From positions 126,811 to 190,810 of the forward strand of contig CACMTZ010000002.1 of the NCBI GenBank assembly GCA_902616725.1: DNA of 64,000 nucleotides. The letters are read 5' to 3'. Within the stretch, counting starts at the first letter, position 1, and each line of letters starts with the position of its first letter. Shown piece by piece: positions 1 to 64,000 of this stretch. The notes beneath the pieces were generated by a model, which saw only the letters and a list, made by a program, of their open reading frames with translations, was not told the origin of the DNA and made no database searches. A program made the translations under genes and the position numbers. This DNA is from an uncultured Pelagibacteraceae bacterium (GTDB lineage: Bacteria > Pseudomonadota > Alphaproteobacteria > Pelagibacterales > Pelagibacteraceae).

Positions 1-2
1 TT

Positions 3-119
3 GAAAAATTAAAAAACCTGGAAGAGCAAAAAGTTAATAACGTTATTGAATTAAAAGACAAAAAGAAATTTAAAAAGAAAAGTTTTAGAAAAAAAAAATT
101 TTATAAAAAAGCTAGATAA
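3..119 (+). CDS. 3' end of an ORF entering from upstream of the window; Lys-rich C-terminal tail, product unknown
   Basis: Frame 3 is open from the window edge to TAA at 117-119 (…[38 protein letters not shown]). No recognisable motif. It converges on the thiG stop with overlap. Confidence 0.25.
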
Positions 120-885
120 TTCCCGATTTTGGAGAAGATGGATTTCCGTATAAAGTTTTTTTAATTCTACCAGACAAATATGATTGACGACCAGCAATAA
201 CTGCATTCTTAAATGCTAAAGCCATTTGAAATGGTTTTTTTGCTTTTGCAATCGCAGTATTTACTAAAACCCCGTCACAACCTAATTCCATAGCTACAGC
301 GGCATCTGAAGCTTGGCCTAATCCAGCATCAATAATTAATGGTAATTTTGTTTGCTTCCTAATTATCTGAATATTTATTTCATTGATAATGCCTAAGCCT
401 GAACCTATTGGAGCAGCTAAAGGCATAATTGCACACGCGCCAGCATTCTCCAATCTTTTTGCCATCAAAGGATCGTCATTACAATAGACCATCACTTTAA
501 ATCCCTCCTTAGTTAATATCTCAGTTGATTTAAGTGTTTCAATCATTTCTGGAAACAAGTTTTTTTTATCTCCTAAAACTTCTAGTTTTACTAATTTCCA
601 CCCACCTATTTCTCGCGCTAATCTTAGAGTCCTTAATGCCTCTTTTGAGTTGAAACAGCCAGCAGTGTTAGGTAGGTAGGTAATTTTTTTAGGATCAATA
701 TAATCCATTAATAATGGTTTTTTTTTATCAGTAATATTTACTCTTCGAACAGCAACTGTCACTATTTCGGCTCCAGATAAATTGATTGCTTTAGCACACT
801 CCTGCATACTTTTATACTTACCAGTTCCGACAATAAGTCTAGATTTAAAATTTTTCTTAGAAATAATAAATTTGTCTTTTTTCAA
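112..885 (-). CDS. thiG: thiazole synthase ThiG
   Basis: 257-aa ORF with ThiG-type motifs ([34 protein letters not shown]). It lies 2 bp downstream of thiS. Confidence 0.95.
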
Positions 886-887
886 TT

Positions 888-1100
888 TTAACCACCCCCA
901 ATGAAATGAACTATTTCTATTTTATCATTATTTTTAAGGTTGATACTTTTTAATTTTTTTTTATCCACTATTTCTTGATTTAATTCAATAGCTACTTTCG
1001 TTAATGGAATTTTATTTTTTTGAACAATATTGAATAATGTTGAATTATAATTAATTGCTTTCAATTTTCCATTTAATTTTATTTTTATTTTTTTTTTCAT
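888..1100 (-). CDS. thiS: sulfur-carrier protein ThiS
   Basis: 70 aa from the ATG at 1098-1100 ([11 protein letters not shown]…), ending in the ubiquitin-like C-terminal Gly-Gly (…VHFIGGG). The 122-aa track ORF would run into aroQ, so I trimmed it. Confidence 0.85.
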
Positions 1101-1116
1101 CGTATATAAAAGCTGA

Positions 1117-1566
1117 ATGAATAATAAAATAATTATTATTAATGGTCCAAATATTAATCTATTAGGTGAAAGAGAACAATCACAATATGGATCGATCACC
1201 TTTGACAAACTTAAAGAAGAATGCTTAGCGAAATCAAAAGAACTAGGACTTTCCACTCAATTTGCCCAATCAAATGTAGAAGGTGAGTTAGTTGATTTAA
1301 TACAAAATGCTAGAAAAAAATTTGATGGGATGATTATCAATGCTGCTGCATTTACTCACACATCAATTGCAATTAGAGATGCTTTAGAAATTTTTAAAAA
1401 ACCTATCATTGAAGTACATATTTCAAATATCTATAAACGTGAAGAATTTAGAAAAAAATCTTTAATAAGTGACGTGGTTACTGGTGGAATATTTGGCCTA
1501 AATGCTGATGGTTATATTTTAGCCATAATTTCAATGCAAAAGCTAATCCAAAATGAAAATAGATAA
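1117..1566 (+). CDS. aroQ: type II 3-dehydroquinate dehydratase
   Basis: 149 aa with an N-terminal INGPNINLLGEREQSQYG motif. It sits in the conserved aroQ-accB-accC arrangement. Confidence 0.93.
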   Translation: MNNKIIIINGPNINLLGEREQSQYGSITFDKLKEECLAKSKELGLSTQFAQSNVEGELVDLIQNARKKFDGMIINAAAFTHTSIAIRDALEIFKKPIIEVHISNIYKREEFRKKSLISDVVTGGIFGLNADGYILAIISMQKLIQNENR

Positions 1567-1984
1567 AAAAATAATAAAAGAATTAAGTGATTATTTGGAT
1601 GAATTTAATCTTACTGAACTAGAGTACACTGAAAAAGATACCAAAATAAAAGTCTCAAAAAATAATATTTCAATTAATAATCAAACAAATCAAAGATCAA
1701 CTAAAGAGATAAGCTCAAATAAAAATATAGAAAGTCAAAATGATATATCTGGAATTGAAGTTACATCGCCAATTATTGGTACTGCTTACCACGCACCTGA
1801 GCCTGGAGCTAAAAAATTTGTAGAAGTTGGAAAAAAAATAAAAAAGGGTGACACTGTTATGATTGTAGAGGCTATGAAAACTATGAATCATGTGCCCTCA
1901 AGTTCTGATGGAATTGTAAAAAAGATACTTGTAGCTGATGGTCAACCTGTTGAGTTTGGCCAAACTCTTATTATTCTGGAATAA
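1553..1984 (+). CDS. accB: acetyl-CoA carboxylase biotin carboxyl carrier protein
   Basis: 143 aa with a C-terminal biotinyl domain carrying the EAMKTMN biotin-lysine motif. It overlaps accC by 1 nt. Confidence 0.93.
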   Translation: MKIDKKIIKELSDYLDEFNLTELEYTEKDTKIKVSKNNISINNQTNQRSTKEISSNKNIESQNDISGIEVTSPIIGTAYHAPEPGAKKFVEVGKKIKKGDTVMIVEAMKTMNHVPSSSDGIVKKILVADGQPVEFGQTLIILE

Positions 1985-3321
1985 TGTTTAAAAAAATTTT
2001 GATTGCAAATCGTGGAGAAATTGCAGTTAGAATTATCAGAGCTTGTAAGGAATGGGGAATCTCCACGGTTGCTGTTCATTCTGATGTAGATAGAGAAAGT
2101 ATGCATGTTAAATTGGCAGATGAAAGTGTTTGTATAGGCTCTCATCAACCGGCTAATAGTTATTTAAATATTCCTGCACTTTTATCAGCTATAGATTTGA
2201 CTAATGCTGAAGCAGTTCATCCTGGTTATGGTTTTTTATCTGAAAATGCAAATTTCGCCAAGATACTTGAAGAAAATAAAATTAAATTTATTGGTGCATC
2301 TGCAAAACATATAGAAATGATGGGAGATAAAATTCAAGCAAAAAAAATTGCAAAAGAAAATGGATTACCTGTAATAGAAGGATCTGAAGGTGGTGTCCGA
2401 GATGTGGCTGCAGCAAAAGAGCTGAGTAAAAAAATTGGTTTCCCGGTCTTAATTAAAGCCTCTGGGGGGGGTGGAGGTAAAGGTATGAAAATTGTTCAAA
2501 AAGAAGAGGATTTTGAGACACTGTTTTCTACAGCAAAATCAGAGGCAAAAAAATATTTTGGTAATGATGAAGTCTATATCGAAAAATTTTTTCAAAATCC
2601 AAGACATATAGAAGTTCAAATTTTAGCTGGAAAAAATGAAACAATTCATTTACACGAAAGAGATTGTTCTGTTCAAAGAAGACATCAAAAATTAATTGAA
2701 GAAACTCCAAGTCCGGTTTTAAACGACGAAATAAGAAAAGATTTATTTGATAAAACTGTAAATATGGTCAGAAAAATCGGTTATCAAGGAGCTGGCACAG
2801 TCGAATTTATTTATGAAGATGGAAAATTTTACTTTTTAGAGATGAATACAAGAGTTCAAGTTGAACATCCTGTTACTGAAATGGTTACAGGAATTGACAT
2901 AATTAAAGAACAAATATGGATTGCTTTTACTGGTGAAACAGCTCTTAAGCAATCAGACATTAATCCTAGAGGCCATGCTATTGAATGTAGAATAAATGCT
3001 GAGGATCCAGAAAAAAATTTTCAGCCATCTCCGGGTACAATCGGTATGTGTCATCAACCATCTGGTTTTAGGACAAGAGTAGATGGAGCAATATTTCAAG
3101 GTTATAAAGTAACTCCATATTACGATAGCATGATATGTAAACTCATTTGTCATGGTAGAAACAGAGGAGAGGCTATTCAAAGAATGAATAGATCATTGGA
3201 TGAATTTGTTATTGAGGGTATTACAACAACAATTCCTTTACACAAAAAACTTTTAAGTCATAAAAAATTTATCGAGTCTGATTTTAATGTAAGTTGGCTT
3301 GATAATGAAAAGATAGTTTAA
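1984..3321 (+). CDS. accC: acetyl-CoA carboxylase biotin carboxylase subunit
   Basis: 445 aa with ILIANRGEIAVRIIRA, the ATP-grasp glycine loop KASGGGGGKGM, and EMNTRVQVEHPVTE. Confidence 0.97.
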   Translation: MFKKILIANRGEIAVRIIRACKEWGISTVAVHSDVDRESMHVKLADESVCIGSHQPANSYLNIPALLSAIDLTNAEAVHPGYGFLSENANFAKILEENKIKFIGASAKHIEMMGDKIQAKKIAKENGLPVIEGSEGGVRDVAAAKELSKKIGFPVLIKASGGGGGKGMKIVQKEEDFETLFSTAKSEAKKYFGNDEVYIEKFFQNPRHIEVQILAGKNETIHLHERDCSVQRRHQKLIEETPSPVLNDEIRKDLFDKTVNMVRKIGYQGAGTVEFIYEDGKFYFLEMNTRVQVEHPVTEMVTGIDIIKEQIWIAFTGETALKQSDINPRGHAIECRINAEDPEKNFQPSPGTIGMCHQPSGFRTRVDGAIFQGYKVTPYYDSMICKLICHGRNRGEAIQRMNRSLDEFVIEGITTTIPLHKKLLSHKKFIESDFNVSWLDNEKIV

Positions 3322-3716
3322 TAACAGCTTACTAACCAAATATCATATACAGGGTGATCAAATGGAGTTATGGACGGGCTTGATGAAAACATCCACCCAT
3401 TAAAAACGAACACATCGTCTTTGTTTTTATTTGTTAGATCACTAACTTGAATATAAGCTGTAATTTCTGGATTATCATCGAATTCAGAATTTTTACACTT
3501 CATACTTTTAATTAAAAGATCTTTATGTTTTTTTGCTTCCCCGTTTTTAAGTTTAACTAAAATATTTTTTGAGGAAATTTTATCTAAAATTTTAATATCA
3601 GTGTAGCTACCTTCTTGATTTTGCTCAGAATACGCAAAAAGAGGTATGCTTAAAAAAAGAAATATAAATAAATTAAATTTAGTCTTTCCAAGACCTATAT
3701 TTTTTTTGAATAGCAT
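3318..3716 (-). CDS. exported protein, probably DUF2155 family (usual partner of the NDUFA12-like gene in alphaproteobacteria)
   Basis: 132 aa with a signal peptide (FIFLFLSIPLFAYS). It lies directly downstream of the NDUFA12-like ORF and overlaps it by 38 nt. The family name is recalled from synteny, not verified. Confidence 0.55.
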   Translation of the reverse strand: MLFKKNIGLGKTKFNLFIFLFLSIPLFAYSEQNQEGSYTDIKILDKISSKNILVKLKNGEAKKHKDLLIKSMKCKNSEFDDNPEITAYIQVSDLTNKNKDDVFVFNGWMFSSSPSITPFDHPVYDIWLVSCY

Positions 3717-4038
3717 TTTTGTTTTTATTTGGGTAATAAGCTGAATCTGTGCCAGTTAAATTCTCTTGATGAGGTTTTTGCCAATCATATTTTTTTAATT
3801 CATGATTATTTTCTATTTTATTATGAGTGAAATGTATCCATGAATACCACTCAACTGGTATTTTTGATGCGTCTATTTCTGCTGCATAAATCACCCATCT
3901 TTTTCCATTTTTAGATTCGTAATATTTATTTCCTAAATGATCTGTACCTTTTAATTTACCAAATAAAATTGTTTTTACTCTGGTTCCAAAAGTATCTCGA
4001 TTCCACCAAGTGAAAATTTTTTTTACGAATGTCAACAT
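3679..4038 (-). CDS. NADH:ubiquinone oxidoreductase subunit NDUFA12 (B17.2)-like protein
   Basis: 119 aa with FTWWNRDTFGT…GTDHLGNKYYE…RWVIY…VPVEWYSWIH, the pattern of the NDUFA12 family. Confidence 0.8.
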   Translation of the reverse strand: MLTFVKKIFTWWNRDTFGTRVKTILFGKLKGTDHLGNKYYESKNGKRWVIYAAEIDASKIPVEWYSWIHFTHNKIENNHELKKYDWQKPHQENLTGTDSAYYPNKNKNAIQKKYRSWKD

Positions 4039-4155
4039 AATAAAATTTTTATTTACAATTTCAAATTGTATAAATTAAATTAGACTAAAATTTGTTTTTG
4101 TATATAAATTAATTGATTCATTATTCAAATAAAATTTAAAAATAACTGAGGTTAA

Positions 4156-4980
4156 ATGGCAAAATATTTAGTAGAAACATATTACACTTGTACTTTCAAA
4201 GTAAATCATTATTTAGACGACATTAATGAAACTGAGCTTAAAAATTTAGAAAAACGTGACGATGGTAAATTTGAGGTTCTGGACGTAAAACTTGATAATA
4301 GAAAAACCAAAAGTTTAGATCCAAATAATAAAAAAATTGTTGAAAATAAGAAAATTGATGTAGTCGCTTCAAATAATAAATCTACGCCAAAAAATTTAGA
4401 GAATATAATCAAGTCAAATAGTAATAATTCAGAAAAATCAGGAAAAAGATTTAGTATGCCAGATAGAAGAAAAGGCTACATCCAAAAAGCAACTATTGGT
4501 GATCATAAAGTATATTTACACACTGGTGAATACGAAGATGGAAAAATTGGAGAAATTTTTATTGATACAAGTAAAGAAGGTGAATTAGTTAAAGCTCTAA
4601 TGAATAATTTTGCTATAGCAGTGTCCTTAGGTCTACAATATGGAGTTCCACTGGATGAATTTATAAGTGCTTTTGTTGATACGAAATTTGAACCTTCCGG
4701 TAAAGTTCATGGAAATGATAGAATTTTGACAGCAACATCTATTTTAGATTATATTTTTAGAGAATTAGCTATTTCTTATCAAAATAGAGAAGATTTAGCT
4801 CATACACCTTCAATTGGTAATTCAGAAATTTCAAATATTGACGAGCAAAACTCAGATGATCAAAATCAGCTTTTGAAAATAGTAAAAGATATTACTAGTA
4901 AAGGTTTTGTAAGAAATAATTATAAAAAAAATTTAGTAGATTTATCAGATGTAAAGATAAATCTAAAAGGTAAAAAATAA
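4156..4980 (+). CDS. standalone TSCPD-like protein resembling the C-terminal region of class II (B12-dependent) ribonucleotide reductase NrdJ
   Basis: 274 aa. Residues ~100-215 ([42 protein letters not shown]…[35 protein letters not shown]…[16 protein letters not shown]) closely match my recollection of the C-terminal part of alphaproteobacterial NrdJ. No catalytic barrel is present. There is an SD-like GAGG 7 nt upstream. Confidence 0.65.
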
Positions 4981-4981
4981 T

Positions 4982-6760
4982 CTATTTTTTTATTTTAAGA
5001 GCTAGATTAAGCTCCTTTAATTGATTCTCATCTATTGATGAAGGAGCATTCATCATTAAATCTTGAGCGTTTTGATTCATTGGAAACATAGTTACTTCCC
5101 TAATATTTTTTTCGTTTGCCAAGAGCATTATTATTCTATCAATTCCAGGAGCAATTCCCCCATGCGGTGGTGCACCATAGCTTAAAGCATTAATCATTCC
5201 ACTAAATTTTTCATCAACTTGATCTTTATCATAACCGGCAATAGCAAATAATTTATACATAAGTTCAGGAATATGATTTCTTATAGCACCAGATGAAAGT
5301 TCAATCCCATTACATACTATATCATACTGATAGGCTAACATATCCAAAGGTTTTTCAAAATTAAGTTTTTTAATATCTCCTTGCGGCATCGAAAAAGGAT
5401 TATGACTAAATTCAATTTTATTTGTTTGATCATTTTTTTCAAACATTGGATAATCAACTACCCAACAAAATGCAAAAACATTATCATCTATTAAATTTAA
5501 GTCTTTTGCAATTTTATCTCTAGCCAAACTAGTAATTCGCTCTAAATCCTTTTTTTTACTACAAGCCATAAATATACTATCTCCAACTTTTGCGCCTGTT
5601 TTTTTCATGATTTCCTCTAAAGACTCTTTTGAAAAAAATTTACCCACTGGCCCTTTTGCAGAAATCCTATTTTCAATAGTGAAATAAGCTAGACCAGAAG
5701 CCCCCTCATCTTTGGCCCATCTATCAATATTATCAAAGAAGCTTCTTGGTTTATCTTTGGTATTCTTAGTAACAATACATCTTACATTTGAGCCAGACTT
5801 CACAAGTTTTTTAAAGATATCAAAAGAAACATCCTCTCTTGTAAAAGTTTCTGTTATGTCTTCAATTATCAATGGATTTCTAAGATCAGGTTTATCACTT
5901 CCATACTTTAAAAGAGCATCTCTATAGGTAATTCTTGGAAATTTTTCTGTTATAATTTTTTTTTTTGAGAATTTTTTAAAGGTATTAACTAATAATTGTT
6001 CAACGACTTTGAAAACATCCTCTTGCTCAACAAAAGACATCTCTAAATCTAACTGATAAAACTCTCCTGGACTTCGATCAGCACGAGCATCTTCATCTCT
6101 AAAACATGGGGCGATTTGAAAATATTTATCAAAACCTGAAACCATTATGAGTTGTTTAAATTGTTGCGGTGCCTGCGGCAAAGCATAAAACTTACCTGGA
6201 TTCAATCTACTTGGTACAAGAAAATCTCTGGCTCCCTCAGGACTAGATGAAGTTAATATTGGTGTTTGAAACTCTAAAAAACCAAATTTACTCATTTCAT
6301 TTCTGATAAACGAAATAACTTTTGATCTCAAAATAATATTTTCATGAATTTTTTTTCTTCTTAAATCTAAATATCTATATTTTAATCTGATTTCTTCAGA
6401 ATATTCTTGATCACTAAAAACAGGCATTGGCAATTCTTTGCATTTACCTAAAACAACAAAATTTTCGATAGTGACTTCAATCTCTCCTGTTTCTATCTCT
6501 TTATTGATTGTATCAGTTGATCTATCAACTACTTTACCCTCTACATTAATAACTGTTTCAAGTTGTAATTTTTCTAAATCTTTAAAGTTTTTATTTTCTT
6601 TATCTACTATACACTGTGTGATGCCATAGTTATCACGTAAATCTAAAAATAAGAGATTTCCATGATCACGCTTCTTATTAATCCAACCTGAAAGTAGAAT
6701 ATTACTTCCAACATTTTTTTTTCTAAGTTCGTTACAATTATGACTTCTATATTTATTCAA
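4982..6760 (-). CDS. aspS: aspartate--tRNA ligase
   Basis: 592 aa with class IIb motifs FQTPILTSSSPEGARDF, QAPQQFKQL, FRDEDARADR and GIAPGIDRIIMLL. Confidence 0.97.
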   Translation of the reverse strand: MNKYRSHNCNELRKKNVGSNILLSGWINKKRDHGNLLFLDLRDNYGITQCIVDKENKNFKDLEKLQLETVINVEGKVVDRSTDTINKEIETGEIEVTIENFVVLGKCKELPMPVFSDQEYSEEIRLKYRYLDLRRKKIHENIILRSKVISFIRNEMSKFGFLEFQTPILTSSSPEGARDFLVPSRLNPGKFYALPQAPQQFKQLIMVSGFDKYFQIAPCFRDEDARADRSPGEFYQLDLEMSFVEQEDVFKVVEQLLVNTFKKFSKKKIITEKFPRITYRDALLKYGSDKPDLRNPLIIEDITETFTREDVSFDIFKKLVKSGSNVRCIVTKNTKDKPRSFFDNIDRWAKDEGASGLAYFTIENRISAKGPVGKFFSKESLEEIMKKTGAKVGDSIFMACSKKKDLERITSLARDKIAKDLNLIDDNVFAFCWVVDYPMFEKNDQTNKIEFSHNPFSMPQGDIKKLNFEKPLDMLAYQYDIVCNGIELSSGAIRNHIPELMYKLFAIAGYDKDQVDEKFSGMINALSYGAPPHGGIAPGIDRIIMLLANEKNIREVTMFPMNQNAQDLMMNAPSSIDENQLKELNLALKIKK

Positions 6761-7423
6761 TTATTCTCCCAATACCTCTTTAATTGTACTTAAATTTATA
6801 GATCTTTTTTTTTTTAAACTTACTTCGTCGATTTTATATATAAAATCAACTATTTTTCCATATGATCTATCAATTCTTTTAATAATATAGTCAATTAATT
6901 TTTTATCTATTGATATTTGACGATCAGATAAATTTTTTAAAATTAAAGCGAATAAAAGTTCATCATCAGGTTTATCAATATTTTGAAGTAAGAAATTTTT
7001 TGTTCTTGATTTTAAATCATTCAACTTAAAATCAATATTTACAATGGAACTTTCAGAGGTAACTATTAAATATTTGTTATCTTGTTCAACTATATTGCAT
7101 AGAGTAAAAAATAAATTTTCATTTATCTTTTCAGACACATTTTCTAAAATAATATTTTGGAAGATTTTTATTTTTTTAAAATCATTATCACATAATAAAT
7201 TAGCTTCAATTTTAGTTCCTTTATATTTTTTTAAAAAAATATTAATTAAATGTGTCTTTCCAGAAAATTTTTCACCACTTATATTGAGAAAATTTTTTTC
7301 CCATTTAGGCCATTTATTTAATAAATCAAATATTTGCTTATTACTTTTTGATACATAAAAATCATCTTCTTTAAAATTTCCATCATAATTAAATCTGATA
7401 ATTTCTTGATCTATATCTTTCAT
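6761..7423 (-). CDS. hdaA: DnaA-related regulatory protein (Hda/HdaA-like)
   Basis: About 220 aa AAA-like protein with a degenerate Walker A (GEKFSGKTHLINIF). It lies in the hda / exported protein / purMN neighbourhood seen in other proteobacteria. I prefer the start at 7423 (ATGA overlap with the upstream stop); 7435 is the alternative. Confidence 0.55.
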   Translation of the reverse strand: MKDIDQEIIRFNYDGNFKEDDFYVSKSNKQIFDLLNKWPKWEKNFLNISGEKFSGKTHLINIFLKKYKGTKIEANLLCDNDFKKIKIFQNIILENVSEKINENLFFTLCNIVEQDNKYLIVTSESSIVNIDFKLNDLKSRTKNFLLQNIDKPDDELLFALILKNLSDRQISIDKKLIDYIIKRIDRSYGKIVDFIYKIDEVSLKKKRSINLSTIKEVLGE

Positions 7424-8496
7424 TGTAAAATCCATGTCTTATTCTGAGTGCTAAAAACAAAATCTTTATCTTTCATTAATTTTAAAAATATATTTGGGGT
7501 ACCATTAAAAATAATTTGATAATAGATGTGGTTTTTATCAAATTTTAAAACAAAATAATCATATACTAAATTTATTTCATTTAATATTTTTTCAAAATTT
7601 GAAACTTTCAGATTATCATCAGAATCTAATTTGACAAATATTGGCAGTTTAATTGAAGTATTAATTCTATTGAAAATTTTCCAATGATCTTCATAAATTA
7701 TTTTTAATTTATCTATTAAATTTGTAATATCATCTTCATCATCAAAATTTATGTCAGAAAATGAAAGATTTTTTAAAACTACTTTATTCTCGATTGTTAT
7801 TCTTGATAAAATTCTTACATCATTATTATTTTTAAAAACTAAAGTTACAATTGAGTCAGCTAAATTATATTTCCTAGTAATCTCTTCAAAATTATATTTT
7901 TCGATTGTCTCGTAATTTTTTTTTATGAGATTTAAATCTTCTAGATCTTCAGTCGGCAAAAGATACTCCAGAAGATGTGATTTTTTTTTATACTTATTCC
8001 AATTGTTAAATAAACTATTTTCTGAAAAGGCTATTAAATCCTCATTTTTTTCCTCTATTATAATCGGAAACAATAAAAATTTTTTTCTATTCGGCACAGA
8101 TGGGAATACATTTTTATTTTCTAAGTAATTGAAAATTTTTTTTTTGTTAAAAGTGACACCTAAATTTACATAATAAGTCTCATCAATAAACTTTTCCTCT
8201 TTTACAGAAAAAGACTCTATCATTCCTTTTATCTCGGCTAATTTTATTCCTTTAATTATTTCTTGATCTGAAGAAACTGTAATAGATGAGATTAATCTAG
8301 AAAAAGCTTTAATAAAGCCATCATCTATAACCTTATTTTTATCAAAATTTATTTCAAACGGCTTTGAAATTTCAATATTATTTACATCGAAAGATTTTGC
8401 CTCAACTTTATCTGTGGAAAAAAAAAATATATTTAAAGATAGAAATACAAAAAAAATATATAAAAAATGTGAAAAATTTTTAAATCTAATTATCAT
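7420..8496 (-). CDS. exported hypothetical protein (possibly DUF2066 family)
   Basis: 358 aa with a signal peptide (LYIFFVFLSLNIFFFSTDKVEA). Its position is divergent from purM and upstream of the hda-like gene. The family assignment rests only on remembered synteny. Confidence 0.45.
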   Translation of the reverse strand: MIIRFKNFSHFLYIFFVFLSLNIFFFSTDKVEAKSFDVNNIEISKPFEINFDKNKVIDDGFIKAFSRLISSITVSSDQEIIKGIKLAEIKGMIESFSVKEEKFIDETYYVNLGVTFNKKKIFNYLENKNVFPSVPNRKKFLLFPIIIEEKNEDLIAFSENSLFNNWNKYKKKSHLLEYLLPTEDLEDLNLIKKNYETIEKYNFEEITRKYNLADSIVTLVFKNNNDVRILSRITIENKVVLKNLSFSDINFDDEDDITNLIDKLKIIYEDHWKIFNRINTSIKLPIFVKLDSDDNLKVSNFEKILNEINLVYDYFVLKFDKNHIYYQIIFNGTPNIFLKLMKDKDFVFSTQNKTWILQ

Positions 8497-8507
8497 ACTT
8501 TATAATA

Positions 8508-9536
8508 ATGAATAAAAATCTATTAACATACAAAAAAAGCGGAGTTGATATTAAGGCTGCAGATAAGTTTATAAAATTCATATCTTCGATTTCATCAAAA
8601 AAAAAGGGCAAAAAAAAGTTTAATAATATAGGTGGTTTTGGTTCTATAACAAACATTCCCAACAATTTAAAAAATCCAAAAATTGTAGCATGCACTGATG
8701 GAGTTGGTACTAAAATAGAAATAGCAAATCTTTTAAAAAAGTTTGATACTATTGGTATCGATTTGGTTGCTATGAGTGTAAATGATTTAATAGTCCAAGG
8801 TGCGACCCCCTTTTTTTTCTTAGATTATATTTCGATAAACAAAATTAATTTACCAAAACTAAAATCAATTATTAAAGGAATTGTTAAAGGATGTAATTTA
8901 TCTGGTTGTGATTTAGTTGGTGGTGAAACAGCTGAAATGCCAGGTACATATGAAAAAAATAAATTTGATATTGCCGGTTTTGCAGTTGGATTAGTTGAAC
9001 AAAAAAAAATTTTAAACAAAAATGATATCAAAGAAAATAACCTTATATTAGCAATTCCATCAAGTGGCTTACATTCAAATGGTTACTCATTAGTTAGAAA
9101 TATTATTAAAAAAAAAAATATAGCAATTAATAAAAATATTTTTTTAAAAAAAGAGTTACTAAAACCAACAAAGATTTATGTTAAAGAAATTCTAAGTCTT
9201 ATTAACAAGAAACTAATAAATGGTTGTGCCAATATAACTGGTGGAGGTTTACCAGACAATATCAAAAGAGTTATCCCAAATAATCTTTGTGCAGAAATTG
9301 ATTTAGAAAAGATACAGCCACTTAAAATCTTTAAATGGTTAAAAAAAAATGATGTAAATGACTTCGAAATGTTACAAACTTTTAATTGTGGTGTTGGTTT
9401 TTGTTTAATTATAAATCCTAGAAATTTAAAAAAAATTAGTAAATATTTTTCTAAAGATTACAAACCTTATGTGATTGGCAAAATATCAAAAAATTCAAAA
9501 AAAATAAAATTAAATGGTAAAATTGATTGGTCCTAA
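8508..9536 (+). CDS. purM: phosphoribosylformylglycinamidine cyclo-ligase (AIR synthetase)
   Basis: 342 aa with YKKSGVDI, GGFGS, CTDGVGTK and GGETAEMPG motifs. Confidence 0.96.
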   Translation: MNKNLLTYKKSGVDIKAADKFIKFISSISSKKKGKKKFNNIGGFGSITNIPNNLKNPKIVACTDGVGTKIEIANLLKKFDTIGIDLVAMSVNDLIVQGATPFFFLDYISINKINLPKLKSIIKGIVKGCNLSGCDLVGGETAEMPGTYEKNKFDIAGFAVGLVEQKKILNKNDIKENNLILAIPSSGLHSNGYSLVRNIIKKKNIAINKNIFLKKELLKPTKIYVKEILSLINKKLINGCANITGGGLPDNIKRVIPNNLCAEIDLEKIQPLKIFKWLKKNDVNDFEMLQTFNCGVGFCLIINPRNLKKISKYFSKDYKPYVIGKISKNSKKIKLNGKIDWS

Positions 9537-10098
9537 AAAAGTAAGAACTGCAGTTTTTATTTCTGGCACAGGAAGTAACTTAAAAAGTCTAATAAAATTT
9601 TCTTTAAAAAAAGTTTCTCCAATTGAAGTTAATTTAATTGTTTCAAATAATGTAAAAGCAAAAGGACTTAAATTTGCAAAACTATATAAGATTAAAAAAA
9701 AAGTTTATAATTATAATGAAAAGAAAGTCTCAGAAAAAAGAATATTAAAAGACCTTAAGTTAAATGACATTAAACTAATATGTCTCGCGGGGTTTATGAA
9801 AATTTTATCTAAAGATTTTATAAGGAAGTTTAAAGGAAAAATTTTGAACATACATCCCTCTTTATTACCAAAATACAAAGGATTAAACACACACTATAGA
9901 GCAATTCAAAACAAAGAAAAATACTCGGGATGTACAGTGCATTTAGTAAACTCAAAACTTGACTCAGGAAAAATAATTCTTCAAAAAAAAGTCAAATTAT
10001 CAAAAAAAGAAACACCCTCATCTCTTCAAAAGAAAATATTAAAACATGAACATATTTTATATCCAAGAGCTATAAGAAAGATATTTGTTAGTCTTTAA
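9514..10098 (+). CDS. purN: phosphoribosylglycinamide formyltransferase
   Basis: 194 aa with FISGTGSNL and NIHPSLLPKYKGLNTH motifs. It overlaps purM by 23 nt. Confidence 0.93.
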   Translation: MVKLIGPKKVRTAVFISGTGSNLKSLIKFSLKKVSPIEVNLIVSNNVKAKGLKFAKLYKIKKKVYNYNEKKVSEKRILKDLKLNDIKLICLAGFMKILSKDFIRKFKGKILNIHPSLLPKYKGLNTHYRAIQNKEKYSGCTVHLVNSKLDSGKIILQKKVKLSKKETPSSLQKKILKHEHILYPRAIRKIFVSL

Positions 10099-10498
10099 AG
10101 AAAAAATCAATTTCAATTTTTGCATTTTCAACACTATCAGAACCATGTACTGAATTTTTATCTATAGAAATGCCATATTTTTTCCTGATTGTTCCTTCCT
10201 CAGCATCTTTAGGGTTAGTTGCTCCCATTAATTTTCTATTGTCAGCCACAGCGTTTTTTTTCTCAAGTATCATTGCAACAATAGGGCCTGATGATAGATA
10301 TGAACATAAGTCATTATAAAACGGTTTCGTTTCATGGACTTTATAAAACTTTTCAGCCTCTGATTTTTCTAACTGAATTTTTTTTTCTTTAAATATATTA
10401 AATCCGTTTTTTATAAACAATTGTTTGATTTCATTATCCAGGTTTCTTTCTACTGCATCTGGTTTAATTATTGATAAAGTTTGTTCGGTGTTACTCAT
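10088..10498 (-). CDS. ndk: nucleoside-diphosphate kinase
   Basis: TLSIIKPDAV and the active-site NSVHGSDS motif. The ATG at 10496-10498 gives 136 aa; the track start at 10510 is a TTG. Confidence 0.95.
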   Translation of the reverse strand: MSNTEQTLSIIKPDAVERNLDNEIKQLFIKNGFNIFKEKKIQLEKSEAEKFYKVHETKPFYNDLCSYLSSGPIVAMILEKKNAVADNRKLMGATNPKDAEEGTIRKKYGISIDKNSVHGSDSVENAKIEIDFFFKD

Positions 10499-11960
10499 AA
10501 TAATCTTCAATTAGTTGATTTAATAATCTAACTCCAAATCCAGTTGCACCCTCAGAGTTTAAGGCACCTCCATATTTTGAAAATGCCATACCTGCAATAT
10601 CTAAATGTGCCCAAGGAGTTTTATTAAGGATGAACCTCTGTAAAAATTGTGCCGCGGTAGTTGAGCCAGCTCCTCCAACATAATTAATATTTTGCATATC
10701 AGCATTTTTAGAGTTGATTAACTTATCGTAATTTTTATCAAGTGGCATCCTCCATACTCTCTCTCCAACTTTTTGTCCCGCATCAAACAATTGTTTAGAC
10801 AACTTATCATTATTTGAAAAAAGTCCTGCAAATTCAGAACCTAAAGAAACTATAATTGCTCCTGTCAAAGTTGCTAAATCAACAATAAATTCAGGCTTAT
10901 ATTTTTTTTCTGTATAAGTAAGCGCATCAGCTAAAACTAATCTTCCTTCAGCATCTGTGTTCAAAACTTCGATTGTCTTACCACTATAAGATTTTACTAT
11001 GTCACCAGGTCTTTGAGCATTACCACCTGGCATATTTTCTACTAAACCAACAACTCCAATCGCATTTATTTTTGCTTTCCTTAATGCAAGATTTTTCATT
11101 AAACCTACAACAACGGCAGAACCAGCCATATCATAAGTCATATCTTCCATAAATTTTGCAGGTTTGAGAGAAATACCACCAGTATCAAAACAAACTCCTT
11201 TTCCAACAAATGCTAAAGGTTTCTTTTTCATTTTATTACCTTTCCACTCTAAAGTAACAAGATAAGATCCCCTTATACTACCCTGTCCTACACCTAATAG
11301 AGCATTCATACCAAGTTTTTTTAATTTCTTTTTGTCGAATACATTTACTTTAAGACCAAATTTTCTAAGTTGTAATAATCTTTTTGCATATTCATCTGGA
11401 TGAAGAATGTTCCCAGGTTCAGAAACGAGATCTTTAGTTAAATTTATACCTTCAGTGAGTGATTTATATTTCTTATTTTTATTAAATTGGAAAGCTTTGT
11501 TTTTATTAAAGATTTCTATATCAAACTTTTTTTCTTTACTTTTAGATTTATATTTATTGAATTCATACGATTTTAATTGAAGGCCTTGTGCAAATTGATC
11601 AAATAAAAATTTGTTTTTAGGAAAAGTATTACTTATGTTTTGTTCATAAAAGGTTGTTTTGAAATACGAATTTGATTTTAAATACTGATAAAATTCAGCT
11701 CCGATTTTTTCAATATCTAATGGAGATTGACTATCTTTAATTTTTATCAAAATAACTTTTTGTGAAGAATTTATGTCTAATGATAAAAAATTCTTATCAG
11801 CTAAGTCACTTAAGCTAAGTGACTGATTAATAAAACTTGAGTATTTAGATATTGGAAGTTTGCCAAGTTCATTTATTCTAAAATTTTTATTAGTAAAAAA
11901 AACATGATTTTTTACTAATTTTGGTTTTAAGCTATTTTTAATACTTATTTTTATTGACAT
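10491..11960 (-). CDS. pepA: leucyl aminopeptidase (M17)
   Basis: 489 aa with VGKGVCFDTGGISLKP and the NTDAEGRLVLADAL signature. It is divergent from lptF, as in many proteobacteria. Confidence 0.95.
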   Translation of the reverse strand: MSIKISIKNSLKPKLVKNHVFFTNKNFRINELGKLPISKYSSFINQSLSLSDLADKNFLSLDINSSQKVILIKIKDSQSPLDIEKIGAEFYQYLKSNSYFKTTFYEQNISNTFPKNKFLFDQFAQGLQLKSYEFNKYKSKSKEKKFDIEIFNKNKAFQFNKNKKYKSLTEGINLTKDLVSEPGNILHPDEYAKRLLQLRKFGLKVNVFDKKKLKKLGMNALLGVGQGSIRGSYLVTLEWKGNKMKKKPLAFVGKGVCFDTGGISLKPAKFMEDMTYDMAGSAVVVGLMKNLALRKAKINAIGVVGLVENMPGGNAQRPGDIVKSYSGKTIEVLNTDAEGRLVLADALTYTEKKYKPEFIVDLATLTGAIIVSLGSEFAGLFSNNDKLSKQLFDAGQKVGERVWRMPLDKNYDKLINSKNADMQNINYVGGAGSTTAAQFLQRFILNKTPWAHLDIAGMAFSKYGGALNSEGATGFGVRLLNQLIEDYYE

Positions 11961-12042
11961 TTTTTATATATTTGTACCTTAGGTTGTATTTAAATTGTAA
12001 ACTAATAGTTGAAAATATATAAATATATTTTGATTAATTTCA

Positions 12043-13179
12043 ATGAAAAAAATATTATTTAGAAAACTTCTTGGTGATTGTTTAATTTTTTTTCTCATAA
12101 CACTCTTTTCCTCAGGAATTATCATATGGGTCTTTCAAGCTGTTAACTTTTTAGATATTGTAGTTGAAGATGGGAGAAATTATTTAGTTTATCTAAATTT
12201 CTCTCTTTTAAATTTTCCAAAAGTGATAAGTAAACTGGTTCCTTTTGTGCTTTTTTTTAGTTTTTTATATGTCATCGGAAAATATGAATTAAAAAACGAA
12301 TTAATTATTTTTTGGAATTTTGGAATAAATAAAATTGATCTAATAAATTTTTTTGTAAAATTTTCTTTTGTAATAATGTTATTTCAGATATTTCTCACTG
12401 CTACTATAGTTCCAAAAAGTCAAGATTTAGCTAGATCTTTTTTACGTACTTCATCATACAATTATTTGGAAAATTTTATAAAACCAAAAATTTTTAATGA
12501 TGCAGTCAAAGGATTAACAATTTATAGTAATTCCAAAGATGAATTTGGAAATTTAAAAGAGATATATTTAAAAAAAGGCTCTGGAGATAATTTTCAAATT
12601 ACATTTGCAAAAGAAGGGCGATTTAAACAAATAGGTAAAAGTCAATTTTTAGAATTAAACTTTGGAGAAACGATAAGCGTAATTAATGATAAAATAACTA
12701 ATTTTAAATTTAAAAAAACTGATTTTAACCTAAGTAATTTTGATGATAATACTACCACTTATAAAAAAACCCAAGAGGTTTCAACTTTAGATCTAATTAG
12801 ATGTTATCATAATCTAATGAATTTCACCCTTCTTAAAATAGATGAAAATTTTAGCGTTGAAAATTGTCGATTGGATAATATTGATAATATAATAAAGGAA
12901 TTATACAAACGAATTATAATTCCATTGTATATTCCTGTATTAATACTTATCGCGCTAATGTTAATATTCAAATCTAAAGAGAATATTAATTACCCTAAAT
13001 ACAGAATTTTAATCTTTTTTATAGGTTTTATAACAATTATCCTCTCAGAAATGACAATAAGGTTGATCAATGAGGACTTTATTAAAAATTTAAAATATTT
13101 TGTAATTCCAGTTATATTAGTAATAGGCCTTTACCTTAACTATATATTTCAATTTAAGCACGCGAGAATTTTTAAATGA
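12043..13179 (+). CDS. lptF: LPS export ABC transporter permease LptF
   Basis: 378-aa YjgP/YjgQ-type membrane protein, first of a tandem pair upstream of lptD. Confidence 0.85.
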   Translation: MKKILFRKLLGDCLIFFLITLFSSGIIIWVFQAVNFLDIVVEDGRNYLVYLNFSLLNFPKVISKLVPFVLFFSFLYVIGKYELKNELIIFWNFGINKIDLINFFVKFSFVIMLFQIFLTATIVPKSQDLARSFLRTSSYNYLENFIKPKIFNDAVKGLTIYSNSKDEFGNLKEIYLKKGSGDNFQITFAKEGRFKQIGKSQFLELNFGETISVINDKITNFKFKKTDFNLSNFDDNTTTYKKTQEVSTLDLIRCYHNLMNFTLLKIDENFSVENCRLDNIDNIIKELYKRIIIPLYIPVLILIALMLIFKSKENINYPKYRILIFFIGFITIILSEMTIRLINEDFIKNLKYFVIPVILVIGLYLNYIFQFKHARIFK

Positions 13180-14249
13180 ATACTTACACAAAATTCTTAG
13201 TAAAAACTTATTTATTTTCTATATTAAATGTTTTTTTGATTTTTTTTTGTTTAATATTTATCCTGAATATTCTAACAGAATTAGAGTTCTTTAAACAAAC
13301 AGACGTAGAAACTTATTTTCCACTTTATTTATCACTTATAAATACTCCAATATTTGTTTTTGAAATGTTTCCATTTATTTTTTTAATATCAACACAATTC
13401 TTTTTTAATACTCTTTTTTCAGATAATGAAATTAACATCTTTAAATATTCTGGCCTCAAAAATACTAAAATATTCTCAATTTTGGCAATTACCACTTTTT
13501 TTGTCGGAGTAATAATAATTTCTTTTTTTTACAATTTATCATCAAATCTAAAAAATTTATATTTAGGACTAAAATCAAATTATACTGAAGATAAAAAATA
13601 TCTTGCTGTAATAACCAATAATGGTTTATGGATAAAAGATATATATAATGAAAAAATTCTGATGATAAATGCAAGCTCTTTCAACAACAATGAACTTGTT
13701 AATACTTATATTTCAGAATTTGATAAAAATTTCAAAATTATAAGAAATATCAAAAGTGAAAAAATTGATATTACAAACAAAGAATGGATAATAAAAGATG
13801 CTGAAATTTATATTCAAAACAATAGAGAAGTATCCAAAAAATTAAAACTTAAAACTAATTTCGATTATAAATTAATACAGAATTTATTTTCAAATATGTC
13901 GTCTCTGTCATTTATTGAGCTTATTGAAATGAGAAAAAATTATAAAAAACTTAATTATTCGTTAACAGAAATAGATTTACAACTTTTTAAATTAATCTCA
14001 TTTCCTATATATTTTATTTTAATGTTTGTCTTTTCGGCAATAATTATGATGAATACCAAAACCTTTAAAAATAAAAGTATTAAAATAATCATAGGACTTT
14101 TTTTATCAGTAATAATTTATTATGTTAATAATTTTTTTTATGTACTTGGAACTTCAGAAAAAATAAATGTTCTTACTTCTGTGTTTGTCCCACTAATAAT
14201 GCTTACAATTATCAATTTTTTACTCATGAGAAATATAAATGCAAAATAA
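13176..14249 (+). CDS. lptG: LPS export ABC transporter permease LptG
   Basis: 357-aa YjgP/YjgQ-type membrane protein with a 4-nt ATGA overlap with lptF. Confidence 0.85.
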   Translation: MNTYTKFLVKTYLFSILNVFLIFFCLIFILNILTELEFFKQTDVETYFPLYLSLINTPIFVFEMFPFIFLISTQFFFNTLFSDNEINIFKYSGLKNTKIFSILAITTFFVGVIIISFFYNLSSNLKNLYLGLKSNYTEDKKYLAVITNNGLWIKDIYNEKILMINASSFNNNELVNTYISEFDKNFKIIRNIKSEKIDITNKEWIIKDAEIYIQNNREVSKKLKLKTNFDYKLIQNLFSNMSSLSFIELIEMRKNYKKLNYSLTEIDLQLFKLISFPIYFILMFVFSAIIMMNTKTFKNKSIKIIIGLFLSVIIYYVNNFFYVLGTSEKINVLTSVFVPLIMLTIINFLLMRNINAK

Positions 14250-16665
14250 AATTATTATATTTTTATTAATAATACTCAATTTAATTATTTTTAGAGCATA
14301 TGGTGATGATCAATTCAGTTTTGATGTAACTGAGATAGAAATTTTAGATGGTGGTGACACAATAATTGGGAAAAAAAGAGGTACAATAACGACAAATAAT
14401 GGAATCATTATTGAGGCTGATGAGTTTGAATTTGATAAAATAGAAAATATTCTTATTGCTACAGGCAATATAAAAATTGAGGATCAAATTAATAAATATT
14501 ATTTTTCTGGGCAAAAAATTTTATATCTTAAAAATGAAGATAAAATTGAATTTAAAGGTGAAGCAGAAGCTTTGATCGATAATAGCTATGAGTTTAAAAC
14601 TGAAAATATTATCATACTTAGAGAGCAAATGATTATTAGCTCAAATATTGGAGCTACGATTATAGATAATATTAATCAAACAAGATATGAAATTGGAAAA
14701 TTTAGCTATTCAATTAAAGAAAAAATTTTAAAAGGTGAAAAATTTTTTATCAACACAAAATACAAGCAGCCCTTTAATGATAAATATTTTTTTAAAACTG
14801 CAGTTTTTAATCTTAAAAATCAAAACTATATCGCACAAGATATAAATATTAATTTTAAAAAAGATATGTTCGGTAATAAAAATAATGATCCAAGATTTAA
14901 AGGTCTTTCTTCATCAAGTAAAAATGGTGTCACTACAATAAACAAAGGTGTCTTTACTAGCTGTAAAAAAAATGACAATTGTTCACCATGGACTATTCAA
15001 GCTGATAAGATTACTTATGATAAAAGTAAAAAACAAATTAACTATGATAACGCTGTAGTAAAAGTTTATAATATTCCTTTTTTGTATTTTCCAAAATTTT
15101 TTCATCCTGGACCAACTGTTAAGAGACAAACAGGTCTTTTAGTGCCTCACATAAACAATTCAAGTATTTTAGGAACTTCTTTGCAAATACCTTATTATTA
15201 TGCTCCATCCGTAAATAAAGATTTTACTTTTAAACCAACAATTTTTGATAAAGATATTTTCATGTTCCAAAATGAGTATAGACAACAAAATAAAAATTCT
15301 TATCTTATCGCTGATTTTAATATTGTAGATGGCTATAAATCTAAAAAATCAAATGAAAAAAATACTTTGACTCATTTATTTTCAAAATACGAAATGGATT
15401 TAGATTTCGAAAATTTTATTGAAAGTTCATTAAATATTTCATTTCAAAAGGTAAATAATGACTCTTATCTTAAAGTTTTTGACACAAATTTGATGGATAC
15501 AGACCTTAAACCAGATAATTTTAACACTTTGACCTCAGATATAGATTTTAATTTAGAAAATGAAAAGTTTGCATTCAATGCTGGTTTTACTGCTTATGAA
15601 AACCTCTCAAAAACAAATAGTGATCGTTATCAATATGTATTACCTTACTTTGATTTTTCGAAGAGCTTTTTTAATAATAATTTTGCATCCTTCAATTTTA
15701 TTTCTCAAGGAGATAACATATTAAAAGATACAAATAGTCTAAGATCAAGAATGATTAATAATTTGAGTGTTCAGAGTTATGATTATTTTTCAAAAAACGG
15801 GATTAAGAATAATTTAAATTATTATTTAAAAAATACAATAAGTGCTGGAAAAAATAATGATGAATATGATTCAAGTCCACATATTAAGTTAATGAGTATT
15901 TTTGAAATGGCCTCAAGTTTCCCGCTTGTTAAAAAAAATGAAAATTTTATTGATAATCTAAACCCGAAATTATCTTTGAGATTAAATCCATCAGATATGA
16001 AAATTTATAAAAATGAAAAAAGACAAATCAATACTGAGAATTTATTTAATATAGATAGACTTGGTTTTATAGATACGCTTGAGTCAGGACAAAACTTAAC
16101 AATAGGATTAGATTATAAAAAGGAAAAAATAGATAATATAAATAAATACTTTGAATTAAATCTTGGTAAAGTTATTAGAACAAAATCAAATAAAAATATT
16201 CCATCTAATAGTACACTAAACAAAAAGAATTCTAACTATTTTGGTAAATTGACGAATAACTTAAATGAAAACATAAAACTAAATTATGAATTCTCAATAA
16301 ATCATGATTTAGATGAGGTTCAATACAATTCAATTTCAACATCTTTTTCAAAAAATAATTTTGTAACCACATTTAATTATATCGAGGAAAATGATAATGT
16401 TGGAAGTACTAACATTTTAGAAAATGTGACAACTTTTAACATAGATGATCAAAATTTTATAACATTTAGAACTAGAGAGAATAAGGAAATAGATTTGACT
16501 GAATATTATGATTTAATTTATGAATATAGAAATGATTGTTTAGTTGCTGGCATTAAATATAATAAAACTTACTATCAAGATAGAGATCTGGAACCAACAG
16601 AAGATTTTATGTTTACTATAAAACTTATTCCCTTAACAGCTGTTGAGCAAAAGTTAGTAAATTAA
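14239..16665 (+). CDS. lptD: LPS-assembly outer-membrane protein LptD (OstA/Imp)
   Basis: 808 aa with a signal peptide, an N-terminal OstA-like region and a long beta-rich C-terminal part. It sits in the conserved lptD-surA-pdxA-rsmA order. Confidence 0.88.
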   Translation: MQNKIIIFLLIILNLIIFRAYGDDQFSFDVTEIEILDGGDTIIGKKRGTITTNNGIIIEADEFEFDKIENILIATGNIKIEDQINKYYFSGQKILYLKNEDKIEFKGEAEALIDNSYEFKTENIIILREQMIISSNIGATIIDNINQTRYEIGKFSYSIKEKILKGEKFFINTKYKQPFNDKYFFKTAVFNLKNQNYIAQDININFKKDMFGNKNNDPRFKGLSSSSKNGVTTINKGVFTSCKKNDNCSPWTIQADKITYDKSKKQINYDNAVVKVYNIPFLYFPKFFHPGPTVKRQTGLLVPHINNSSILGTSLQIPYYYAPSVNKDFTFKPTIFDKDIFMFQNEYRQQNKNSYLIADFNIVDGYKSKKSNEKNTLTHLFSKYEMDLDFENFIESSLNISFQKVNNDSYLKVFDTNLMDTDLKPDNFNTLTSDIDFNLENEKFAFNAGFTAYENLSKTNSDRYQYVLPYFDFSKSFFNNNFASFNFISQGDNILKDTNSLRSRMINNLSVQSYDYFSKNGIKNNLNYYLKNTISAGKNNDEYDSSPHIKLMSIFEMASSFPLVKKNENFIDNLNPKLSLRLNPSDMKIYKNEKRQINTENLFNIDRLGFIDTLESGQNLTIGLDYKKEKIDNINKYFELNLGKVIRTKSNKNIPSNSTLNKKNSNYFGKLTNNLNENIKLNYEFSINHDLDEVQYNSISTSFSKNNFVTTFNYIEENDNVGSTNILENVTTFNIDDQNFITFRTRENKEIDLTEYYDLIYEYRNDCLVAGIKYNKTYYQDRDLEPTEDFMFTIKLIPLTAVEQKLVN

Positions 16666-16668
16666 AAA

Positions 16669-17613
16669 ATGCGCTTACTTAGAAAGCTAAAGGATTATTT
16701 AATAATTTTATTGATAATATTATTGAGTGTAAAAAACTCAAATGCATTTGAAAATAAGATATTATTCAAAATTGATAATGAAATAATTACTTCAATTGAT
16801 ATTTATGAGGAAATAAAATTTCTTAAAATTTTCAATCCTAATGCAAACAATCTTACTGAGCCAGAGTTATTTGAAATATCTAAAAATTCAATATTAAGAG
16901 ATAAGATAAAAAAGATTGAAATAAAAAAATTAGTCAAAGATATAAAGGTTGAAGATAAATTTTTATTAGATTTAATTAGACGTAAATACTTTAAAACTGA
17001 AATAAATTCTTTAGAAATTTTTGAAAGTTATTTAAAAAATAATAATCTAAATATAAATACAATAAGAGAAAAGTTTACTATAGAATTAATTTGGAATGAT
17101 TTGATTTATCAAAAATTTTATAAAAAAATTGTAATTGACAGAGAAAAAATAAAAAACGAAATTTTACAAAATTCTCAAAAAGATTACCAAAAAGAGTTTT
17201 TGCTTTCAGAAATAGTTTTTAATGTTGAAAGTAAAGATGATTTAAAAATCAAATATGAAAAAATTCTAATGGATTTAGAAAAAATAGGTTTTAAAAAAAC
17301 AGCTTTAATACATAGTAGTTCTGAAACAGCATCTAATGGTGGCCTAATTGGCTGGATCAAGGAGGATAACCTCAATCAAATTATTAAAAAAGTTATCTCG
17401 CAGTTAGAAATTGGTGAATTTTCAAAACCAATAAGAACCTCATCAGGATTTATAATAATAAAAGTTGAAGATGAAAAAAAAAGTGCACTAAAATTTAATT
17501 TAGAAGAAAAAGTCAATGAAATTATTAGGTTTAAAACAAATGAACAATTGAATCAATTTTCTAGTATATATTTTAATAAACTCAAAAAAGATTTAATAAT
17601 TTATGAATTATAA
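16669..17613 (+). CDS. surA: SurA-like periplasmic chaperone / parvulin-type peptidyl-prolyl isomerase
   Basis: 314 aa with a signal peptide and a parvulin-like segment (GGLIGWIKEDNL…SSGFIIIKVED). Its position between lptD and pdxA fits. Confidence 0.8.
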   Translation: MRLLRKLKDYLIILLIILLSVKNSNAFENKILFKIDNEIITSIDIYEEIKFLKIFNPNANNLTEPELFEISKNSILRDKIKKIEIKKLVKDIKVEDKFLLDLIRRKYFKTEINSLEIFESYLKNNNLNINTIREKFTIELIWNDLIYQKFYKKIVIDREKIKNEILQNSQKDYQKEFLLSEIVFNVESKDDLKIKYEKILMDLEKIGFKKTALIHSSSETASNGGLIGWIKEDNLNQIIKKVISQLEIGEFSKPIRTSSGFIIIKVEDEKKSALKFNLEEKVNEIIRFKTNEQLNQFSSIYFNKLKKDLIIYEL

Positions 17614-18571
17614 ACCTATTATTATAGTTGCTGGAGAGCCTAATAGTATTTTTTTTGAAATTTTTTTTAAGTCATTAAGATATAAAAAATTTAACAGCCC
17701 TATTGTTTTAATTGCATCTTACAATTTAATCAAATTACAAATGAAAAAGTTAAATATTAATAAAAAGATTAACTTAATTAATGCTTTAAATTTCGAAAAT
17801 TATCGTTTGAACAACAAAAAAATAAATTTGATCGACATAAATTTTAACCAAAAAAGTGCTTTTGATAAAATTTCAAGTAAATCAAATGTTTATATTCAAA
17901 AATCATTTGATACAGCTCTAAAAATATTAAAAAAGAATATATCAAATAAATTTATTAATGGTCCTATCTCAAAAAAATTTTTTTTAAAAAAAAAATATTT
18001 AGGTATTACTGAATACTTAGCTGATAAAACAAAAACTAAAAATTTTGCCATGTTGATTTACAATCAACACCTGTCTGTATGTCCGCTAACAACTCATTTG
18101 CCAATAAAAAAAGTTTCAAAAAAAATAAATAAAGACTTAATAAAAGAAAAAGTTAAATTGATAAGTATTTTTTATAAGAAATATTTAAAAAAAAAACCAG
18201 TAATGGCAATAACTGGGTTAAATCCTCATTGTGAATCCAATAGTGATTTGAATGAAGATGAAAAAATAATTAAACCAACCATAAAATCTTTAATTAAATC
18301 AAATTATAAAGTTTCGGGACCATATGCTGCTGATACAATTTTTCTTAAAAAAAATAGAAAGAAATATAATGTAATTGTTGGTATGTACCATGATCAAGTT
18401 TTAACTCCCTTAAAAACAATATTTGAATATGACGCAATTAACATTACTTTGGGTCTTCCGTTCATAAGAGTTTCTCCTGACCATGGACCTAATGAAAAAA
18501 TGCTTGGAAAAAATAGATCAAACCCACTTAGTTTAATTAAAGCGTTAACTTTTTTAGACACTATAAAGTGA
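17603..18571 (+). CDS. pdxA: 4-hydroxythreonine-4-phosphate dehydrogenase
   Basis: 322 aa with GEPNSI, GLNPHCE, MYHDQVLTPLK and RVSPDHGP motifs. Confidence 0.93.
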   Translation: MNYKPIIIVAGEPNSIFFEIFFKSLRYKKFNSPIVLIASYNLIKLQMKKLNINKKINLINALNFENYRLNNKKINLIDINFNQKSAFDKISSKSNVYIQKSFDTALKILKKNISNKFINGPISKKFFLKKKYLGITEYLADKTKTKNFAMLIYNQHLSVCPLTTHLPIKKVSKKINKDLIKEKVKLISIFYKKYLKKKPVMAITGLNPHCESNSDLNEDEKIIKPTIKSLIKSNYKVSGPYAADTIFLKKNRKKYNVIVGMYHDQVLTPLKTIFEYDAINITLGLPFIRVSPDHGPNEKMLGKNRSNPLSLIKALTFLDTIK

Positions 18572-19350
18572 TTAAATTAAAGAAAAGTTTAGGTCAAAAT
18601 TTTTTAATAAATGAAAATATACTAGAAAAAATTGTTTCTTTAATAGAAATTAAAAATAAATCAATACTTGAAGTTGGCCCAGGAACAGGTAACTTAACAA
18701 AATATATCCTAAGAGAAAATCCAAAAAAACTTTTTGTTGTTGAGAAAGATAAAGCTTTGTCTTTTTATTTAAGAAAAAAATTTAAGGATAAAATAATTTT
18801 GATAAACGAGGATATTTTAAAAATTAATGAAAAAACTCTTAATGAGGAGAAATTGATCGTTTTTGGAAATTTACCATATAATATTTCAACAGAGATACTG
18901 GCAAAATGGGTCCTAAATCTAGATAAAAAAATTTTTTGGTTTAATTGTTTAATTTTAATGTTTCAAAAAGAGGTTGCCGATAGAATTATAAGTGAATTCA
19001 ATTCATCAAAATATGGTAGATTATCAATATTGGCTAATTGGAAATTAAGTGTAAAAAAAATTTGTGATATCAGTCCTGATAGCTTTTCACCCAAACCTAA
19101 AGTTGATAGCTCATTATTGTTTTTCACACCAAAAAAAAATTTTTATGAATTCAAAAACCCAAAAAACCTCGAAAAATTAACCAGAGTTTTTTTTAATCAA
19201 AGAAGAAAAAAATTGAAAACGCCTTTCAGTATTTTATTTAACAAGGATAGCAATGTGCTTAAGAAGCTAAAAATTGATTTAGATTTGAGACCTCATAATT
19301 TAAAACATGAAATTTATTATAAATTAACTGAAGAGTATGAGAAATTATGA
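18568..19350 (+). CDS. rsmA: 16S rRNA (adenine1518/1519-N6)-dimethyltransferase
   Basis: 260 aa with [16 protein letters not shown] and GNLPYNIST motifs. It has a 4-nt overlap with pdxA. Confidence 0.95.
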
Positions 19351-19977
19351 TGTGAGTTTTTCCACATGATTCCTTATAAAATCTTTATCATAATCTTTTG
19401 ATCCATCTTTTGTTTCAGCTTGAATTAAATTAACGATTTTTTTAAAACATTCCTCTAAATCATTATTAATAACAACATAATCATAATTTATCCAATGTAA
19501 TACATCACGCTCAAACTGCTCCATTCTCTCCTCTACAATTAATTTATCTTTCATGTCCCTATTAGATAACCTTTCAAACAACACTTCTTTACTTGGTGGT
19601 AATATAAAAAAAGTGATTAATTTATAATCTAATTTTTTATTTTTAATTTGATCAGCACCCTGCCAATCAATATCAAAGAGCACATTTTTTCCATTATTTA
19701 AATTATTTATTACTGGTGTTCTAGTTGAACCATAAAAATTTTTAAAAACTTTTGCATATTCTAAAAATTCTTGATTGTTAATTAGTCTATTAAATTCTTT
19801 CTCATTAACAAAATAATAATCTTTATCTGGTATTTCATTAGGTCTTGGACTTCTAGTTGTGTGAGAAATAGATACTTCAAAATCATTAAGTTTTGAAAGC
19901 ATATTGACCAACGTAGTCTTACCTGCTCCTGACGGAGAAGATAAAATAATCATCACCCCATCTTTATCTATGGGCAT
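19345..19977 (-). CDS. gmk: guanylate kinase
   Basis: 210 aa with the P-loop [10 protein letters not shown] and an [10 protein letters not shown] motif. Confidence 0.95.
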
Positions 19978-19984
19978 TTAGAAA

Positions 19985-20224
19985 TTAATTTGCTTTTCCT
20001 TCAATAAATTTTACAGCATCACCTACTGTTAAAATCTTTTCTGCCTCACTATCAGATATTTCTGAACCGAATTCTTCTTCGAAAGCCATTACTAATTCAA
20101 CAGTGTCCAAACTATCTGCGCCCAGGTCATCTATAAAACTTGACTCCTCTGTTACTTTAGCTTCATCAATTCCTAAATGATCTGCAACTATTTTTTTTAC
20201 TTTACTAGATACATCTTCTGACAT
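19985..20224 (-). CDS. acpP: acyl carrier protein
   Basis: 79 aa with the phosphopantetheine site [12 protein letters not shown]. Confidence 0.97.
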
Positions 20225-20272
20225 TTTGATCCTTTATTTATTAAATTCTTATTAGTTTAATTAGCTATTTTG

Positions 20273-21010
20273 TCAAGCCATATACATGCCTCCATTAACA
20301 TGTATAGTTTCACCATTAATATAATTTGATTGATCTGAGGCTAAAAAAAGAACTGTATTAGCAACATCTTCTGGCTCTCCCAATCTAGCAGATGGAATCT
20401 TGGATAAAATTAATTCTTTAAATTTATCATCCAACTTCTCTGTCATTGCAGTTTTTATAAAACCAGGTGAAATACAATTAACATTTATATTTTTTTTAGC
20501 ATATTCAATTGCCAAACTTTTTGACATTGCAACTATTCCAGCTTTAGATGCTGAGTAATTTGCTTGACCTAAATTTCCAGTATGACCAACAACAGATGTA
20601 ATGTTTATAATTTTACCAGATTTATTTTTTAACATTTTTTTGATCGCAAATTTACTTAGAAGAAATGTAGATGTTAGATTTATCTCTATTATTTTTTTCC
20701 ACTCATCAATGTTCATACGAATTGCTAAATTATCTTTTGTTAGTCCTGCATTATTGACAATGCAATCTAGTTTACCTCCAAGCTTAATCGTAGCATTTTC
20801 AATGAATTCCTCAATTTTTTCGTTTTGAGAAATATCAAAACATAAAATTTCAACGTTTTTTACTTTTGACTTTAATTCCTCTAATTTTTCAATTTTTGTT
20901 CCTGTAGCTAAAACATTTGCCTGAAATTCACTTAATCTATTAACTATTGAATTGCCCAATCCTCCTGATGCTCCTGTAACTATTATATTTTTATTTTTTA
21001 AATTAATCAT
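20273..21010 (-). CDS. fabG: 3-oxoacyl-ACP reductase
   Basis: 245-aa SDR with TGASGGLGNSI and catalytic YSASKAG. It is part of the fabD-fabG-acpP order. Confidence 0.93.
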   Translation of the reverse strand: MINLKNKNIIVTGASGGLGNSIVNRLSEFQANVLATGTKIEKLEELKSKVKNVEILCFDISQNEKIEEFIENATIKLGGKLDCIVNNAGLTKDNLAIRMNIDEWKKIIEINLTSTFLLSKFAIKKMLKNKSGKIINITSVVGHTGNLGQANYSASKAGIVAMSKSLAIEYAKKNINVNCISPGFIKTAMTEKLDDKFKELILSKIPSARLGEPEDVANTVLFLASDQSNYINGETIHVNGGMYMA

Positions 21011-21933
21011 AATTTTAAATCTTTTATATCATCCTCATTATTAATTGTATTTATTTTTACGTTCTTATCTATTCTTTTAATCAAGCCTGAAAGTACTTTG
21101 CCAGGCCCAATTTCTATAAAATGATTTACACCATTATTAATCATATTAATCACACTCTCCCTCCATCTAACTTTATTTTCTATTTGTTCGATAAGTAGTT
21201 TTTTTAATTCTTCTTTATTCGAAATCTCTTTTGCTGTAACGTTAGAAATCAATTTATTTTGAGAATCTTGAAAATTTAATTTTTCGATTTCATATTTCAT
21301 TATTTCTGTCGCATTCTTCATAAGTTTACAATGAAATGGAGCGCTAACTGGTAATTTAACATTCTTAATATTTCTTGATTTTAAAATTTGAATTAATTTT
21401 TCTAAATCTCTATTCCTACCACTTAAAACAATCTGACCTTTAGAATTATCATTAGCAATTTGGACCATAAATTCGCTTTTATTTTCATTCAATATAGACT
21501 GTACTATTTCAACCTCTGAACCTAAAACAGCTAACATACCTCCTTCTCCTTTGGGTATTGCATTCTGCATAGCGTCACCTCTAATTTTCAGAAGTTTAAT
21601 GGTATCTGAAAAATTAAGATAGTTTGCAGCTGATAAAGCAGAATATTCACCTAATGAGTGTCCAGCAAAATATTTTGCTTTATCAAAATCAATGTAAAAA
21701 ATTTTTTTCATAACTTGAAAAATTGAATAACTTATTAAAAAAATTGCTGGTTGAGTATTTGTTGTAAGATCTAATTGATCTTTGGGTCCCTCTAAAATTA
21801 TTTTTGATAAGCTTATACCTAAAGATTTATCAGCTTGATTAAATAAATCTTTTACTAAATCATATTTTTCATAAAACTCTTTTCCCATTCCGATTGTCTG
21901 TGAACCTTGGCCTGGAAATATTAAAGAAAACAT
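21007..21933 (-). CDS. fabD: ACP S-malonyltransferase
   Basis: 308 aa with FPGQGSQ and the active-site GHSLGEYSAL. Confidence 0.95.
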   Translation of the reverse strand: MFSLIFPGQGSQTIGMGKEFYEKYDLVKDLFNQADKSLGISLSKIILEGPKDQLDLTTNTQPAIFLISYSIFQVMKKIFYIDFDKAKYFAGHSLGEYSALSAANYLNFSDTIKLLKIRGDAMQNAIPKGEGGMLAVLGSEVEIVQSILNENKSEFMVQIANDNSKGQIVLSGRNRDLEKLIQILKSRNIKNVKLPVSAPFHCKLMKNATEIMKYEIEKLNFQDSQNKLISNVTAKEISNKEELKKLLIEQIENKVRWRESVINMINNGVNHFIEIGPGKVLSGLIKRIDKNVKINTINNEDDIKDLKL

Positions 21934-22018
21934 ATAAAAAACCTATTTTTTTGCTGTTTTTACTATTGTAATTAAAGATTTATAATAGTATATCCTCATT
22001 TTTTATTAAAGAACTTAA

Positions 22019-22372
22019 ATGAATTTATACGAACATACTATCATAGCTAGACAAGATACTTCTCCGAGTGAAATAAAACAATTAACTGAGAAATATTCCA
22101 ATATTGTTGAAAAAAATAATGGAGAGATAATTAAAACTGAAAACTGGGGATTGTTAAATCTCTCATATTTAATTAAAAAAAATAAAAAAGGAAGCTATAT
22201 TCACTTTAAAATAAAAGGAAGTGGCAAAGTTATAAGTGAACTTGAGAAAAATGAGGCAATAGACAAAAAATTATTAAGATATCTTACAGTAAAAGTAAAA
22301 AATTTTGATCTCGAAAAGAATTTTTTTTCAAAAAATGAGGAAAAAGAAAAAAGAGAAATTTCAAGTAATTAA
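22019..22372 (+). CDS. rpsF: 30S ribosomal protein S6
   Basis: 117 aa starting [13 protein letters not shown], with WGLLNLSY. It is part of the rpsF-rpsR-rplI operon. Confidence 0.95.
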
Positions 22373-22374
22373 CT

Positions 22375-22647
22375 ATGCCTAAAAGACAAAGCGGAAATAA
22401 AAAAGGTAAACAAAGCAATTTTGCTAGGCTGAGTATTTTCCAGCCTAATAAATATAAATTCAAAAAGAATTGCCCACTATCAGTTAAAGGTGCTCCTAAA
22501 ATTGATTATAAAAACATTAAATTATTAAAAAGATATGTATCGGAAAATGGTAAAATTCTTCCATCTAGAGTAACTAATGTTAGCCAAAAAAAGCAGAGAG
22601 AGTTATCTCTATCAATAAAAAGAGCAAGAAACTTGGCTTTATTATAA
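22375..22647 (+). CDS. rpsR: 30S ribosomal protein S18
   Basis: 90 aa with [24 protein letters not shown]. Confidence 0.95.
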
Positions 22648-23106
22648 ATGAAAGTAATATTACTAGAAAATATTAAAAGAATAGGATCTATAGGTGAAAT
22701 TATAGATGTAAAAAGAGGTTTTGCTAGAAATTTTTTGATAGCAAATAAAAAAGCATTGTACGCTTCAAAAGAAAATATAAATCAAGTAGAAAAAATTAAA
22801 ACACAATTGTCAAAAAAAGATAATGAAAGAAAACAAGAGGCAAAAAAAATAGCAGAAAAAATAAATAAAAAAGATTATTTTGTGAAAAAACTTTCAACTG
22901 AAAATAAAGAGTTGTATGGTTCAGTTAAACCTACAGAGATTTCTAAATTAATTAAAGATAAGGAGACATTAGATATAACACCATCAATGATACAACCAAT
23001 TGAAGAAATCAAATCTCTTGGAAAATTTAAAGTGAAAATATCTTTACACTCTGAGATTGACGCAGAGATACATATTGTGGTTGAGTCAGCTGAGACTATT
23101 CAATAA
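22648..23106 (+). CDS. rplI: 50S ribosomal protein L9
   Basis: 152 aa starting MKVILLENI…G…IIDVKRGFARNFL. Confidence 0.95.
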   Translation: MKVILLENIKRIGSIGEIIDVKRGFARNFLIANKKALYASKENINQVEKIKTQLSKKDNERKQEAKKIAEKINKKDYFVKKLSTENKELYGSVKPTEISKLIKDKETLDITPSMIQPIEEIKSLGKFKVKISLHSEIDAEIHIVVESAETIQ

Positions 23107-23173
23107 TTATACAATTTTTTCCCCATTTAATGTTTTAAATTCATTTGTTGCATAAATTAACATACAATATGGT

Positions 23174-24592
23174 GTGGAAAATAATTTAACAATCGTCAAA
23201 GATCAATTTAAAGAGTTGCCAAATAATATTGAAGCTGAACAAGCGGTGATTGGTTCTATTCTTGTTTCAAATGAAATTTTTGATGAAATCAATATAATTA
23301 TAGCAAATAATAACTTTTATGATCCAATGCATCAAAAAATTTTTGGAGCAATTGAAAGTCTAATTTATAAAGGATTGTTAGCTAATCCTATTACTTTAAA
23401 AAACTATTTTGAAGATGAGAAAGATGAATTAAATGTACCGGAATATTTAGTAAAAATAACAAAATTTTCTACTTCTGTAAGACAAGCGATCGAATACTCA
23501 AAAATTATTTATGATATGTTTGTACGAAGAGAACTTATAAAAATTTCCGAACAAACTATTGATGATGCCAAGTTAGGTGATCTTAATACAAGTGGACAAC
23601 AAATAATAGAAAATTCAGAAAAAGAATTATTTAAATTAGCTGAGAAAGGATCTTTTAGCTCCTCTTTTATTAAATTTGATAAAGCACTAAAAGATACAAT
23701 TGATATGGCTTCAGCTGCTTATAAAAATGATGAGGGTATTGTTGGGGTTCCTACTGGATTAAGAGATTTAGATGACAGATTGGGGGGACTGCACAAGTCT
23801 GATTTAATTATAATTGCAGGAAGACCTGGTATGGGAAAGACAGCACTAGCTACTAACATAGCTTTTAATGCGGCTCAAAAATTACAAGAAAGTGGTAAGA
23901 AATCATCTATTGCTTTTTTTTCATTAGAAATGTCCTCTGAACAATTGTCTACCAGAATTTTAGCAGAACAATCTAGAATTAAATCAAATGATATAAGAAG
24001 AGGTAAAATCTCTGATGAACAATTTGATAAATTTATAGAGACCTCAAAAAATATATCTGAACTTCCACTTTATATTGACGAAACACCGGCAATAACAATT
24101 GCAGCAATGAGTAATAGAGCACGACGAATCAAAAGGACTCATGGTCTTGATATGATTATAGTCGATTACATTCAGTTGATGAGAGGAACTTTAAACTATA
24201 AAGATGGAAGAGTCCAAGAAGTATCAGAAATTACTCAAGGCTTAAAAGCAATAGCTAAAGAATTATCAATACCTGTAGTTGCTCTCTCACAATTGTCACG
24301 ACAAGTTGAACAGAGAGACAATAAAAAACCACAATTATCTGATTTGAGAGAATCAGGTTCAATCGAACAAGATGCTGATGTGGTGATGTTCGTATATAGA
24401 GAGTCATATTATTTAGAAAATAAAGAACCAAAACCAGCGACTGTGGAGCATGCTGAATGGCAAGCGAAGATGAATGAAGTATCTAATCTGGCAGAATTAA
24501 TTATTGGTAAACAAAGACATGGTCCAACTGGAAATGTATTCCTAGAGTTTGAGGCAATGTTTACTAAATTTAAGGATACTCAAATTAACTAA
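23174..24592 (+). CDS. dnaB: replicative DNA helicase DnaB
   Basis: 472 aa with a GTG start, N-terminal PNNIEAEQAVIGSIL, Walker A GRPGMGKTALA, IIVDYIQLM, and SQLSRQVEQR. No intein is present. Confidence 0.96.
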   Translation: MENNLTIVKDQFKELPNNIEAEQAVIGSILVSNEIFDEINIIIANNNFYDPMHQKIFGAIESLIYKGLLANPITLKNYFEDEKDELNVPEYLVKITKFSTSVRQAIEYSKIIYDMFVRRELIKISEQTIDDAKLGDLNTSGQQIIENSEKELFKLAEKGSFSSSFIKFDKALKDTIDMASAAYKNDEGIVGVPTGLRDLDDRLGGLHKSDLIIIAGRPGMGKTALATNIAFNAAQKLQESGKKSSIAFFSLEMSSEQLSTRILAEQSRIKSNDIRRGKISDEQFDKFIETSKNISELPLYIDETPAITIAAMSNRARRIKRTHGLDMIIVDYIQLMRGTLNYKDGRVQEVSEITQGLKAIAKELSIPVVALSQLSRQVEQRDNKKPQLSDLRESGSIEQDADVVMFVYRESYYLENKEPKPATVEHAEWQAKMNEVSNLAELIIGKQRHGPTGNVFLEFEAMFTKFKDTQIN

Positions 24593-24613
24593 ATTCCAAT
24601 ATAAAAGGGTAAG

Positions 24614-27001
24614 ATGATTACCCAATTTTATCAAAATATAATTTTAAAAAATCCAAAATCGATATTGATATTTTTAGTTATAGCCTTATTTACTTTTGGC
24701 TATTATTCTAAAGATTTTAGATTAGACGCATCATCAGAGACATTACTAATTGAGGGAGATCCAGACCTTGAATATCTAGAAGAAATTACAAATAGGTACG
24801 GGTCAAAGGAATTTTTAATACTAACTTACACCCCTAACGAAGGAATGATCTCTGATGTTTCTATAAATAACCTTCTCAGTTTAAAATATAAAATTCAAAG
24901 TTTAAACTGGGTTCATAGTGTTATTACACTTTTAGATATTCCCCTGTTAAATAATTCGGATGCACCTTTGCAAGAAAGATTAGAAAATTTTAAGACTTTA
25001 AAAGATGATGATATCGATAAAGAAAGAGGATTTAATGAGATTTTAAGTAGTCCCGTATTTAGAAATTTTGTCATTAGCGAGGATGGAAAAACCTCAGGAA
25101 TAATAGTTAATATCAAAGATAAAAAACCAATAGAAAATATTTCTAATAAAACAAAAGAGGAGATTGAAGCTCATAAAGATTTAATAAAAAAACAAAACCA
25201 TCAAAATATTCTTGAAATTAGAGATGTCATTAAAAGCTACAACAATATTGGAAAAATAAATTTAGGTGGAATTCCTATGATTGCCGACGATATGATGACA
25301 TTTATTAAAAGTGATATAATAGTTTTTGGATTGGGTGTTTTACTATTTATTATCGCAACATTATGGTTTGTATTTAGAAAACTAATTTGGATTGTTGTCC
25401 CGATAAGTAGTTGTTTTTTTTCAGTAATAATCATGACTGGCTTACTTGGGTTATTAGGGTGGAAAGTTACAGTTATTTCCTCAAACTTCATTGCATTAAT
25501 GTTAATTTTAACAATGGCAATGAATATTCACATGAGTACCAGATTTTTGCAAATTAAAGAAATTCATCCAAACAAAAAAGTTATAGAGCTGATTACTTTA
25601 ACAACTAATAAAATGTTTTGGCCAATTTTATATACTGCTTTAACAACTATTATTGCCTTTTTGTCCTTAATCTTCAGTGAAATAAAACCAATTATTGATT
25701 TTGGATGGATGATGACACTAGGTTTAATTACGTCATTTATTATTACATTTACACTACTTCCATCTCTTATAAATTTTATGCCAAAAGATAAGATCTTTTT
25801 AAAAAAACAAAAAGAATCAAAAATTACCTCTTTCTTAGCTCAAGTTTCTTTAAATAATCATAAAACTATTTTTACTTTTACTACTATGGTAATCGTTCTA
25901 AGTTTAATTGGTATAAGCAAACTGGAAGTAGAAAATAGTTTCATAAATTATTTCAGTAAAAAAACTGAAATTTATAAAGGGATGAAACTTATAGACGAAA
26001 AATTAGGTGGAACAACTCCGCTTGAAGTAATTTTGAAGTTTCCAAAGAAAGAAGTTAAGAAAGTAGATGATGAGGATGATTTTGAGGATTGGGGGGATGA
26101 AGAAAATGAAAATGATGATAAATATTGGTTTACTAAAGATAAAATAGACAAAATTTCCTCAGTTCATAACTATCTAGATGATTTGCCTCAAGTTGGAAAA
26201 GTTTTATCCTTTTCATCAATAATAGATGTAGCAACAATGCTCAATAACAATAAGCCTTTAGGTACATTAGAAATGGGTGTCCTTTATTCTAAAATACCTG
26301 AAAGTATTAAGACTGAAATAATTGATCCATATATCTCCATAAAAGACAATGAAGCAAGAATTAATCTAAGGATCATAGACTCCCAAGAAAATTTAAGAAG
26401 AAATGATCTTATAAAAAAAATTAATCATGACCTGAAAAATGAATTGGGTTTAAAAGAAAGTGAATTCAAACTAGGTGGTGTTTTAATTTTATTTAATAAC
26501 TTGCTCCAAAGTCTTTTTAAATCTCAAATACTAACTTTGGGTCTAGTGATGATAGGAATATTTGGAATGTTTGTAATCTTATTCAAAAATGTAAAACTTT
26601 CTTTAATTGGTGTAGTACCAAATTTTATAGCAGCTTTTTTTATATTAGGAATAATAGGTTTACTTGGTATTCCATTGGATATGATGACGATTACAATAGC
26701 CGCAATTACAATTGGAATAGCTGTTGATAATAGTATTCACTATATATATAGATTTAAAGAGGAATTTAATATCTCAAAGGATTATGATAAAACTCTTATG
26801 TTGTGCCACTCCACAGTTGGTAAAGCAATTTTAAATACATCTATAACAATCGTTTTTGGGTTTTCAATATTGGTTTTGTCAAAGTTTATTCCAACGATCT
26901 ATTTTGGTGTTTTTACTGGATTAGCAATGTTGTTGGCTATGGTCTCAGTTTTAACATTGCTTCCCTCTTTAATAATATTGATCAAACCCTTTAATAAATA
27001 A
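24614..27001 (+). CDS. RND-superfamily (MMPL/HpnN-like) exporter
   Basis: 795 aa with two blocks of about six TM helices separated by soluble loops, one of them acidic (DDEDDFEDWGDEENEND). No adjacent membrane-fusion or outer-membrane partner gene. Confidence 0.75.
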   Translation: MITQFYQNIILKNPKSILIFLVIALFTFGYYSKDFRLDASSETLLIEGDPDLEYLEEITNRYGSKEFLILTYTPNEGMISDVSINNLLSLKYKIQSLNWVHSVITLLDIPLLNNSDAPLQERLENFKTLKDDDIDKERGFNEILSSPVFRNFVISEDGKTSGIIVNIKDKKPIENISNKTKEEIEAHKDLIKKQNHQNILEIRDVIKSYNNIGKINLGGIPMIADDMMTFIKSDIIVFGLGVLLFIIATLWFVFRKLIWIVVPISSCFFSVIIMTGLLGLLGWKVTVISSNFIALMLILTMAMNIHMSTRFLQIKEIHPNKKVIELITLTTNKMFWPILYTALTTIIAFLSLIFSEIKPIIDFGWMMTLGLITSFIITFTLLPSLINFMPKDKIFLKKQKESKITSFLAQVSLNNHKTIFTFTTMVIVLSLIGISKLEVENSFINYFSKKTEIYKGMKLIDEKLGGTTPLEVILKFPKKEVKKVDDEDDFEDWGDEENENDDKYWFTKDKIDKISSVHNYLDDLPQVGKVLSFSSIIDVATMLNNNKPLGTLEMGVLYSKIPESIKTEIIDPYISIKDNEARINLRIIDSQENLRRNDLIKKINHDLKNELGLKESEFKLGGVLILFNNLLQSLFKSQILTLGLVMIGIFGMFVILFKNVKLSLIGVVPNFIAAFFILGIIGLLGIPLDMMTITIAAITIGIAVDNSIHYIYRFKEEFNISKDYDKTLMLCHSTVGKAILNTSITIVFGFSILVLSKFIPTIYFGVFTGLAMLLAMVSVLTLLPSLIILIKPFNK

Positions 27002-27005
27002 CTTG

Positions 27006-27551
27006 ATGCAAGATTTTGTTGTAGATTTTTATAAAACTACAAATGTTTTAGATATTGTGTATTTAGTAATTACAATTTTTACATTAATTGGATGTTACAA
27101 AAGAGGTTTTGTTTTAAGTATTCTGTCAATGGCTAAATGGTTTCTAGCCTACATAATTACATTGATAATATTCCCCAGAGCAAAACCTTATTTGAAGGGC
27201 ATAATTGATAACGAATATGTTCTAGATGTAGTTTTAGGTGTTACAATATTTGTAATTGTTATATTTTTAATTTTAATGATTAACAAAGGTATACGAAAAG
27301 CTGTCCGTTTCACTGGCCTTGGAAGTATAGATACAATGTTTGGATTCTTTTTTGGATTTATCAAAGCTTATATTATATCTGTATGTATCTTCTCAGGTAT
27401 ACACATTGTATATAATCACGATAAATGGCCAGTAAATTTAAGTAAATCATTAATCTTTCCATATTTAGAAAAAGGTAGTAATTATTTATTAGAAAAATTT
27501 CCTGATGAAAAAACATATCAAAAATCTAAAGAGAAAATTAAAAATATTTGA
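27006..27551 (+). CDS. cvpA: CvpA-family membrane protein
   Basis: About 181-aa four-TM protein immediately upstream of purF, the conserved cvpA-purF pair. Confidence 0.8.
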   Translation: MQDFVVDFYKTTNVLDIVYLVITIFTLIGCYKRGFVLSILSMAKWFLAYIITLIIFPRAKPYLKGIIDNEYVLDVVLGVTIFVIVIFLILMINKGIRKAVRFTGLGSIDTMFGFFFGFIKAYIISVCIFSGIHIVYNHDKWPVNLSKSLIFPYLEKGSNYLLEKFPDEKTYQKSKEKIKNI

Positions 27552-28986
27552 TCCTAAGCTCAAAGAAGAATGTGGTATATTTGGAATAAGTAATACCAAA
27601 GATGCTTCTGCGCTAACTGCCTTAGGACTTCATGCTCTACAACATAGAGGTCAAGAAGGATGTGGAATAGTTACCTTTGATGGTAAACAATATTTTTCTG
27701 AAAAAAGATTTGGTTTGGTGGGTGATAATTTTAATAAAGAAAAAATATTAAAAAAACTTCAGGGAGATTACGCTATTGGACATAATAGATATAGCACAAC
27801 AGGTGAAAATACTCTTAGGAATATTCAGCCTTTCTTCGCTGATACTAATGCTGGAGGGATCGGAGTAGCTCATAATGGAAATTTAACTAATTCTATTTCT
27901 TTAAGAAAAAAATTAGTTGATGAAGGTGCAATTTTCTACACAACGTCAGATACAGAAACAATAGTTCAATTAATTGCTAAGTCAAAACGGGCAAAAACAA
28001 TAGATAAAATTGTTGATGCAATTTTTCAAATACAAGGTGGATATGCTTTAGTGATGTTAACTCAAACTTCATTAGTAGGTGTTAGAGATCCTTTTGGTAT
28101 CAGGCCTTTGGTAATTGGAAAATTAAAAAATAGCTATGTCCTAGCATCTGAAACATGTGCTTTAGATATAATTGGTGCAAAATTCATAAGAGAAGTTGAA
28201 AATGGTGAGATAGTTTTAATTGAAAATAATGAATTAAAAAGTATTAAACCCTTTCCACCAAGAAAGGTTAGGCCTTGTGTTTTTGAATATATTTATTTTG
28301 CAAGACCAGATAGTATGCTTGACGGAAAAACTGCGTACGAACATAGAAAAAATCTTGGTTCAGAACTTGCAAAAGAAAATGATATAGATGCTGATATTGT
28401 TGTACCAGTGCCAGATTCTGGAAATGCAGCTGCTTTAGGTTTTGCACAATCATTAAATGTAAAATTTGAGCTTGGTTTAGTCAGAAATCATTATGTCGGA
28501 AGAACTTTCATTGAACCGAGTCAAAAAATCAGAAGTTTGGGTGTTAAATTAAAATTAAATGCAAATCAGTCAACTATTCAAGGCAAAAAAATAATTTTAG
28601 TAGATGACTCACTTGTAAGAGGTACCACATCCCATAAAATCGTTAAAATGCTATATGATGCTGGTGCAAAAGAAGTTCATGTTAGAATTGCCTGTCCAGA
28701 AATAAAATTTCCTGATTTTTATGGAGTTGACACACCAACTAAAAAAGAATTGCTTGCAGCAAATAAAAGTAACTCCGAAATCTGTGATTATATTGGTGCA
28801 AAATCATTAAAGTTTTTGTCAGTAAATGGGATGTATCGGGCAATTGGTTTTGATAAAAGAAATGAAACTTATCCTGAATTGACTGATCATTATTTTACTG
28901 GAGATTATCCTGTCAAACCTATCGATGAACTTGGTGATAGCAAAATCACACAATTATCATTGTTAAATACTGCATCAAATAATTAA
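27505..28986 (+). CDS. purF: amidophosphoribosyltransferase
   Basis: CGIFGI Ntn-nucleophile motif, RPCVFEYIYFARPDS, and the PRPP loop LVDDSLVRGTT. The only in-frame ATG leaves 22 residues before the catalytic Cys and overlaps cvpA by 47 nt. Confidence 0.93.
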   Translation: MKKHIKNLKRKLKIFDPKLKEECGIFGISNTKDASALTALGLHALQHRGQEGCGIVTFDGKQYFSEKRFGLVGDNFNKEKILKKLQGDYAIGHNRYSTTGENTLRNIQPFFADTNAGGIGVAHNGNLTNSISLRKKLVDEGAIFYTTSDTETIVQLIAKSKRAKTIDKIVDAIFQIQGGYALVMLTQTSLVGVRDPFGIRPLVIGKLKNSYVLASETCALDIIGAKFIREVENGEIVLIENNELKSIKPFPPRKVRPCVFEYIYFARPDSMLDGKTAYEHRKNLGSELAKENDIDADIVVPVPDSGNAAALGFAQSLNVKFELGLVRNHYVGRTFIEPSQKIRSLGVKLKLNANQSTIQGKKIILVDDSLVRGTTSHKIVKMLYDAGAKEVHVRIACPEIKFPDFYGVDTPTKKELLAANKSNSEICDYIGAKSLKFLSVNGMYRAIGFDKRNETYPELTDHYFTGDYPVKPIDELGDSKITQLSLLNTASNN

Positions 28987-29553
28987 ATGAAAAAAGTAAG
29001 TTTTACTGAAATGAAAAATGGTACTAAAGAGGATTATCTTTTTTTAGATAAACATGAAAAAGATTTTGCCAGTAAAACTGCTGATAGAATTTTAAAATTT
29101 ATGTCTGGACTAACAGAAACTTTAGAAGGTTATCAGGTATCTAGGCTTGAGCACTCACTTCAAAGTGCAACAAGAGCTTATAGAAATAATGAAAGTGAGG
29201 AGATGGTTGTAGCATGTTTGTTGCACGATATCGGTGATGAATTGGCTCCTATGAATCATTCTGAGTATGCTGCCTCAATTTTAAAACCATATGTATCAGA
29301 AAAAACTCATTGGATAGTTGAAAAGCATGGAGAATTTCAAATGTATTATTATGCACATCATTTAGGTGGTGATAAGAACAGAAGAGATAAATATAAAGAT
29401 CATAAATATTATCAAGATACAATAGATTTTTGCGAAAAATATGATCAAAATTCTTTTGATCCTAAATATAAGTCTTACTCATTGGAATTTTTCAAACCAA
29501 TTGTAAAGAAAATTTTTTCTAGAAAACCATATTCTTCTCTAACGAAAAATTAA
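28987..29553 (+). CDS. HD-domain metal-dependent protein (COG4341 / PhnZ-like family candidate)
   Basis: 188 aa with SRLEHSLQSA…EEMVVACLLHDIGD…HSEY…VEKHGEFQ…YDQNSFDP. The spacing of His/Asp ligands resembles the PhnZ-type HD proteins I remember. Confidence 0.6.
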   Translation: MKKVSFTEMKNGTKEDYLFLDKHEKDFASKTADRILKFMSGLTETLEGYQVSRLEHSLQSATRAYRNNESEEMVVACLLHDIGDELAPMNHSEYAASILKPYVSEKTHWIVEKHGEFQMYYYAHHLGGDKNRRDKYKDHKYYQDTIDFCEKYDQNSFDPKYKSYSLEFFKPIVKKIFSRKPYSSLTKN

Positions 29554-29570
29554 AAACAAAACTAATACTA

Positions 29571-30866
29571 ATGATCACAAAAAAAGAGCAAATAATTGAA
29601 TATTTCAAGTCTGGTATTAAAAATAAGAAAGAATTTAAAATTGGTATCGAACATGAGAAATTTCTATTTGATAGTCAAAATAATAAAAGAATTGATTATC
29701 AAAAAATAAAGGAAATGTTCTCAGCTCTACTTGAGTTTGGATGGAATCCTGTATTAGAAAACGATAATATTATTGCTTTAAATAAGGGCGGTAAAAATAT
29801 TACTCTTGAGCCAGGTAATCAAATTGAATTATCTGGTGATAAACTTACTAATATTCATGAAGCATGTGCAGAGTCTTATGATTATTTATTTGAATTAAAA
29901 CAGGTCACAAAAAAACTTAATATTAAAATTGTAAGTGCAGGTTTCGATCCAATATCAAAATTAGATGAGATCCCCAATAACCCTAAAAAAAGATACAAGT
30001 TAATGACAAATGATATGCCTTTAGGGGGAGAATTAAGTCTTGATATGATGTATCGAACCTGTGGAACACAGTTAAACTTAGATTACTGTTCAGAAGAAGA
30101 TTTTAAAAAAAAATTTAAAATAGTTAATTCTCTGGTGCCTATTTCAATTGCTTTATTTGCTAATTCATCAATAGTTGAGAAGAAAAAAAGTAATTATTTA
30201 TCGTACCGATCGAAAGTATGGCAAAATACTTCTCGAGGTGGTTTGCCTAAATTGTTCCTAGAAAACTTTGATTTTGAAAAATATGCGGATTTTGTGATTA
30301 ATTTTCCAGTTCTGTTTATACAACAAAAAGAAAATTATTTTTCAGGTAAAGGATACAATTTTAGTGATTTTATGTCAGGAAATATTAAAGAAATAAATAA
30401 TCGTCTGCCTGATGAGAATGATTTATCAACTCATTTAAGTACAATTTTTACCGAGAATAGACTTAAAAAATATATTGAATTAAGATCGATGGATACTTGT
30501 GGTTGGGATTGTCTATGTGCGGGCCCAGCATTTAATGTTGGAATGTTATATGGAAATTTAGATGAAGTTTATGAATTAATTTCTAGTTGGGATAAAGATA
30601 AAATTATAAATGCATATTTAGAAGCGCCACAAAAAGGTTTTAATACCCAACTTATGGGTAAAGACCTACTATATTGGTCTTCAGTGTTATTAGATTTATC
30701 TAAAAAGGGATTAGAAAAGAGAGATATAGTCAATAAAAGTGGAAAAAATGAGACCCTATTTTTAAATCATCTACAAAAAGTGATTGATAATAAAACTACA
30801 AATGCACATCATATGATTATTAAATTTTCTAAAGATGAAGATTTAACTGAATTATATGACAAATAA
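29571..30866 (+). CDS. gshA: glutamate--cysteine ligase (plant/alphaproteobacterial GCS2 type)
   Basis: 431 aa with IGIEHEKF, LEPGNQIELSG and the IELRSMD pattern. It is followed by gshB with an 11-nt overlap. Confidence 0.85.
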   Translation: MITKKEQIIEYFKSGIKNKKEFKIGIEHEKFLFDSQNNKRIDYQKIKEMFSALLEFGWNPVLENDNIIALNKGGKNITLEPGNQIELSGDKLTNIHEACAESYDYLFELKQVTKKLNIKIVSAGFDPISKLDEIPNNPKKRYKLMTNDMPLGGELSLDMMYRTCGTQLNLDYCSEEDFKKKFKIVNSLVPISIALFANSSIVEKKKSNYLSYRSKVWQNTSRGGLPKLFLENFDFEKYADFVINFPVLFIQQKENYFSGKGYNFSDFMSGNIKEINNRLPDENDLSTHLSTIFTENRLKKYIELRSMDTCGWDCLCAGPAFNVGMLYGNLDEVYELISSWDKDKIINAYLEAPQKGFNTQLMGKDLLYWSSVLLDLSKKGLEKRDIVNKSGKNETLFLNHLQKVIDNKTTNAHHMIIKFSKDEDLTELYDK

Positions 30867-31782
30867 AATTATCGCTATCCAGGGAAATCATCCTTCTAAA
30901 CTTAACCCTTTAACCGATACAAGTATTTTTTTAGCTCATGAAATACAAAAGAAAAATTATAAAATTTTCTATTATGATCCAAAAGACTTATCTATCATCA
31001 ATTTTAAAATAATTGCTAAAGGATTTTTCATCAAATTTAATTATAGAAAAAAAAGATTTTTTCAAATCTTAAAAAAACAAAAACTAGAGCTAATTAAATG
31101 TAAATATTTACTTATTCGCCAAGATCCACCATTCAATTTAGAATATATTTGTTCAACTCTTATTTTAGATAAAATAAAAAAAAGGGTTAGAATTATTAAT
31201 GATCCAGCGGCAATAAGAAATGTATCTGAAAAACTTTTTTCCACAAAATATCAAAAATTTATGCCAGACACTATTTTTTCTCAAAATATTGATGAAATTA
31301 GAAAGTTTTTTAAAAAACACAAAAAAGTGATTGTTAAACCTATCAATAGCTATAGTGGAAATAACATATATTTATTAACTAAGTTTAATCCAAAATTTTT
31401 TCAAAAATTTATTAAAAAACACAATCATATTATGTGTCAAAAGTACTTACCTAAGATTAAACTGGGAGATAAAAGAGTTTTTTTAATAAATGGTAAAGTT
31501 TGTGGCGCAATATCAAGAATTCCAAAAAAAGGTTCATTTTTAAGCAATTTAAGCAAAGGTGCAAAACCAATAAATATAAAATTAACCAATAAAGAAATGA
31601 AAATATCAAAATTGATTAGTAAAGATTTAAAAAAAGATAAAATTTTCTTTGCTGGAATTGACTTCATAGATGAACAACTTAATGGTGACATAAATGTTAC
31701 ATCACCTACTGGATTAAAAACTTTATACGACCTCTCAAAAATAAATTTAGCCTCAACTTTCTGGAAAGAATTAAAAGCGTGA
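30856..31782 (+). CDS. gshB: glutathione synthetase
   Basis: 308-aa ATP-grasp protein with LIRQDPPF, GDKRVFLINGK and INVTSPTG motifs. Confidence 0.92.
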   Translation: MTNKIIAIQGNHPSKLNPLTDTSIFLAHEIQKKNYKIFYYDPKDLSIINFKIIAKGFFIKFNYRKKRFFQILKKQKLELIKCKYLLIRQDPPFNLEYICSTLILDKIKKRVRIINDPAAIRNVSEKLFSTKYQKFMPDTIFSQNIDEIRKFFKKHKKVIVKPINSYSGNNIYLLTKFNPKFFQKFIKKHNHIMCQKYLPKIKLGDKRVFLINGKVCGAISRIPKKGSFLSNLSKGAKPINIKLTNKEMKISKLISKDLKKDKIFFAGIDFIDEQLNGDINVTSPTGLKTLYDLSKINLASTFWKELKA

Positions 31783-32639
31783 AAAATCTTACAGACCAAC
31801 AAAAAGGATCATTATTGGCTTTTGTTGCTGTAATGTTTATTACACCAGACTCACTATTTATAAGGCTTTCAAATGTAGATACTTGGGGTTTAGTTTTTTA
31901 TAGGGGAATTATTCCTTTTCTGACAGTTTTGATAGGTATGTTAATTATTTATAAGTTAAATTTCTTCAAGATTCTTTTCACAAGTAGTTATCATGGAATA
32001 TTTTATGTAATTACATTTAGTGTAACCAATATAACTTTCGTTGTTTCTATTCAAAATACAAATGTTGCTAATACCTTAGTTATGATAGCGACTGCTCCAA
32101 TGCTATCAGCAATTCTTGGAGCTATATTTCTAAAAGAACCACCTGATAAAAAAACTTGGACCTCTATAATAATTACTTTTTTAGCAATAATATATATTTT
32201 CTACGACTCTTTGAAGTTAGGTAATTTTTATGGAGATATTTTAGGTTTTGTTACTGCAATTGGTCTAGCGGTTGGAGCAGTTATTATCAGATCTGCTAAA
32301 AATAAAAATTTAGTTCCTGCTGCTGTAGTTGGTAAATTATTTGTAGCAACTTTTGCATTACTTTTTATCGAAAGTTTTGCATTAGTTGGTAAAGATCTTT
32401 TGATTGTTCCATTGATGTGTATTTTATGTGTAGCGATACCTTTTGTTTTGGTTACCATTGCGCCAAGGTTTATACCTGCTGCAGAAGTTAATCTTTTTTT
32501 TCTACTAGAAACTATAATTGGTCCAATTTGGGTTTGGTTAATCATAAAAGAACAGCCTAGTTTAGAAACACTTCAGGGGGGTCTAGTTATAATAACCACC
32601 ATCGCAATTCACTCATACTTAAAACTTAAAAATTCTTAA
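31779..32639 (+). CDS. DMT-superfamily (EamA-like) transporter
   Basis: 286 aa with about 10 TM helices and two EamA-like halves. The GTG start overlaps the gshB TGA stop (GTGA). Confidence 0.8.
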   Translation: MKNLTDQQKGSLLAFVAVMFITPDSLFIRLSNVDTWGLVFYRGIIPFLTVLIGMLIIYKLNFFKILFTSSYHGIFYVITFSVTNITFVVSIQNTNVANTLVMIATAPMLSAILGAIFLKEPPDKKTWTSIIITFLAIIYIFYDSLKLGNFYGDILGFVTAIGLAVGAVIIRSAKNKNLVPAAVVGKLFVATFALLFIESFALVGKDLLIVPLMCILCVAIPFVLVTIAPRFIPAAEVNLFFLLETIIGPIWVWLIIKEQPSLETLQGGLVIITTIAIHSYLKLKNS

Positions 32640-32697
32640 GCTTGTCACAATTAAGACTTGATTTAATAATACATCGCGAATAATTACCTCAAATTTT

Positions 32698-34053
32698 ATG
32701 AATAAAGTTTTAAAAAACTCCTGGGCATTATTTTTGGGAATGGGCTTCATCATGATGGCTTATGGATTCCAAGGTTCTCTTCTTGGGGTAAGAGCGGTCC
32801 AAGAAGAATTTAGCCTTACCTCAACTGGATTTATGATGTCTGGTTATTTTGTAGGTTACTTTATTGGTGCTGCAACTATTCCAAATATAATTTCGAGAGT
32901 TGGTCACATAAGAGTTTTTGCAGCTTTTGCATCTTTAGCCTCATTAGTTGTTTTAGTTCACTCAGTAATAATTCATCCATTCATATGGTTTCTATTAAGA
33001 ATACTTACCGGGGTGAGTATGGTCTGCATTTATACAGTTGCAGAAAGTTGGTTAAATGACAGATCAAGTAATAAAAATCGAGGTAGCGTACTTTCTATTT
33101 ATATGGTCATACTTTATGGAACTATGGGAATCGGTATGTTTTTACTAAATTTTAGTAGTCCTAAAAACTTTCAACCCTTTATATTAGTTTCAGTAATTAC
33201 CTCTGCAGCTTTAATACCAATTTTACTTACTAAAAAGAAACCACCTAACTTTAAAAAAATACAAGCAATGAATATGAGAGAATTATATGACGCTTCACCT
33301 TTTGGTATGGTGAGCTCTCTTTTTTATGGAACAATACAATCGGCTTTATTCACATTGCTAGCAGTTTATGCTACCTCCATGAACTTCACCATTTTAGAAA
33401 TATCAATTGTAACTTTCTTGTTAGCAATTTCAGGTGCAGTAGCCCAATTTCCAGTTGGTAAAATTTCAGATATTTACGATAGAAGAAGAGTAATTGTGTT
33501 TTCAACATTCGGAGCGGCAATATTCGCAATAATTGCAATATTTGTTTCAAGGCAAATGTATTTACCAGGTGGTCTTGCAACTAGCAAAACATGGTTTTAT
33601 TTTTTCTTTATTCTTTTTTCATTTTGTAGTTTACCAATGTTTTCTTTAATCCTAGCACATACAAATGATTATATCTCAAAAGAAAAATTTGTTGCAGCTG
33701 GTGCGGGACTGCAATTTGCTTTTGGATTAGGAGCAATGAGTGGGCCATTTCTTTGTTCAATATTTATGGATTTGGTTGGACCAAATGGTTTCTTTGTCTT
33801 TTTATTCATTTTTCATTCTCTAATTGGATTTTTTGGAATATATAGAATGAAAGTAAGAAAAACTGTTGAAAATCCTGACTCTCAGTTCGTAGCTATGCCA
33901 CAGACCATTACACCAGCAGGTATTGAACTTAATCCTACTACTGAACACATAGAGGAACCATATTCAGAAAAAGTTAAAGAAATTTTAGAGAGAAAAGGTG
34001 TAAAATATAAAAAAGACGAGAACGAAGATAAAAAAGAAGAAGCGACATACTAA
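32698..34053 (+). CDS. MFS transporter
   Basis: 451 aa with about 12 TM helices, a D-R-x-x-R-R-like loop (DIYDRRRV) and a hydrophilic C-terminal tail. Confidence 0.8.
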   Translation: MNKVLKNSWALFLGMGFIMMAYGFQGSLLGVRAVQEEFSLTSTGFMMSGYFVGYFIGAATIPNIISRVGHIRVFAAFASLASLVVLVHSVIIHPFIWFLLRILTGVSMVCIYTVAESWLNDRSSNKNRGSVLSIYMVILYGTMGIGMFLLNFSSPKNFQPFILVSVITSAALIPILLTKKKPPNFKKIQAMNMRELYDASPFGMVSSLFYGTIQSALFTLLAVYATSMNFTILEISIVTFLLAISGAVAQFPVGKISDIYDRRRVIVFSTFGAAIFAIIAIFVSRQMYLPGGLATSKTWFYFFFILFSFCSLPMFSLILAHTNDYISKEKFVAAGAGLQFAFGLGAMSGPFLCSIFMDLVGPNGFFVFLFIFHSLIGFFGIYRMKVRKTVENPDSQFVAMPQTITPAGIELNPTTEHIEEPYSEKVKEILERKGVKYKKDENEDKKEEATY

Positions 34054-34162
34054 ATATATCCCTTTCAGGTTGTAACTCATTTTAGTCAGACTACATAGAT
34101 TTTTTTAAGAATCTTATTGAATAATTTACATTTATCTAGTGAAATAATTAAAAATTAAAAAA

Positions 34163-34894
34163 ATGCCATTAAAAAAAAAGAAAACAAAAATTAAAAAAAA
34201 AACTAACGGACTTGCTAAAATAGCATCGTTTACAACAAGTTCGCTAAGTAGTGCATTATCCAATTATAAGAAAAAAAAAGAACAAGAAAAAATCAAAGCT
34301 ATTAAATTACAAAAACTTGAGGAAAGAAATTCTTATCAAAAAGAAAAAAAAGAATTGAAACTTTGGGAGGACAGGCTCAATAAGGAGAGTAGTAAAATTC
34401 GCTCAAATGAAGAAGAGCTAAGGATAAGAGAAAAAGAAATTAGGTCTAAAGAAGATCAACAAAAAATTGAAAGTGAAAGACTAACGAAAAAAGATGAGGA
34501 GTTAGTACTTGTTGCAAAAGAATTAAGAGAAAAAGAAAAACAATTAAAAACTAGGGAAGAAGAGCAAAATAGAAAAGATATTGATTTAAAAGTAAGAGAA
34601 GATGAACAAAAAAATAAAGAATTAAAAGAGCAAAGACGTAAAAATAGAGAGTTAAAAATATTGAAAGAAGAGGAAGATAGACAAAAAGAAGCTGAGTTTA
34701 TCAAAATAAGAGAGTGGGAAGAAAAATTTGATAGAGATCAAAAGCAAAAAGAACAAGAAGAAATAAGACGTGAACAAAGACTTATTCAAAAAGAAATAGA
34801 AAAAAGAGCAAGATTTGATGAAATTGACAAAAATCTTAAAAGTTCATCAAGTGGATTAGAGAATTTTAATATAGATAAATCTAAAGAAAATTAA
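34163..34894 (+). CDS. Lys/Glu/Arg-rich predicted coiled-coil protein, function unknown
   Basis: 243 aa with a basic N-terminus (MPLKKKKTKIKKK), then about 170 aa of uninterrupted charged heptad-like sequence (…EELRIREKEIRSKEDQQKIESERL…). It has strong purine-rich coding-strand bias. No TM segment or signal peptide. Confidence 0.55.
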   Translation: MPLKKKKTKIKKKTNGLAKIASFTTSSLSSALSNYKKKKEQEKIKAIKLQKLEERNSYQKEKKELKLWEDRLNKESSKIRSNEEELRIREKEIRSKEDQQKIESERLTKKDEELVLVAKELREKEKQLKTREEEQNRKDIDLKVREDEQKNKELKEQRRKNRELKILKEEEDRQKEAEFIKIREWEEKFDRDQKQKEQEEIRREQRLIQKEIEKRARFDEIDKNLKSSSSGLENFNIDKSKEN

Positions 34895-34901
34895 TCTTTT
34901 T

Positions 34902-36017
34902 TTATTGTTTCGGAAAATAATCTTTGATTTCACCTTCTCTATAAACATCAGCAGTACAACAATGAAGTCCACCTCCAAAAGCATAAGCATCTCTTAAATC
35001 TACTGGGATTACCTCCATACCTAACTTGTCTAATTGTTCTGCCTGATATTTTTCACTTTTTTCAACACAAACTGTTTTAGGATCTAACACTAAAACATTC
35101 ATTGAAAGCCAAACAGATGAATAACAAAGTGGTGGTGGCTCATTATGAGCTGGTTGAGCGGCATCAATTATCTCCCATCCATTATTTTCGAATAATTTTC
35201 TTTGATCTTTAGGTAATTTTCTTTGAGGATTATTTATAATCAAACCTTCTTTTATAGGAGTAAAGGTTGCATCTATATGTATTGGATATGGGTCACCCGG
35301 AAAGTTTACTGCATGAATTCTATGATCTTTAAAATGTCTTTTTAACCAATCAATACCTTTTAAATTTGTGGTGAAACCGTGTTGTACAATTAAGTCTTTT
35401 CCAAATCGAAGTATGTCTGCTGCATCAAATAAAGGTTCTTCCTCAGTTGTTACAAAAAATTTATCTTCAGTCCACTTTAACCTTTTTTCAATTCCTATTT
35501 TATCAGACAAATAATCTTCCCTGTAATCTGCATCTGTTAATCTTGGTTTAGGAGCTGACTCATGTCTCATGTTCGGGTCTGAATTATAATATTCTTTTAA
35601 AAGAGGTCGGTAGCAAAGATATTCAAACCATCTGCATCTATAACTCATAGTAGCTTCTAAAATTTCATTGCCGACAGTCAATAAAACATCTCTTGGGGGC
35701 ATACAACCAAACATAGTTTCAACTTTCCAGTCAGGGGTTGAAATATTTTGATTAAAATCAATTGGTGTTGGTCTATCTACTTTAATACCACGCTTAGATA
35801 ACATTTCTGAAAAATCATTTAACAATTGATTAGCTTTATCTATTGTATCTTTTGTTCTTGGACCAAATTTACCTTTCATATCAGAGTCTTCAGGAACTTT
35901 AGCATCAAGCGCTGGTTCAGGGGCTGGAATACATACACCATCTGCCCTGCCAACAATTACATGTTTTAATGGATCCCACTCATTCCAACTATTTACAATG
36001 ATTTTATCTCTATCCAT
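34902..36017 (-). CDS. amidinotransferase, glycine amidinotransferase (AGAT/GATM)-like
   Basis: 371 aa that looks alignable end to end with my recollection of vertebrate AGAT / StrB1: VNSWNEWDPLKHVIVGRADG, LFDAADILRFGKDL (Asp), PYPIHIDATF (His) and FGGGLHCCTADV (nucleophilic Cys). Confidence 0.8.
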   Translation of the reverse strand: MDRDKIIVNSWNEWDPLKHVIVGRADGVCIPAPEPALDAKVPEDSDMKGKFGPRTKDTIDKANQLLNDFSEMLSKRGIKVDRPTPIDFNQNISTPDWKVETMFGCMPPRDVLLTVGNEILEATMSYRCRWFEYLCYRPLLKEYYNSDPNMRHESAPKPRLTDADYREDYLSDKIGIEKRLKWTEDKFFVTTEEEPLFDAADILRFGKDLIVQHGFTTNLKGIDWLKRHFKDHRIHAVNFPGDPYPIHIDATFTPIKEGLIINNPQRKLPKDQRKLFENNGWEIIDAAQPAHNEPPPLCYSSVWLSMNVLVLDPKTVCVEKSEKYQAEQLDKLGMEVIPVDLRDAYAFGGGLHCCTADVYREGEIKDYFPKQ

Positions 36018-36022
36018 TAAAT

Positions 36023-36928
36023 TTAATTTAGTGCGATGTATCTCTTATTCCACCTCATGATAAGACTATAATAAATAAGTGAAACAAACAGAAAGAAACC
36101 ACCTACTATTGTGTTAGTAGATGGAATTTCATTAATCCCAAACAATGGTAACCATACCCAAAAAATTCCTCCAATAACCTCTGTCAGAGACAATAATGTT
36201 AACTCTGCAGCTTGGATTGCTTTAGATCCTATAGAATATAAAATAAGACCTAAACACACTAATACCCCATGTAAAGAAAACATTGCACTATTATAACTTG
36301 TAGCAAAAAAAGTTTGTTTATTAACCAAAATCATAATCGTAGCAGTTATAAAACAAAATAAACCGGCTACAGCGACTGTTGTAAATTTTGGAGTTTCTTT
36401 CCTCCATCTTAAAGTGACTGAAAAAATTGAAAATCCGATTGATGATGTAAGTCCAAAAACAAAACCTATTAAAGAATTTTTTTCAGTATTACCAACAGCC
36501 ATGATTATAATACCCACAGTTGCAATAAGCATTGATATCCAAACATTAAGAGAAATTTTTTCTTTTAAAAATAAAAAAGCTAATAATGCAGTAAAAAAAG
36601 GCATTGCAGCTAAACATAATAAAGTAATTGCTGCAGTAGTGTTTGTAATTGAATAAATAAATGAAATCATTGCAATACCAAGACCAATTCCACCAACGAG
36701 TCCTGATTTACCTACTTTTTTGTAATTTTTATAAAAATTTATTCCTTCTTCAAAATATAAATATAAATTTAAAATAATAAAAATAGTTAAACCTCTACCA
36801 AAAATATATTGCCAAGGGACCATATGAGGATCATTCATATATCTCACTACCAAGGGACCAAACGACCAAAGTATCCCTGCAAATAAAACGACCGGTACAG
36901 CTATTTTTTCATTTCTTAGTTCAACCAT
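36023..36928 (-). CDS. DMT-superfamily (EamA-like) transporter
   Basis: 301 aa with about 10 TM helices. It lies 5 bp upstream of the amidinotransferase on the same strand. Confidence 0.8.
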   Translation of the reverse strand: MVELRNEKIAVPVVLFAGILWSFGPLVVRYMNDPHMVPWQYIFGRGLTIFIILNLYLYFEEGINFYKNYKKVGKSGLVGGIGLGIAMISFIYSITNTTAAITLLCLAAMPFFTALLAFLFLKEKISLNVWISMLIATVGIIIMAVGNTEKNSLIGFVFGLTSSIGFSIFSVTLRWRKETPKFTTVAVAGLFCFITATIMILVNKQTFFATSYNSAMFSLHGVLVCLGLILYSIGSKAIQAAELTLLSLTEVIGGIFWVWLPLFGINEIPSTNTIVGGFFLFVSLIYYSLIMRWNKRYIALN

Positions 36929-37014
36929 AATCGACTATTTAGATCTAATTGATTAGTACTACAACATAAATTAAATTGTTATACAAAGTATTAGCACTAA
37001 TATAATAAATTAAT

Positions 37015-37413
37015 ATGAATTTAGATATTCTTAAAATAGCCTCTGATACCAACAATAACAAAAGTATCAAAAACTATACGCACCACTCAAAATTGAAAAA
37101 TTCAATGTGCGGTGATGAGATGCAAATAGATTTGGTTATCAAAAAAAATAAAATTGTTGATTTTGGTTATCAAGGTAAGTCATGTGTTTATTGTCAGGCT
37201 TCTGCAAGCTTACTTTCAAAAATTTCAATGAATGAAAATAAATCTAAAATTAATGAATTGTGCGATGATGCAAAACATTATTTTGAGGGAAACGTTGAAA
37301 ATATTGAAAAAAAATGGAAATCGCTTAATAAAATATTTAATGATAAAAATCTATCTCGTAAAGAATGTATTTTATTACCTTTTAAAACAATTAAAAAGAT
37401 AGTATCAAAATAA
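37015..37413 (+). CDS. SufU/IscU-like (NifU N-terminal family) Fe-S cluster scaffold protein
   Basis: 132 aa with three scaffold-type cysteines in context: NSMCGDEMQIDL, GKSCVYCQASASLL and RKECILLPF. Confidence 0.7.
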   Translation: MNLDILKIASDTNNNKSIKNYTHHSKLKNSMCGDEMQIDLVIKKNKIVDFGYQGKSCVYCQASASLLSKISMNENKSKINELCDDAKHYFEGNVENIEKKWKSLNKIFNDKNLSRKECILLPFKTIKKIVSK

Positions 37414-37417
37414 TCTC

Positions 37418-37882
37418 ATGGGTAATTTAAAACAATCTTTTATTGCAGGATTATTTTCAATTATCACTATAGGTATTTTAACTTTATTGACTTATAAAAC
37501 TGAATTTGGGATTTTTCTTATTGCATCTTTTGGATCATCAATGGTTCTGTTGTATGGATATCCTGAAAGCCCCTTTGCCCAACCCAAAAATGTTTTTTTT
37601 GGGCATTTAGTAACTGCAACTGTAGGAATGTTTTTTTTATATTTAATTCCTTTGCCATTATTTATAATTATACCATTGGCAGTTGGTTTTGGAGTGGGTC
37701 TAATGATATTGTTAAATGTAACTCATCCACCTGCGGGTGGAAATCCAATTATAGTTATTATGGGCAGTGTCTCACTAGACTATTTGTTAAGCCCAATAAT
37801 TTTGGGATCAATAATTATTCTGGTTTTTGCTATTATAATTAATAAATTTATACTTAAAAAGAATTATCCAAAAACAAAATAA
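37418..37882 (+). CDS. HPP-family membrane protein
   Basis: 154 aa with 4 TM helices and the eponymous THPPAGGNP motif. It lies 4 bp after the SufU-like gene. Confidence 0.75.
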   Translation: MGNLKQSFIAGLFSIITIGILTLLTYKTEFGIFLIASFGSSMVLLYGYPESPFAQPKNVFFGHLVTATVGMFFLYLIPLPLFIIIPLAVGFGVGLMILLNVTHPPAGGNPIIVIMGSVSLDYLLSPIILGSIIILVFAIIINKFILKKNYPKTK

Positions 37883-37958
37883 TTTGTTTGCTAGCGACAT
37901 TAAAATAATGTTAGATGTCTCAAATAAATTAATGATTGAAAGTAACGCAGGAGAATAA

Positions 37959-39158
37959 ATGAAAATATTATGTGTATTATATGATGATCCAAAAGGAGGA
38001 ATGCCTAAATCATACCCACTTAAAGATCTTCCTAAGCTAGAAAAATATCCAGATGGGATGACCTTACCTTCACCAAAAGGAAGAGATTTTAATCCTGGAG
38101 AATTGTTAGGATGTGTTTCAGGAGAATTGGGATTAAGAAAATTTTTAGAAAGTAATGGACATGAGTTAGTAGTTACTAATAGTAAAGACGGAGATGGATG
38201 TGAGGCTGATAAACATATCGTTGACGCTGATATAGTTATTTCTCAACCTTTTTTTCCATACTACTTAACTAAAGAAAGAATTGCTAAAGCAAAAAACTTA
38301 AAAATGGCTATTACAGCTGGAATTGGCTCTGATCACGTAGATTTACAAGCAGCTATGGATAACAAAATTGATGTAGTTGAAGTAACTTTTTGTAATTCAA
38401 GATCTGTTGCTGAACACATTGTAATGATGATTGTATCAATGGTGAGAGACTATCACAATCAACATAGAATTGTTAATGAAGGTGGATGGAACATAGCAGA
38501 TGCTGTGCAAAGATCTTATGATGTTGAAGGTATGCACATCGGAACTGTTGCTGCTGGCCGTATCGGTTTAGATGCATTAAGAAAAATGAAACCATTTGAT
38601 GTACACTTGCATTATTTTGATAGACATAAATTACCAGATAGTGTTGAAAAAGAATTAAACCTAACATTTCATGAGTCAGTAGAGTCTATGGTTAAAGTTT
38701 GTGATGTCGTGACAATAAATTGTCCCCTCCATCCTGAGACTGAGAACTTATTTGACGATGCAATGATAAGCAAAATGAAAAAAGGTGCTTATATCGTAAA
38801 CACTGCAAGAGGTAAAATTTGTAATCGTGATGCAATCGCAAAAGCATTGAAGAGTGGTCAACTAAGTGGTTACGCTGGAGACGTTTGGTTTCCACAGCCA
38901 GCTCCAAATGATCATGTATGGAGAACAATGCCTAACCATGGAATGACACCTCATACTTCTGGAACATCTTTGTCAGCTCAAACAAGATATGCTGATGGTG
39001 TAAGAGAAATCTTAGAATGTTTCTTTGAAGGAAAAGAAATTAGAGATCAATATCTTATCGTCAAAGATGGACAATTAGCTGGAATGGGTGCTCACTCATA
39101 CAGTAAAGGATCTGCCACAGGTGGTTCTGAAGAAGCAGCTAAATATAAGAAAAAATAA
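37959..39158 (+). CDS. fdh: NAD-dependent formate dehydrogenase
   Basis: 399 aa, near-collinear with my recollection of Pseudomonas sp. 101 FDH: MKILCVLYDDP, GSDHVDL, TVAAGRIGL, PLHPETE, GDVWFPQPAP and the C-terminal GGSEEAAKYKKK. A strong SD (AGGAG) lies 6 nt upstream. Confidence 0.95.
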   Translation: MKILCVLYDDPKGGMPKSYPLKDLPKLEKYPDGMTLPSPKGRDFNPGELLGCVSGELGLRKFLESNGHELVVTNSKDGDGCEADKHIVDADIVISQPFFPYYLTKERIAKAKNLKMAITAGIGSDHVDLQAAMDNKIDVVEVTFCNSRSVAEHIVMMIVSMVRDYHNQHRIVNEGGWNIADAVQRSYDVEGMHIGTVAAGRIGLDALRKMKPFDVHLHYFDRHKLPDSVEKELNLTFHESVESMVKVCDVVTINCPLHPETENLFDDAMISKMKKGAYIVNTARGKICNRDAIAKALKSGQLSGYAGDVWFPQPAPNDHVWRTMPNHGMTPHTSGTSLSAQTRYADGVREILECFFEGKEIRDQYLIVKDGQLAGMGAHSYSKGSATGGSEEAAKYKKK

Positions 39159-39170
39159 ATCATTCTTTTA

Positions 39171-39212
39171 ATTATTAAAGGTAAGCTACTTAAGGTAGCT
39201 ACCTTTAATAAT
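39171..39212 (+). terminator. strong stem-loop after fdh (putative terminator / RNA-stabilising hairpin)
   Basis: 18-bp stem (39171-39189 with 39195-39212) with one bulged A at 39184 and the 5-nt loop TTAAG. It starts 13 nt after the fdh stop. No canonical U-tract follows directly. Confidence 0.5.
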
Positions 39213-39250
39213 CTAGACTCAATTCCCAATTTTTGTATAAATTTTTAGTC

Positions 39251-39826
39251 ATGAAATTTTTATTATTTATATTTTTAAAATTAATAATTACAAATTCAGT
39301 ATTGGCATCTGAAAAAAGTAAAGCATATTTTGCTGGTGGTTGTTTCTGGTGCATGGAAGAGTCTTTTGAAAAATTAACAGGTGTTGAGAAAGTGATTTCA
39401 GGATACTCTGGAGGAAAAACTGAAAATCCAACCTATGAAGAAGTTACCTATGGAAATACAGGTCACCTCGAAGTTGTAGAGGTAATTTATGATGCAAGTT
39501 TAATATCCTTCGAAGAATTACTTAAAAATTTTTGGCTCAACATAGATCCATTTGATCCTTATGGTCAGTTTTGCGACAAAGGTTATAGTTACAGATCTGC
39601 AGCTTTTTATACAAATCAAAAGGAAAAAGATTTAATTGAAAAAGATTTTAAAAGACTAGAAAAAAAATTTAATAAAAAAGTTGTAACTTATATAAGAGAA
39701 TTTGAAAAATTTTATATAGCTGAGGATCGTCATCAAGATTATTATCAAGTATATTTTCTTAATTATTTAAAATATAAAAAGGCTTGTAGAAGAGAAGAGA
39801 TTTTAAATAGAATTTGGAAAATGTAG
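39251..39826 (+). CDS. msrA: peptide-methionine (S)-S-oxide reductase MsrA, exported form
   Basis: GGCFWCME active site and YHQDYY-like RHQDYY. The N-terminal signal peptide is MKFLLFIFLKLIITNSVLAS. I prefer the ATG at 39251 to the TTG at 39233. Confidence 0.9.
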   Translation: MKFLLFIFLKLIITNSVLASEKSKAYFAGGCFWCMEESFEKLTGVEKVISGYSGGKTENPTYEEVTYGNTGHLEVVEVIYDASLISFEELLKNFWLNIDPFDPYGQFCDKGYSYRSAAFYTNQKEKDLIEKDFKRLEKKFNKKVVTYIREFEKFYIAEDRHQDYYQVYFLNYLKYKKACRREEILNRIWKM

Positions 39827-39831
39827 TAATT

Positions 39832-41283
39832 ATGAAAAATAATATCAATTGGAATTTTGATAACACATATTCCAAATTACCTGAGCCATTTAGAGAAGAG
39901 ATAAACCCAGTAAAAGTTAAAAATCCTAAACTGATTTTATTAAATGAGTCTTTGGCCAAGGATTTAAATTTAGACTTTTCTGAAATAAGTCAGTCTGAGT
40001 TATCGGCCATATTTACAGGAAACGAATTGCCGAAAAATAGTAATTCAATAGCACAAGCTTATGCAGGTCATCAATTTGGCCATTTTACAATGCTTGGTGA
40101 CGGTAGAGCAGTTTTGATTGGAGAACATGTATCTAAAAATAACCATAGATACGATATTCAATTTAAAGGCTCGGGAAAAACTGCTTTTTCAAGAAATGGA
40201 GACGGAAGAGCAGCGTTAGGGCCTATGCTTAGAGAATATATAATAAGTGAAGCAATGTATGCCTTAAATATACCAACGACGCGAAGTTTAGCGGTTGCAA
40301 AAACTGGAGAAAATGTAATTAGAGAGACACAATTAGAAGGTGCTATACTCACCAGAGTAGCATCAAGTCATATTAGAGTAGGAACTTTTCAGTATATTGC
40401 AGCAAGGAATAAAAAAGGTGAGTTAGAGACATTATTTGATTATGTTGTCAAAAGACATTACCCAGAAATTGAAAATTCAAAAAATAAAGCCTTAGATCTT
40501 TTAAAAGTTGTTTTAAATAAACAGATTGATTTAGTTGTCAATTGGATGAGAGTTGGATTCATTCATGGTGTAATGAATACAGATAACATGAGTATAGCTG
40601 GTGAGACTATTGACTACGGACCATGTGCTTTCATGGATATTTATGATCCGAAAACTGTATTTAGTTCAATTGATAAATTAGGTAGATATGCTTATTGCAA
40701 TCAGCCGGTTATAACTAAATGGAATCTTTCAAGATTTGCTGAGTGCTTGATACCTTTGATTGATAAAGACCAAGACACAGCTGTAAAATTAGCAACTGAA
40801 ATAATTGACACTTTTGAAAAAACATATGAAGAGAAGTGGTTAAATATGATGAGAGCTAAGCTAGGCTTTATTGGTTCGGATAAAAAAGATAAGTACCTAA
40901 TTTTAGACTTACTCACTTGGATGCATCAAAATAAAGTTGATTACACAAATACATTTTGCCACTTGATGAACTTTAAAACTCAAAAAGATAATATTTATGA
41001 AGGTGCTGATTTTAGCAACTGGAAAAAAAGGTGGCAGGAAAGATCATCAAGTCATGATAATTCAAAGGAAAAGCATAAAAAATTGATGAGAAGTACGAAC
41101 CCTCTTTTAATTCCAAGAAATCATATAGTTGAAAATACTCTTAGAGATGTAGATCAAGGAAATTTGGAACCTTTGCTTAACTTTTTAAAAATCTTAAATA
41201 GCCCCTATACTGATCAAAAAGATATCAGTGAATACCAAATATTATCCACAAATGAAAATTATCAAACTTTTTGTGGAACTTAA
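39832..41283 (+). CDS. selO: protein adenylyltransferase SelO (YdiU/UPF0061)
   Basis: About 483 aa with AYAGHQFGHF, LGDGRAVL, KGSGKT and HGVMNTDNMSIAGETIDYGP. I prefer the ATG at 39832 to the TTG at 39814. Confidence 0.9.
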   Translation: MKNNINWNFDNTYSKLPEPFREEINPVKVKNPKLILLNESLAKDLNLDFSEISQSELSAIFTGNELPKNSNSIAQAYAGHQFGHFTMLGDGRAVLIGEHVSKNNHRYDIQFKGSGKTAFSRNGDGRAALGPMLREYIISEAMYALNIPTTRSLAVAKTGENVIRETQLEGAILTRVASSHIRVGTFQYIAARNKKGELETLFDYVVKRHYPEIENSKNKALDLLKVVLNKQIDLVVNWMRVGFIHGVMNTDNMSIAGETIDYGPCAFMDIYDPKTVFSSIDKLGRYAYCNQPVITKWNLSRFAECLIPLIDKDQDTAVKLATEIIDTFEKTYEEKWLNMMRAKLGFIGSDKKDKYLILDLLTWMHQNKVDYTNTFCHLMNFKTQKDNIYEGADFSNWKKRWQERSSSHDNSKEKHKKLMRSTNPLLIPRNHIVENTLRDVDQGNLEPLLNFLKILNSPYTDQKDISEYQILSTNENYQTFCGT

Positions 41284-42387
41284 TTAAAGAACATATGGCT
41301 CATGTCTCGCCTGTTTACCTAAAACTCTCTCTACAGCCATATTTGAAATATCAATTGATTGATAAGCACCCGTCGTAATCAATTCTGTTAATGCTCTACC
41401 AATTCCCGGGGCTTGCATTAATCCTCTTCCTGTGAAACCTGTTGCTAAGTAAACATTTTCAAATTTTGGATGTTTTCCAACAACTGCATTGTTATCAAGT
41501 CGATTGCAATCATAATATCCAGCCCATCCACCAGTTAATTTTAATTCTTCCATAGCCGGTATTCTATGAGCTAATGCTGGCCAAACCAATTCTTCAAAAT
41601 CATCCCATGCAGGTTCAAGATCTTTGGCATCAAAGACTGATTTTGGTGAACCAGCTAAGTATTCTTTACCTTCAGGTCTCCAATAAACTCCTGTTGTTAG
41701 ATCTCCCGTTAATGGCATTTCAGGAATATGTTTTGGGCACTTTACTCTGAAAACTGTATGTTTTTGAGGTTCAACAGGGATATCTTCTAAAAGCTCTTTA
41801 GTCCAACATCCAGCTGCTGAAATAATTGTCTTAGCATTAATTTCTGAAAGAGATTTAACTTCACCCTTAACAAATTCTGCGCCAAGATCAATTGCTTTAC
41901 TTTTTAGAGCACTATGAAACATGAAGGGGTCAATCCATCCTTCACTTTGATTGTCAGTAAAAGTCGCTGTTTCAATTCCCTCACTATTGATATATGGAAA
42001 AAAATTATTCAACTCAGAGCCTTTGATATTTTTTGTTCCCGCATCACAAGCTTTATGATTTTCGAGCGCTTTATATTGTTCATCTGCATGCTCAGGTCCA
42101 AACATTAATAAATAACCATTAGTCACCATACTGGCAGTGGGTTTTGGATTTTTTTCAGTTTTTAATAAATCTGGAATTTGAAAAATAAATTCTCTGGCAA
42201 ATTTTCCTAATAAAATATTTTCTTTTTGGAAAAATTGTCTTCTAAAGCCACCTAATGACAAAGGGAAAGAAGCAGTTTTATAAGTTGGATCTTTTTCTAT
42301 AACTTTAACTTTTCTGCCCTCTTTTGATAAAAAGTAAGCAGTCGCGGCTCCAATTATTCCACCACCAACTATTACAACATCATCCAT
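41284..42387 (-). CDS. FAD-dependent oxidoreductase (DAO family)
   Basis: 367 aa with the N-terminal dinucleotide fold VVIVGGGIIGAATAYFLSKEG and the C-terminal ATGFTGRGLMQAPGIG. It has a 1-nt overlap with the tspO stop. Confidence 0.8.
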   Translation of the reverse strand: MDDVVIVGGGIIGAATAYFLSKEGRKVKVIEKDPTYKTASFPLSLGGFRRQFFQKENILLGKFAREFIFQIPDLLKTEKNPKPTASMVTNGYLLMFGPEHADEQYKALENHKACDAGTKNIKGSELNNFFPYINSEGIETATFTDNQSEGWIDPFMFHSALKSKAIDLGAEFVKGEVKSLSEINAKTIISAAGCWTKELLEDIPVEPQKHTVFRVKCPKHIPEMPLTGDLTTGVYWRPEGKEYLAGSPKSVFDAKDLEPAWDDFEELVWPALAHRIPAMEELKLTGGWAGYYDCNRLDNNAVVGKHPKFENVYLATGFTGRGLMQAPGIGRALTELITTGAYQSIDISNMAVERVLGKQARHEPYVL

Positions 42388-42869
42388 TAATTTAATATTA
42401 GTAAGTTAATATTCAGAAATAATGCATAGCAACACCAAAGTAAATAGGGAATCATTAAATAATAACTCACAAAATTGACACGCTTATATCTAATTACTAA
42501 AGTAATTATTAAACCAATTAAGATTACTAAAACAACTAAAGCTAAAAAAATTTGGTGTAATCCAAAAAAAACGATACTCCAAGTTGTATTAAATATAATA
42601 TGAATAAAATAAATATAAATCGTGTTCATGTCTCTATTTTTACTATGCCAAAAAAACCAAATAGCGACTGTCATCATTAAATATAGCGTTGTCCAAACAG
42701 GTGCAAATATCCAATTAGGTGGGTTAAAATCAGATTTGACTAATTGAGAATACCAAGGGTCTTTAAAATTAATTGTGACTAAACTTCCAATAAATGAGGC
42801 TGAAAATGTGATAATAAAAAAAAGTATGAATGATAAAAATTTATTTTTTAACATTAAAGTATTATACAT
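42387..42869 (-). CDS. tspO: TspO/MBR tryptophan-rich sensory protein
   Basis: 160 aa with 5 TM helices and the PPNWIFAPVWTTLYLMM motif. Confidence 0.88.
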   Translation of the reverse strand: MYNTLMLKNKFLSFILFFIITFSASFIGSLVTINFKDPWYSQLVKSDFNPPNWIFAPVWTTLYLMMTVAIWFFWHSKNRDMNTIYIYFIHIIFNTTWSIVFFGLHQIFLALVVLVILIGLIITLVIRYKRVNFVSYYLMIPYLLWCCYALFLNINLLILN

Positions 42870-42878
42870 CTTTAGATA

Positions 42879-43640
42879 ATGAATAAAAAAACAATTTGGA
42901 TAACAGGTGGGAGTACTGGAATCGGCAAAGCTCTTGCAATAAAATTTGCTAATGAAGGGTGGAATGTTGCTATTTCAGCTAGACGTGAGAATCTTCTCAA
43001 TGAGATTGCTGACAATCATGAAAATATAAGTCCATTTCCATTAGATGTGACTGATAAATCAAAATGTAAAGAGGTTTTTGAAAAAATTAAGAATAAATTT
43101 GAAAATATAGATATTTGTTTTTTTTCCACTGGTACATGGAATCCAAAAAAAGAAAGAGATATTGATATTGAGCAAATTGAGGAAGTCTTTAAAATTAATT
43201 TTTTTGGGACATTGAATGCTATCAAAGCAGTTGAAGAATATTTTAAAAAAAAGAAAAGTGGAACAATTACTATCGTTTCCTCAATTGCCGGTTATAGAGG
43301 TTTACCAAATTCAACTGGATATGGACCTTCAAAATCTGCTCTAAATAATTTAGCAGAAAGTCTATATTTTGACTTTAGTCGATCAAATGTCAGAGTATGC
43401 TTGGTATCTCCAGGTTTTATCAAAACTCCAATGACTGATAAAAATGATTTTAAAATGCCCTTTTTAAAAACTACTGAGTATGCGGCTGAAAAAATATATG
43501 ATGGCTTGGTTAATAAAAAAACTTTTGAAATTCATTTTCCAAAATCATTAACTATTGTACTGAAGATCTTAAGTTTTCTTCCGAGTAAGATTTATTTTGG
43601 TTTAGTTGGAAAATTAACAAAATATCAAAAGAAAGATTAA
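42879..43640 (+). CDS. short-chain dehydrogenase/reductase
   Basis: 253 aa with TGGSTGIGKA, YGPSKSA and a hydrophobic C-terminal tail. Its start codon is 9 bp from the divergent tspO start. Confidence 0.88.
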   Translation: MNKKTIWITGGSTGIGKALAIKFANEGWNVAISARRENLLNEIADNHENISPFPLDVTDKSKCKEVFEKIKNKFENIDICFFSTGTWNPKKERDIDIEQIEEVFKINFFGTLNAIKAVEEYFKKKKSGTITIVSSIAGYRGLPNSTGYGPSKSALNNLAESLYFDFSRSNVRVCLVSPGFIKTPMTDKNDFKMPFLKTTEYAAEKIYDGLVNKKTFEIHFPKSLTIVLKILSFLPSKIYFGLVGKLTKYQKKD

Positions 43641-44185
43641 TCTTTTACAAATACTACAGTCAATTCAGCGACTTTAATTCCAAATTTAGTCATTGTAGCT
43701 CTATTAATTGCTACTCGATCATCCTGTTTAAAAATCCAATCATCGAAAGTAATCTTAATTTCTTTACCTTTTACTGGAACTAATAAAACATACTCAAATT
43801 TAAATGCGGGACCATATGAATATCCCTTGGCTTTACCAACTACGTCTCCAGCAGTTCCCTCATAATTGTTGTCATCTATTTTAGTAATTTGCCATTGTCT
43901 AGTTTGTACTTCACCGTCATCCCAATTAAATTTTTCATCAAGAATTAACTGCTTACCATCCCACTTACCATCTAAATCTGCTGAAAATTGTCTAGTAACT
44001 TTTCCAGATCTATTCTGAAGAACTCCCCAAGCTTTAACATTGCCCGACAAGTAATTTTCTATGATTAATCTCGGTTCTTTACCTTTAAAATCTTCTGGTT
44101 TCATATCGCTATTATTTGAGCAGTTTGTAATTAAGAATAAAGAGATTATCAATAAAATTGATCTTAAGTTTATTATTTTGCTCAC
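43637..44185 (-). CDS. DUF3833-family lipoprotein
   Basis: 182 aa with the lipobox LITNC and YEGTAGDVVGKAKG…FDDWIFKQDD…N, as I recall for DUF3833. It is the last gene of the lipid-modification cluster. Confidence 0.65.
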   Translation of the reverse strand: MSKIINLRSILLIISLFLITNCSNNSDMKPEDFKGKEPRLIIENYLSGNVKAWGVLQNRSGKVTRQFSADLDGKWDGKQLILDEKFNWDDGEVQTRQWQITKIDDNNYEGTAGDVVGKAKGYSYGPAFKFEYVLLVPVKGKEIKITFDDWIFKQDDRVAINRATMTKFGIKVAELTVVFVKD

Positions 44186-44198
44186 AAGCCCCCGTTAT

Positions 44199-45377
44199 TT
44201 ATTTATTTTGAATTGAAAATTGTATCAGATCAATATTTTTCGATTTAAATCCAGCCTCACAATAAGATAGGTAAAACTCCCACATTCTTTTAAAAGTTAA
44301 ATCAAAACCTTGTTTTTTAATGAGATCCCATTTTCTATTAAATTCATTTTTCCAAATAGCTAATGTATTTGCATAATGATCAGCATATGAGTCGTAAGAC
44401 TTTATTGTTAAACCATTGTCTGAAACATATTTGTTTAAGCTATTTTTACTTGGCAAAAATCCTCCTGGAAAAATATATTTTTGAATAAAATCTTGTTTCG
44501 TTTTATATCTATCAAATAAACTATCATCTATTGTAATTGCTTGAATGGCAGCCCTACCATCTGTAGAAAGGTTTTTCTTAATAGTTTTAAAATAACTTTC
44601 CAAATAATTTTGCCCTACTGCCTCAATCATTTCTATCGACGCTATTGAATTATATTTATTCTTTAAATCTCTATAGTCTTTTATTTCAATATTTACTTTT
44701 TCATTTAAACCACAATTATGAATTCTTTTTTTTGCGTATTCGAATTGTTTTTTTGAAATAGTAATACAATCTAATTTTACATCATATTTTTTTCCTAAAT
44801 ATTCTGCAAAACCACCCCAGCCACATCCGATTTCTAAAACCCTATCACCATTATTAGGTTTTATTAAATCTATCATTTTTTGATATTTGTTATTTTGTGC
44901 ATCTGAGAGATCTTTAGTGGTCTCACTAAAAATTCCACTTGAGTAAGTTAAGGTTTCATCAAGCCATAAAGAAAAAAAATCATTTCCTAAGTCATAATGT
45001 TTTGCAATATTTTTCTTACTTCTATTTTTTGTATTTTTTATAAAGATCCCTTTTAAAAAATTTATAATTGGAAAATCGAGTAAACCTGAAAACTTGTATA
45101 TGATTTTGATGTTTCGAGCTGTTATTTCAATGAGATTGGATAAATTATCAGTTTCAAATTCTCCTCTCATGTAAGACTCAGCAAAACCAATGCTGCCACC
45201 CTTTATAAGATTAAAAGAAAAATTTTGTTTTTTAATTTTCAATTTAGCTTTTAAATTATCCTGAGGATTTCCAAATTTAAAAACTTCTCCTTGATAATTT
45301 GTAATTTCTAGATATCCAACATTTATTCCGGCTAATATGTTAAAAACCAGTTTGTCTGAAAGTCTATTTAAGGACAT
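44199..45377 (-). CDS. cyclopropane-fatty-acyl-phospholipid synthase-family SAM-dependent methyltransferase
   Basis: 392 aa with HYDLGNDFF, the SAM motif VLEIGCGWGGFAEY, FPGGFLPS and YLSYCEAGF. Confidence 0.88.
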   Translation of the reverse strand: MSLNRLSDKLVFNILAGINVGYLEITNYQGEVFKFGNPQDNLKAKLKIKKQNFSFNLIKGGSIGFAESYMRGEFETDNLSNLIEITARNIKIIYKFSGLLDFPIINFLKGIFIKNTKNRSKKNIAKHYDLGNDFFSLWLDETLTYSSGIFSETTKDLSDAQNNKYQKMIDLIKPNNGDRVLEIGCGWGGFAEYLGKKYDVKLDCITISKKQFEYAKKRIHNCGLNEKVNIEIKDYRDLKNKYNSIASIEMIEAVGQNYLESYFKTIKKNLSTDGRAAIQAITIDDSLFDRYKTKQDFIQKYIFPGGFLPSKNSLNKYVSDNGLTIKSYDSYADHYANTLAIWKNEFNRKWDLIKKQGFDLTFKRMWEFYLSYCEAGFKSKNIDLIQFSIQNK

Positions 45378-46135
45378 TAATTTTCAAAAGATATGTTGTT
45401 TCTTATTTTCAATTTTTTTTGGATAAACTTTATTCCTTTGGTCCATAATTTAAACGCTTCAAAATGTATCGCTGCAATAATTTTAAACGTCATTAGGGGA
45501 TGTTTTAAATAAGATTTAATTAACTCTGAAGTTGTAAAATCTTTTCTTTTCCCATCTTGAGAGGCATATAATATTTTTTCGTTTAATTGATATTGATCTA
45601 TGATTACTGAGATCTTATCTGCAGGTTTTAAAATTCTAAAAAAATAACTACAATTCATTTCAATGAATGGTGAAACATGAAATTTTTTCTCGCAATTGTG
45701 TTGCAATAAATTGTCATTTTTTACTTTAAAAACATAGGTGTGTTGCTCACCAAAAGTATTTTTGACTTCATATAATATGGATATCAAATCATTATTATTA
45801 TTGTACACATAAAAAACACTTAATGGATTAAAAACATATCCAAAGATTCTTGGGTAACATAAAAGTTTAATTTTAATATTTTCACTACTAATATTATTTT
45901 GATTAAGATTTTTTTTAACCCAATCGATTAATAGTGATCCATCTCTTTCTCCATGGTCTTTATCAAAAAAACTTACTAAATTAAATTTATTGTATGAAAA
46001 AAAACTAATTGTTTTATCTAATTTTTCTAATTCAGAAAGATCAATTAAAAGTGAAAATACCCTGTATTTAAAAAAATGTATCTTTGGTTTAAATCTTTTG
46101 TGAATTACAGTGCCATTATATATACAACTAGTCAT
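45377..46135 (-). CDS. DUF1365-family protein
   Basis: IYNGTVIHKRFKPKIHFFKYRVFSLLIDLSEL N-terminus, typical of DUF1365. It has a 1-nt overlap with the methyltransferase start. I prefer the start at 46135; 46156 is the alternative. Confidence 0.75.
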   Translation of the reverse strand: MTSCIYNGTVIHKRFKPKIHFFKYRVFSLLIDLSELEKLDKTISFFSYNKFNLVSFFDKDHGERDGSLLIDWVKKNLNQNNISSENIKIKLLCYPRIFGYVFNPLSVFYVYNNNNDLISILYEVKNTFGEQHTYVFKVKNDNLLQHNCEKKFHVSPFIEMNCSYFFRILKPADKISVIIDQYQLNEKILYASQDGKRKDFTTSELIKSYLKHPLMTFKIIAAIHFEAFKLWTKGIKFIQKKLKIRNNISFEN

Positions 46136-47366
46136 TAAGAGTTTTGAGCATTTCAATAGATGATTTTATTCCATCTTCATGAAATCCGTAACCAAAATAA
46201 CTACCACAATAAAGAATATTTCTTTTATTTTGTAAATTTTTAAGCTGACTTTGAAAATTAAGTGCAGATTGATCAAAATATGGATGTGTAAATCTTACTT
46301 TTTTTAAAATTTTCTTCTCATTAATTTTAAAATAAGGATTTAAGGTAAGAAAAATATTTTCATCACATTTAAGGTTTTGTAATAAATTTAACCAATATGT
46401 AATTGAATTTTTTTCTATTTCATCCTTTTTCATTGATGAATTCCATGAGCACCAAACTTTTTTATTTTTTGGCATAGCTTGTTCATCGGTATGAATATAA
46501 GCAATATTTTCCTTATACTTATAATTTGAAAGCACATTCTTTTCCTGGTCAGTTGGATTATCAATTATTGATAAAGCTTCATCTGCATGTGTTGCTAAAA
46601 CAACTTTGTCGTATCCAAAATATTCACTTTCTCCTCCATAATACAAATCTATACCTGTTGTTTTTGGTTTAATTTTTTTGATTGGATAATTTTTGAAATG
46701 TTCACCGCTGATTTTTGAAATAATGTTTTGAACATAAGTTCTGCTCCGATTTGATACAGTGTACCATTGAGGTCTATTTTTTAATTTAAACAAACCATGA
46801 TTTTGAAAAAACTTTAAGAAAAATCTTAACGGCATTTGACTGGCAGCACTTGGTGGCATTGACCATATGGCTGAGACCATCGGTATCAAATGAAAGTTGA
46901 TAAACTCTTTTGAAAGATTTTCCTTTCTCAAATAATCACCAAGTGTAGTCTCTTGATCAATTTTTTTTATATTATCACATTTTTTGTAAAACTTTATTAT
47001 ATCAAAAAACATTTTGAGGAATCTTAGATTAAATAGATTGGTCTTATTTGAAAAAATTCCATTTAATCCACGACCGCAATATTCGAATGAAGATTTTTCA
47101 ACTGATACAGAAAAAGACATATCGCTTTTTTCAATTGTAATATTATTCTCTTCGAAAAAATTTATTAAATTTGGGTAAGTTGCGTAATTAAAAACAATAA
47201 AACCTATATCAACAGGAACTTTTTTTGTACCAAACGGTAAATCAATAGTATGAGAGTGACCACCGAAACGATCTTCCTTCTCGAAAAGATCTACATGATG
47301 TTTTTTTGATAAGTAATATGCAGCGCTTAATCCTGATATGCCTGAGCCGACAACAGCAATCTTCAT
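46128..47366 (-). CDS. NAD(P)/FAD-dependent oxidoreductase, flavin amine-oxidase-like
   Basis: 412 aa with MKIAVVGSGISGLSAAYYL…LFEKEDRFGGH. Such proteins always partner DUF1365 and CFA-synthase-like genes in other proteobacteria. Confidence 0.82.
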   Translation of the reverse strand: MKIAVVGSGISGLSAAYYLSKKHHVDLFEKEDRFGGHSHTIDLPFGTKKVPVDIGFIVFNYATYPNLINFFEENNITIEKSDMSFSVSVEKSSFEYCGRGLNGIFSNKTNLFNLRFLKMFFDIIKFYKKCDNIKKIDQETTLGDYLRKENLSKEFINFHLIPMVSAIWSMPPSAASQMPLRFFLKFFQNHGLFKLKNRPQWYTVSNRSRTYVQNIISKISGEHFKNYPIKKIKPKTTGIDLYYGGESEYFGYDKVVLATHADEALSIIDNPTDQEKNVLSNYKYKENIAYIHTDEQAMPKNKKVWCSWNSSMKKDEIEKNSITYWLNLLQNLKCDENIFLTLNPYFKINEKKILKKVRFTHPYFDQSALNFQSQLKNLQNKRNILYCGSYFGYGFHEDGIKSSIEMLKTLND

Positions 47367-47372
47367 TAATTG

Positions 47373-50243
47373 TTAAGCTGCATCTTCTTTAAATTCATCT
47401 ATGCTTGGACAAGTACAGAATATATTCTTGTCACCATAAACATTATCAACTCTTGCAACTGGAGGCCAAAATTTATTAGCTCTTAAGAATTTTGCTGGAT
47501 AAGCAGCTTCTGCTCTTGAGTATTTATGTGTCCAATCATCAGAAGCTAGTTCGCTGTCTGTGTGAGGAGCATTTTTTATTGGATTATCTATTTTATCAAA
47601 TTCACCTGATTTAATTTTTTCAATTTCTTCTTTAATCTTAATTAAAGTATCACAAAATCTATCGAGTTCTGACAAGCCCTCACTTTCAGTTGGCTCTATC
47701 ATCATTGTACCAGCTACTGGCCATGACATAGTTGGTGCATGAAACCCATAATCTATTAATCTTTTTGCAATATCTTCTTCGGTTACTCCTGTCTCTGATT
47801 TAATATTTCTAATATCAATAATACATTCGTGAGCAACATTTCCATTTGATCCTTTATACAAAATTGGAAAGTGATCTTTTAGTCTATGAGCAATATAATT
47901 TGCATTTAATATTGCTACTTCAGTAGCAAGCTTTAACCCTGCTGATCCCATCATTTTAATGTACATCCAAGAGATTGATAGAATACTTGAACTACCCCAA
48001 GGAGCTGCCGAGACTGCTCCAATGCCAGATGTTGGTCCACAATCTTTAATCACTGGATGATTAGGTAGATAAACTTGTAAATGTCTTTTACAAGCAATTG
48101 GTCCCATACCTGGTCCTCCCCCACCATGTGGAATACAAAATGTTTTATGTAAATTAATATGACAGACGTCTGGACCAAAATTTCCAGGCTTTGCAACTCC
48201 AACTAAGGCGTTTAAATTTGCTCCATCCATGTAAACCTGCCCACCATGTTTGTGAACTAACTCACAGATATCAGTTATTTTTTCTTCAAACACTCCATGG
48301 GTAGATGGATAAGTTACCATTAGTGCCCCAAGATTTTCTGAATGTTGTTCAGCTTTTTTCTTTAAATCATCAAAATCAACATTTCCCTCTTTATCACAAT
48401 TAACAACAACCACCTTCATTCCAACCATTTGTGCACTTGCTGGGTTAGTACCATGTGCTGAACTTGGAATTAAACATATATTACGATTAGCCTCACCCCT
48501 ATCTAAATGATACTTTCTGATAACCATTAAACCCGCATACTCACCTTGAGCACCTGCATTAGGTTGCAAAGAAACACCTGAAAAACCAGTTATAGAACGC
48601 AACCAATTTTTTAGATCAGTAAATAAATCTCTAAAACCCTCCATTTGTTCAATAGGAACAAACGGATGAGGTTCTGCAAATTCTTTCCATGATATTGGTA
48701 TCATTTCGGCAGCAGCATTTAATTTCATTGTACAAGAACCAAGTGCAATCATAGTTCTATTCAATGCTATATCTTTATCTTCTAATCTTTTTAAATATCT
48801 AAGCATTTCAGTTTCTGAATGAAATGAGTTGAAAACTGGATGTTCTAAATATTTTGAAGTTCTTAATAAATTTTTTGGAAGATTAGGTAAACTTACCGAT
48901 GGATCTTCTTTTTTGATTGATTCTGCTGCATTAAAAATTTTTAATAGTTGATTTACTCTATATACATTTTTTCTCTCATCAAATGAAACAGCAAGCATTT
49001 CAGAATTTACTTTTCGAATATTAACTCTCTGATTCAGAGCATTCTTATAAATTTGATCAGTCTTTTCTTTGGTAATAATCGTTACAGTGTCAAAAAAATT
49101 ATTCGAATAAAGCTCGTATCCAGATTGTTTTATTTTATCAGCAAAACTTTTTGCTAATTGAGACACTCTTTCCGAAATATTTTTAATTCCATCCGGGCCA
49201 TGATAAATAGCATACGCTGCTGACACAATTGCTAATAAAGCTTGGGCAGTACAAATATTACTCGTCGCCTTATCTCTTCTAATATGTTGCTCTCTAGTTT
49301 GTAATGATAATCTATATGCTTTGTTACCATGTCTATCAACTGATACCCCGACAATCCTTCCAGGCATTGATCTTTTAAACTCATCTTTCGTAGCAAAAAA
49401 AGCTGCATGTGGACCTCCATATCCCATTGGGATACCAAATCTTTGAGAGCTTCCAACTGCAATGTCGGCACCAAGTTCTCTCGGCGTTTTTAATTTTGCT
49501 AGGGCTAACAGATCACAAGCTAATACCGCCTTCCCATTTTTTTTGTGAATTTTGCTAATTGCTTCACTTGGGTCTTTTATATCTCCTAAAGTTCCTGGGT
49601 ATTGTAAAATTCCACAAACTAAATCCTCTTTTAGTTGATCTAAAACTTCATCTTCTTTACCGACTAAAACCTTTAAACCCATAGGTTCGGCTCTTGTTTG
49701 AATTACATCTATTGTTTGAGGGTGACAATCTTCAGAAACAAAAACTAAATTACTATCTTTTTTATTTAATCTGTGACTTAGACCCATGGCCTCTGCTGCT
49801 GCTGTGCCTTCATCTAATAAAGATGCATTGGCAATATCCATCCCTGTAAAGTCAACAATCATTTGTTGAAAGTTCAATAACATCTCAAGTCTTCCTTGGG
49901 CAACTTCAGGCTGATAAGGTGTATATGAAGTGTACCAACCTGGATTTTCTAGAATATTTCTCAAAATTACGTAAGGTGTATAAGTTCCATAATAACCCAT
50001 ACCAATAAAATTCGAGTAAACTTGATTTTTTTTCGAAATTGCTCTTAACTTTCTTAACGCTTCGTACTCTGAATTTGAATCACCAATATTTAGTTCACCT
50101 TTAAACTTTATCTTTTCTGGAACAGTATTGTCAATTAAATCATCTAGTGACTTATAGTTTAATTCTTTTAACATTTTTGATTGGTCTTCTTTAGAAGGAC
50201 CAATATGTCTTTTTAAAAAATCTTTTTCTGAATTAGGTAACAT
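47373..50243 (-). CDS. gcvP: glycine dehydrogenase (decarboxylating), single-chain P protein
   Basis: 956 aa with the PLP-lysine context NLHKTFCIPHGGGGPG. Confidence 0.97.
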   Translation of the reverse strand: MLPNSEKDFLKRHIGPSKEDQSKMLKELNYKSLDDLIDNTVPEKIKFKGELNIGDSNSEYEALRKLRAISKKNQVYSNFIGMGYYGTYTPYVILRNILENPGWYTSYTPYQPEVAQGRLEMLLNFQQMIVDFTGMDIANASLLDEGTAAAEAMGLSHRLNKKDSNLVFVSEDCHPQTIDVIQTRAEPMGLKVLVGKEDEVLDQLKEDLVCGILQYPGTLGDIKDPSEAISKIHKKNGKAVLACDLLALAKLKTPRELGADIAVGSSQRFGIPMGYGGPHAAFFATKDEFKRSMPGRIVGVSVDRHGNKAYRLSLQTREQHIRRDKATSNICTAQALLAIVSAAYAIYHGPDGIKNISERVSQLAKSFADKIKQSGYELYSNNFFDTVTIITKEKTDQIYKNALNQRVNIRKVNSEMLAVSFDERKNVYRVNQLLKIFNAAESIKKEDPSVSLPNLPKNLLRTSKYLEHPVFNSFHSETEMLRYLKRLEDKDIALNRTMIALGSCTMKLNAAAEMIPISWKEFAEPHPFVPIEQMEGFRDLFTDLKNWLRSITGFSGVSLQPNAGAQGEYAGLMVIRKYHLDRGEANRNICLIPSSAHGTNPASAQMVGMKVVVVNCDKEGNVDFDDLKKKAEQHSENLGALMVTYPSTHGVFEEKITDICELVHKHGGQVYMDGANLNALVGVAKPGNFGPDVCHINLHKTFCIPHGGGGPGMGPIACKRHLQVYLPNHPVIKDCGPTSGIGAVSAAPWGSSSILSISWMYIKMMGSAGLKLATEVAILNANYIAHRLKDHFPILYKGSNGNVAHECIIDIRNIKSETGVTEEDIAKRLIDYGFHAPTMSWPVAGTMMIEPTESEGLSELDRFCDTLIKIKEEIEKIKSGEFDKIDNPIKNAPHTDSELASDDWTHKYSRAEAAYPAKFLRANKFWPPVARVDNVYGDKNIFCTCPSIDEFKEDAA

Positions 50244-50623
50244 TATGCTGAAGTCTCCTTTGCAAATTTATCGTAATCGTCTTTATTCATCAAAGTATCC
50301 ATTTCCGATGGATCTTTTATTTTCAGTTTAAAAAACCACGCTGAATCCTCTGGGTCTTGATTAATCTTTGATGGATCATCTACTATAGCTTGATTTGTAT
50401 CAACTACTTCACCACTCACAGGGGTATATACATCACTAGCAGCTTTGGTCGACTCCACAACACCAGCAGTACCATCTTTCTCTACGCTGGATCCTTTTTC
50501 TGGGAGTTCTGCAAAAACTATATCACCTAACATCTCCGTAGCATGTTTTGTAATACCAATTGTTGCAACATCTCCATCTAATTTAATCCACTCGTGCTCT
50601 TTTGAATATTTTACTTGACTCAT
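50243..50623 (-). CDS. gcvH: glycine cleavage system H protein
   Basis: 126 aa with the lipoyl-lysine motif [13 protein letters not shown]. Confidence 0.96.
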
Positions 50624-51726
50624 TAGTTTACCCCTTTGACATAACTTTTTTTATAAAATGGTAAGCTGCAAATACTTGCAGGATGTTTTTTACCTCTGAC
50701 TTCTAAAAATACTTTAGTATTTTTTTTTGAAAATTCATTTTCCACATAACCCATTGCAACAGGTCCATTAACACTTGGTCCAAATGTACCACTTGTGATT
50801 TCTCCAATATGAACATCTGATTGATTAAATATTTTTGTTTTTTCCCTAGCAATAATTCTGCCTTCAGGTTTAATTCCAACTCTTATTTTGCTGACACCAT
50901 CATTTAATTGTTTAATAATTATGTCAGAGCCAATAAAATCTCCTTTAGAGATTCTTTCTTTTGAAATAGCCCACTTTAAATTTGCTTCCACTGGAGTTTT
51001 GTCTTTATCAAGATCATGACCATAAAGACATAAACCAGCCTCCAATCTAAGTGTATCTCTTGCTCCAAGGCCTATCAATTTAGATCCTTTGTTGATTAAT
51101 TCTCTAGTTAATTGGTCTACAAAATCATTTACAATTGATATCTCAAAACCGTCTTCACCAGTGTAACCAGATCGCGTAATATAAACTTTCTGATTTTCAA
51201 ATGTAAACCAGTTTCCAGACATAAAATTTAGATCTTTCACACCATCAATAACATCATTAAGAATTTCTGATGATTTAGGACCCTGAATGGCAATTAGAGA
51301 TCTATTTTCATCCAGAACCATTTTGTACTTATCCTCAAGAAATTCTTTTAAAATTTTAAAGTCATTATCTTTACATGCTGCATTGAGGATTATCAAAAAG
51401 CCTTCTTTTGTTTTTGTGATAATTAAATCATCATGTATCCCAGCATCTTTGTCCATTAAGAAGCTGTATTTTGAATGATTTAATTTCAAATTTTTAAGAT
51501 CTAAAGGAAAAATTTTTTCTAAATCTTTACTTAAGTCTTCACCACCATAAATAAATAGCTGACCCATATGAGAAACATCAAAGATACCTGAGTGATTTCT
51601 TGTGAATTTGTGTTCTTCTACAATACCTTCCGAATATTGTATTGGCATTTGATAGCCTGCAAATTCAACAAATTTTGCATTACAATCTTGATGTAATTGG
51701 TACAGCGATGTTTTTTTTGTTTCCAT
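50623..51726 (-). CDS. gcvT: glycine cleavage system aminomethyltransferase T
   Basis: 367 aa with [19 protein letters not shown] and [12 protein letters not shown]. Confidence 0.96.
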
Positions 51727-51734
51727 ATTAACTC

Positions 51735-51897
51735 TTTGTACCCATCTGTATATTTGCCTGAGAGTTTTGCTCCTTCGGCGAGAATTAAATCTCTTTCCAG
51801 AGTTAATATGTTACGGTCCTTTTTGCCTGAGAGATTCCTGGGTGGTTGCTCCTTCGGCGCTACGATAATCTGTAGTCTCTCCCGTGGCAGGATATTC
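51735..51897 (-). promoter_or_regulatory. tandem glycine riboswitch (two aptamers) in the gcvT leader
   Basis: On the minus strand, aptamer 1 reads …CACGGGAGAGACUACAGAUUAUCGUAGCGCCGAAGGAGCAACCACCCAGGAAUCUCUCAGGCAAAAAGGACCGUAAC…. Aptamer 2 reads …CUCUGGAAAGAGAUUUAAUUCUCGCCGAAGGAGCAAAACUCUCAGGCAAAUAUACAGAUGGGUAC…. The cores CGCCGAAGGAGCAA and CUCUCAGGCAAA each occur twice. This is the only GC-rich, ORF-free island in the window, directly 5' of gcvT. Confidence 0.9.
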
Positions 51898-51916
51898 TTA
51901 CATGTGTGAAAAAAAG

Positions 51917-52795
51917 TCAATCAGAAACAATTTTTTTTTGTTTACTTAAAAGCGAGTAAAATTGTAATAAAACCGCAGAAAGTATAATTGCGCCACCAAT
52001 TAATCCAAATACAGAGGGTCTTTCACTCACAAAAAGGAATGCCCATATCGGTCCTAGGACAGATTCGGATAACATTATGATTCCTACCATTGCAGACGGT
52101 GTTGTTCTTGCACCGATAGTTATAAATATAAAACCAAAACCAACTTGAAAAAAACCTGCGAGAAAACCCAAAAAGATATCATGAGGAGAAATCATGATTT
52201 TAGTGGAAAGCAAAAAACCAATTAAACATGAACTCACGCCGGCAACAAACTGGGCAGGCACCATATCCACAGAGGGAAATTTTCTAACAATCATTATTAA
52301 AACTGCAAAAGTAATTGGCATTGTAAAAGCTGCAAGGTTTCCAGATAATTCTCCAGGAGATAATGAATTACCAACCATTAATAAAACACCTGTCATCGCC
52401 AGACAGATTGAAAACAAAGTAATTAAATTTATTTTTTCCTTAAGGAAAAAATACCCAAATATTGCAAGAAATAGTATTTGAAGTGAAATGATAAAATTAG
52501 TATTAGCAACAGTGGTGTTGTACATAGCAAACACATATCCACAAAAACCAAAAGATAAAACAATTCCACCAACAAATCCTGGTAATCCGGACTTATAAAA
52601 TGACTCAATTGTTTTTCCTCTATAACTTAAAATTAAGAAAGCTAGAACTGTTAAAGAAAAAAATAAAGATCTCCAAAATAGAATTTGCCATAATGTAGCT
52701 CCCTCAAAAGATTTTACAATTAATCCACCAAAACTTAAACTTAATGCACCTAAAAAAATTAATAATGGTCCAGGTAAGTTTCTTATAAAAGTCAT
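51917..52795 (-). CDS. DMT-superfamily (EamA-like) transporter
   Basis: 292 aa with about 10 TM helices. Its start overlaps the pxpC stop by 1 nt. Confidence 0.8.
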   Translation of the reverse strand: MTFIRNLPGPLLIFLGALSLSFGGLIVKSFEGATLWQILFWRSLFFSLTVLAFLILSYRGKTIESFYKSGLPGFVGGIVLSFGFCGYVFAMYNTTVANTNFIISLQILFLAIFGYFFLKEKINLITLFSICLAMTGVLLMVGNSLSPGELSGNLAAFTMPITFAVLIMIVRKFPSVDMVPAQFVAGVSSCLIGFLLSTKIMISPHDIFLGFLAGFFQVGFGFIFITIGARTTPSAMVGIIMLSESVLGPIWAFLFVSERPSVFGLIGGAIILSAVLLQFYSLLSKQKKIVSD

Positions 52796-53739
52796 TAAAT
52801 TTGTGAAATTAAATTTTGTGTCTCCAAGTCATATAATTTAAATAATGTTTCTGCATCAGCTAATTCGACTTTTTTAAATTTAATCTTTGAACCTGGGGTT
52901 AATTGAACCAACTTGTCATAATCTGCACTGATAACAACTCCTATTTTAGGATAACCTCCAATAGTGCCATGATCTGAAAGCATAATTATTGGATTTCCAT
53001 CTGCTGGTACTTGAATAACACCTTTTAATAAACCTTCTGATTTAATATTGGTATCAAAAATATTTTCTATTTTTGGTCCCTCTAGCCTCATACCCATACG
53101 ATCTGATAATTTTGATATTACAAATTCTTTCTCAAAAAAAATTTTTTTTCCTTTGTCAGAAAAATAATCAAAATTTGTTCCTTGGATAACTCTGATATTT
53201 TCAATTTTTGTATTAATGTAATTTAATTTTTTATCACTTAAATTTTTATTGATATTTAAAATATTAATCTTTTGTCCATCTTCTATTTTTTTTCCATTAT
53301 TTGCACCAATATTTGCCTTTGTGTTAATAGAGCAACTTGACCATTGATAATTAACATCAAATTCACCACTTACTGCTAAATATCCATAAACAGATTTATT
53401 AGTGCTTATAATATCTAATTCATCACCATTTTCTAAAGCGAAAGATTGATAACATTTTCCTTCGAAAGTATTGTTTTTTTTTCTAATTATAAATTTTACA
53501 TCTCCCGTGATTGCAAAATTAATCTTTTCCCCAAAATACTTTAACAAAGGACCTTGATAGGCAAATTCAATTATTGGAAAATTTACTTCATTACCAACTA
53601 GTTTGTTAGAAATTTGAAAATTTCTATTATCCATTGCTCCACTAAATGGAATACCAATATGATAAAGATTGTCTCTACCTTGATCTTGAAATGTTGTGTT
53701 TATTCCAGCTCTTTTTATTTCAAAATAATTTTTATTCAT
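52795..53739 (-). CDS. pxpC: 5-oxoprolinase subunit C (biotin-independent carboxyltransferase-like; KipA / allophanate hydrolase subunit 2 family)
   Basis: FEIKRAGINTTFQDQGR N-terminus and HGTIGGYPKIGVV motif. I prefer the start at 53739 (8-nt overlap with pxpB). Confidence 0.85.
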   Translation of the reverse strand: MNKNYFEIKRAGINTTFQDQGRDNLYHIGIPFSGAMDNRNFQISNKLVGNEVNFPIIEFAYQGPLLKYFGEKINFAITGDVKFIIRKKNNTFEGKCYQSFALENGDELDIISTNKSVYGYLAVSGEFDVNYQWSSCSINTKANIGANNGKKIEDGQKINILNINKNLSDKKLNYINTKIENIRVIQGTNFDYFSDKGKKIFFEKEFVISKLSDRMGMRLEGPKIENIFDTNIKSEGLLKGVIQVPADGNPIIMLSDHGTIGGYPKIGVVISADYDKLVQLTPGSKIKFKKVELADAETLFKLYDLETQNLISQI

Positions 53740-54406
53740 TGTTATTGTAATATTGTTCTTTAGTAATTTGCTCAAAAGTAACTACATCACCTGGATTAAT
53801 TAAATTTGGATTATTCTCATTAGTGCTATCAAAAATAACTTGTGGTGTATTTCCAATGATATTCCAACCACCAGGACTTTCGAATGTATAAACATTTGCA
53901 AATTGCTCTGTTAATCCAACCGAACCCTTGGGCACTTTTACTCTTGGTGTTTCCAAACGTTTTGCCTGCAGCTCATTTTCTAGATCGCCCAGAAAAGGCA
54001 TACCTGCAATAAAACCAGTCATATAACAAAAGAATTCCTTACCAAAAAATTTCTCATAAATTTTATCACGAGTTATTTGTAACTTTTCCTCTAATCTTTT
54101 TATATCTAACGAAAAATTTTCATCACAACAAACAGGTATTTTAATTTTATTACTCTCTAATGCATCATCATTAGTAATATTTAAATTTTCGATTAATCTT
54201 TTTATCGTTTGAAAATTTTTTTTTCGTAGATCGAATGAAATGATTAATTTATTATATGAGGGGGTTAAGTTATTGATCCCATCAATATTTTCTTTTTGAA
54301 TACTTTTAAAATATCGTATTACTTTACTATTTATTTCTTTGTTTACCTCAGACCCGAAATCACAATACAAAGCTGCGTCACCAAGATTTGATATATTTTT
54401 AATCAT
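53732..54406 (-). CDS. pxpB: 5-oxoprolinase subunit B (KipI / allophanate hydrolase subunit 1 family)
   Basis: 224 aa with MTGFIAGMPFLG…PRVKVPKGSVG…YTFESPGGWNIIG. Confidence 0.85.
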   Translation of the reverse strand: MIKNISNLGDAALYCDFGSEVNKEINSKVIRYFKSIQKENIDGINNLTPSYNKLIISFDLRKKNFQTIKRLIENLNITNDDALESNKIKIPVCCDENFSLDIKRLEEKLQITRDKIYEKFFGKEFFCYMTGFIAGMPFLGDLENELQAKRLETPRVKVPKGSVGLTEQFANVYTFESPGGWNIIGNTPQVIFDSTNENNPNLINPGDVVTFEQITKEQYYNNNE

Positions 54407-54433
54407 GCCATGTTATACTTACAAATTATGAGT

Positions 54434-55207
54434 ATGGAAATTAATATAAATTGTGATTTAGGTGAAAAATCAAAACATCACTCAAATAAGTATGATCCAG
54501 ATTTATTAGAGATCGTAAATTCAGCCAATGTTGCTTGTGGCTATCACGCTGGAGATGAGCAAACTATGAGCCAAGTAGTGAAAATTTCGAAAAAAAATGG
54601 AGTGAGTATTGGTGCCCATCCTTCTTTTAACGATCCAGAAAATTTTGGTAGAGAAAGAATGGATCTTTCTGAAAGTGAAATAAAAAAACTTATAATTGAT
54701 CAATATGAAATTCTTCAAAAAATAGCTTCTTCTCATGGAGAAAGTGTATCTCATGTAAAACCTCATGGGGCCTTAAATAATATGGCATGTGAGGATATTG
54801 AGTTAGCTACAATTTTAGCCAAAACTATTAAGGATATTAACAAAGATATAATATATCTCGTACCTACTGGATCAAAAATGCAAGAGGCAGCAAAGAAATT
54901 AGATATGAAGTTCGCTTGTGAAATATTTGCTGACAGAAATTATGAGGATGATGGCAATCTTGTATCGAGAAAGAAGCCTCATGCATTAATAACTGACCCT
55001 GAGCTAGCAAAAAAACATGTGTTAAAGATGGTGCAAACTCAGTCGCTTAATTGTCACAGCGGGAAGCAAATACCTTGTGAAATCGACTCTGTTTGTATAC
55101 ATGGTGACAATCTAAGTTCATTAGCAACGGCTAAGTCGATAAGAAATAACTTGGTTGAAAATGGTTTAGAATTAAAAACTTTAAACAAAATGAAAAAATT
55201 TATTTAA
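54434..55207 (+). CDS. pxpA: 5-oxoprolinase subunit A (LamB/YcsF family)
   Basis: MEININCDLGE N-terminus, ANVACGYHAGD and VKPHGALNN. It is divergent from pxpBC. The upstream in-frame ATGs at 54410 and 54428 are less likely starts. Confidence 0.88.
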   Translation: MEININCDLGEKSKHHSNKYDPDLLEIVNSANVACGYHAGDEQTMSQVVKISKKNGVSIGAHPSFNDPENFGRERMDLSESEIKKLIIDQYEILQKIASSHGESVSHVKPHGALNNMACEDIELATILAKTIKDINKDIIYLVPTGSKMQEAAKKLDMKFACEIFADRNYEDDGNLVSRKKPHALITDPELAKKHVLKMVQTQSLNCHSGKQIPCEIDSVCIHGDNLSSLATAKSIRNNLVENGLELKTLNKMKKFI

Positions 55208-55208
55208 T

Positions 55209-55694
55209 ATGAAAAAAATTATCTTAACTTTATCTATTGCCTTCTTTATTACAACAAACGTTTTTGCAGCTGGTTCGTCTTCTAGCGGATCAAGTTCAAC
55301 AAAAACAAACTACGATAAAGCGGTAGTGCATATTAAAAGTGCTAAAAAATACGAAAAAAAAGGAAAATTAGAAAAAGCGCAAAAAAGTTATGCAAAAGCG
55401 CAGAAGCTTTTAATCAAATCAAATGAAAAAAAACCTGGTAAAGCTGATACTCTAAACTATTTAGGTTTCACAACTAGAAAACTAGGTGATTTTGAGAATG
55501 GTGAAAAATATTATCTTCAAGGTTTAGCTATTGATCCAAAACATAAAGGTATTAACGAATATCTTGGTGAATTGTATGTTGCAACTAATAGACATAATCT
55601 TGCAGTTGAAAGACTTGGAGTTTTAGAGGGTTGTAATTGCGAAGAGTATGATCAGTTAAAAGCTGTCATAGCTGGCGAGAAATCAAAATACTAA
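55209..55694 (+). CDS. small exported TPR-repeat protein
   Basis: 161 aa with a signal peptide (LSIAFFITTNVFAAG), a Ser-rich linker, TPR-like helices and a C-terminal Cys pair (GCNCEEY). Confidence 0.65.
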   Translation: MKKIILTLSIAFFITTNVFAAGSSSSGSSSTKTNYDKAVVHIKSAKKYEKKGKLEKAQKSYAKAQKLLIKSNEKKPGKADTLNYLGFTTRKLGDFENGEKYYLQGLAIDPKHKGINEYLGELYVATNRHNLAVERLGVLEGCNCEEYDQLKAVIAGEKSKY

Positions 55695-57001
55695 TTTATA
55701 TTTTTAATCATTTGCTCCGGCATCCATAAAGCTATTTCTGGAAAAATTACTACTAATATAACTGCGAGTACCATCAATAAGAATAATGGAAATGCACTCC
55801 TTGCAATATACCCCATATCTTTTTTTGCCATACCTTGGAGTACAAATAAATTAAAACCAACAGGTGGCGTGATTTGTGCCATCTCAACAACAATGACTAA
55901 AAAAATACCAAACCAAATCATATCAAAACCTGCTTGTCTAATCATGGGCTCAATAATTGCCATTGTTAAAACAACTGCTGAAATACCATCAAGAAACATT
56001 CCTAAAATTATATAAAAGATCATTAAAACAAATATCAAAACATATGGAGATAATTCCATATTTTGGATCCAGAGAGCTAAATTTCTTGGTAATCCAGTGA
56101 ACCCCATTGCTAAAGATAAAAATGTTGAACCTGCTAAAATAAAAGCAATCATACAAGAGGTTTTAGTTGCTCCAAGTAAAGAGGATTTAAAAGTTTTAAA
56201 TGTTAAACTTTTTTGAAAGTAAGATAATATTAATGCTCCAACTACTCCTAATGAAGCTGCTTCAGTTGCTGTTGCAATCCCTGTATATATCGATCCAATA
56301 ACAGCCAATATTAAAATTATAACTGGCAAAAGTTGTTTTGATCTTTTTATTTTTTCAAAAAATGAATACTCCTCAATCATTTTTGGCATTGATTTTTTAT
56401 TAATTAAAGACCAAATAATTACGTAAGACATGAATATTAGTGCAATCATTATCCCAGGAATAATCCCAGCAATAAATAATTTTGCTATAGACTCTTGGAC
56501 AGCAACGCCGTAAATAATCAATATAATTGACGGTGGTATCAGCAAACCTAATGTTCCTGAACCTGCTAAACTACCTAGTAAGATTTTTTCTGGATAATTT
56601 CTTTTTCTTAATTCAGGAATAGACATCTTGCCTACTGTTGCAACAGTTGCTGCTGAAGAGCCTGAAATTGCTGCAAATAATGCACATCCAACAACATTAA
56701 CATGGATTAAACCTCCTGGTAATTTTTGCATCCAGGGAGATAATCCTTTGAATAAATTTTCAGAGAGCTTTGTCCTAAATAAAATCTCACCCATCCATAC
56801 GAATAGTGGTAATGCGGTAAGTGTCCAAGAGGATGATGTGCCCCATATCGTTGTAGCCATTGCATCACCAACTGGTCTTGAGGTAAATAACATCATGCCA
56901 ATAGCCGATACACCAATCATACTTAACGCAACCCAAATTCCAGATCCTAAAAAGAATAGCAAAACACTAATAAAGAAAATTGTTAAAAGTATTTCGGTCA
57001 T
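55691..57001 (-). CDS. dctM: TRAP transporter large permease (DctM family)
   Basis: 436 aa, polytopic. It is part of the dctP-dctQ-dctM order on the minus strand. Confidence 0.9.
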   Translation of the reverse strand: MTEILLTIFFISVLLFFLGSGIWVALSMIGVSAIGMMLFTSRPVGDAMATTIWGTSSSWTLTALPLFVWMGEILFRTKLSENLFKGLSPWMQKLPGGLIHVNVVGCALFAAISGSSAATVATVGKMSIPELRKRNYPEKILLGSLAGSGTLGLLIPPSIILIIYGVAVQESIAKLFIAGIIPGIMIALIFMSYVIIWSLINKKSMPKMIEEYSFFEKIKRSKQLLPVIILILAVIGSIYTGIATATEAASLGVVGALILSYFQKSLTFKTFKSSLLGATKTSCMIAFILAGSTFLSLAMGFTGLPRNLALWIQNMELSPYVLIFVLMIFYIILGMFLDGISAVVLTMAIIEPMIRQAGFDMIWFGIFLVIVVEMAQITPPVGFNLFVLQGMAKKDMGYIARSAFPLFLLMVLAVILVVIFPEIALWMPEQMIKNIN

Positions 57002-57484
57002 TTAATCTTTTTTGATGGTTAAAATAAATTGATGAAAAACGCTTATAAAAAAAATTGTTGATCCAATAGCTACGCTTGTTTGAGGAATCCAAATCAAAAT
57101 TTCATCTGCTCCTTCACTTCGTTCTTGAAATTTATAGGAAATAATTAACATTTTAACGAAGTAAAAAGCCAGGTATCCTGAAAAAAAGCTTGCGATACTT
57201 AAACACCAGGTTTCAATAAATTTTTTCTTTGTACCTGATAATTTTTCTAAAAAAAGTGTAATCCGAATATGCCCTCCTTCTACAAATGTGTACGCTAATG
57301 CAAAAAAGGATGCAGCAGCCATACAATAACCTGAATACTCAGCAAGACCTCTTATATAAAAACCAAATATTCTCGATGAGATACCAGTAAGAATAAAAAC
57401 TGCTACTAAAATTAAGAAAAAAGCAGCGACATAACCTGAAAATTTATAGAGTTTATTTAAATTTCTATCTAGTGATTTTAACAT
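57002..57484 (-). CDS. dctQ: TRAP transporter small permease (DctQ family)
   Basis: 160 aa with 4 TM helices, abutting the dctM start. Confidence 0.85.
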   Translation of the reverse strand: MLKSLDRNLNKLYKFSGYVAAFFLILVAVFILTGISSRIFGFYIRGLAEYSGYCMAAASFFALAYTFVEGGHIRITLFLEKLSGTKKKFIETWCLSIASFFSGYLAFYFVKMLIISYKFQERSEGADEILIWIPQTSVAIGSTIFFISVFHQFILTIKKD

Positions 57485-57490
57485 AACAAT

Positions 57491-57521
57491 TTAAGGCCAC
57501 TCAAATTTTAAGTGGCCTTAA
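57491..57521 (-). terminator. intercistronic GC-rich stem-loop between dctP and dctQ (attenuator / 3'-end stabiliser)
   Basis: Perfect 11-bp stem TTAAGGCCACT / AGTGGCCTTAA with a 9-nt loop. It begins 14 nt after the dctP stop and ends 6 nt before the dctQ ATG. It is one of the very few GC-rich hairpins in the window. Confidence 0.6.
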
Positions 57522-57535
57522 TTTTAAGAATTGAA

Positions 57536-58507
57536 TTATTTATAACTTGATAAAACAGCAGCTCCTCTTGAACCAGCTTTTTGAGACCATTCCTTAGCCA
57601 TAGTCTCTCCAACTTTTTCAAAATGAGCTTGTAGTGGTGCATTTACTTTACCGACTACCATACCTGCATCAGCTAAAGCTTTTTTGTCACCAACGTTACC
57701 TTGTTTTGATAATTGCCAACCTTTTCTTTCAGCTAAAGCTGCTTGTTTCATAACAAGATCTTTAGTTGCTTGATCTAATTTATTCCAAGCATCTTTGTTC
57801 ACAATTATCATGTTTTTTGGAAACCAAGCTGCAATATCATAAAAATATTTCACACCATTTTCCCAAATTTTTGAGTTTTTACCTGTAGTAGGTGATGTGA
57901 TCATACTTTCTACTGCACCTGTAGAAAACGCCTGACTAATTTCAGCAGCCTCTATTTTTGTAGGAGCCATTCCTGTTAGCTCGGCTATTCTGATGGTAGC
58001 AGAATTATAAGCTCTAAATTTAAGACCCTTTAAATCTTCAACAGAGTTAATTTCCTTTTTACTATACAAGCCTTGCGCTGGCCAAGGTACAGCATAAAGA
58101 AATACTAAGCCTTTCTCGTCTAATCCTTTTACGATTTCGTCTTTTGACGCTTTATATAACTTCATTGCATCAGAGTAAGACGTTGCTAAGAAGGGTTGAG
58201 AGTCTACTTCTAAAAGTGGATCCTCTTTTCCTAAAGCTGACATAAATCTCTCACCAATTTGAGCTTGACCTGTTCTTACTGCTCTAAAAATTTCTCCACC
58301 TTTAAACAACGAACCACCAGGGTGTGTTACAATTGTTAACTTGCCACCACTTTTTTCAGTAACATTTTTTGCGAATTCAGCTGCATTTGCAGAATGAAAG
58401 TTCCCCGCCCCATAAGCTAGAGCCATGTCCCATTTCTCTGCAATTGCAAGATTAATTGACAAAATTAATGAAACTAAAATAGTTGATAAATATTTTAAGA
58501 ATTTCAT
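57536..58507 (-). CDS. dctP: TRAP transporter substrate-binding protein (DctP family)
   Basis: 323 aa with a signal peptide (LVSLILSINLAIAEK) and a DctP-type periplasmic domain. The ligand is not inferable. Confidence 0.88.
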   Translation of the reverse strand: MKFLKYLSTILVSLILSINLAIAEKWDMALAYGAGNFHSANAAEFAKNVTEKSGGKLTIVTHPGGSLFKGGEIFRAVRTGQAQIGERFMSALGKEDPLLEVDSQPFLATSYSDAMKLYKASKDEIVKGLDEKGLVFLYAVPWPAQGLYSKKEINSVEDLKGLKFRAYNSATIRIAELTGMAPTKIEAAEISQAFSTGAVESMITSPTTGKNSKIWENGVKYFYDIAAWFPKNMIIVNKDAWNKLDQATKDLVMKQAALAERKGWQLSKQGNVGDKKALADAGMVVGKVNAPLQAHFEKVGETMAKEWSQKAGSRGAAVLSSYK

Positions 58508-58620
58508 TTGTCCTCCATTTTTATTAAGACTATTTCATTATGTATTAAAATAATTATCAATAAAAAAATAATACTACTTTTAATTGAATTATTTTAAATA
58601 TTTTATACTATGCTTTTACT

Positions 58621-59232
58621 TTGTTAGAAGAAGCACTCATATTAGTTCAGATTATTTTTATCGATATAATCTTGGCAGCAGATAATGCAATTATCATTGG
58701 TTTGATCGCTGCAAACTTTGCACCGAAACATAGAAGACAAATTATTTTGTGGGGAGTGGCTGGTGCTTTAATATTTAAAGTTATTTTTGCGTTATTTGCA
58801 ACTTACTTGTTTAAATTTTATTTTATTAAAATTTTAGGTGGTTTACTTTTAATCTGGATCGTTAATGATTTAAGAAAAGATCTTTTTGAAATAAAGAAAG
58901 TAAAATCGCCAACAAAAAAATCTAAAGAACCATCTTATATTCAAAGTGTTTATAAAGTTTTATTTGCGGATATTACAATCAGTTTTGATAATGTGATAGG
59001 TGTAGTTGGAGCTGCCAAAGGCAATTTTGGATTTATGATATTTGGACTGGTTTTATCAGTAATTTTAACAGGAGCAATGGCAACATATCTTGCAAGTTAT
59101 ATTCAAAAACATTTATGGATTGCCTATGTTGGTTTAGGTTTTATTCTTTTAGTAGCTCTTCAATTAGTAATTGGAGGTTTAGTGGACTTAGAAATTTTAT
59201 CAATCAATGAACAATTTAAAAAATATTTTTAA
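58621..59232 (+). CDS. TerC/YjbE-family integral membrane protein
   Basis: 203 aa with a TTG start and duplicated DNA(I/V) motifs (ILAADNAIIIG; ISFDNVIGVVG). Confidence 0.75.
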   Translation: MLEEALILVQIIFIDIILAADNAIIIGLIAANFAPKHRRQIILWGVAGALIFKVIFALFATYLFKFYFIKILGGLLLIWIVNDLRKDLFEIKKVKSPTKKSKEPSYIQSVYKVLFADITISFDNVIGVVGAAKGNFGFMIFGLVLSVILTGAMATYLASYIQKHLWIAYVGLGFILLVALQLVIGGLVDLEILSINEQFKKYF

Positions 59233-60002
59233 TACGAGTGTCTTTTAGTTGGATATTTCTTAGATCTCACCTCTGAAGCATATTTTCTTAATCCAGTATT
59301 GATATATTTTTTTACGTTTAAAAATTGTTTAACAAATTTTATTTTTGTTTGATTTAAACCAATTAAGTCATCTGTAACAAGAACCTGACCATCGCAATGA
59401 ACAGATGAACCAATTCCAATTGTTGGAATATTTAAATTTTTTGTAATTTGTTTTGCTATTGGTGTTTTTATACACTCCAGGACAATTGCAAAAACTCCAT
59501 TATTTTGAAGTAATAAAGCATCATTAATCAATTGATTGATCTCTTTAGTGGTCTTTCCTTTAGATTTAAATTTGCCTTTGGTCGATTGGGGTAATAATCC
59601 AAGATGTCCCATTACAGGAACCTTGTTTTTGGTTAATAGTTTAATTTGATGGATTATTTTTTTTCCACCTTCTAACTTCACTGCATCACATTTGGTTTCC
59701 TTAATTATTTTTTTAGCATTCTTTAGAGCAGCGTTTGGTGTTGAATAAGTGTTAAATGGCATATCAACAACCATTAAACTTTTTTTTACTCCAAGTCTTA
59801 CACTCTTAGAATGATTGATCATTTCTGTTAGAGTAACTTTTCTGGTAGTTGAATAATTGTACAATACTGAACCTAGCGAATCTCCCACTAATACAATATC
59901 AACATATTTATCTACCTCTTCTGCAATATTTTTTGAATACGCGGTAAGACAAACAATTTTAGATTTATTTTTTTTATTTATAATTTTTTTTATTTTTTTC
60001 AT
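59229..60002 (-). CDS. panB: 3-methyl-2-oxobutanoate hydroxymethyltransferase
   Basis: 257 aa with LTAYS…VGDSLG, VVDMPF, VKLEGG and GHLGLLPQS. Confidence 0.93.
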
Positions 60003-61561
60003 TCAAGCTCAATGGTGCTCGGCGGTTTAGAAGTAACATCATAAACTACTCTATTTACTCCTCTTATGCTATTTACAATTTTATTTGAAATCATTTGAAT
60101 AAATGATTTTTTGAAGTCATAAAAATCAGCTGTCATTCCATCCTCAGATGTAATTGCTCTTAATAAACACAAATATTCATAAGTTCGATTATCACCCATG
60201 ACACCTACTGTTTTGACTGGAAGCAATGCAGCATAGGCTTGCCAAATTTTATTATATAAATTGTGCTCTCTTAAAGCTTGAATAAAATAATTGTCAGCTT
60301 CTTTTAGAATTTTGATTTTTTCTTTAGTAATAATGCCAGGCATTCTGATCGCTAATCCAGGTCCTGGAAACGGATGTCTTGAAATAATTTCTTTACTAAG
60401 TTTTAATTCTAATCCTAATTTTCGAACCTCATCTTTAAATAAAAATTTCAATGGTTCTACCAATTTAAGTTTCATTTTCTTTGGTAAACCACCTACATTA
60501 TGATGAGATTTGATCTTTGAGGTTTGGCTTCCTGTCACTGACTTACTTTCAATAAGATCTGGATAGAGCGTTCCTTGCGCTAAAAATTTTACATTTTTTA
60601 TTCTTTTAGCGTATCTTTCAAAAATTTTGATAAATAAATTTCCAATTATTTTTCTTTTTTTCTCTGGGTCAGAAACATTGCTGAGCTTTTTCAAAAATTC
60701 ATTCTCTGCATTCACATAAATCAGATTTATTTTTAATTTTTTTTTAAAAGTTTTAACTACTTGTATTTCCTCATTTTTTCTAAGAAGACCCGTGTTAACG
60801 AAGATACAAAATAATTTTTTACCAATTGCTTTATTCAATAACTGAGCGACAACACTGCTATCAACTCCACCCGATAATGCACATATTACTTTATTTTTAC
60901 CGACTAAATTTTGAACATCTTTAATCAATTTAATCTTTTGATCTTTTGATGACCAATTTCTTTTAATTTTACATATCAAAAATATAAAATTGTTTATTAA
61001 TTTTTTCCCATTTTCTGTGTGGGTAACTTCAGGATGAAACTGGACACCATAAAATTTTTTTTTCTTATTTTCAATAATGGCAAATTTTGAGTTTTGACTT
61101 GAGGCAATAACATTAAAATTTTTAGGAAGTTTAGAAACTTGGTCAGCGTGACTCATCCAAACTTTATTAATATTTTTTTTATTAAAGAAGTTTTTTGTCA
61201 AAATACTTTCCCTCTTTTTCCGAATATTTGCTAATCCAAACTCTCTATATTTTGATTGTTTAACTCTGCCACCATTAAGTTTTGATAAAATTTGATGACC
61301 AAAACAAATACCTAAGACTGGTATTTGATTTTCGATAATCCTTTTATCAAAAGAATATTTATTAATTTGGTAAACATTTAATGGTCCGCCTGATAAAATT
61401 ATTCCTTTAATTGAATTATCAATATTTTTATTTTTAACCTTTTTATGACTAATAATTTCGGAATAAACTCCTGACTCTCTTATTCGTCTGGCTATTAACT
61501 GAGTAAATTGTGAACCAAAATCTATTATTAAGATTTTGTTCAAATTCTTATCAAGACTCAT
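59999..61561 (-). CDS. guaA: GMP synthase (glutamine-hydrolysing)
   Basis: 520 aa with the GATase GICFGHQ, the PP-loop SGGVDSSV and the C-terminal PPSTIELE. Confidence 0.96.
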
Positions 61562-61991
61562 TTTTTTTGGGCTCTATATTTGCAAGGGTGTCTAAAATTT
61601 CTTTATTTTCATTACAGAGTTTTTTGCAAACCTTAGAAAAAGTATTAGATAAATCTTTTACTTTTGAATAATTAGATCTCTCTAAAGCTATTTTCATAGA
61701 CATTAATATTGCTTCCTCGTTATTAGGTTCAATTAATAATGTTGCTTCCAAATTTTTTTCTTCTTTATCTTGATCTTCTTGAATGTTGTAAATTTTTGCT
61801 AAATAAAGATAAGAATTTGAGTCTTTAGGATTAAATACTATTCCTCTTTCAAACATAAACCTTGCATCCTCATATTTTTTATCTTTGAATAATTTTAAAC
61901 CTTTATTAAAAAAATTTTCATCCGCTATAGCAATACTCATGCAATTGATTATTAAATATAATAAAGAAATTAATTTAAATATTTTTGTCAT
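61551..61991 (-). CDS. small exported TPR-repeat protein
   Basis: 146 aa with a signal peptide ([17 protein letters not shown]), TPR-like helices and a C-terminal CKKLC pair. It is wedged between guaB and guaA with overlaps at both ends. Confidence 0.6.
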
Positions 61992-63067
61992 CAGTATTTA
62001 CTATCACTTTTAACGATATCGACATTATGAACCATACTTTCATAAAATCCAGCTTTTGTAATTTTAACAAATTGTGGTTTATATCTTAAATATTTTATCT
62101 GTTTGGAACCAAGATAACCCATAGATGATCTTAATCCACCAACTAATTTAAAAACAACTTTATCAACTTTACCTTTGTATTTTGCTAATCCTTCTACTCC
62201 CTCGGGCACATACTTTGAACTGTCTTTTTGTTTTTTTTGAAAATATCGATCTGCCGAGCCTTTGTTCATCGCTCCTACAGAGCCCATGCCTCTAAAACTT
62301 TTAAATAGTTTACCATTTTTTTTTATGAGTTTACCTGGCGTTTCATCAGTTCCTGCAAACAATGAACCTATCATGACTGCATCAGCGCCAGCAGCAAAAG
62401 CTTTAGCGAGGTCACCTGAGTATTTTATCCCTCCATCAGAAATAATTTTTACATTTTTATTCTTTATGCCGTTTCTCACATTTAATATTGCGCTTAATTG
62501 AGGAACTCCAATACCCGCGACCAACCTAGTTGTACAGATAGAACCAGGACCAATCCCAACCTTAATTATATCAACGCCTAATTTAAGTAAAAATTTAGCT
62601 GCATCTGGTGTTGCTATATTTCCAGCACAGAGAGCTGTTTTTTTATTTTTAATTTTTTTGATAAATCTAATTATTTCGGAAACTTTTTTGGTGTGTCCGT
62701 GAGCAGTGTCCACAACAATCATATCCAATTTTTCTTTTAAAAGTGCCTCAGCTCTTTTGAACTCGTTGGGTCCTGCTCCCACAGCTGCACCTACGAGTAA
62801 TTTTTGTTTTTTTACTTTCTTAACTTCGAGAACTTGTTTTTTGATATCTAAATTTCTGTGGATTATTCCTAGTCCACCAGATTTTGCAATAGCAATAGCC
62901 ATTTTGCTTTCGGTTACGGTATCCATTGCTGATGATAAAAGTGGGATTTTAAGTTTTAATGAGTCTGTTAATTTTATACTCGTATCAACCTCTGAGGGTA
63001 ATATTTCAGAGTACTTAGGAACTAAAGTAACGTCGTCAAAGGTAAGTGCTTCTTTTATAGGAACCAT
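61991..63067 (-). CDS. guaB: IMP dehydrogenase lacking the CBS/Bateman subdomain
   Basis: 358 aa with [30 protein letters not shown] (catalytic Cys), the flap RYFQ…YVPEGVEG, and [11 protein letters not shown]. The sequence runs straight from …VKKVKKQK to [10 protein letters not shown], where about 120 aa of CBS repeats normally sit. Confidence 0.85.
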
Positions 63068-63104
63068 AATCTTTTATATATGATTCCTTTTAAATTAAAA
63101 GTGT

Positions 63105-63716
63105 CTATCTCAGATTTTTACAAATAATAAAACTCTCTTTAGAGTCTTTACGACTCGACTTGGGTTTGAAAACCTTTACTTCTTTAAAAATTTTTTTTCC
63201 TAGTGCGACAATTTCATTAAAAGATCTGCCCATAAATATTTTAGCAATAAAAATACCCTTTTCAGATATTACATCTTTTGAAAATACCATCGCCTCTTTA
63301 CACAACTCTCCTGTTTGAATTGCATCAACATCTTTTATTCCAGTCGTATTTACTGCCATATCAGACATAACCACATCAATTGGATTGTTGAGATTTTTTT
63401 TTATCTTCTCTTGAATATTGGGCTCTGTGAAATCACCTTCAATTTGAATAGTGTTTTTAATTTTTTCCATTTTTTTTAGATCTATCGAGATAATTGTTCC
63501 ATTTTTTACAACCTTTGAAGCATATTGTGACCAACTTCCTGGTGCAGCACCAACATCTATTACAGAAATTCCACCCTTAAAAACTTTAAACTTTTCATCA
63601 ATTTCAATTAATTTATATGCAGATCTAGCTCTATAACCATCCACTTTAGATTGACGAACATAAGTATCTCTTCTTTGTTTATTAATCCAATTTTTTGAAA
63701 TTTTATTTTTTTTCAA
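63105..63716 (-). CDS. rlmE: 23S rRNA (uridine2552-2'-O)-methyltransferase
   Basis: 203 aa with YRARSAYKLIEID, DVGAAPGSWSQ and MSDMAVNTTG. Confidence 0.93.
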   Translation of the reverse strand: MKKNKISKNWINKQRRDTYVRQSKVDGYRARSAYKLIEIDEKFKVFKGGISVIDVGAAPGSWSQYASKVVKNGTIISIDLKKMEKIKNTIQIEGDFTEPNIQEKIKKNLNNPIDVVMSDMAVNTTGIKDVDAIQTGELCKEAMVFSKDVISEKGIFIAKIFMGRSFNEIVALGKKIFKEVKVFKPKSSRKDSKESFIICKNLR

Positions 63717-64000
63717 CTAAATATCAAATCTTAAACTTTTATTAATCTTTTTATTATCTAAAGTTTCTAATTCTATCTTTATACTTTTATCTACCCTCAT
63801 ATCTTTACCATCTTTCCATATTCCAGCTGCAAGGTGCATTATACCTATTTTGTAATTGGGAAGATAAGGTTCTACAAATGTTTTTTGATTTTCATCATAT
63901 TTAGGTAAAAGATTGCTAGTGATCCAATTACAATTTAAAGGTAAAAATTCTGTTTCAAGATCGTCAATATAGACTGACATATTAATCGCTAATCCTTCAG
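63717..64000 (-). CDS. 3' part of an ORF of unknown function that is open to the window edge
   Basis: The frame stays open upstream of the first Met (63980) to position 64000 (…EGLAINMSVYIDD…), so the true start may lie outside the window. It abuts the rlmE start. No motif recognised. Confidence 0.35.
   Translation of the reverse strand, partial: EGLAINMSVYIDDLETEFLPLNCNWITSNLLPKYDENQKTFVEPYLPNYKIGIMHLAAGIWKDGKDMRVDKSIKIELETLDNKKINKSLRFDI

Follow-up and report, generated by a model that had tools for sequence, protein, structure and literature searches.

A conserved permease–amidinotransferase operon of SAR11 with a probable role in the salvage of creatine-like nitrogen compounds

Amidinotransferases of the AGAT family have been described from animals and from several specialised bacterial pathways, and those closest to the enzyme considered here are human or vertebrate AGAT (GATM; EC 2.1.4.1; PDB 1jdw) and the cyanobacterial cylindrospermopsin enzyme CyrA/AoaA. 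More distant are AmtA, SxtG (6u1r), HsvA (5wpi) and StrB1 (1bwd), which have the fold and catalytic triad in common with the SAR11 enzyme and serve secondary-metabolite or virulence pathways. A short segment that closes over the substrate pocket, the 300-flap, is missing from StrB1. It reads D-P-N-P-M in the human enzyme, D-I-F-P-S in CyrA and D-M-H-P-M in AmtA, and in CyrA flap position 300 has been tied to strict Arg/Gly specificity (PMC4887976; PMC3684758). The phaseolotoxin enzyme AmtA, an arginine:lysine amidinotransferase, rejects both glycine and guanidinoacetate (PMC4887976). Human AGAT and CyrA are also documented to use guanidinoacetate as a natural amidine donor, with ornithine as the acceptor, so that their reaction is reversible (PMC4887976).

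The locus lies in a 64-kb stretch of SAR11 DNA, hereafter the window, and comprises two minus-strand genes. The first (36928..36023), an open reading frame with a Pfam EamA match, encodes an EamA/DMT-family permease of 301 amino acids, and the second (36017..34902) encodes an AGAT-family amidinotransferase of 371 amino acids with full-length homology to human AGAT. Five nucleotides (ATTTA; 36018..36022, minus strand) separate the permease TAA from the amidinotransferase ATG. Metatranscriptome contigs from seawater cover both genes and span the spacer (X2, 35970-36173; X3, 36003-36143), and the pair forms a two-gene operon in the window. The first-pass annotation had placed both reading frames at these coordinates, on one strand and 5 bp apart, and had read them as an operon; each point was borne out, the last by the spanning contigs and by linkage, since all 77 informative SAR11 loci have EamA on the upstream side of the amidinotransferase. 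That these are real genes rather than chance reading frames follows from the transcript coverage, from identities of 89-98% for the amidinotransferase among 80 SAR11 species representatives, and from the size of its 90% cluster (7,560 members). The clustered database holds 2,594 amidinotransferase homologues, and 237 of the 371 columns are invariant across 81 SAR11 sequences.

Searches of the PDB with phmmer matched the amidinotransferase to human AGAT (1jdw; E=1.9e-84, residues 8-368; 41.7% identity by blastp), SxtG (4.7e-68), HsvA (1.2e-59) and StrB1 (3.1e-52), and its predicted fold is fixed by the full-length match (E=1e-84) to solved structures. By PDB match and alignment, the triad Cys353-His247-Asp198 (minus-strand codons 34959..34961, 35277..35279 and 35424..35426), in which the cysteine would carry the amidino group, corresponds to human Cys407-His303-Asp254 and does not vary within the SAR11/alphaproteobacterial clade. 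Alignment likewise equates Asp110 and Asp249 with the human guanidino-binding pair Asp170 and Asp305, and Arg266 (35220..35222, minus) and Ser301 (35115-35117, minus) with the human carboxylate clamp, Arg322 and Ser355. All seven human positions (D170, D254, H303, D305, R322, S355 and C407) are thus conserved, including position 322, where the wider family has R/K/F/Y/W/V among other residues and the window protein has arginine. The enzyme is, from its sequence, an AGAT-family amidinotransferase with an intact triad, predicted to act through a Cys-amidino intermediate, with Asp110 and Asp249 predicted to hold the guanidino group and Arg266 and Ser301 the alpha-carboxylate. The motifs quoted in the first-pass annotation (NEWDPLKHVIVGRA, LFDAADILRFG, PIHIDATF and GGGLHCCTADV) were all found, and its reading of the protein as an AGAT-family enzyme with a full catalytic signature is supported by the human numbering and the structure matches.

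Several features set the SAR11 protein apart from its closest relatives. Unlike human AGAT, it has no mitochondrial presequence, its gene shares an operon with a permease (and usually a creatinase) rather than belonging to a GAMT creatine-synthesis pathway, and its physiological direction is probably reversed. CyrA belongs to a toxin gene cluster, whereas the SAR11 enzyme is encoded by a conserved primary-metabolism gene. The flap (residues 242-246; 35280..35294, minus strand), the lid of the substrate pocket, reads D-P-Y-P-I against D-P-N-P-M in human AGAT; it follows a one-residue insertion and, like the triad, shows no variation within the SAR11/alphaproteobacterial clade. It equals that of neither Arg:Gly enzyme, combining the proline residues of human AGAT with an aromatic residue at position 300, where Tyr244 resembles Phe245 of the strict Arg:Gly enzyme CyrA; at position 302, the published CyrA flap has serine and the SAR11 protein isoleucine. 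We agree with the first reading of this DNA that neither the acceptor nor the transported substrate can be deduced from sequence alone; the flap differs from that of every characterised enzyme.

Placement among the arginine deiminases (ADI) or DDAH enzymes was considered and rejected. The Pfam ADI match (24.1 bits) is confined to residues 305-360, the NCBIfam scores lie far below their cut-offs (DDAH, 23 bits versus 300; ADI, 16 versus 414), no ADI or DDAH structure was matched at E<=1e-3 by phmmer against the PDB, and full-length similarity is to transferases only. The enzyme belongs to a known family but is itself uncharacterised, and the literature searched yielded no characterisation of its clade and none of the enzyme in SAR11 or roseobacters. 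IMG/KEGG names the gene "glycine amidinotransferase", whereas the NCBI label "serine/threonine protein kinase", found in the annotations of many Alphaproteobacteria, is wrong and hides the family from metabolic reconstructions.

The permease matches Pfam EamA (PF00892) at 62.6 bits, where the cut-off is 28.2, with the N-terminal repeat alone detected; TIGR00950 aligns over residues 61-284, and NCBIfam matches all fall far under their cut-offs (56 versus 230). A hydropathy scan gave nine distinct hydrophobic peaks, and a probable tenth helix, at about residues 41-59, was placed by eye in a segment that scored below threshold. The protein would then have about ten helices, in keeping with the 10-TM EamA-type transporter of the first-pass annotation. 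The sole PDB relative is LicB (7b0k; E=1.5e-6, residues 8-259), a proton-coupled importer of choline, a small cationic nitrogen compound; the likeness is that of the 10-TM DMT fold, and the two proteins are very distant relatives. Because the operon encodes no other transporter and LicB imports a small cationic amine, the permease may be an importer, and it is a candidate carrier for guanidinoacetate or creatine. The main text of a survey of SAR11 binding proteins, which reports arginine scavenging at picomolar affinity, names no protein that binds creatine or guanidino compounds (PMC11485210).

Comparison of SAR11 loci places this pair in a wider context. Where the window has only the 5-nt spacer, 49 of 79 related loci have a gene of 1.2 kb between the permease and the amidinotransferase. 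This gene encodes a genuine creatinase, with E=5e-159 against 1chm of Pseudomonas putida, and seawater metatranscriptome contigs span the EamA/creatinase and creatinase/AGAT junctions as well. When metagenome loci were anchored on creatinase instead, 76 extended far enough downstream to be informative; the amidinotransferase is the immediate neighbour in 73 of them and is present with broken alignments in 2 more (75 of 76 in total). A gene of the threonine-aldolase family, members of which release glycine, follows the amidinotransferase in 31 of 81 loci. No guanidinoacetate methyltransferase was found in the SAR11 locus. The neighbour upstream of the permease is not conserved in SAR11; in one locus (L066) its place is taken by a same-strand MoeA-like gene. 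The permease and amidinotransferase constitute the invariant core of a modular locus with four architectures, and most SAR11 operons hold a creatinase matching that of CreA-type creatine utilisation in P. putida, whereas the window strain does not. No creatinase was detected anywhere in the 64-kb window by tblastn, the aldolase-family gene is absent from the window locus, and the window lineage is a creatinase-less variant in which the pair must work alone. Among the loci compared, those of the cultured isolates HTCC8051, HIMB4, HIMB123 and HIMB1483 all include creatinase, and the architecture of the window recurs in HIMB1838 (L001), which is labelled as a MAG. On the AGAT tree, creatinase has been gained or lost at least five times, and no AGAT residue co-varies with its presence at the 80% level. 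The start of the window AGAT (M-D-R-D) resembles that of creatinase (M-E-R-P), and the idea that it is a deletion scar was considered; it is unsupported, since the first six AGAT residues vary freely and a creatinase-bearing locus (L061) starts MMDRK. A 'creatine to glycine' route in SAR11 was reportedly described by Sun et al. in 2011 and by Thompson et al. in 2013. Creatinase has been listed as a core gene of SAR11 subgroup Ia (PMC3686209), and no discussion of the adjacent amidinotransferase and permease was found in the SAR11 literature searched.

Outside SAR11, alphaproteobacterial copies of the amidinotransferase gene are 76-80% identical and stand alone, with neither transporter nor creatinase (n=7), and no conserved neighbour is common to the seven loci, which come from Aliiroseovarius, Rhizobiales, Rhodobacter and four metagenome or MAG contigs. 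The alphaproteobacterial clade is tight, with identities of at least 76% inside it and no more than 48% beyond it. The ancestral role of the enzyme need not, therefore, have been salvage of an imported compound.

A link between the operon and glycine sensing had been suggested by a nearby riboswitch. The riboswitch is indeed present (RF00504; 51804-51894, minus strand; 64 bits by Rfam scan), 14.9 kb from the operon. The connection did not hold, since the aptamer lies directly 5' of gcvT (51726..50623), heads gcvT-gcvH-gcvP and controls gcvTHP. It was the only element found when the whole window was scanned with Rfam, and nothing reached the gathering threshold 5' of the permease (36928). The presumed promoter region of the operon is the 86-bp divergent intergenic region 5' of the permease (36929..37014, no strand assigned). 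A consensus scan found no sigma-70 match there, promoter-like sites were rarer than in shuffled sequence, and the only terminator-like hairpin lies within the permease gene; in so AT-rich a genome, these scans are uninformative.

Because a creatinase stands between the two genes in most related strains, the probable task of the pair is to salvage creatine-like nitrogen compounds from seawater, not to make them. In the account that we tentatively favour, with slightly less than even confidence, the operon is an uptake and salvage module in which guanidinoacetate is imported and its amidino group passed to ornithine, yielding glycine and arginine. The permease would import guanidinoacetate-type compounds, and creatine as well where creatinase is present; the amidinotransferase would then convert guanidinoacetate and L-ornithine to glycine and L-arginine, and perhaps creatine to sarcosine and arginine. 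SAR11 would thereby gain glycine, which it conditionally requires, together with arginine made at no cost in carbamoyl phosphate, aspartate or ATP, and would keep the amidino nitrogen that creatinase would free as urea. Sustained catabolism by this route would need ornithine to be regenerated. We infer these substrates and this direction from the gene neighbours alone, and with creatinase and aldolase absent from the window, the argument from context is borrowed from relatives. Furthermore, a flap and insertion that match no characterised enzyme mean that a different acceptor or donor could be used. The literature searched contained no guanidinoacetate measurement for seawater.

Both directions had been offered by the first-pass annotation, which proposed either synthesis and export of a guanidino compound or its import and use in reverse. 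The creatinase and aldolase neighbours favour the latter, and making and exporting the compound fits poorly with a partner that destroys creatine. A biosynthetic AGAT that converts arginine and glycine to ornithine and guanidinoacetate, with EamA exporting the product or with ornithine supply as the real task, is unlikely, despite being the canonical physiological direction of human AGAT and CyrA, the closest characterised relatives. Many DMT/EamA proteins are exporters, the solo gene in the non-SAR11 relatives examined would suit use of internal arginine and glycine, and the threonine-aldolase-family gene downstream could furnish the glycine acceptor. However, it is hard to see why an organism that under some conditions lacks glycine, and that scavenges arginine at picomolar affinity, would spend both on exporting a nitrogen-rich product; the usual operon partner destroys the methylated form of that product, and the locus lacks the methyltransferase that acts on guanidinoacetate. 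Guanidinoacetate, if exported, might act as osmolyte, signal or public good.

Quite improbable, in our estimate, is an enzyme specific for creatine, interconverting creatine and ornithine with sarcosine and arginine as an amidino-conserving alternative to creatinase. In reverse, such an enzyme would offer a direct route from sarcosine to creatine, and together with creatinase it would form an arginase-like cycle (arginine and water to ornithine and urea) in which sarcosine is catalytic. The gene is tightly linked to creatinase, and many lineages keep the EamA-AGAT pair without creatinase and with AGAT unchanged, which is explained most simply if the enzyme shares the imported substrate of creatinase; the flap, moreover, is unlike that of all glycine-using enzymes. 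Isotope tracing in North Pacific communities by Boysen et al. indicated that creatine is formed from sarcosine, not glycine, and invoked 'an unidentified enzyme' (PMC9321204), a result that creatine:ornithine exchange would fit. On the other hand, the labelling can be explained otherwise, including by the reversible creatinase that its authors suggested (PMC9321204), and neither a sarcosine-type acceptor nor a creatine donor is described for the enzymes treated in two studies of the family (PMC4887976; PMC3684758). The remaining pocket residues, too, are those of an Arg/Gly enzyme. To our knowledge, no characterised amidinotransferase uses a secondary-amine acceptor such as sarcosine, or creatine as a donor.

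Equally doubtful is a different reaction partner, such as taurine (giving taurocyamine), lysine (giving homoarginine), GABA, beta-alanine or a polyamine, with the permease carrying the corresponding compound. The flap of the window enzyme is unique, and one PDB relative (HsvA; E=1e-59) is presumably a polyamine amidinotransferase. The range of acceptors in the family is flexible and largely determined by the flap (PMC4887976), and KEGG-based work already takes K00613, when found in marine bacteria, to stand for the formation of taurocyamine (bioRxiv 2024.12.10.627767). Nevertheless, the enzyme keeps the Arg266/Ser301 clamp, whereas its wider relatives differ at position 322; the neighbouring creatinase suggests N-amidino-glycine compounds, and the operon contains no taurine or polyamine gene. 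Finally, a mainly hydrolytic role, whether as amidinohydrolase or as deiminase of guanidinoacetate or arginine, is very improbable, since what the enzyme shares with ADI and DDAH beyond the superfamily and its Cys-His-Asp chemistry is a set of weak matches (Pfam ADI, 24.1 bits; DDAH, 23 against 300 in NCBIfam) confined to the common C-terminal catalytic motif, while full-length similarity is to transferases.

SAR11 is the most abundant bacterium in the ocean and dominates surface bacterioplankton. An unusual need for glycine and a scarcity of nitrogen both shape how it grows, and plankton and animals produce nitrogen-rich guanidino compounds, creatine among them. Should the salvage of guanidinoacetate or creatine to glycine and arginine by this widespread, expressed operon prove correct, it would add a new class of substrates to the SAR11 diet and a cheap route to arginine, with the amidino nitrogen retained rather than lost as urea. 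The operon also provides a concrete candidate for the unexplained tracing result that creatine is made from sarcosine (PMC9321204). If the enzyme does exchange creatine with ornithine, the most abundant marine heterotroph would possess a previously unrecognised, urea-free means of recycling creatine nitrogen.

The operon consists of a 301-aa EamA/DMT permease gene (36928..36023) and a 371-aa amidinotransferase gene (36017..34902), both on the minus strand where the first-pass annotation had placed them, with five nucleotides (ATTTA) between the permease TAA and the amidinotransferase ATG; the G+C content of the window is 28.5%. The permease clearly matches the EamA profile of Pfam; the ten helices ascribed to it appeared in a hydropathy scan as nine distinct peaks, with a tenth placed below threshold. 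A 243-aa lysine/glutamate-rich ORF (34163-34894, plus strand) without a Pfam match converges on the amidinotransferase gene, with stop codons 7 nt apart; it is 50-99% identical across many SAR11 loci and is covered by metatranscriptome contigs.

When searched against all PDB sequences, the amidinotransferase matched human L-arginine:glycine amidinotransferase (AGAT) over residues 8-368 (E = 1.9e-84; 41.7% identity by blastp), followed by SxtG (5e-68), HsvA (1e-59) and StrB1 (3e-52). Its Pfam and NCBIfam matches were sub-threshold or marginal and restricted to the shared C-terminal catalytic motif. Every motif quoted at first pass is present in the sequence, and the AGAT-family catalytic signature was borne out by alignment: human D170, D254, H303, D305, R322, S355 and C407, numbered by reconstruction from the alignment and then verified, are all kept, as Asp110, Asp198, His247, Asp249, Arg266, Ser301 and Cys353. 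Judged from its sequence, the protein is predicted to be a functional amidinotransferase.

Alignments also indicate unusually strong constraint on the enzyme. When one genome per species was scanned, a relative was encoded at no fewer than 586 loci; the top 80 all belong to Pelagibacteraceae (SAR11) and are 89-98% identical. An identical copy is already on record, and 7,560 sequences belong to the 90%-identity cluster. Across 81 SAR11 sequences, 237 of the 371 alignment columns show no variation, and neighbor genes in the same loci drop to 46-84% identity. Rhodobacterales and Rhizobiales enzymes are still 76-80% identical to that of the window. Among 1.84 billion cluster representatives, 260 clusters matched at E<=1e-30; in that search, the nearest full-length relatives beyond this tight clade comprise one at 62%, with a divergent C-terminus, and then others at 48% identity or less.

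Neighboring genes were mapped in 81 loci, the window and the best 80 of the at least 586 relatives. In this set, every one of the 77 loci that reach far enough has the permease directly upstream, and 49 of 79 carry a 405-aa gene between permease and amidinotransferase, with spacers of 4-14 nt and 1-5 nt, respectively. This gene matches Pseudomonas putida creatine amidinohydrolase (1chm; E = 5e-159), contains Creatinase_N and Peptidase_M24 domains and, by homology, is a genuine creatinase; it can be firmly predicted that in most SAR11 genomes the locus also degrades creatine. A 405-aa member named 'creatinase' by one source within the 90%-identity amidinotransferase cluster (P0281) is probably an artefact of clustering or labeling that stems from the adjacent gene. 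A PLP aldolase of the threonine aldolase family follows the amidinotransferase by 1-5 nt in 31 of the 81 loci. The arrangements found were permease-creatinase-AGAT (30 loci), permease-creatinase-AGAT-aldolase (17), permease-AGAT, the type of the window (17), and permease-AGAT-aldolase (13), with four loci interrupted by a contig end. Neither creatinase nor aldolase occurs anywhere within the 64 kb of the window. The aldolase (for example, 7118-8170 in SAR11 locus L066, of the Beta_elim_lyase family and shared with 30 other SAR11 loci) has its best NCBIfam match to GntG (70 bits; cut-off, 230), and LtaE reaches only 40 bits. In the guanitoxin pathway, GntG cleaves a guanidino amino acid that bears a beta-hydroxy group; the aldolase substrate might therefore not be threonine.

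In a reciprocal test, 80 metagenome loci were anchored on the SAR11 creatinase, and 76 had downstream room. The amidinotransferase was immediately adjacent in 73 of these, and two more carried it with broken alignments. In the lone exception, L152 (2992-6944), the place of the amidinotransferase after permease and creatinase is taken by a glycerol-3-phosphate-dehydrogenase-like gene and then a glutamine-amidotransferase-like gene. Together with the architecture survey, this test identifies permease and amidinotransferase as a constant core, to which creatinase and aldolase are optional additions. On a neighbor-joining tree of the amidinotransferase, forms without creatinase are scattered over at least five positions, and no amidinotransferase residue segregated with creatinase presence among the SAR11 sequences compared; two close relatives of the window strain with 99-100% identical permeases differ in that L008 has the creatinase and L001 lacks it. 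Outside SAR11, seven contexts were examined (Aliiroseovarius crassostreae, one Rhizobiales and one Rhodobacter MAG, and four contigs from metagenomes or MAGs), and in each the amidinotransferase gene stands alone among unrelated neighbors. Thus, the linkage to transporter and creatinase is a SAR11 arrangement, and the basic role of the enzyme in Alphaproteobacteria is independent of it.

Seawater metatranscriptomes contain 18-37% of the 31-mers of the locus, and their contigs cover both permease and amidinotransferase and span the junction between them (35970-36173 and 36003-36143). On L008, contigs span the permease/creatinase junction (4675-4985) and the creatinase/amidinotransferase junction (5439-6395, 957 nt). 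Loose ends at the L008 junctions match the creatinase-less junction of the window type exactly; the two forms are thus expressed together in the same water. Co-transcription of amidinotransferase and permease is firmly supported by these contigs, which come from RNA libraries in which DNA carry-over is possible and whose contig depth cannot be read as expression level.

One determinant of substrate range in this family is the 300-flap, which reads D298-P-N300-P-M302 in human AGAT, D-I-F245-P-S247 in CyrA and D-M-H-P-M in AmtA; replacement of F245 and S247 broadened the specificity of CyrA, AmtA accepts neither glycine nor guanidinoacetate, and human AGAT and CyrA naturally use guanidinoacetate to donate an amidine group to ornithine (PMC4887976, PMC3684758). 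Throughout the SAR11/alphaproteobacterial clade, NFPGDPYPIHIDA is invariant and the flap reads D-P-Y-P-I, preceded by a single additional residue. The flap shares an aromatic residue at position 300 with CyrA, a strict Arg:Gly enzyme, and the flap prolines with human AGAT, but is identical to the flap of no characterized enzyme. Elsewhere in the family, position 322 varies widely (K, F, Y, W, V and further residues); the SAR11 enzyme has Arg there, which favors substrates that carry a free carboxylate (Arg/Orn or Gly/guanidinoacetate, for example).

Tentatively, the operon may serve the uptake and use of guanidino compounds, a reading to which we give slightly less than even weight. The module would import N-amidino-glycine compounds and turn them into glycine or sarcosine, with the amidinotransferase running from guanidinoacetate and ornithine to glycine and arginine. 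Such a role agrees with a reversible reaction, the catabolic creatinase partner and the glycine-releasing aldolase family downstream, and with the conditional glycine requirement of SAR11. It also agrees with the scavenging of arginine by SAR11 at picomolar affinity (PMC11485210). Because the main text of the same SAR11 binding-protein survey mentions no creatine or guanidino-compound binder (PMC11485210), the operon permease, whose sole relative of solved structure, LicB, imports choline, is the obvious candidate carrier. Persistence of the creatinase-less pair, unchanged, across many lineages suggests that the permease also carries guanidinoacetate or that the amidinotransferase accepts creatine.

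Guanidinoacetate biosynthesis and export, also proposed at first pass, seems unlikely beside a catabolic creatinase. Rather improbable is a transferase specific for creatine and sarcosine (creatine:ornithine or arginine:sarcosine), which would account for a report that marine communities make creatine out of sarcosine (PMC9321204). A different acceptor, such as taurine or lysine, appears comparably improbable; one preprint counts K00613 as the taurine-to-taurocyamine step (bioRxiv 2024.12.10.627767), but the enzyme keeps the Arg266/Ser301 carboxylate clamp. A hydrolase is very hard to credit: no arginine deiminase or DDAH structure matched the amidinotransferase below 1e-3 among all PDB sequences, and the match to human AGAT is full-length.

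The first-pass interpretation is partly supported: the pairing of an AGAT-family enzyme with a permease stands, and the glycine riboswitch noted some 15 kb away has no regulatory link to the pair. This aptamer is real (RF00504; 64 bits; minus strand, 51804-51894), but it lies directly upstream of gcvT-gcvH-gcvP (51726..47373) and regulates glycine cleavage rather than the amidinotransferase operon; a thematic link through glycine economy is reasonable. Three EamA/DMT paralogues lie within 21 kb (31779-32639, plus; 36023-36928, minus; 51917-52795, minus), one following gshA-gshB and another sharing the strand of the riboswitch and gcvTHP and lying immediately upstream of them. In a plus-strand run of overlapping or tightly spaced genes (29571-34053), a GCS2-type glutamate-cysteine ligase is accompanied by a 308-aa ORF resembling glutathione synthetase by eye, an EamA permease and an MFS transporter; the run may be a unit for glutathione synthesis and transport. 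Adjoining gcvP are genes for an SDR, a DUF3833 protein, a cyclopropane-fatty-acid-synthase-like methyltransferase, a DUF1365 protein and an amine-oxidase-like flavoprotein (42879-47366). An NAD-dependent formate dehydrogenase (37959-39158, plus; 665 bits, equivalog) and a DAO-family flavoprotein with weak ThiO/sarcosine-oxidase-like matches (41284-42387, minus) lie less than 5 kb from the operon as separate transcription units, and would fit the methyl/C1-oxidation theme of SAR11. Published work ties this theme to creatine and glycine betaine use.

IMG/KEGG already names the gene 'glycine amidinotransferase' (K00613). At NCBI, family members from SAR11, Aliiroseovarius, Rhodobacter and Rhizobiales (window 34902-36017; homologues P0009, P0031, P0071, P0116 and P0293) are labeled 'serine/threonine protein kinase'; Pfam and NCBIfam detected no kinase domain, and this looks like a propagated misannotation of proteins that JGI names glycine amidinotransferase. 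Creatinase is a recognized gene of SAR11 subgroup Ia (PMC3686209), while the amidinotransferase, its permease and their linkage to creatinase have not been examined in the searchable literature. The enzyme is best filed in the AGAT family, as a very conserved, uncharacterized bacterial member that carries a new flap variant. Its genomic setting in SAR11 is new and probably catabolic, and this context is of more interest than the identity of the enzyme itself.
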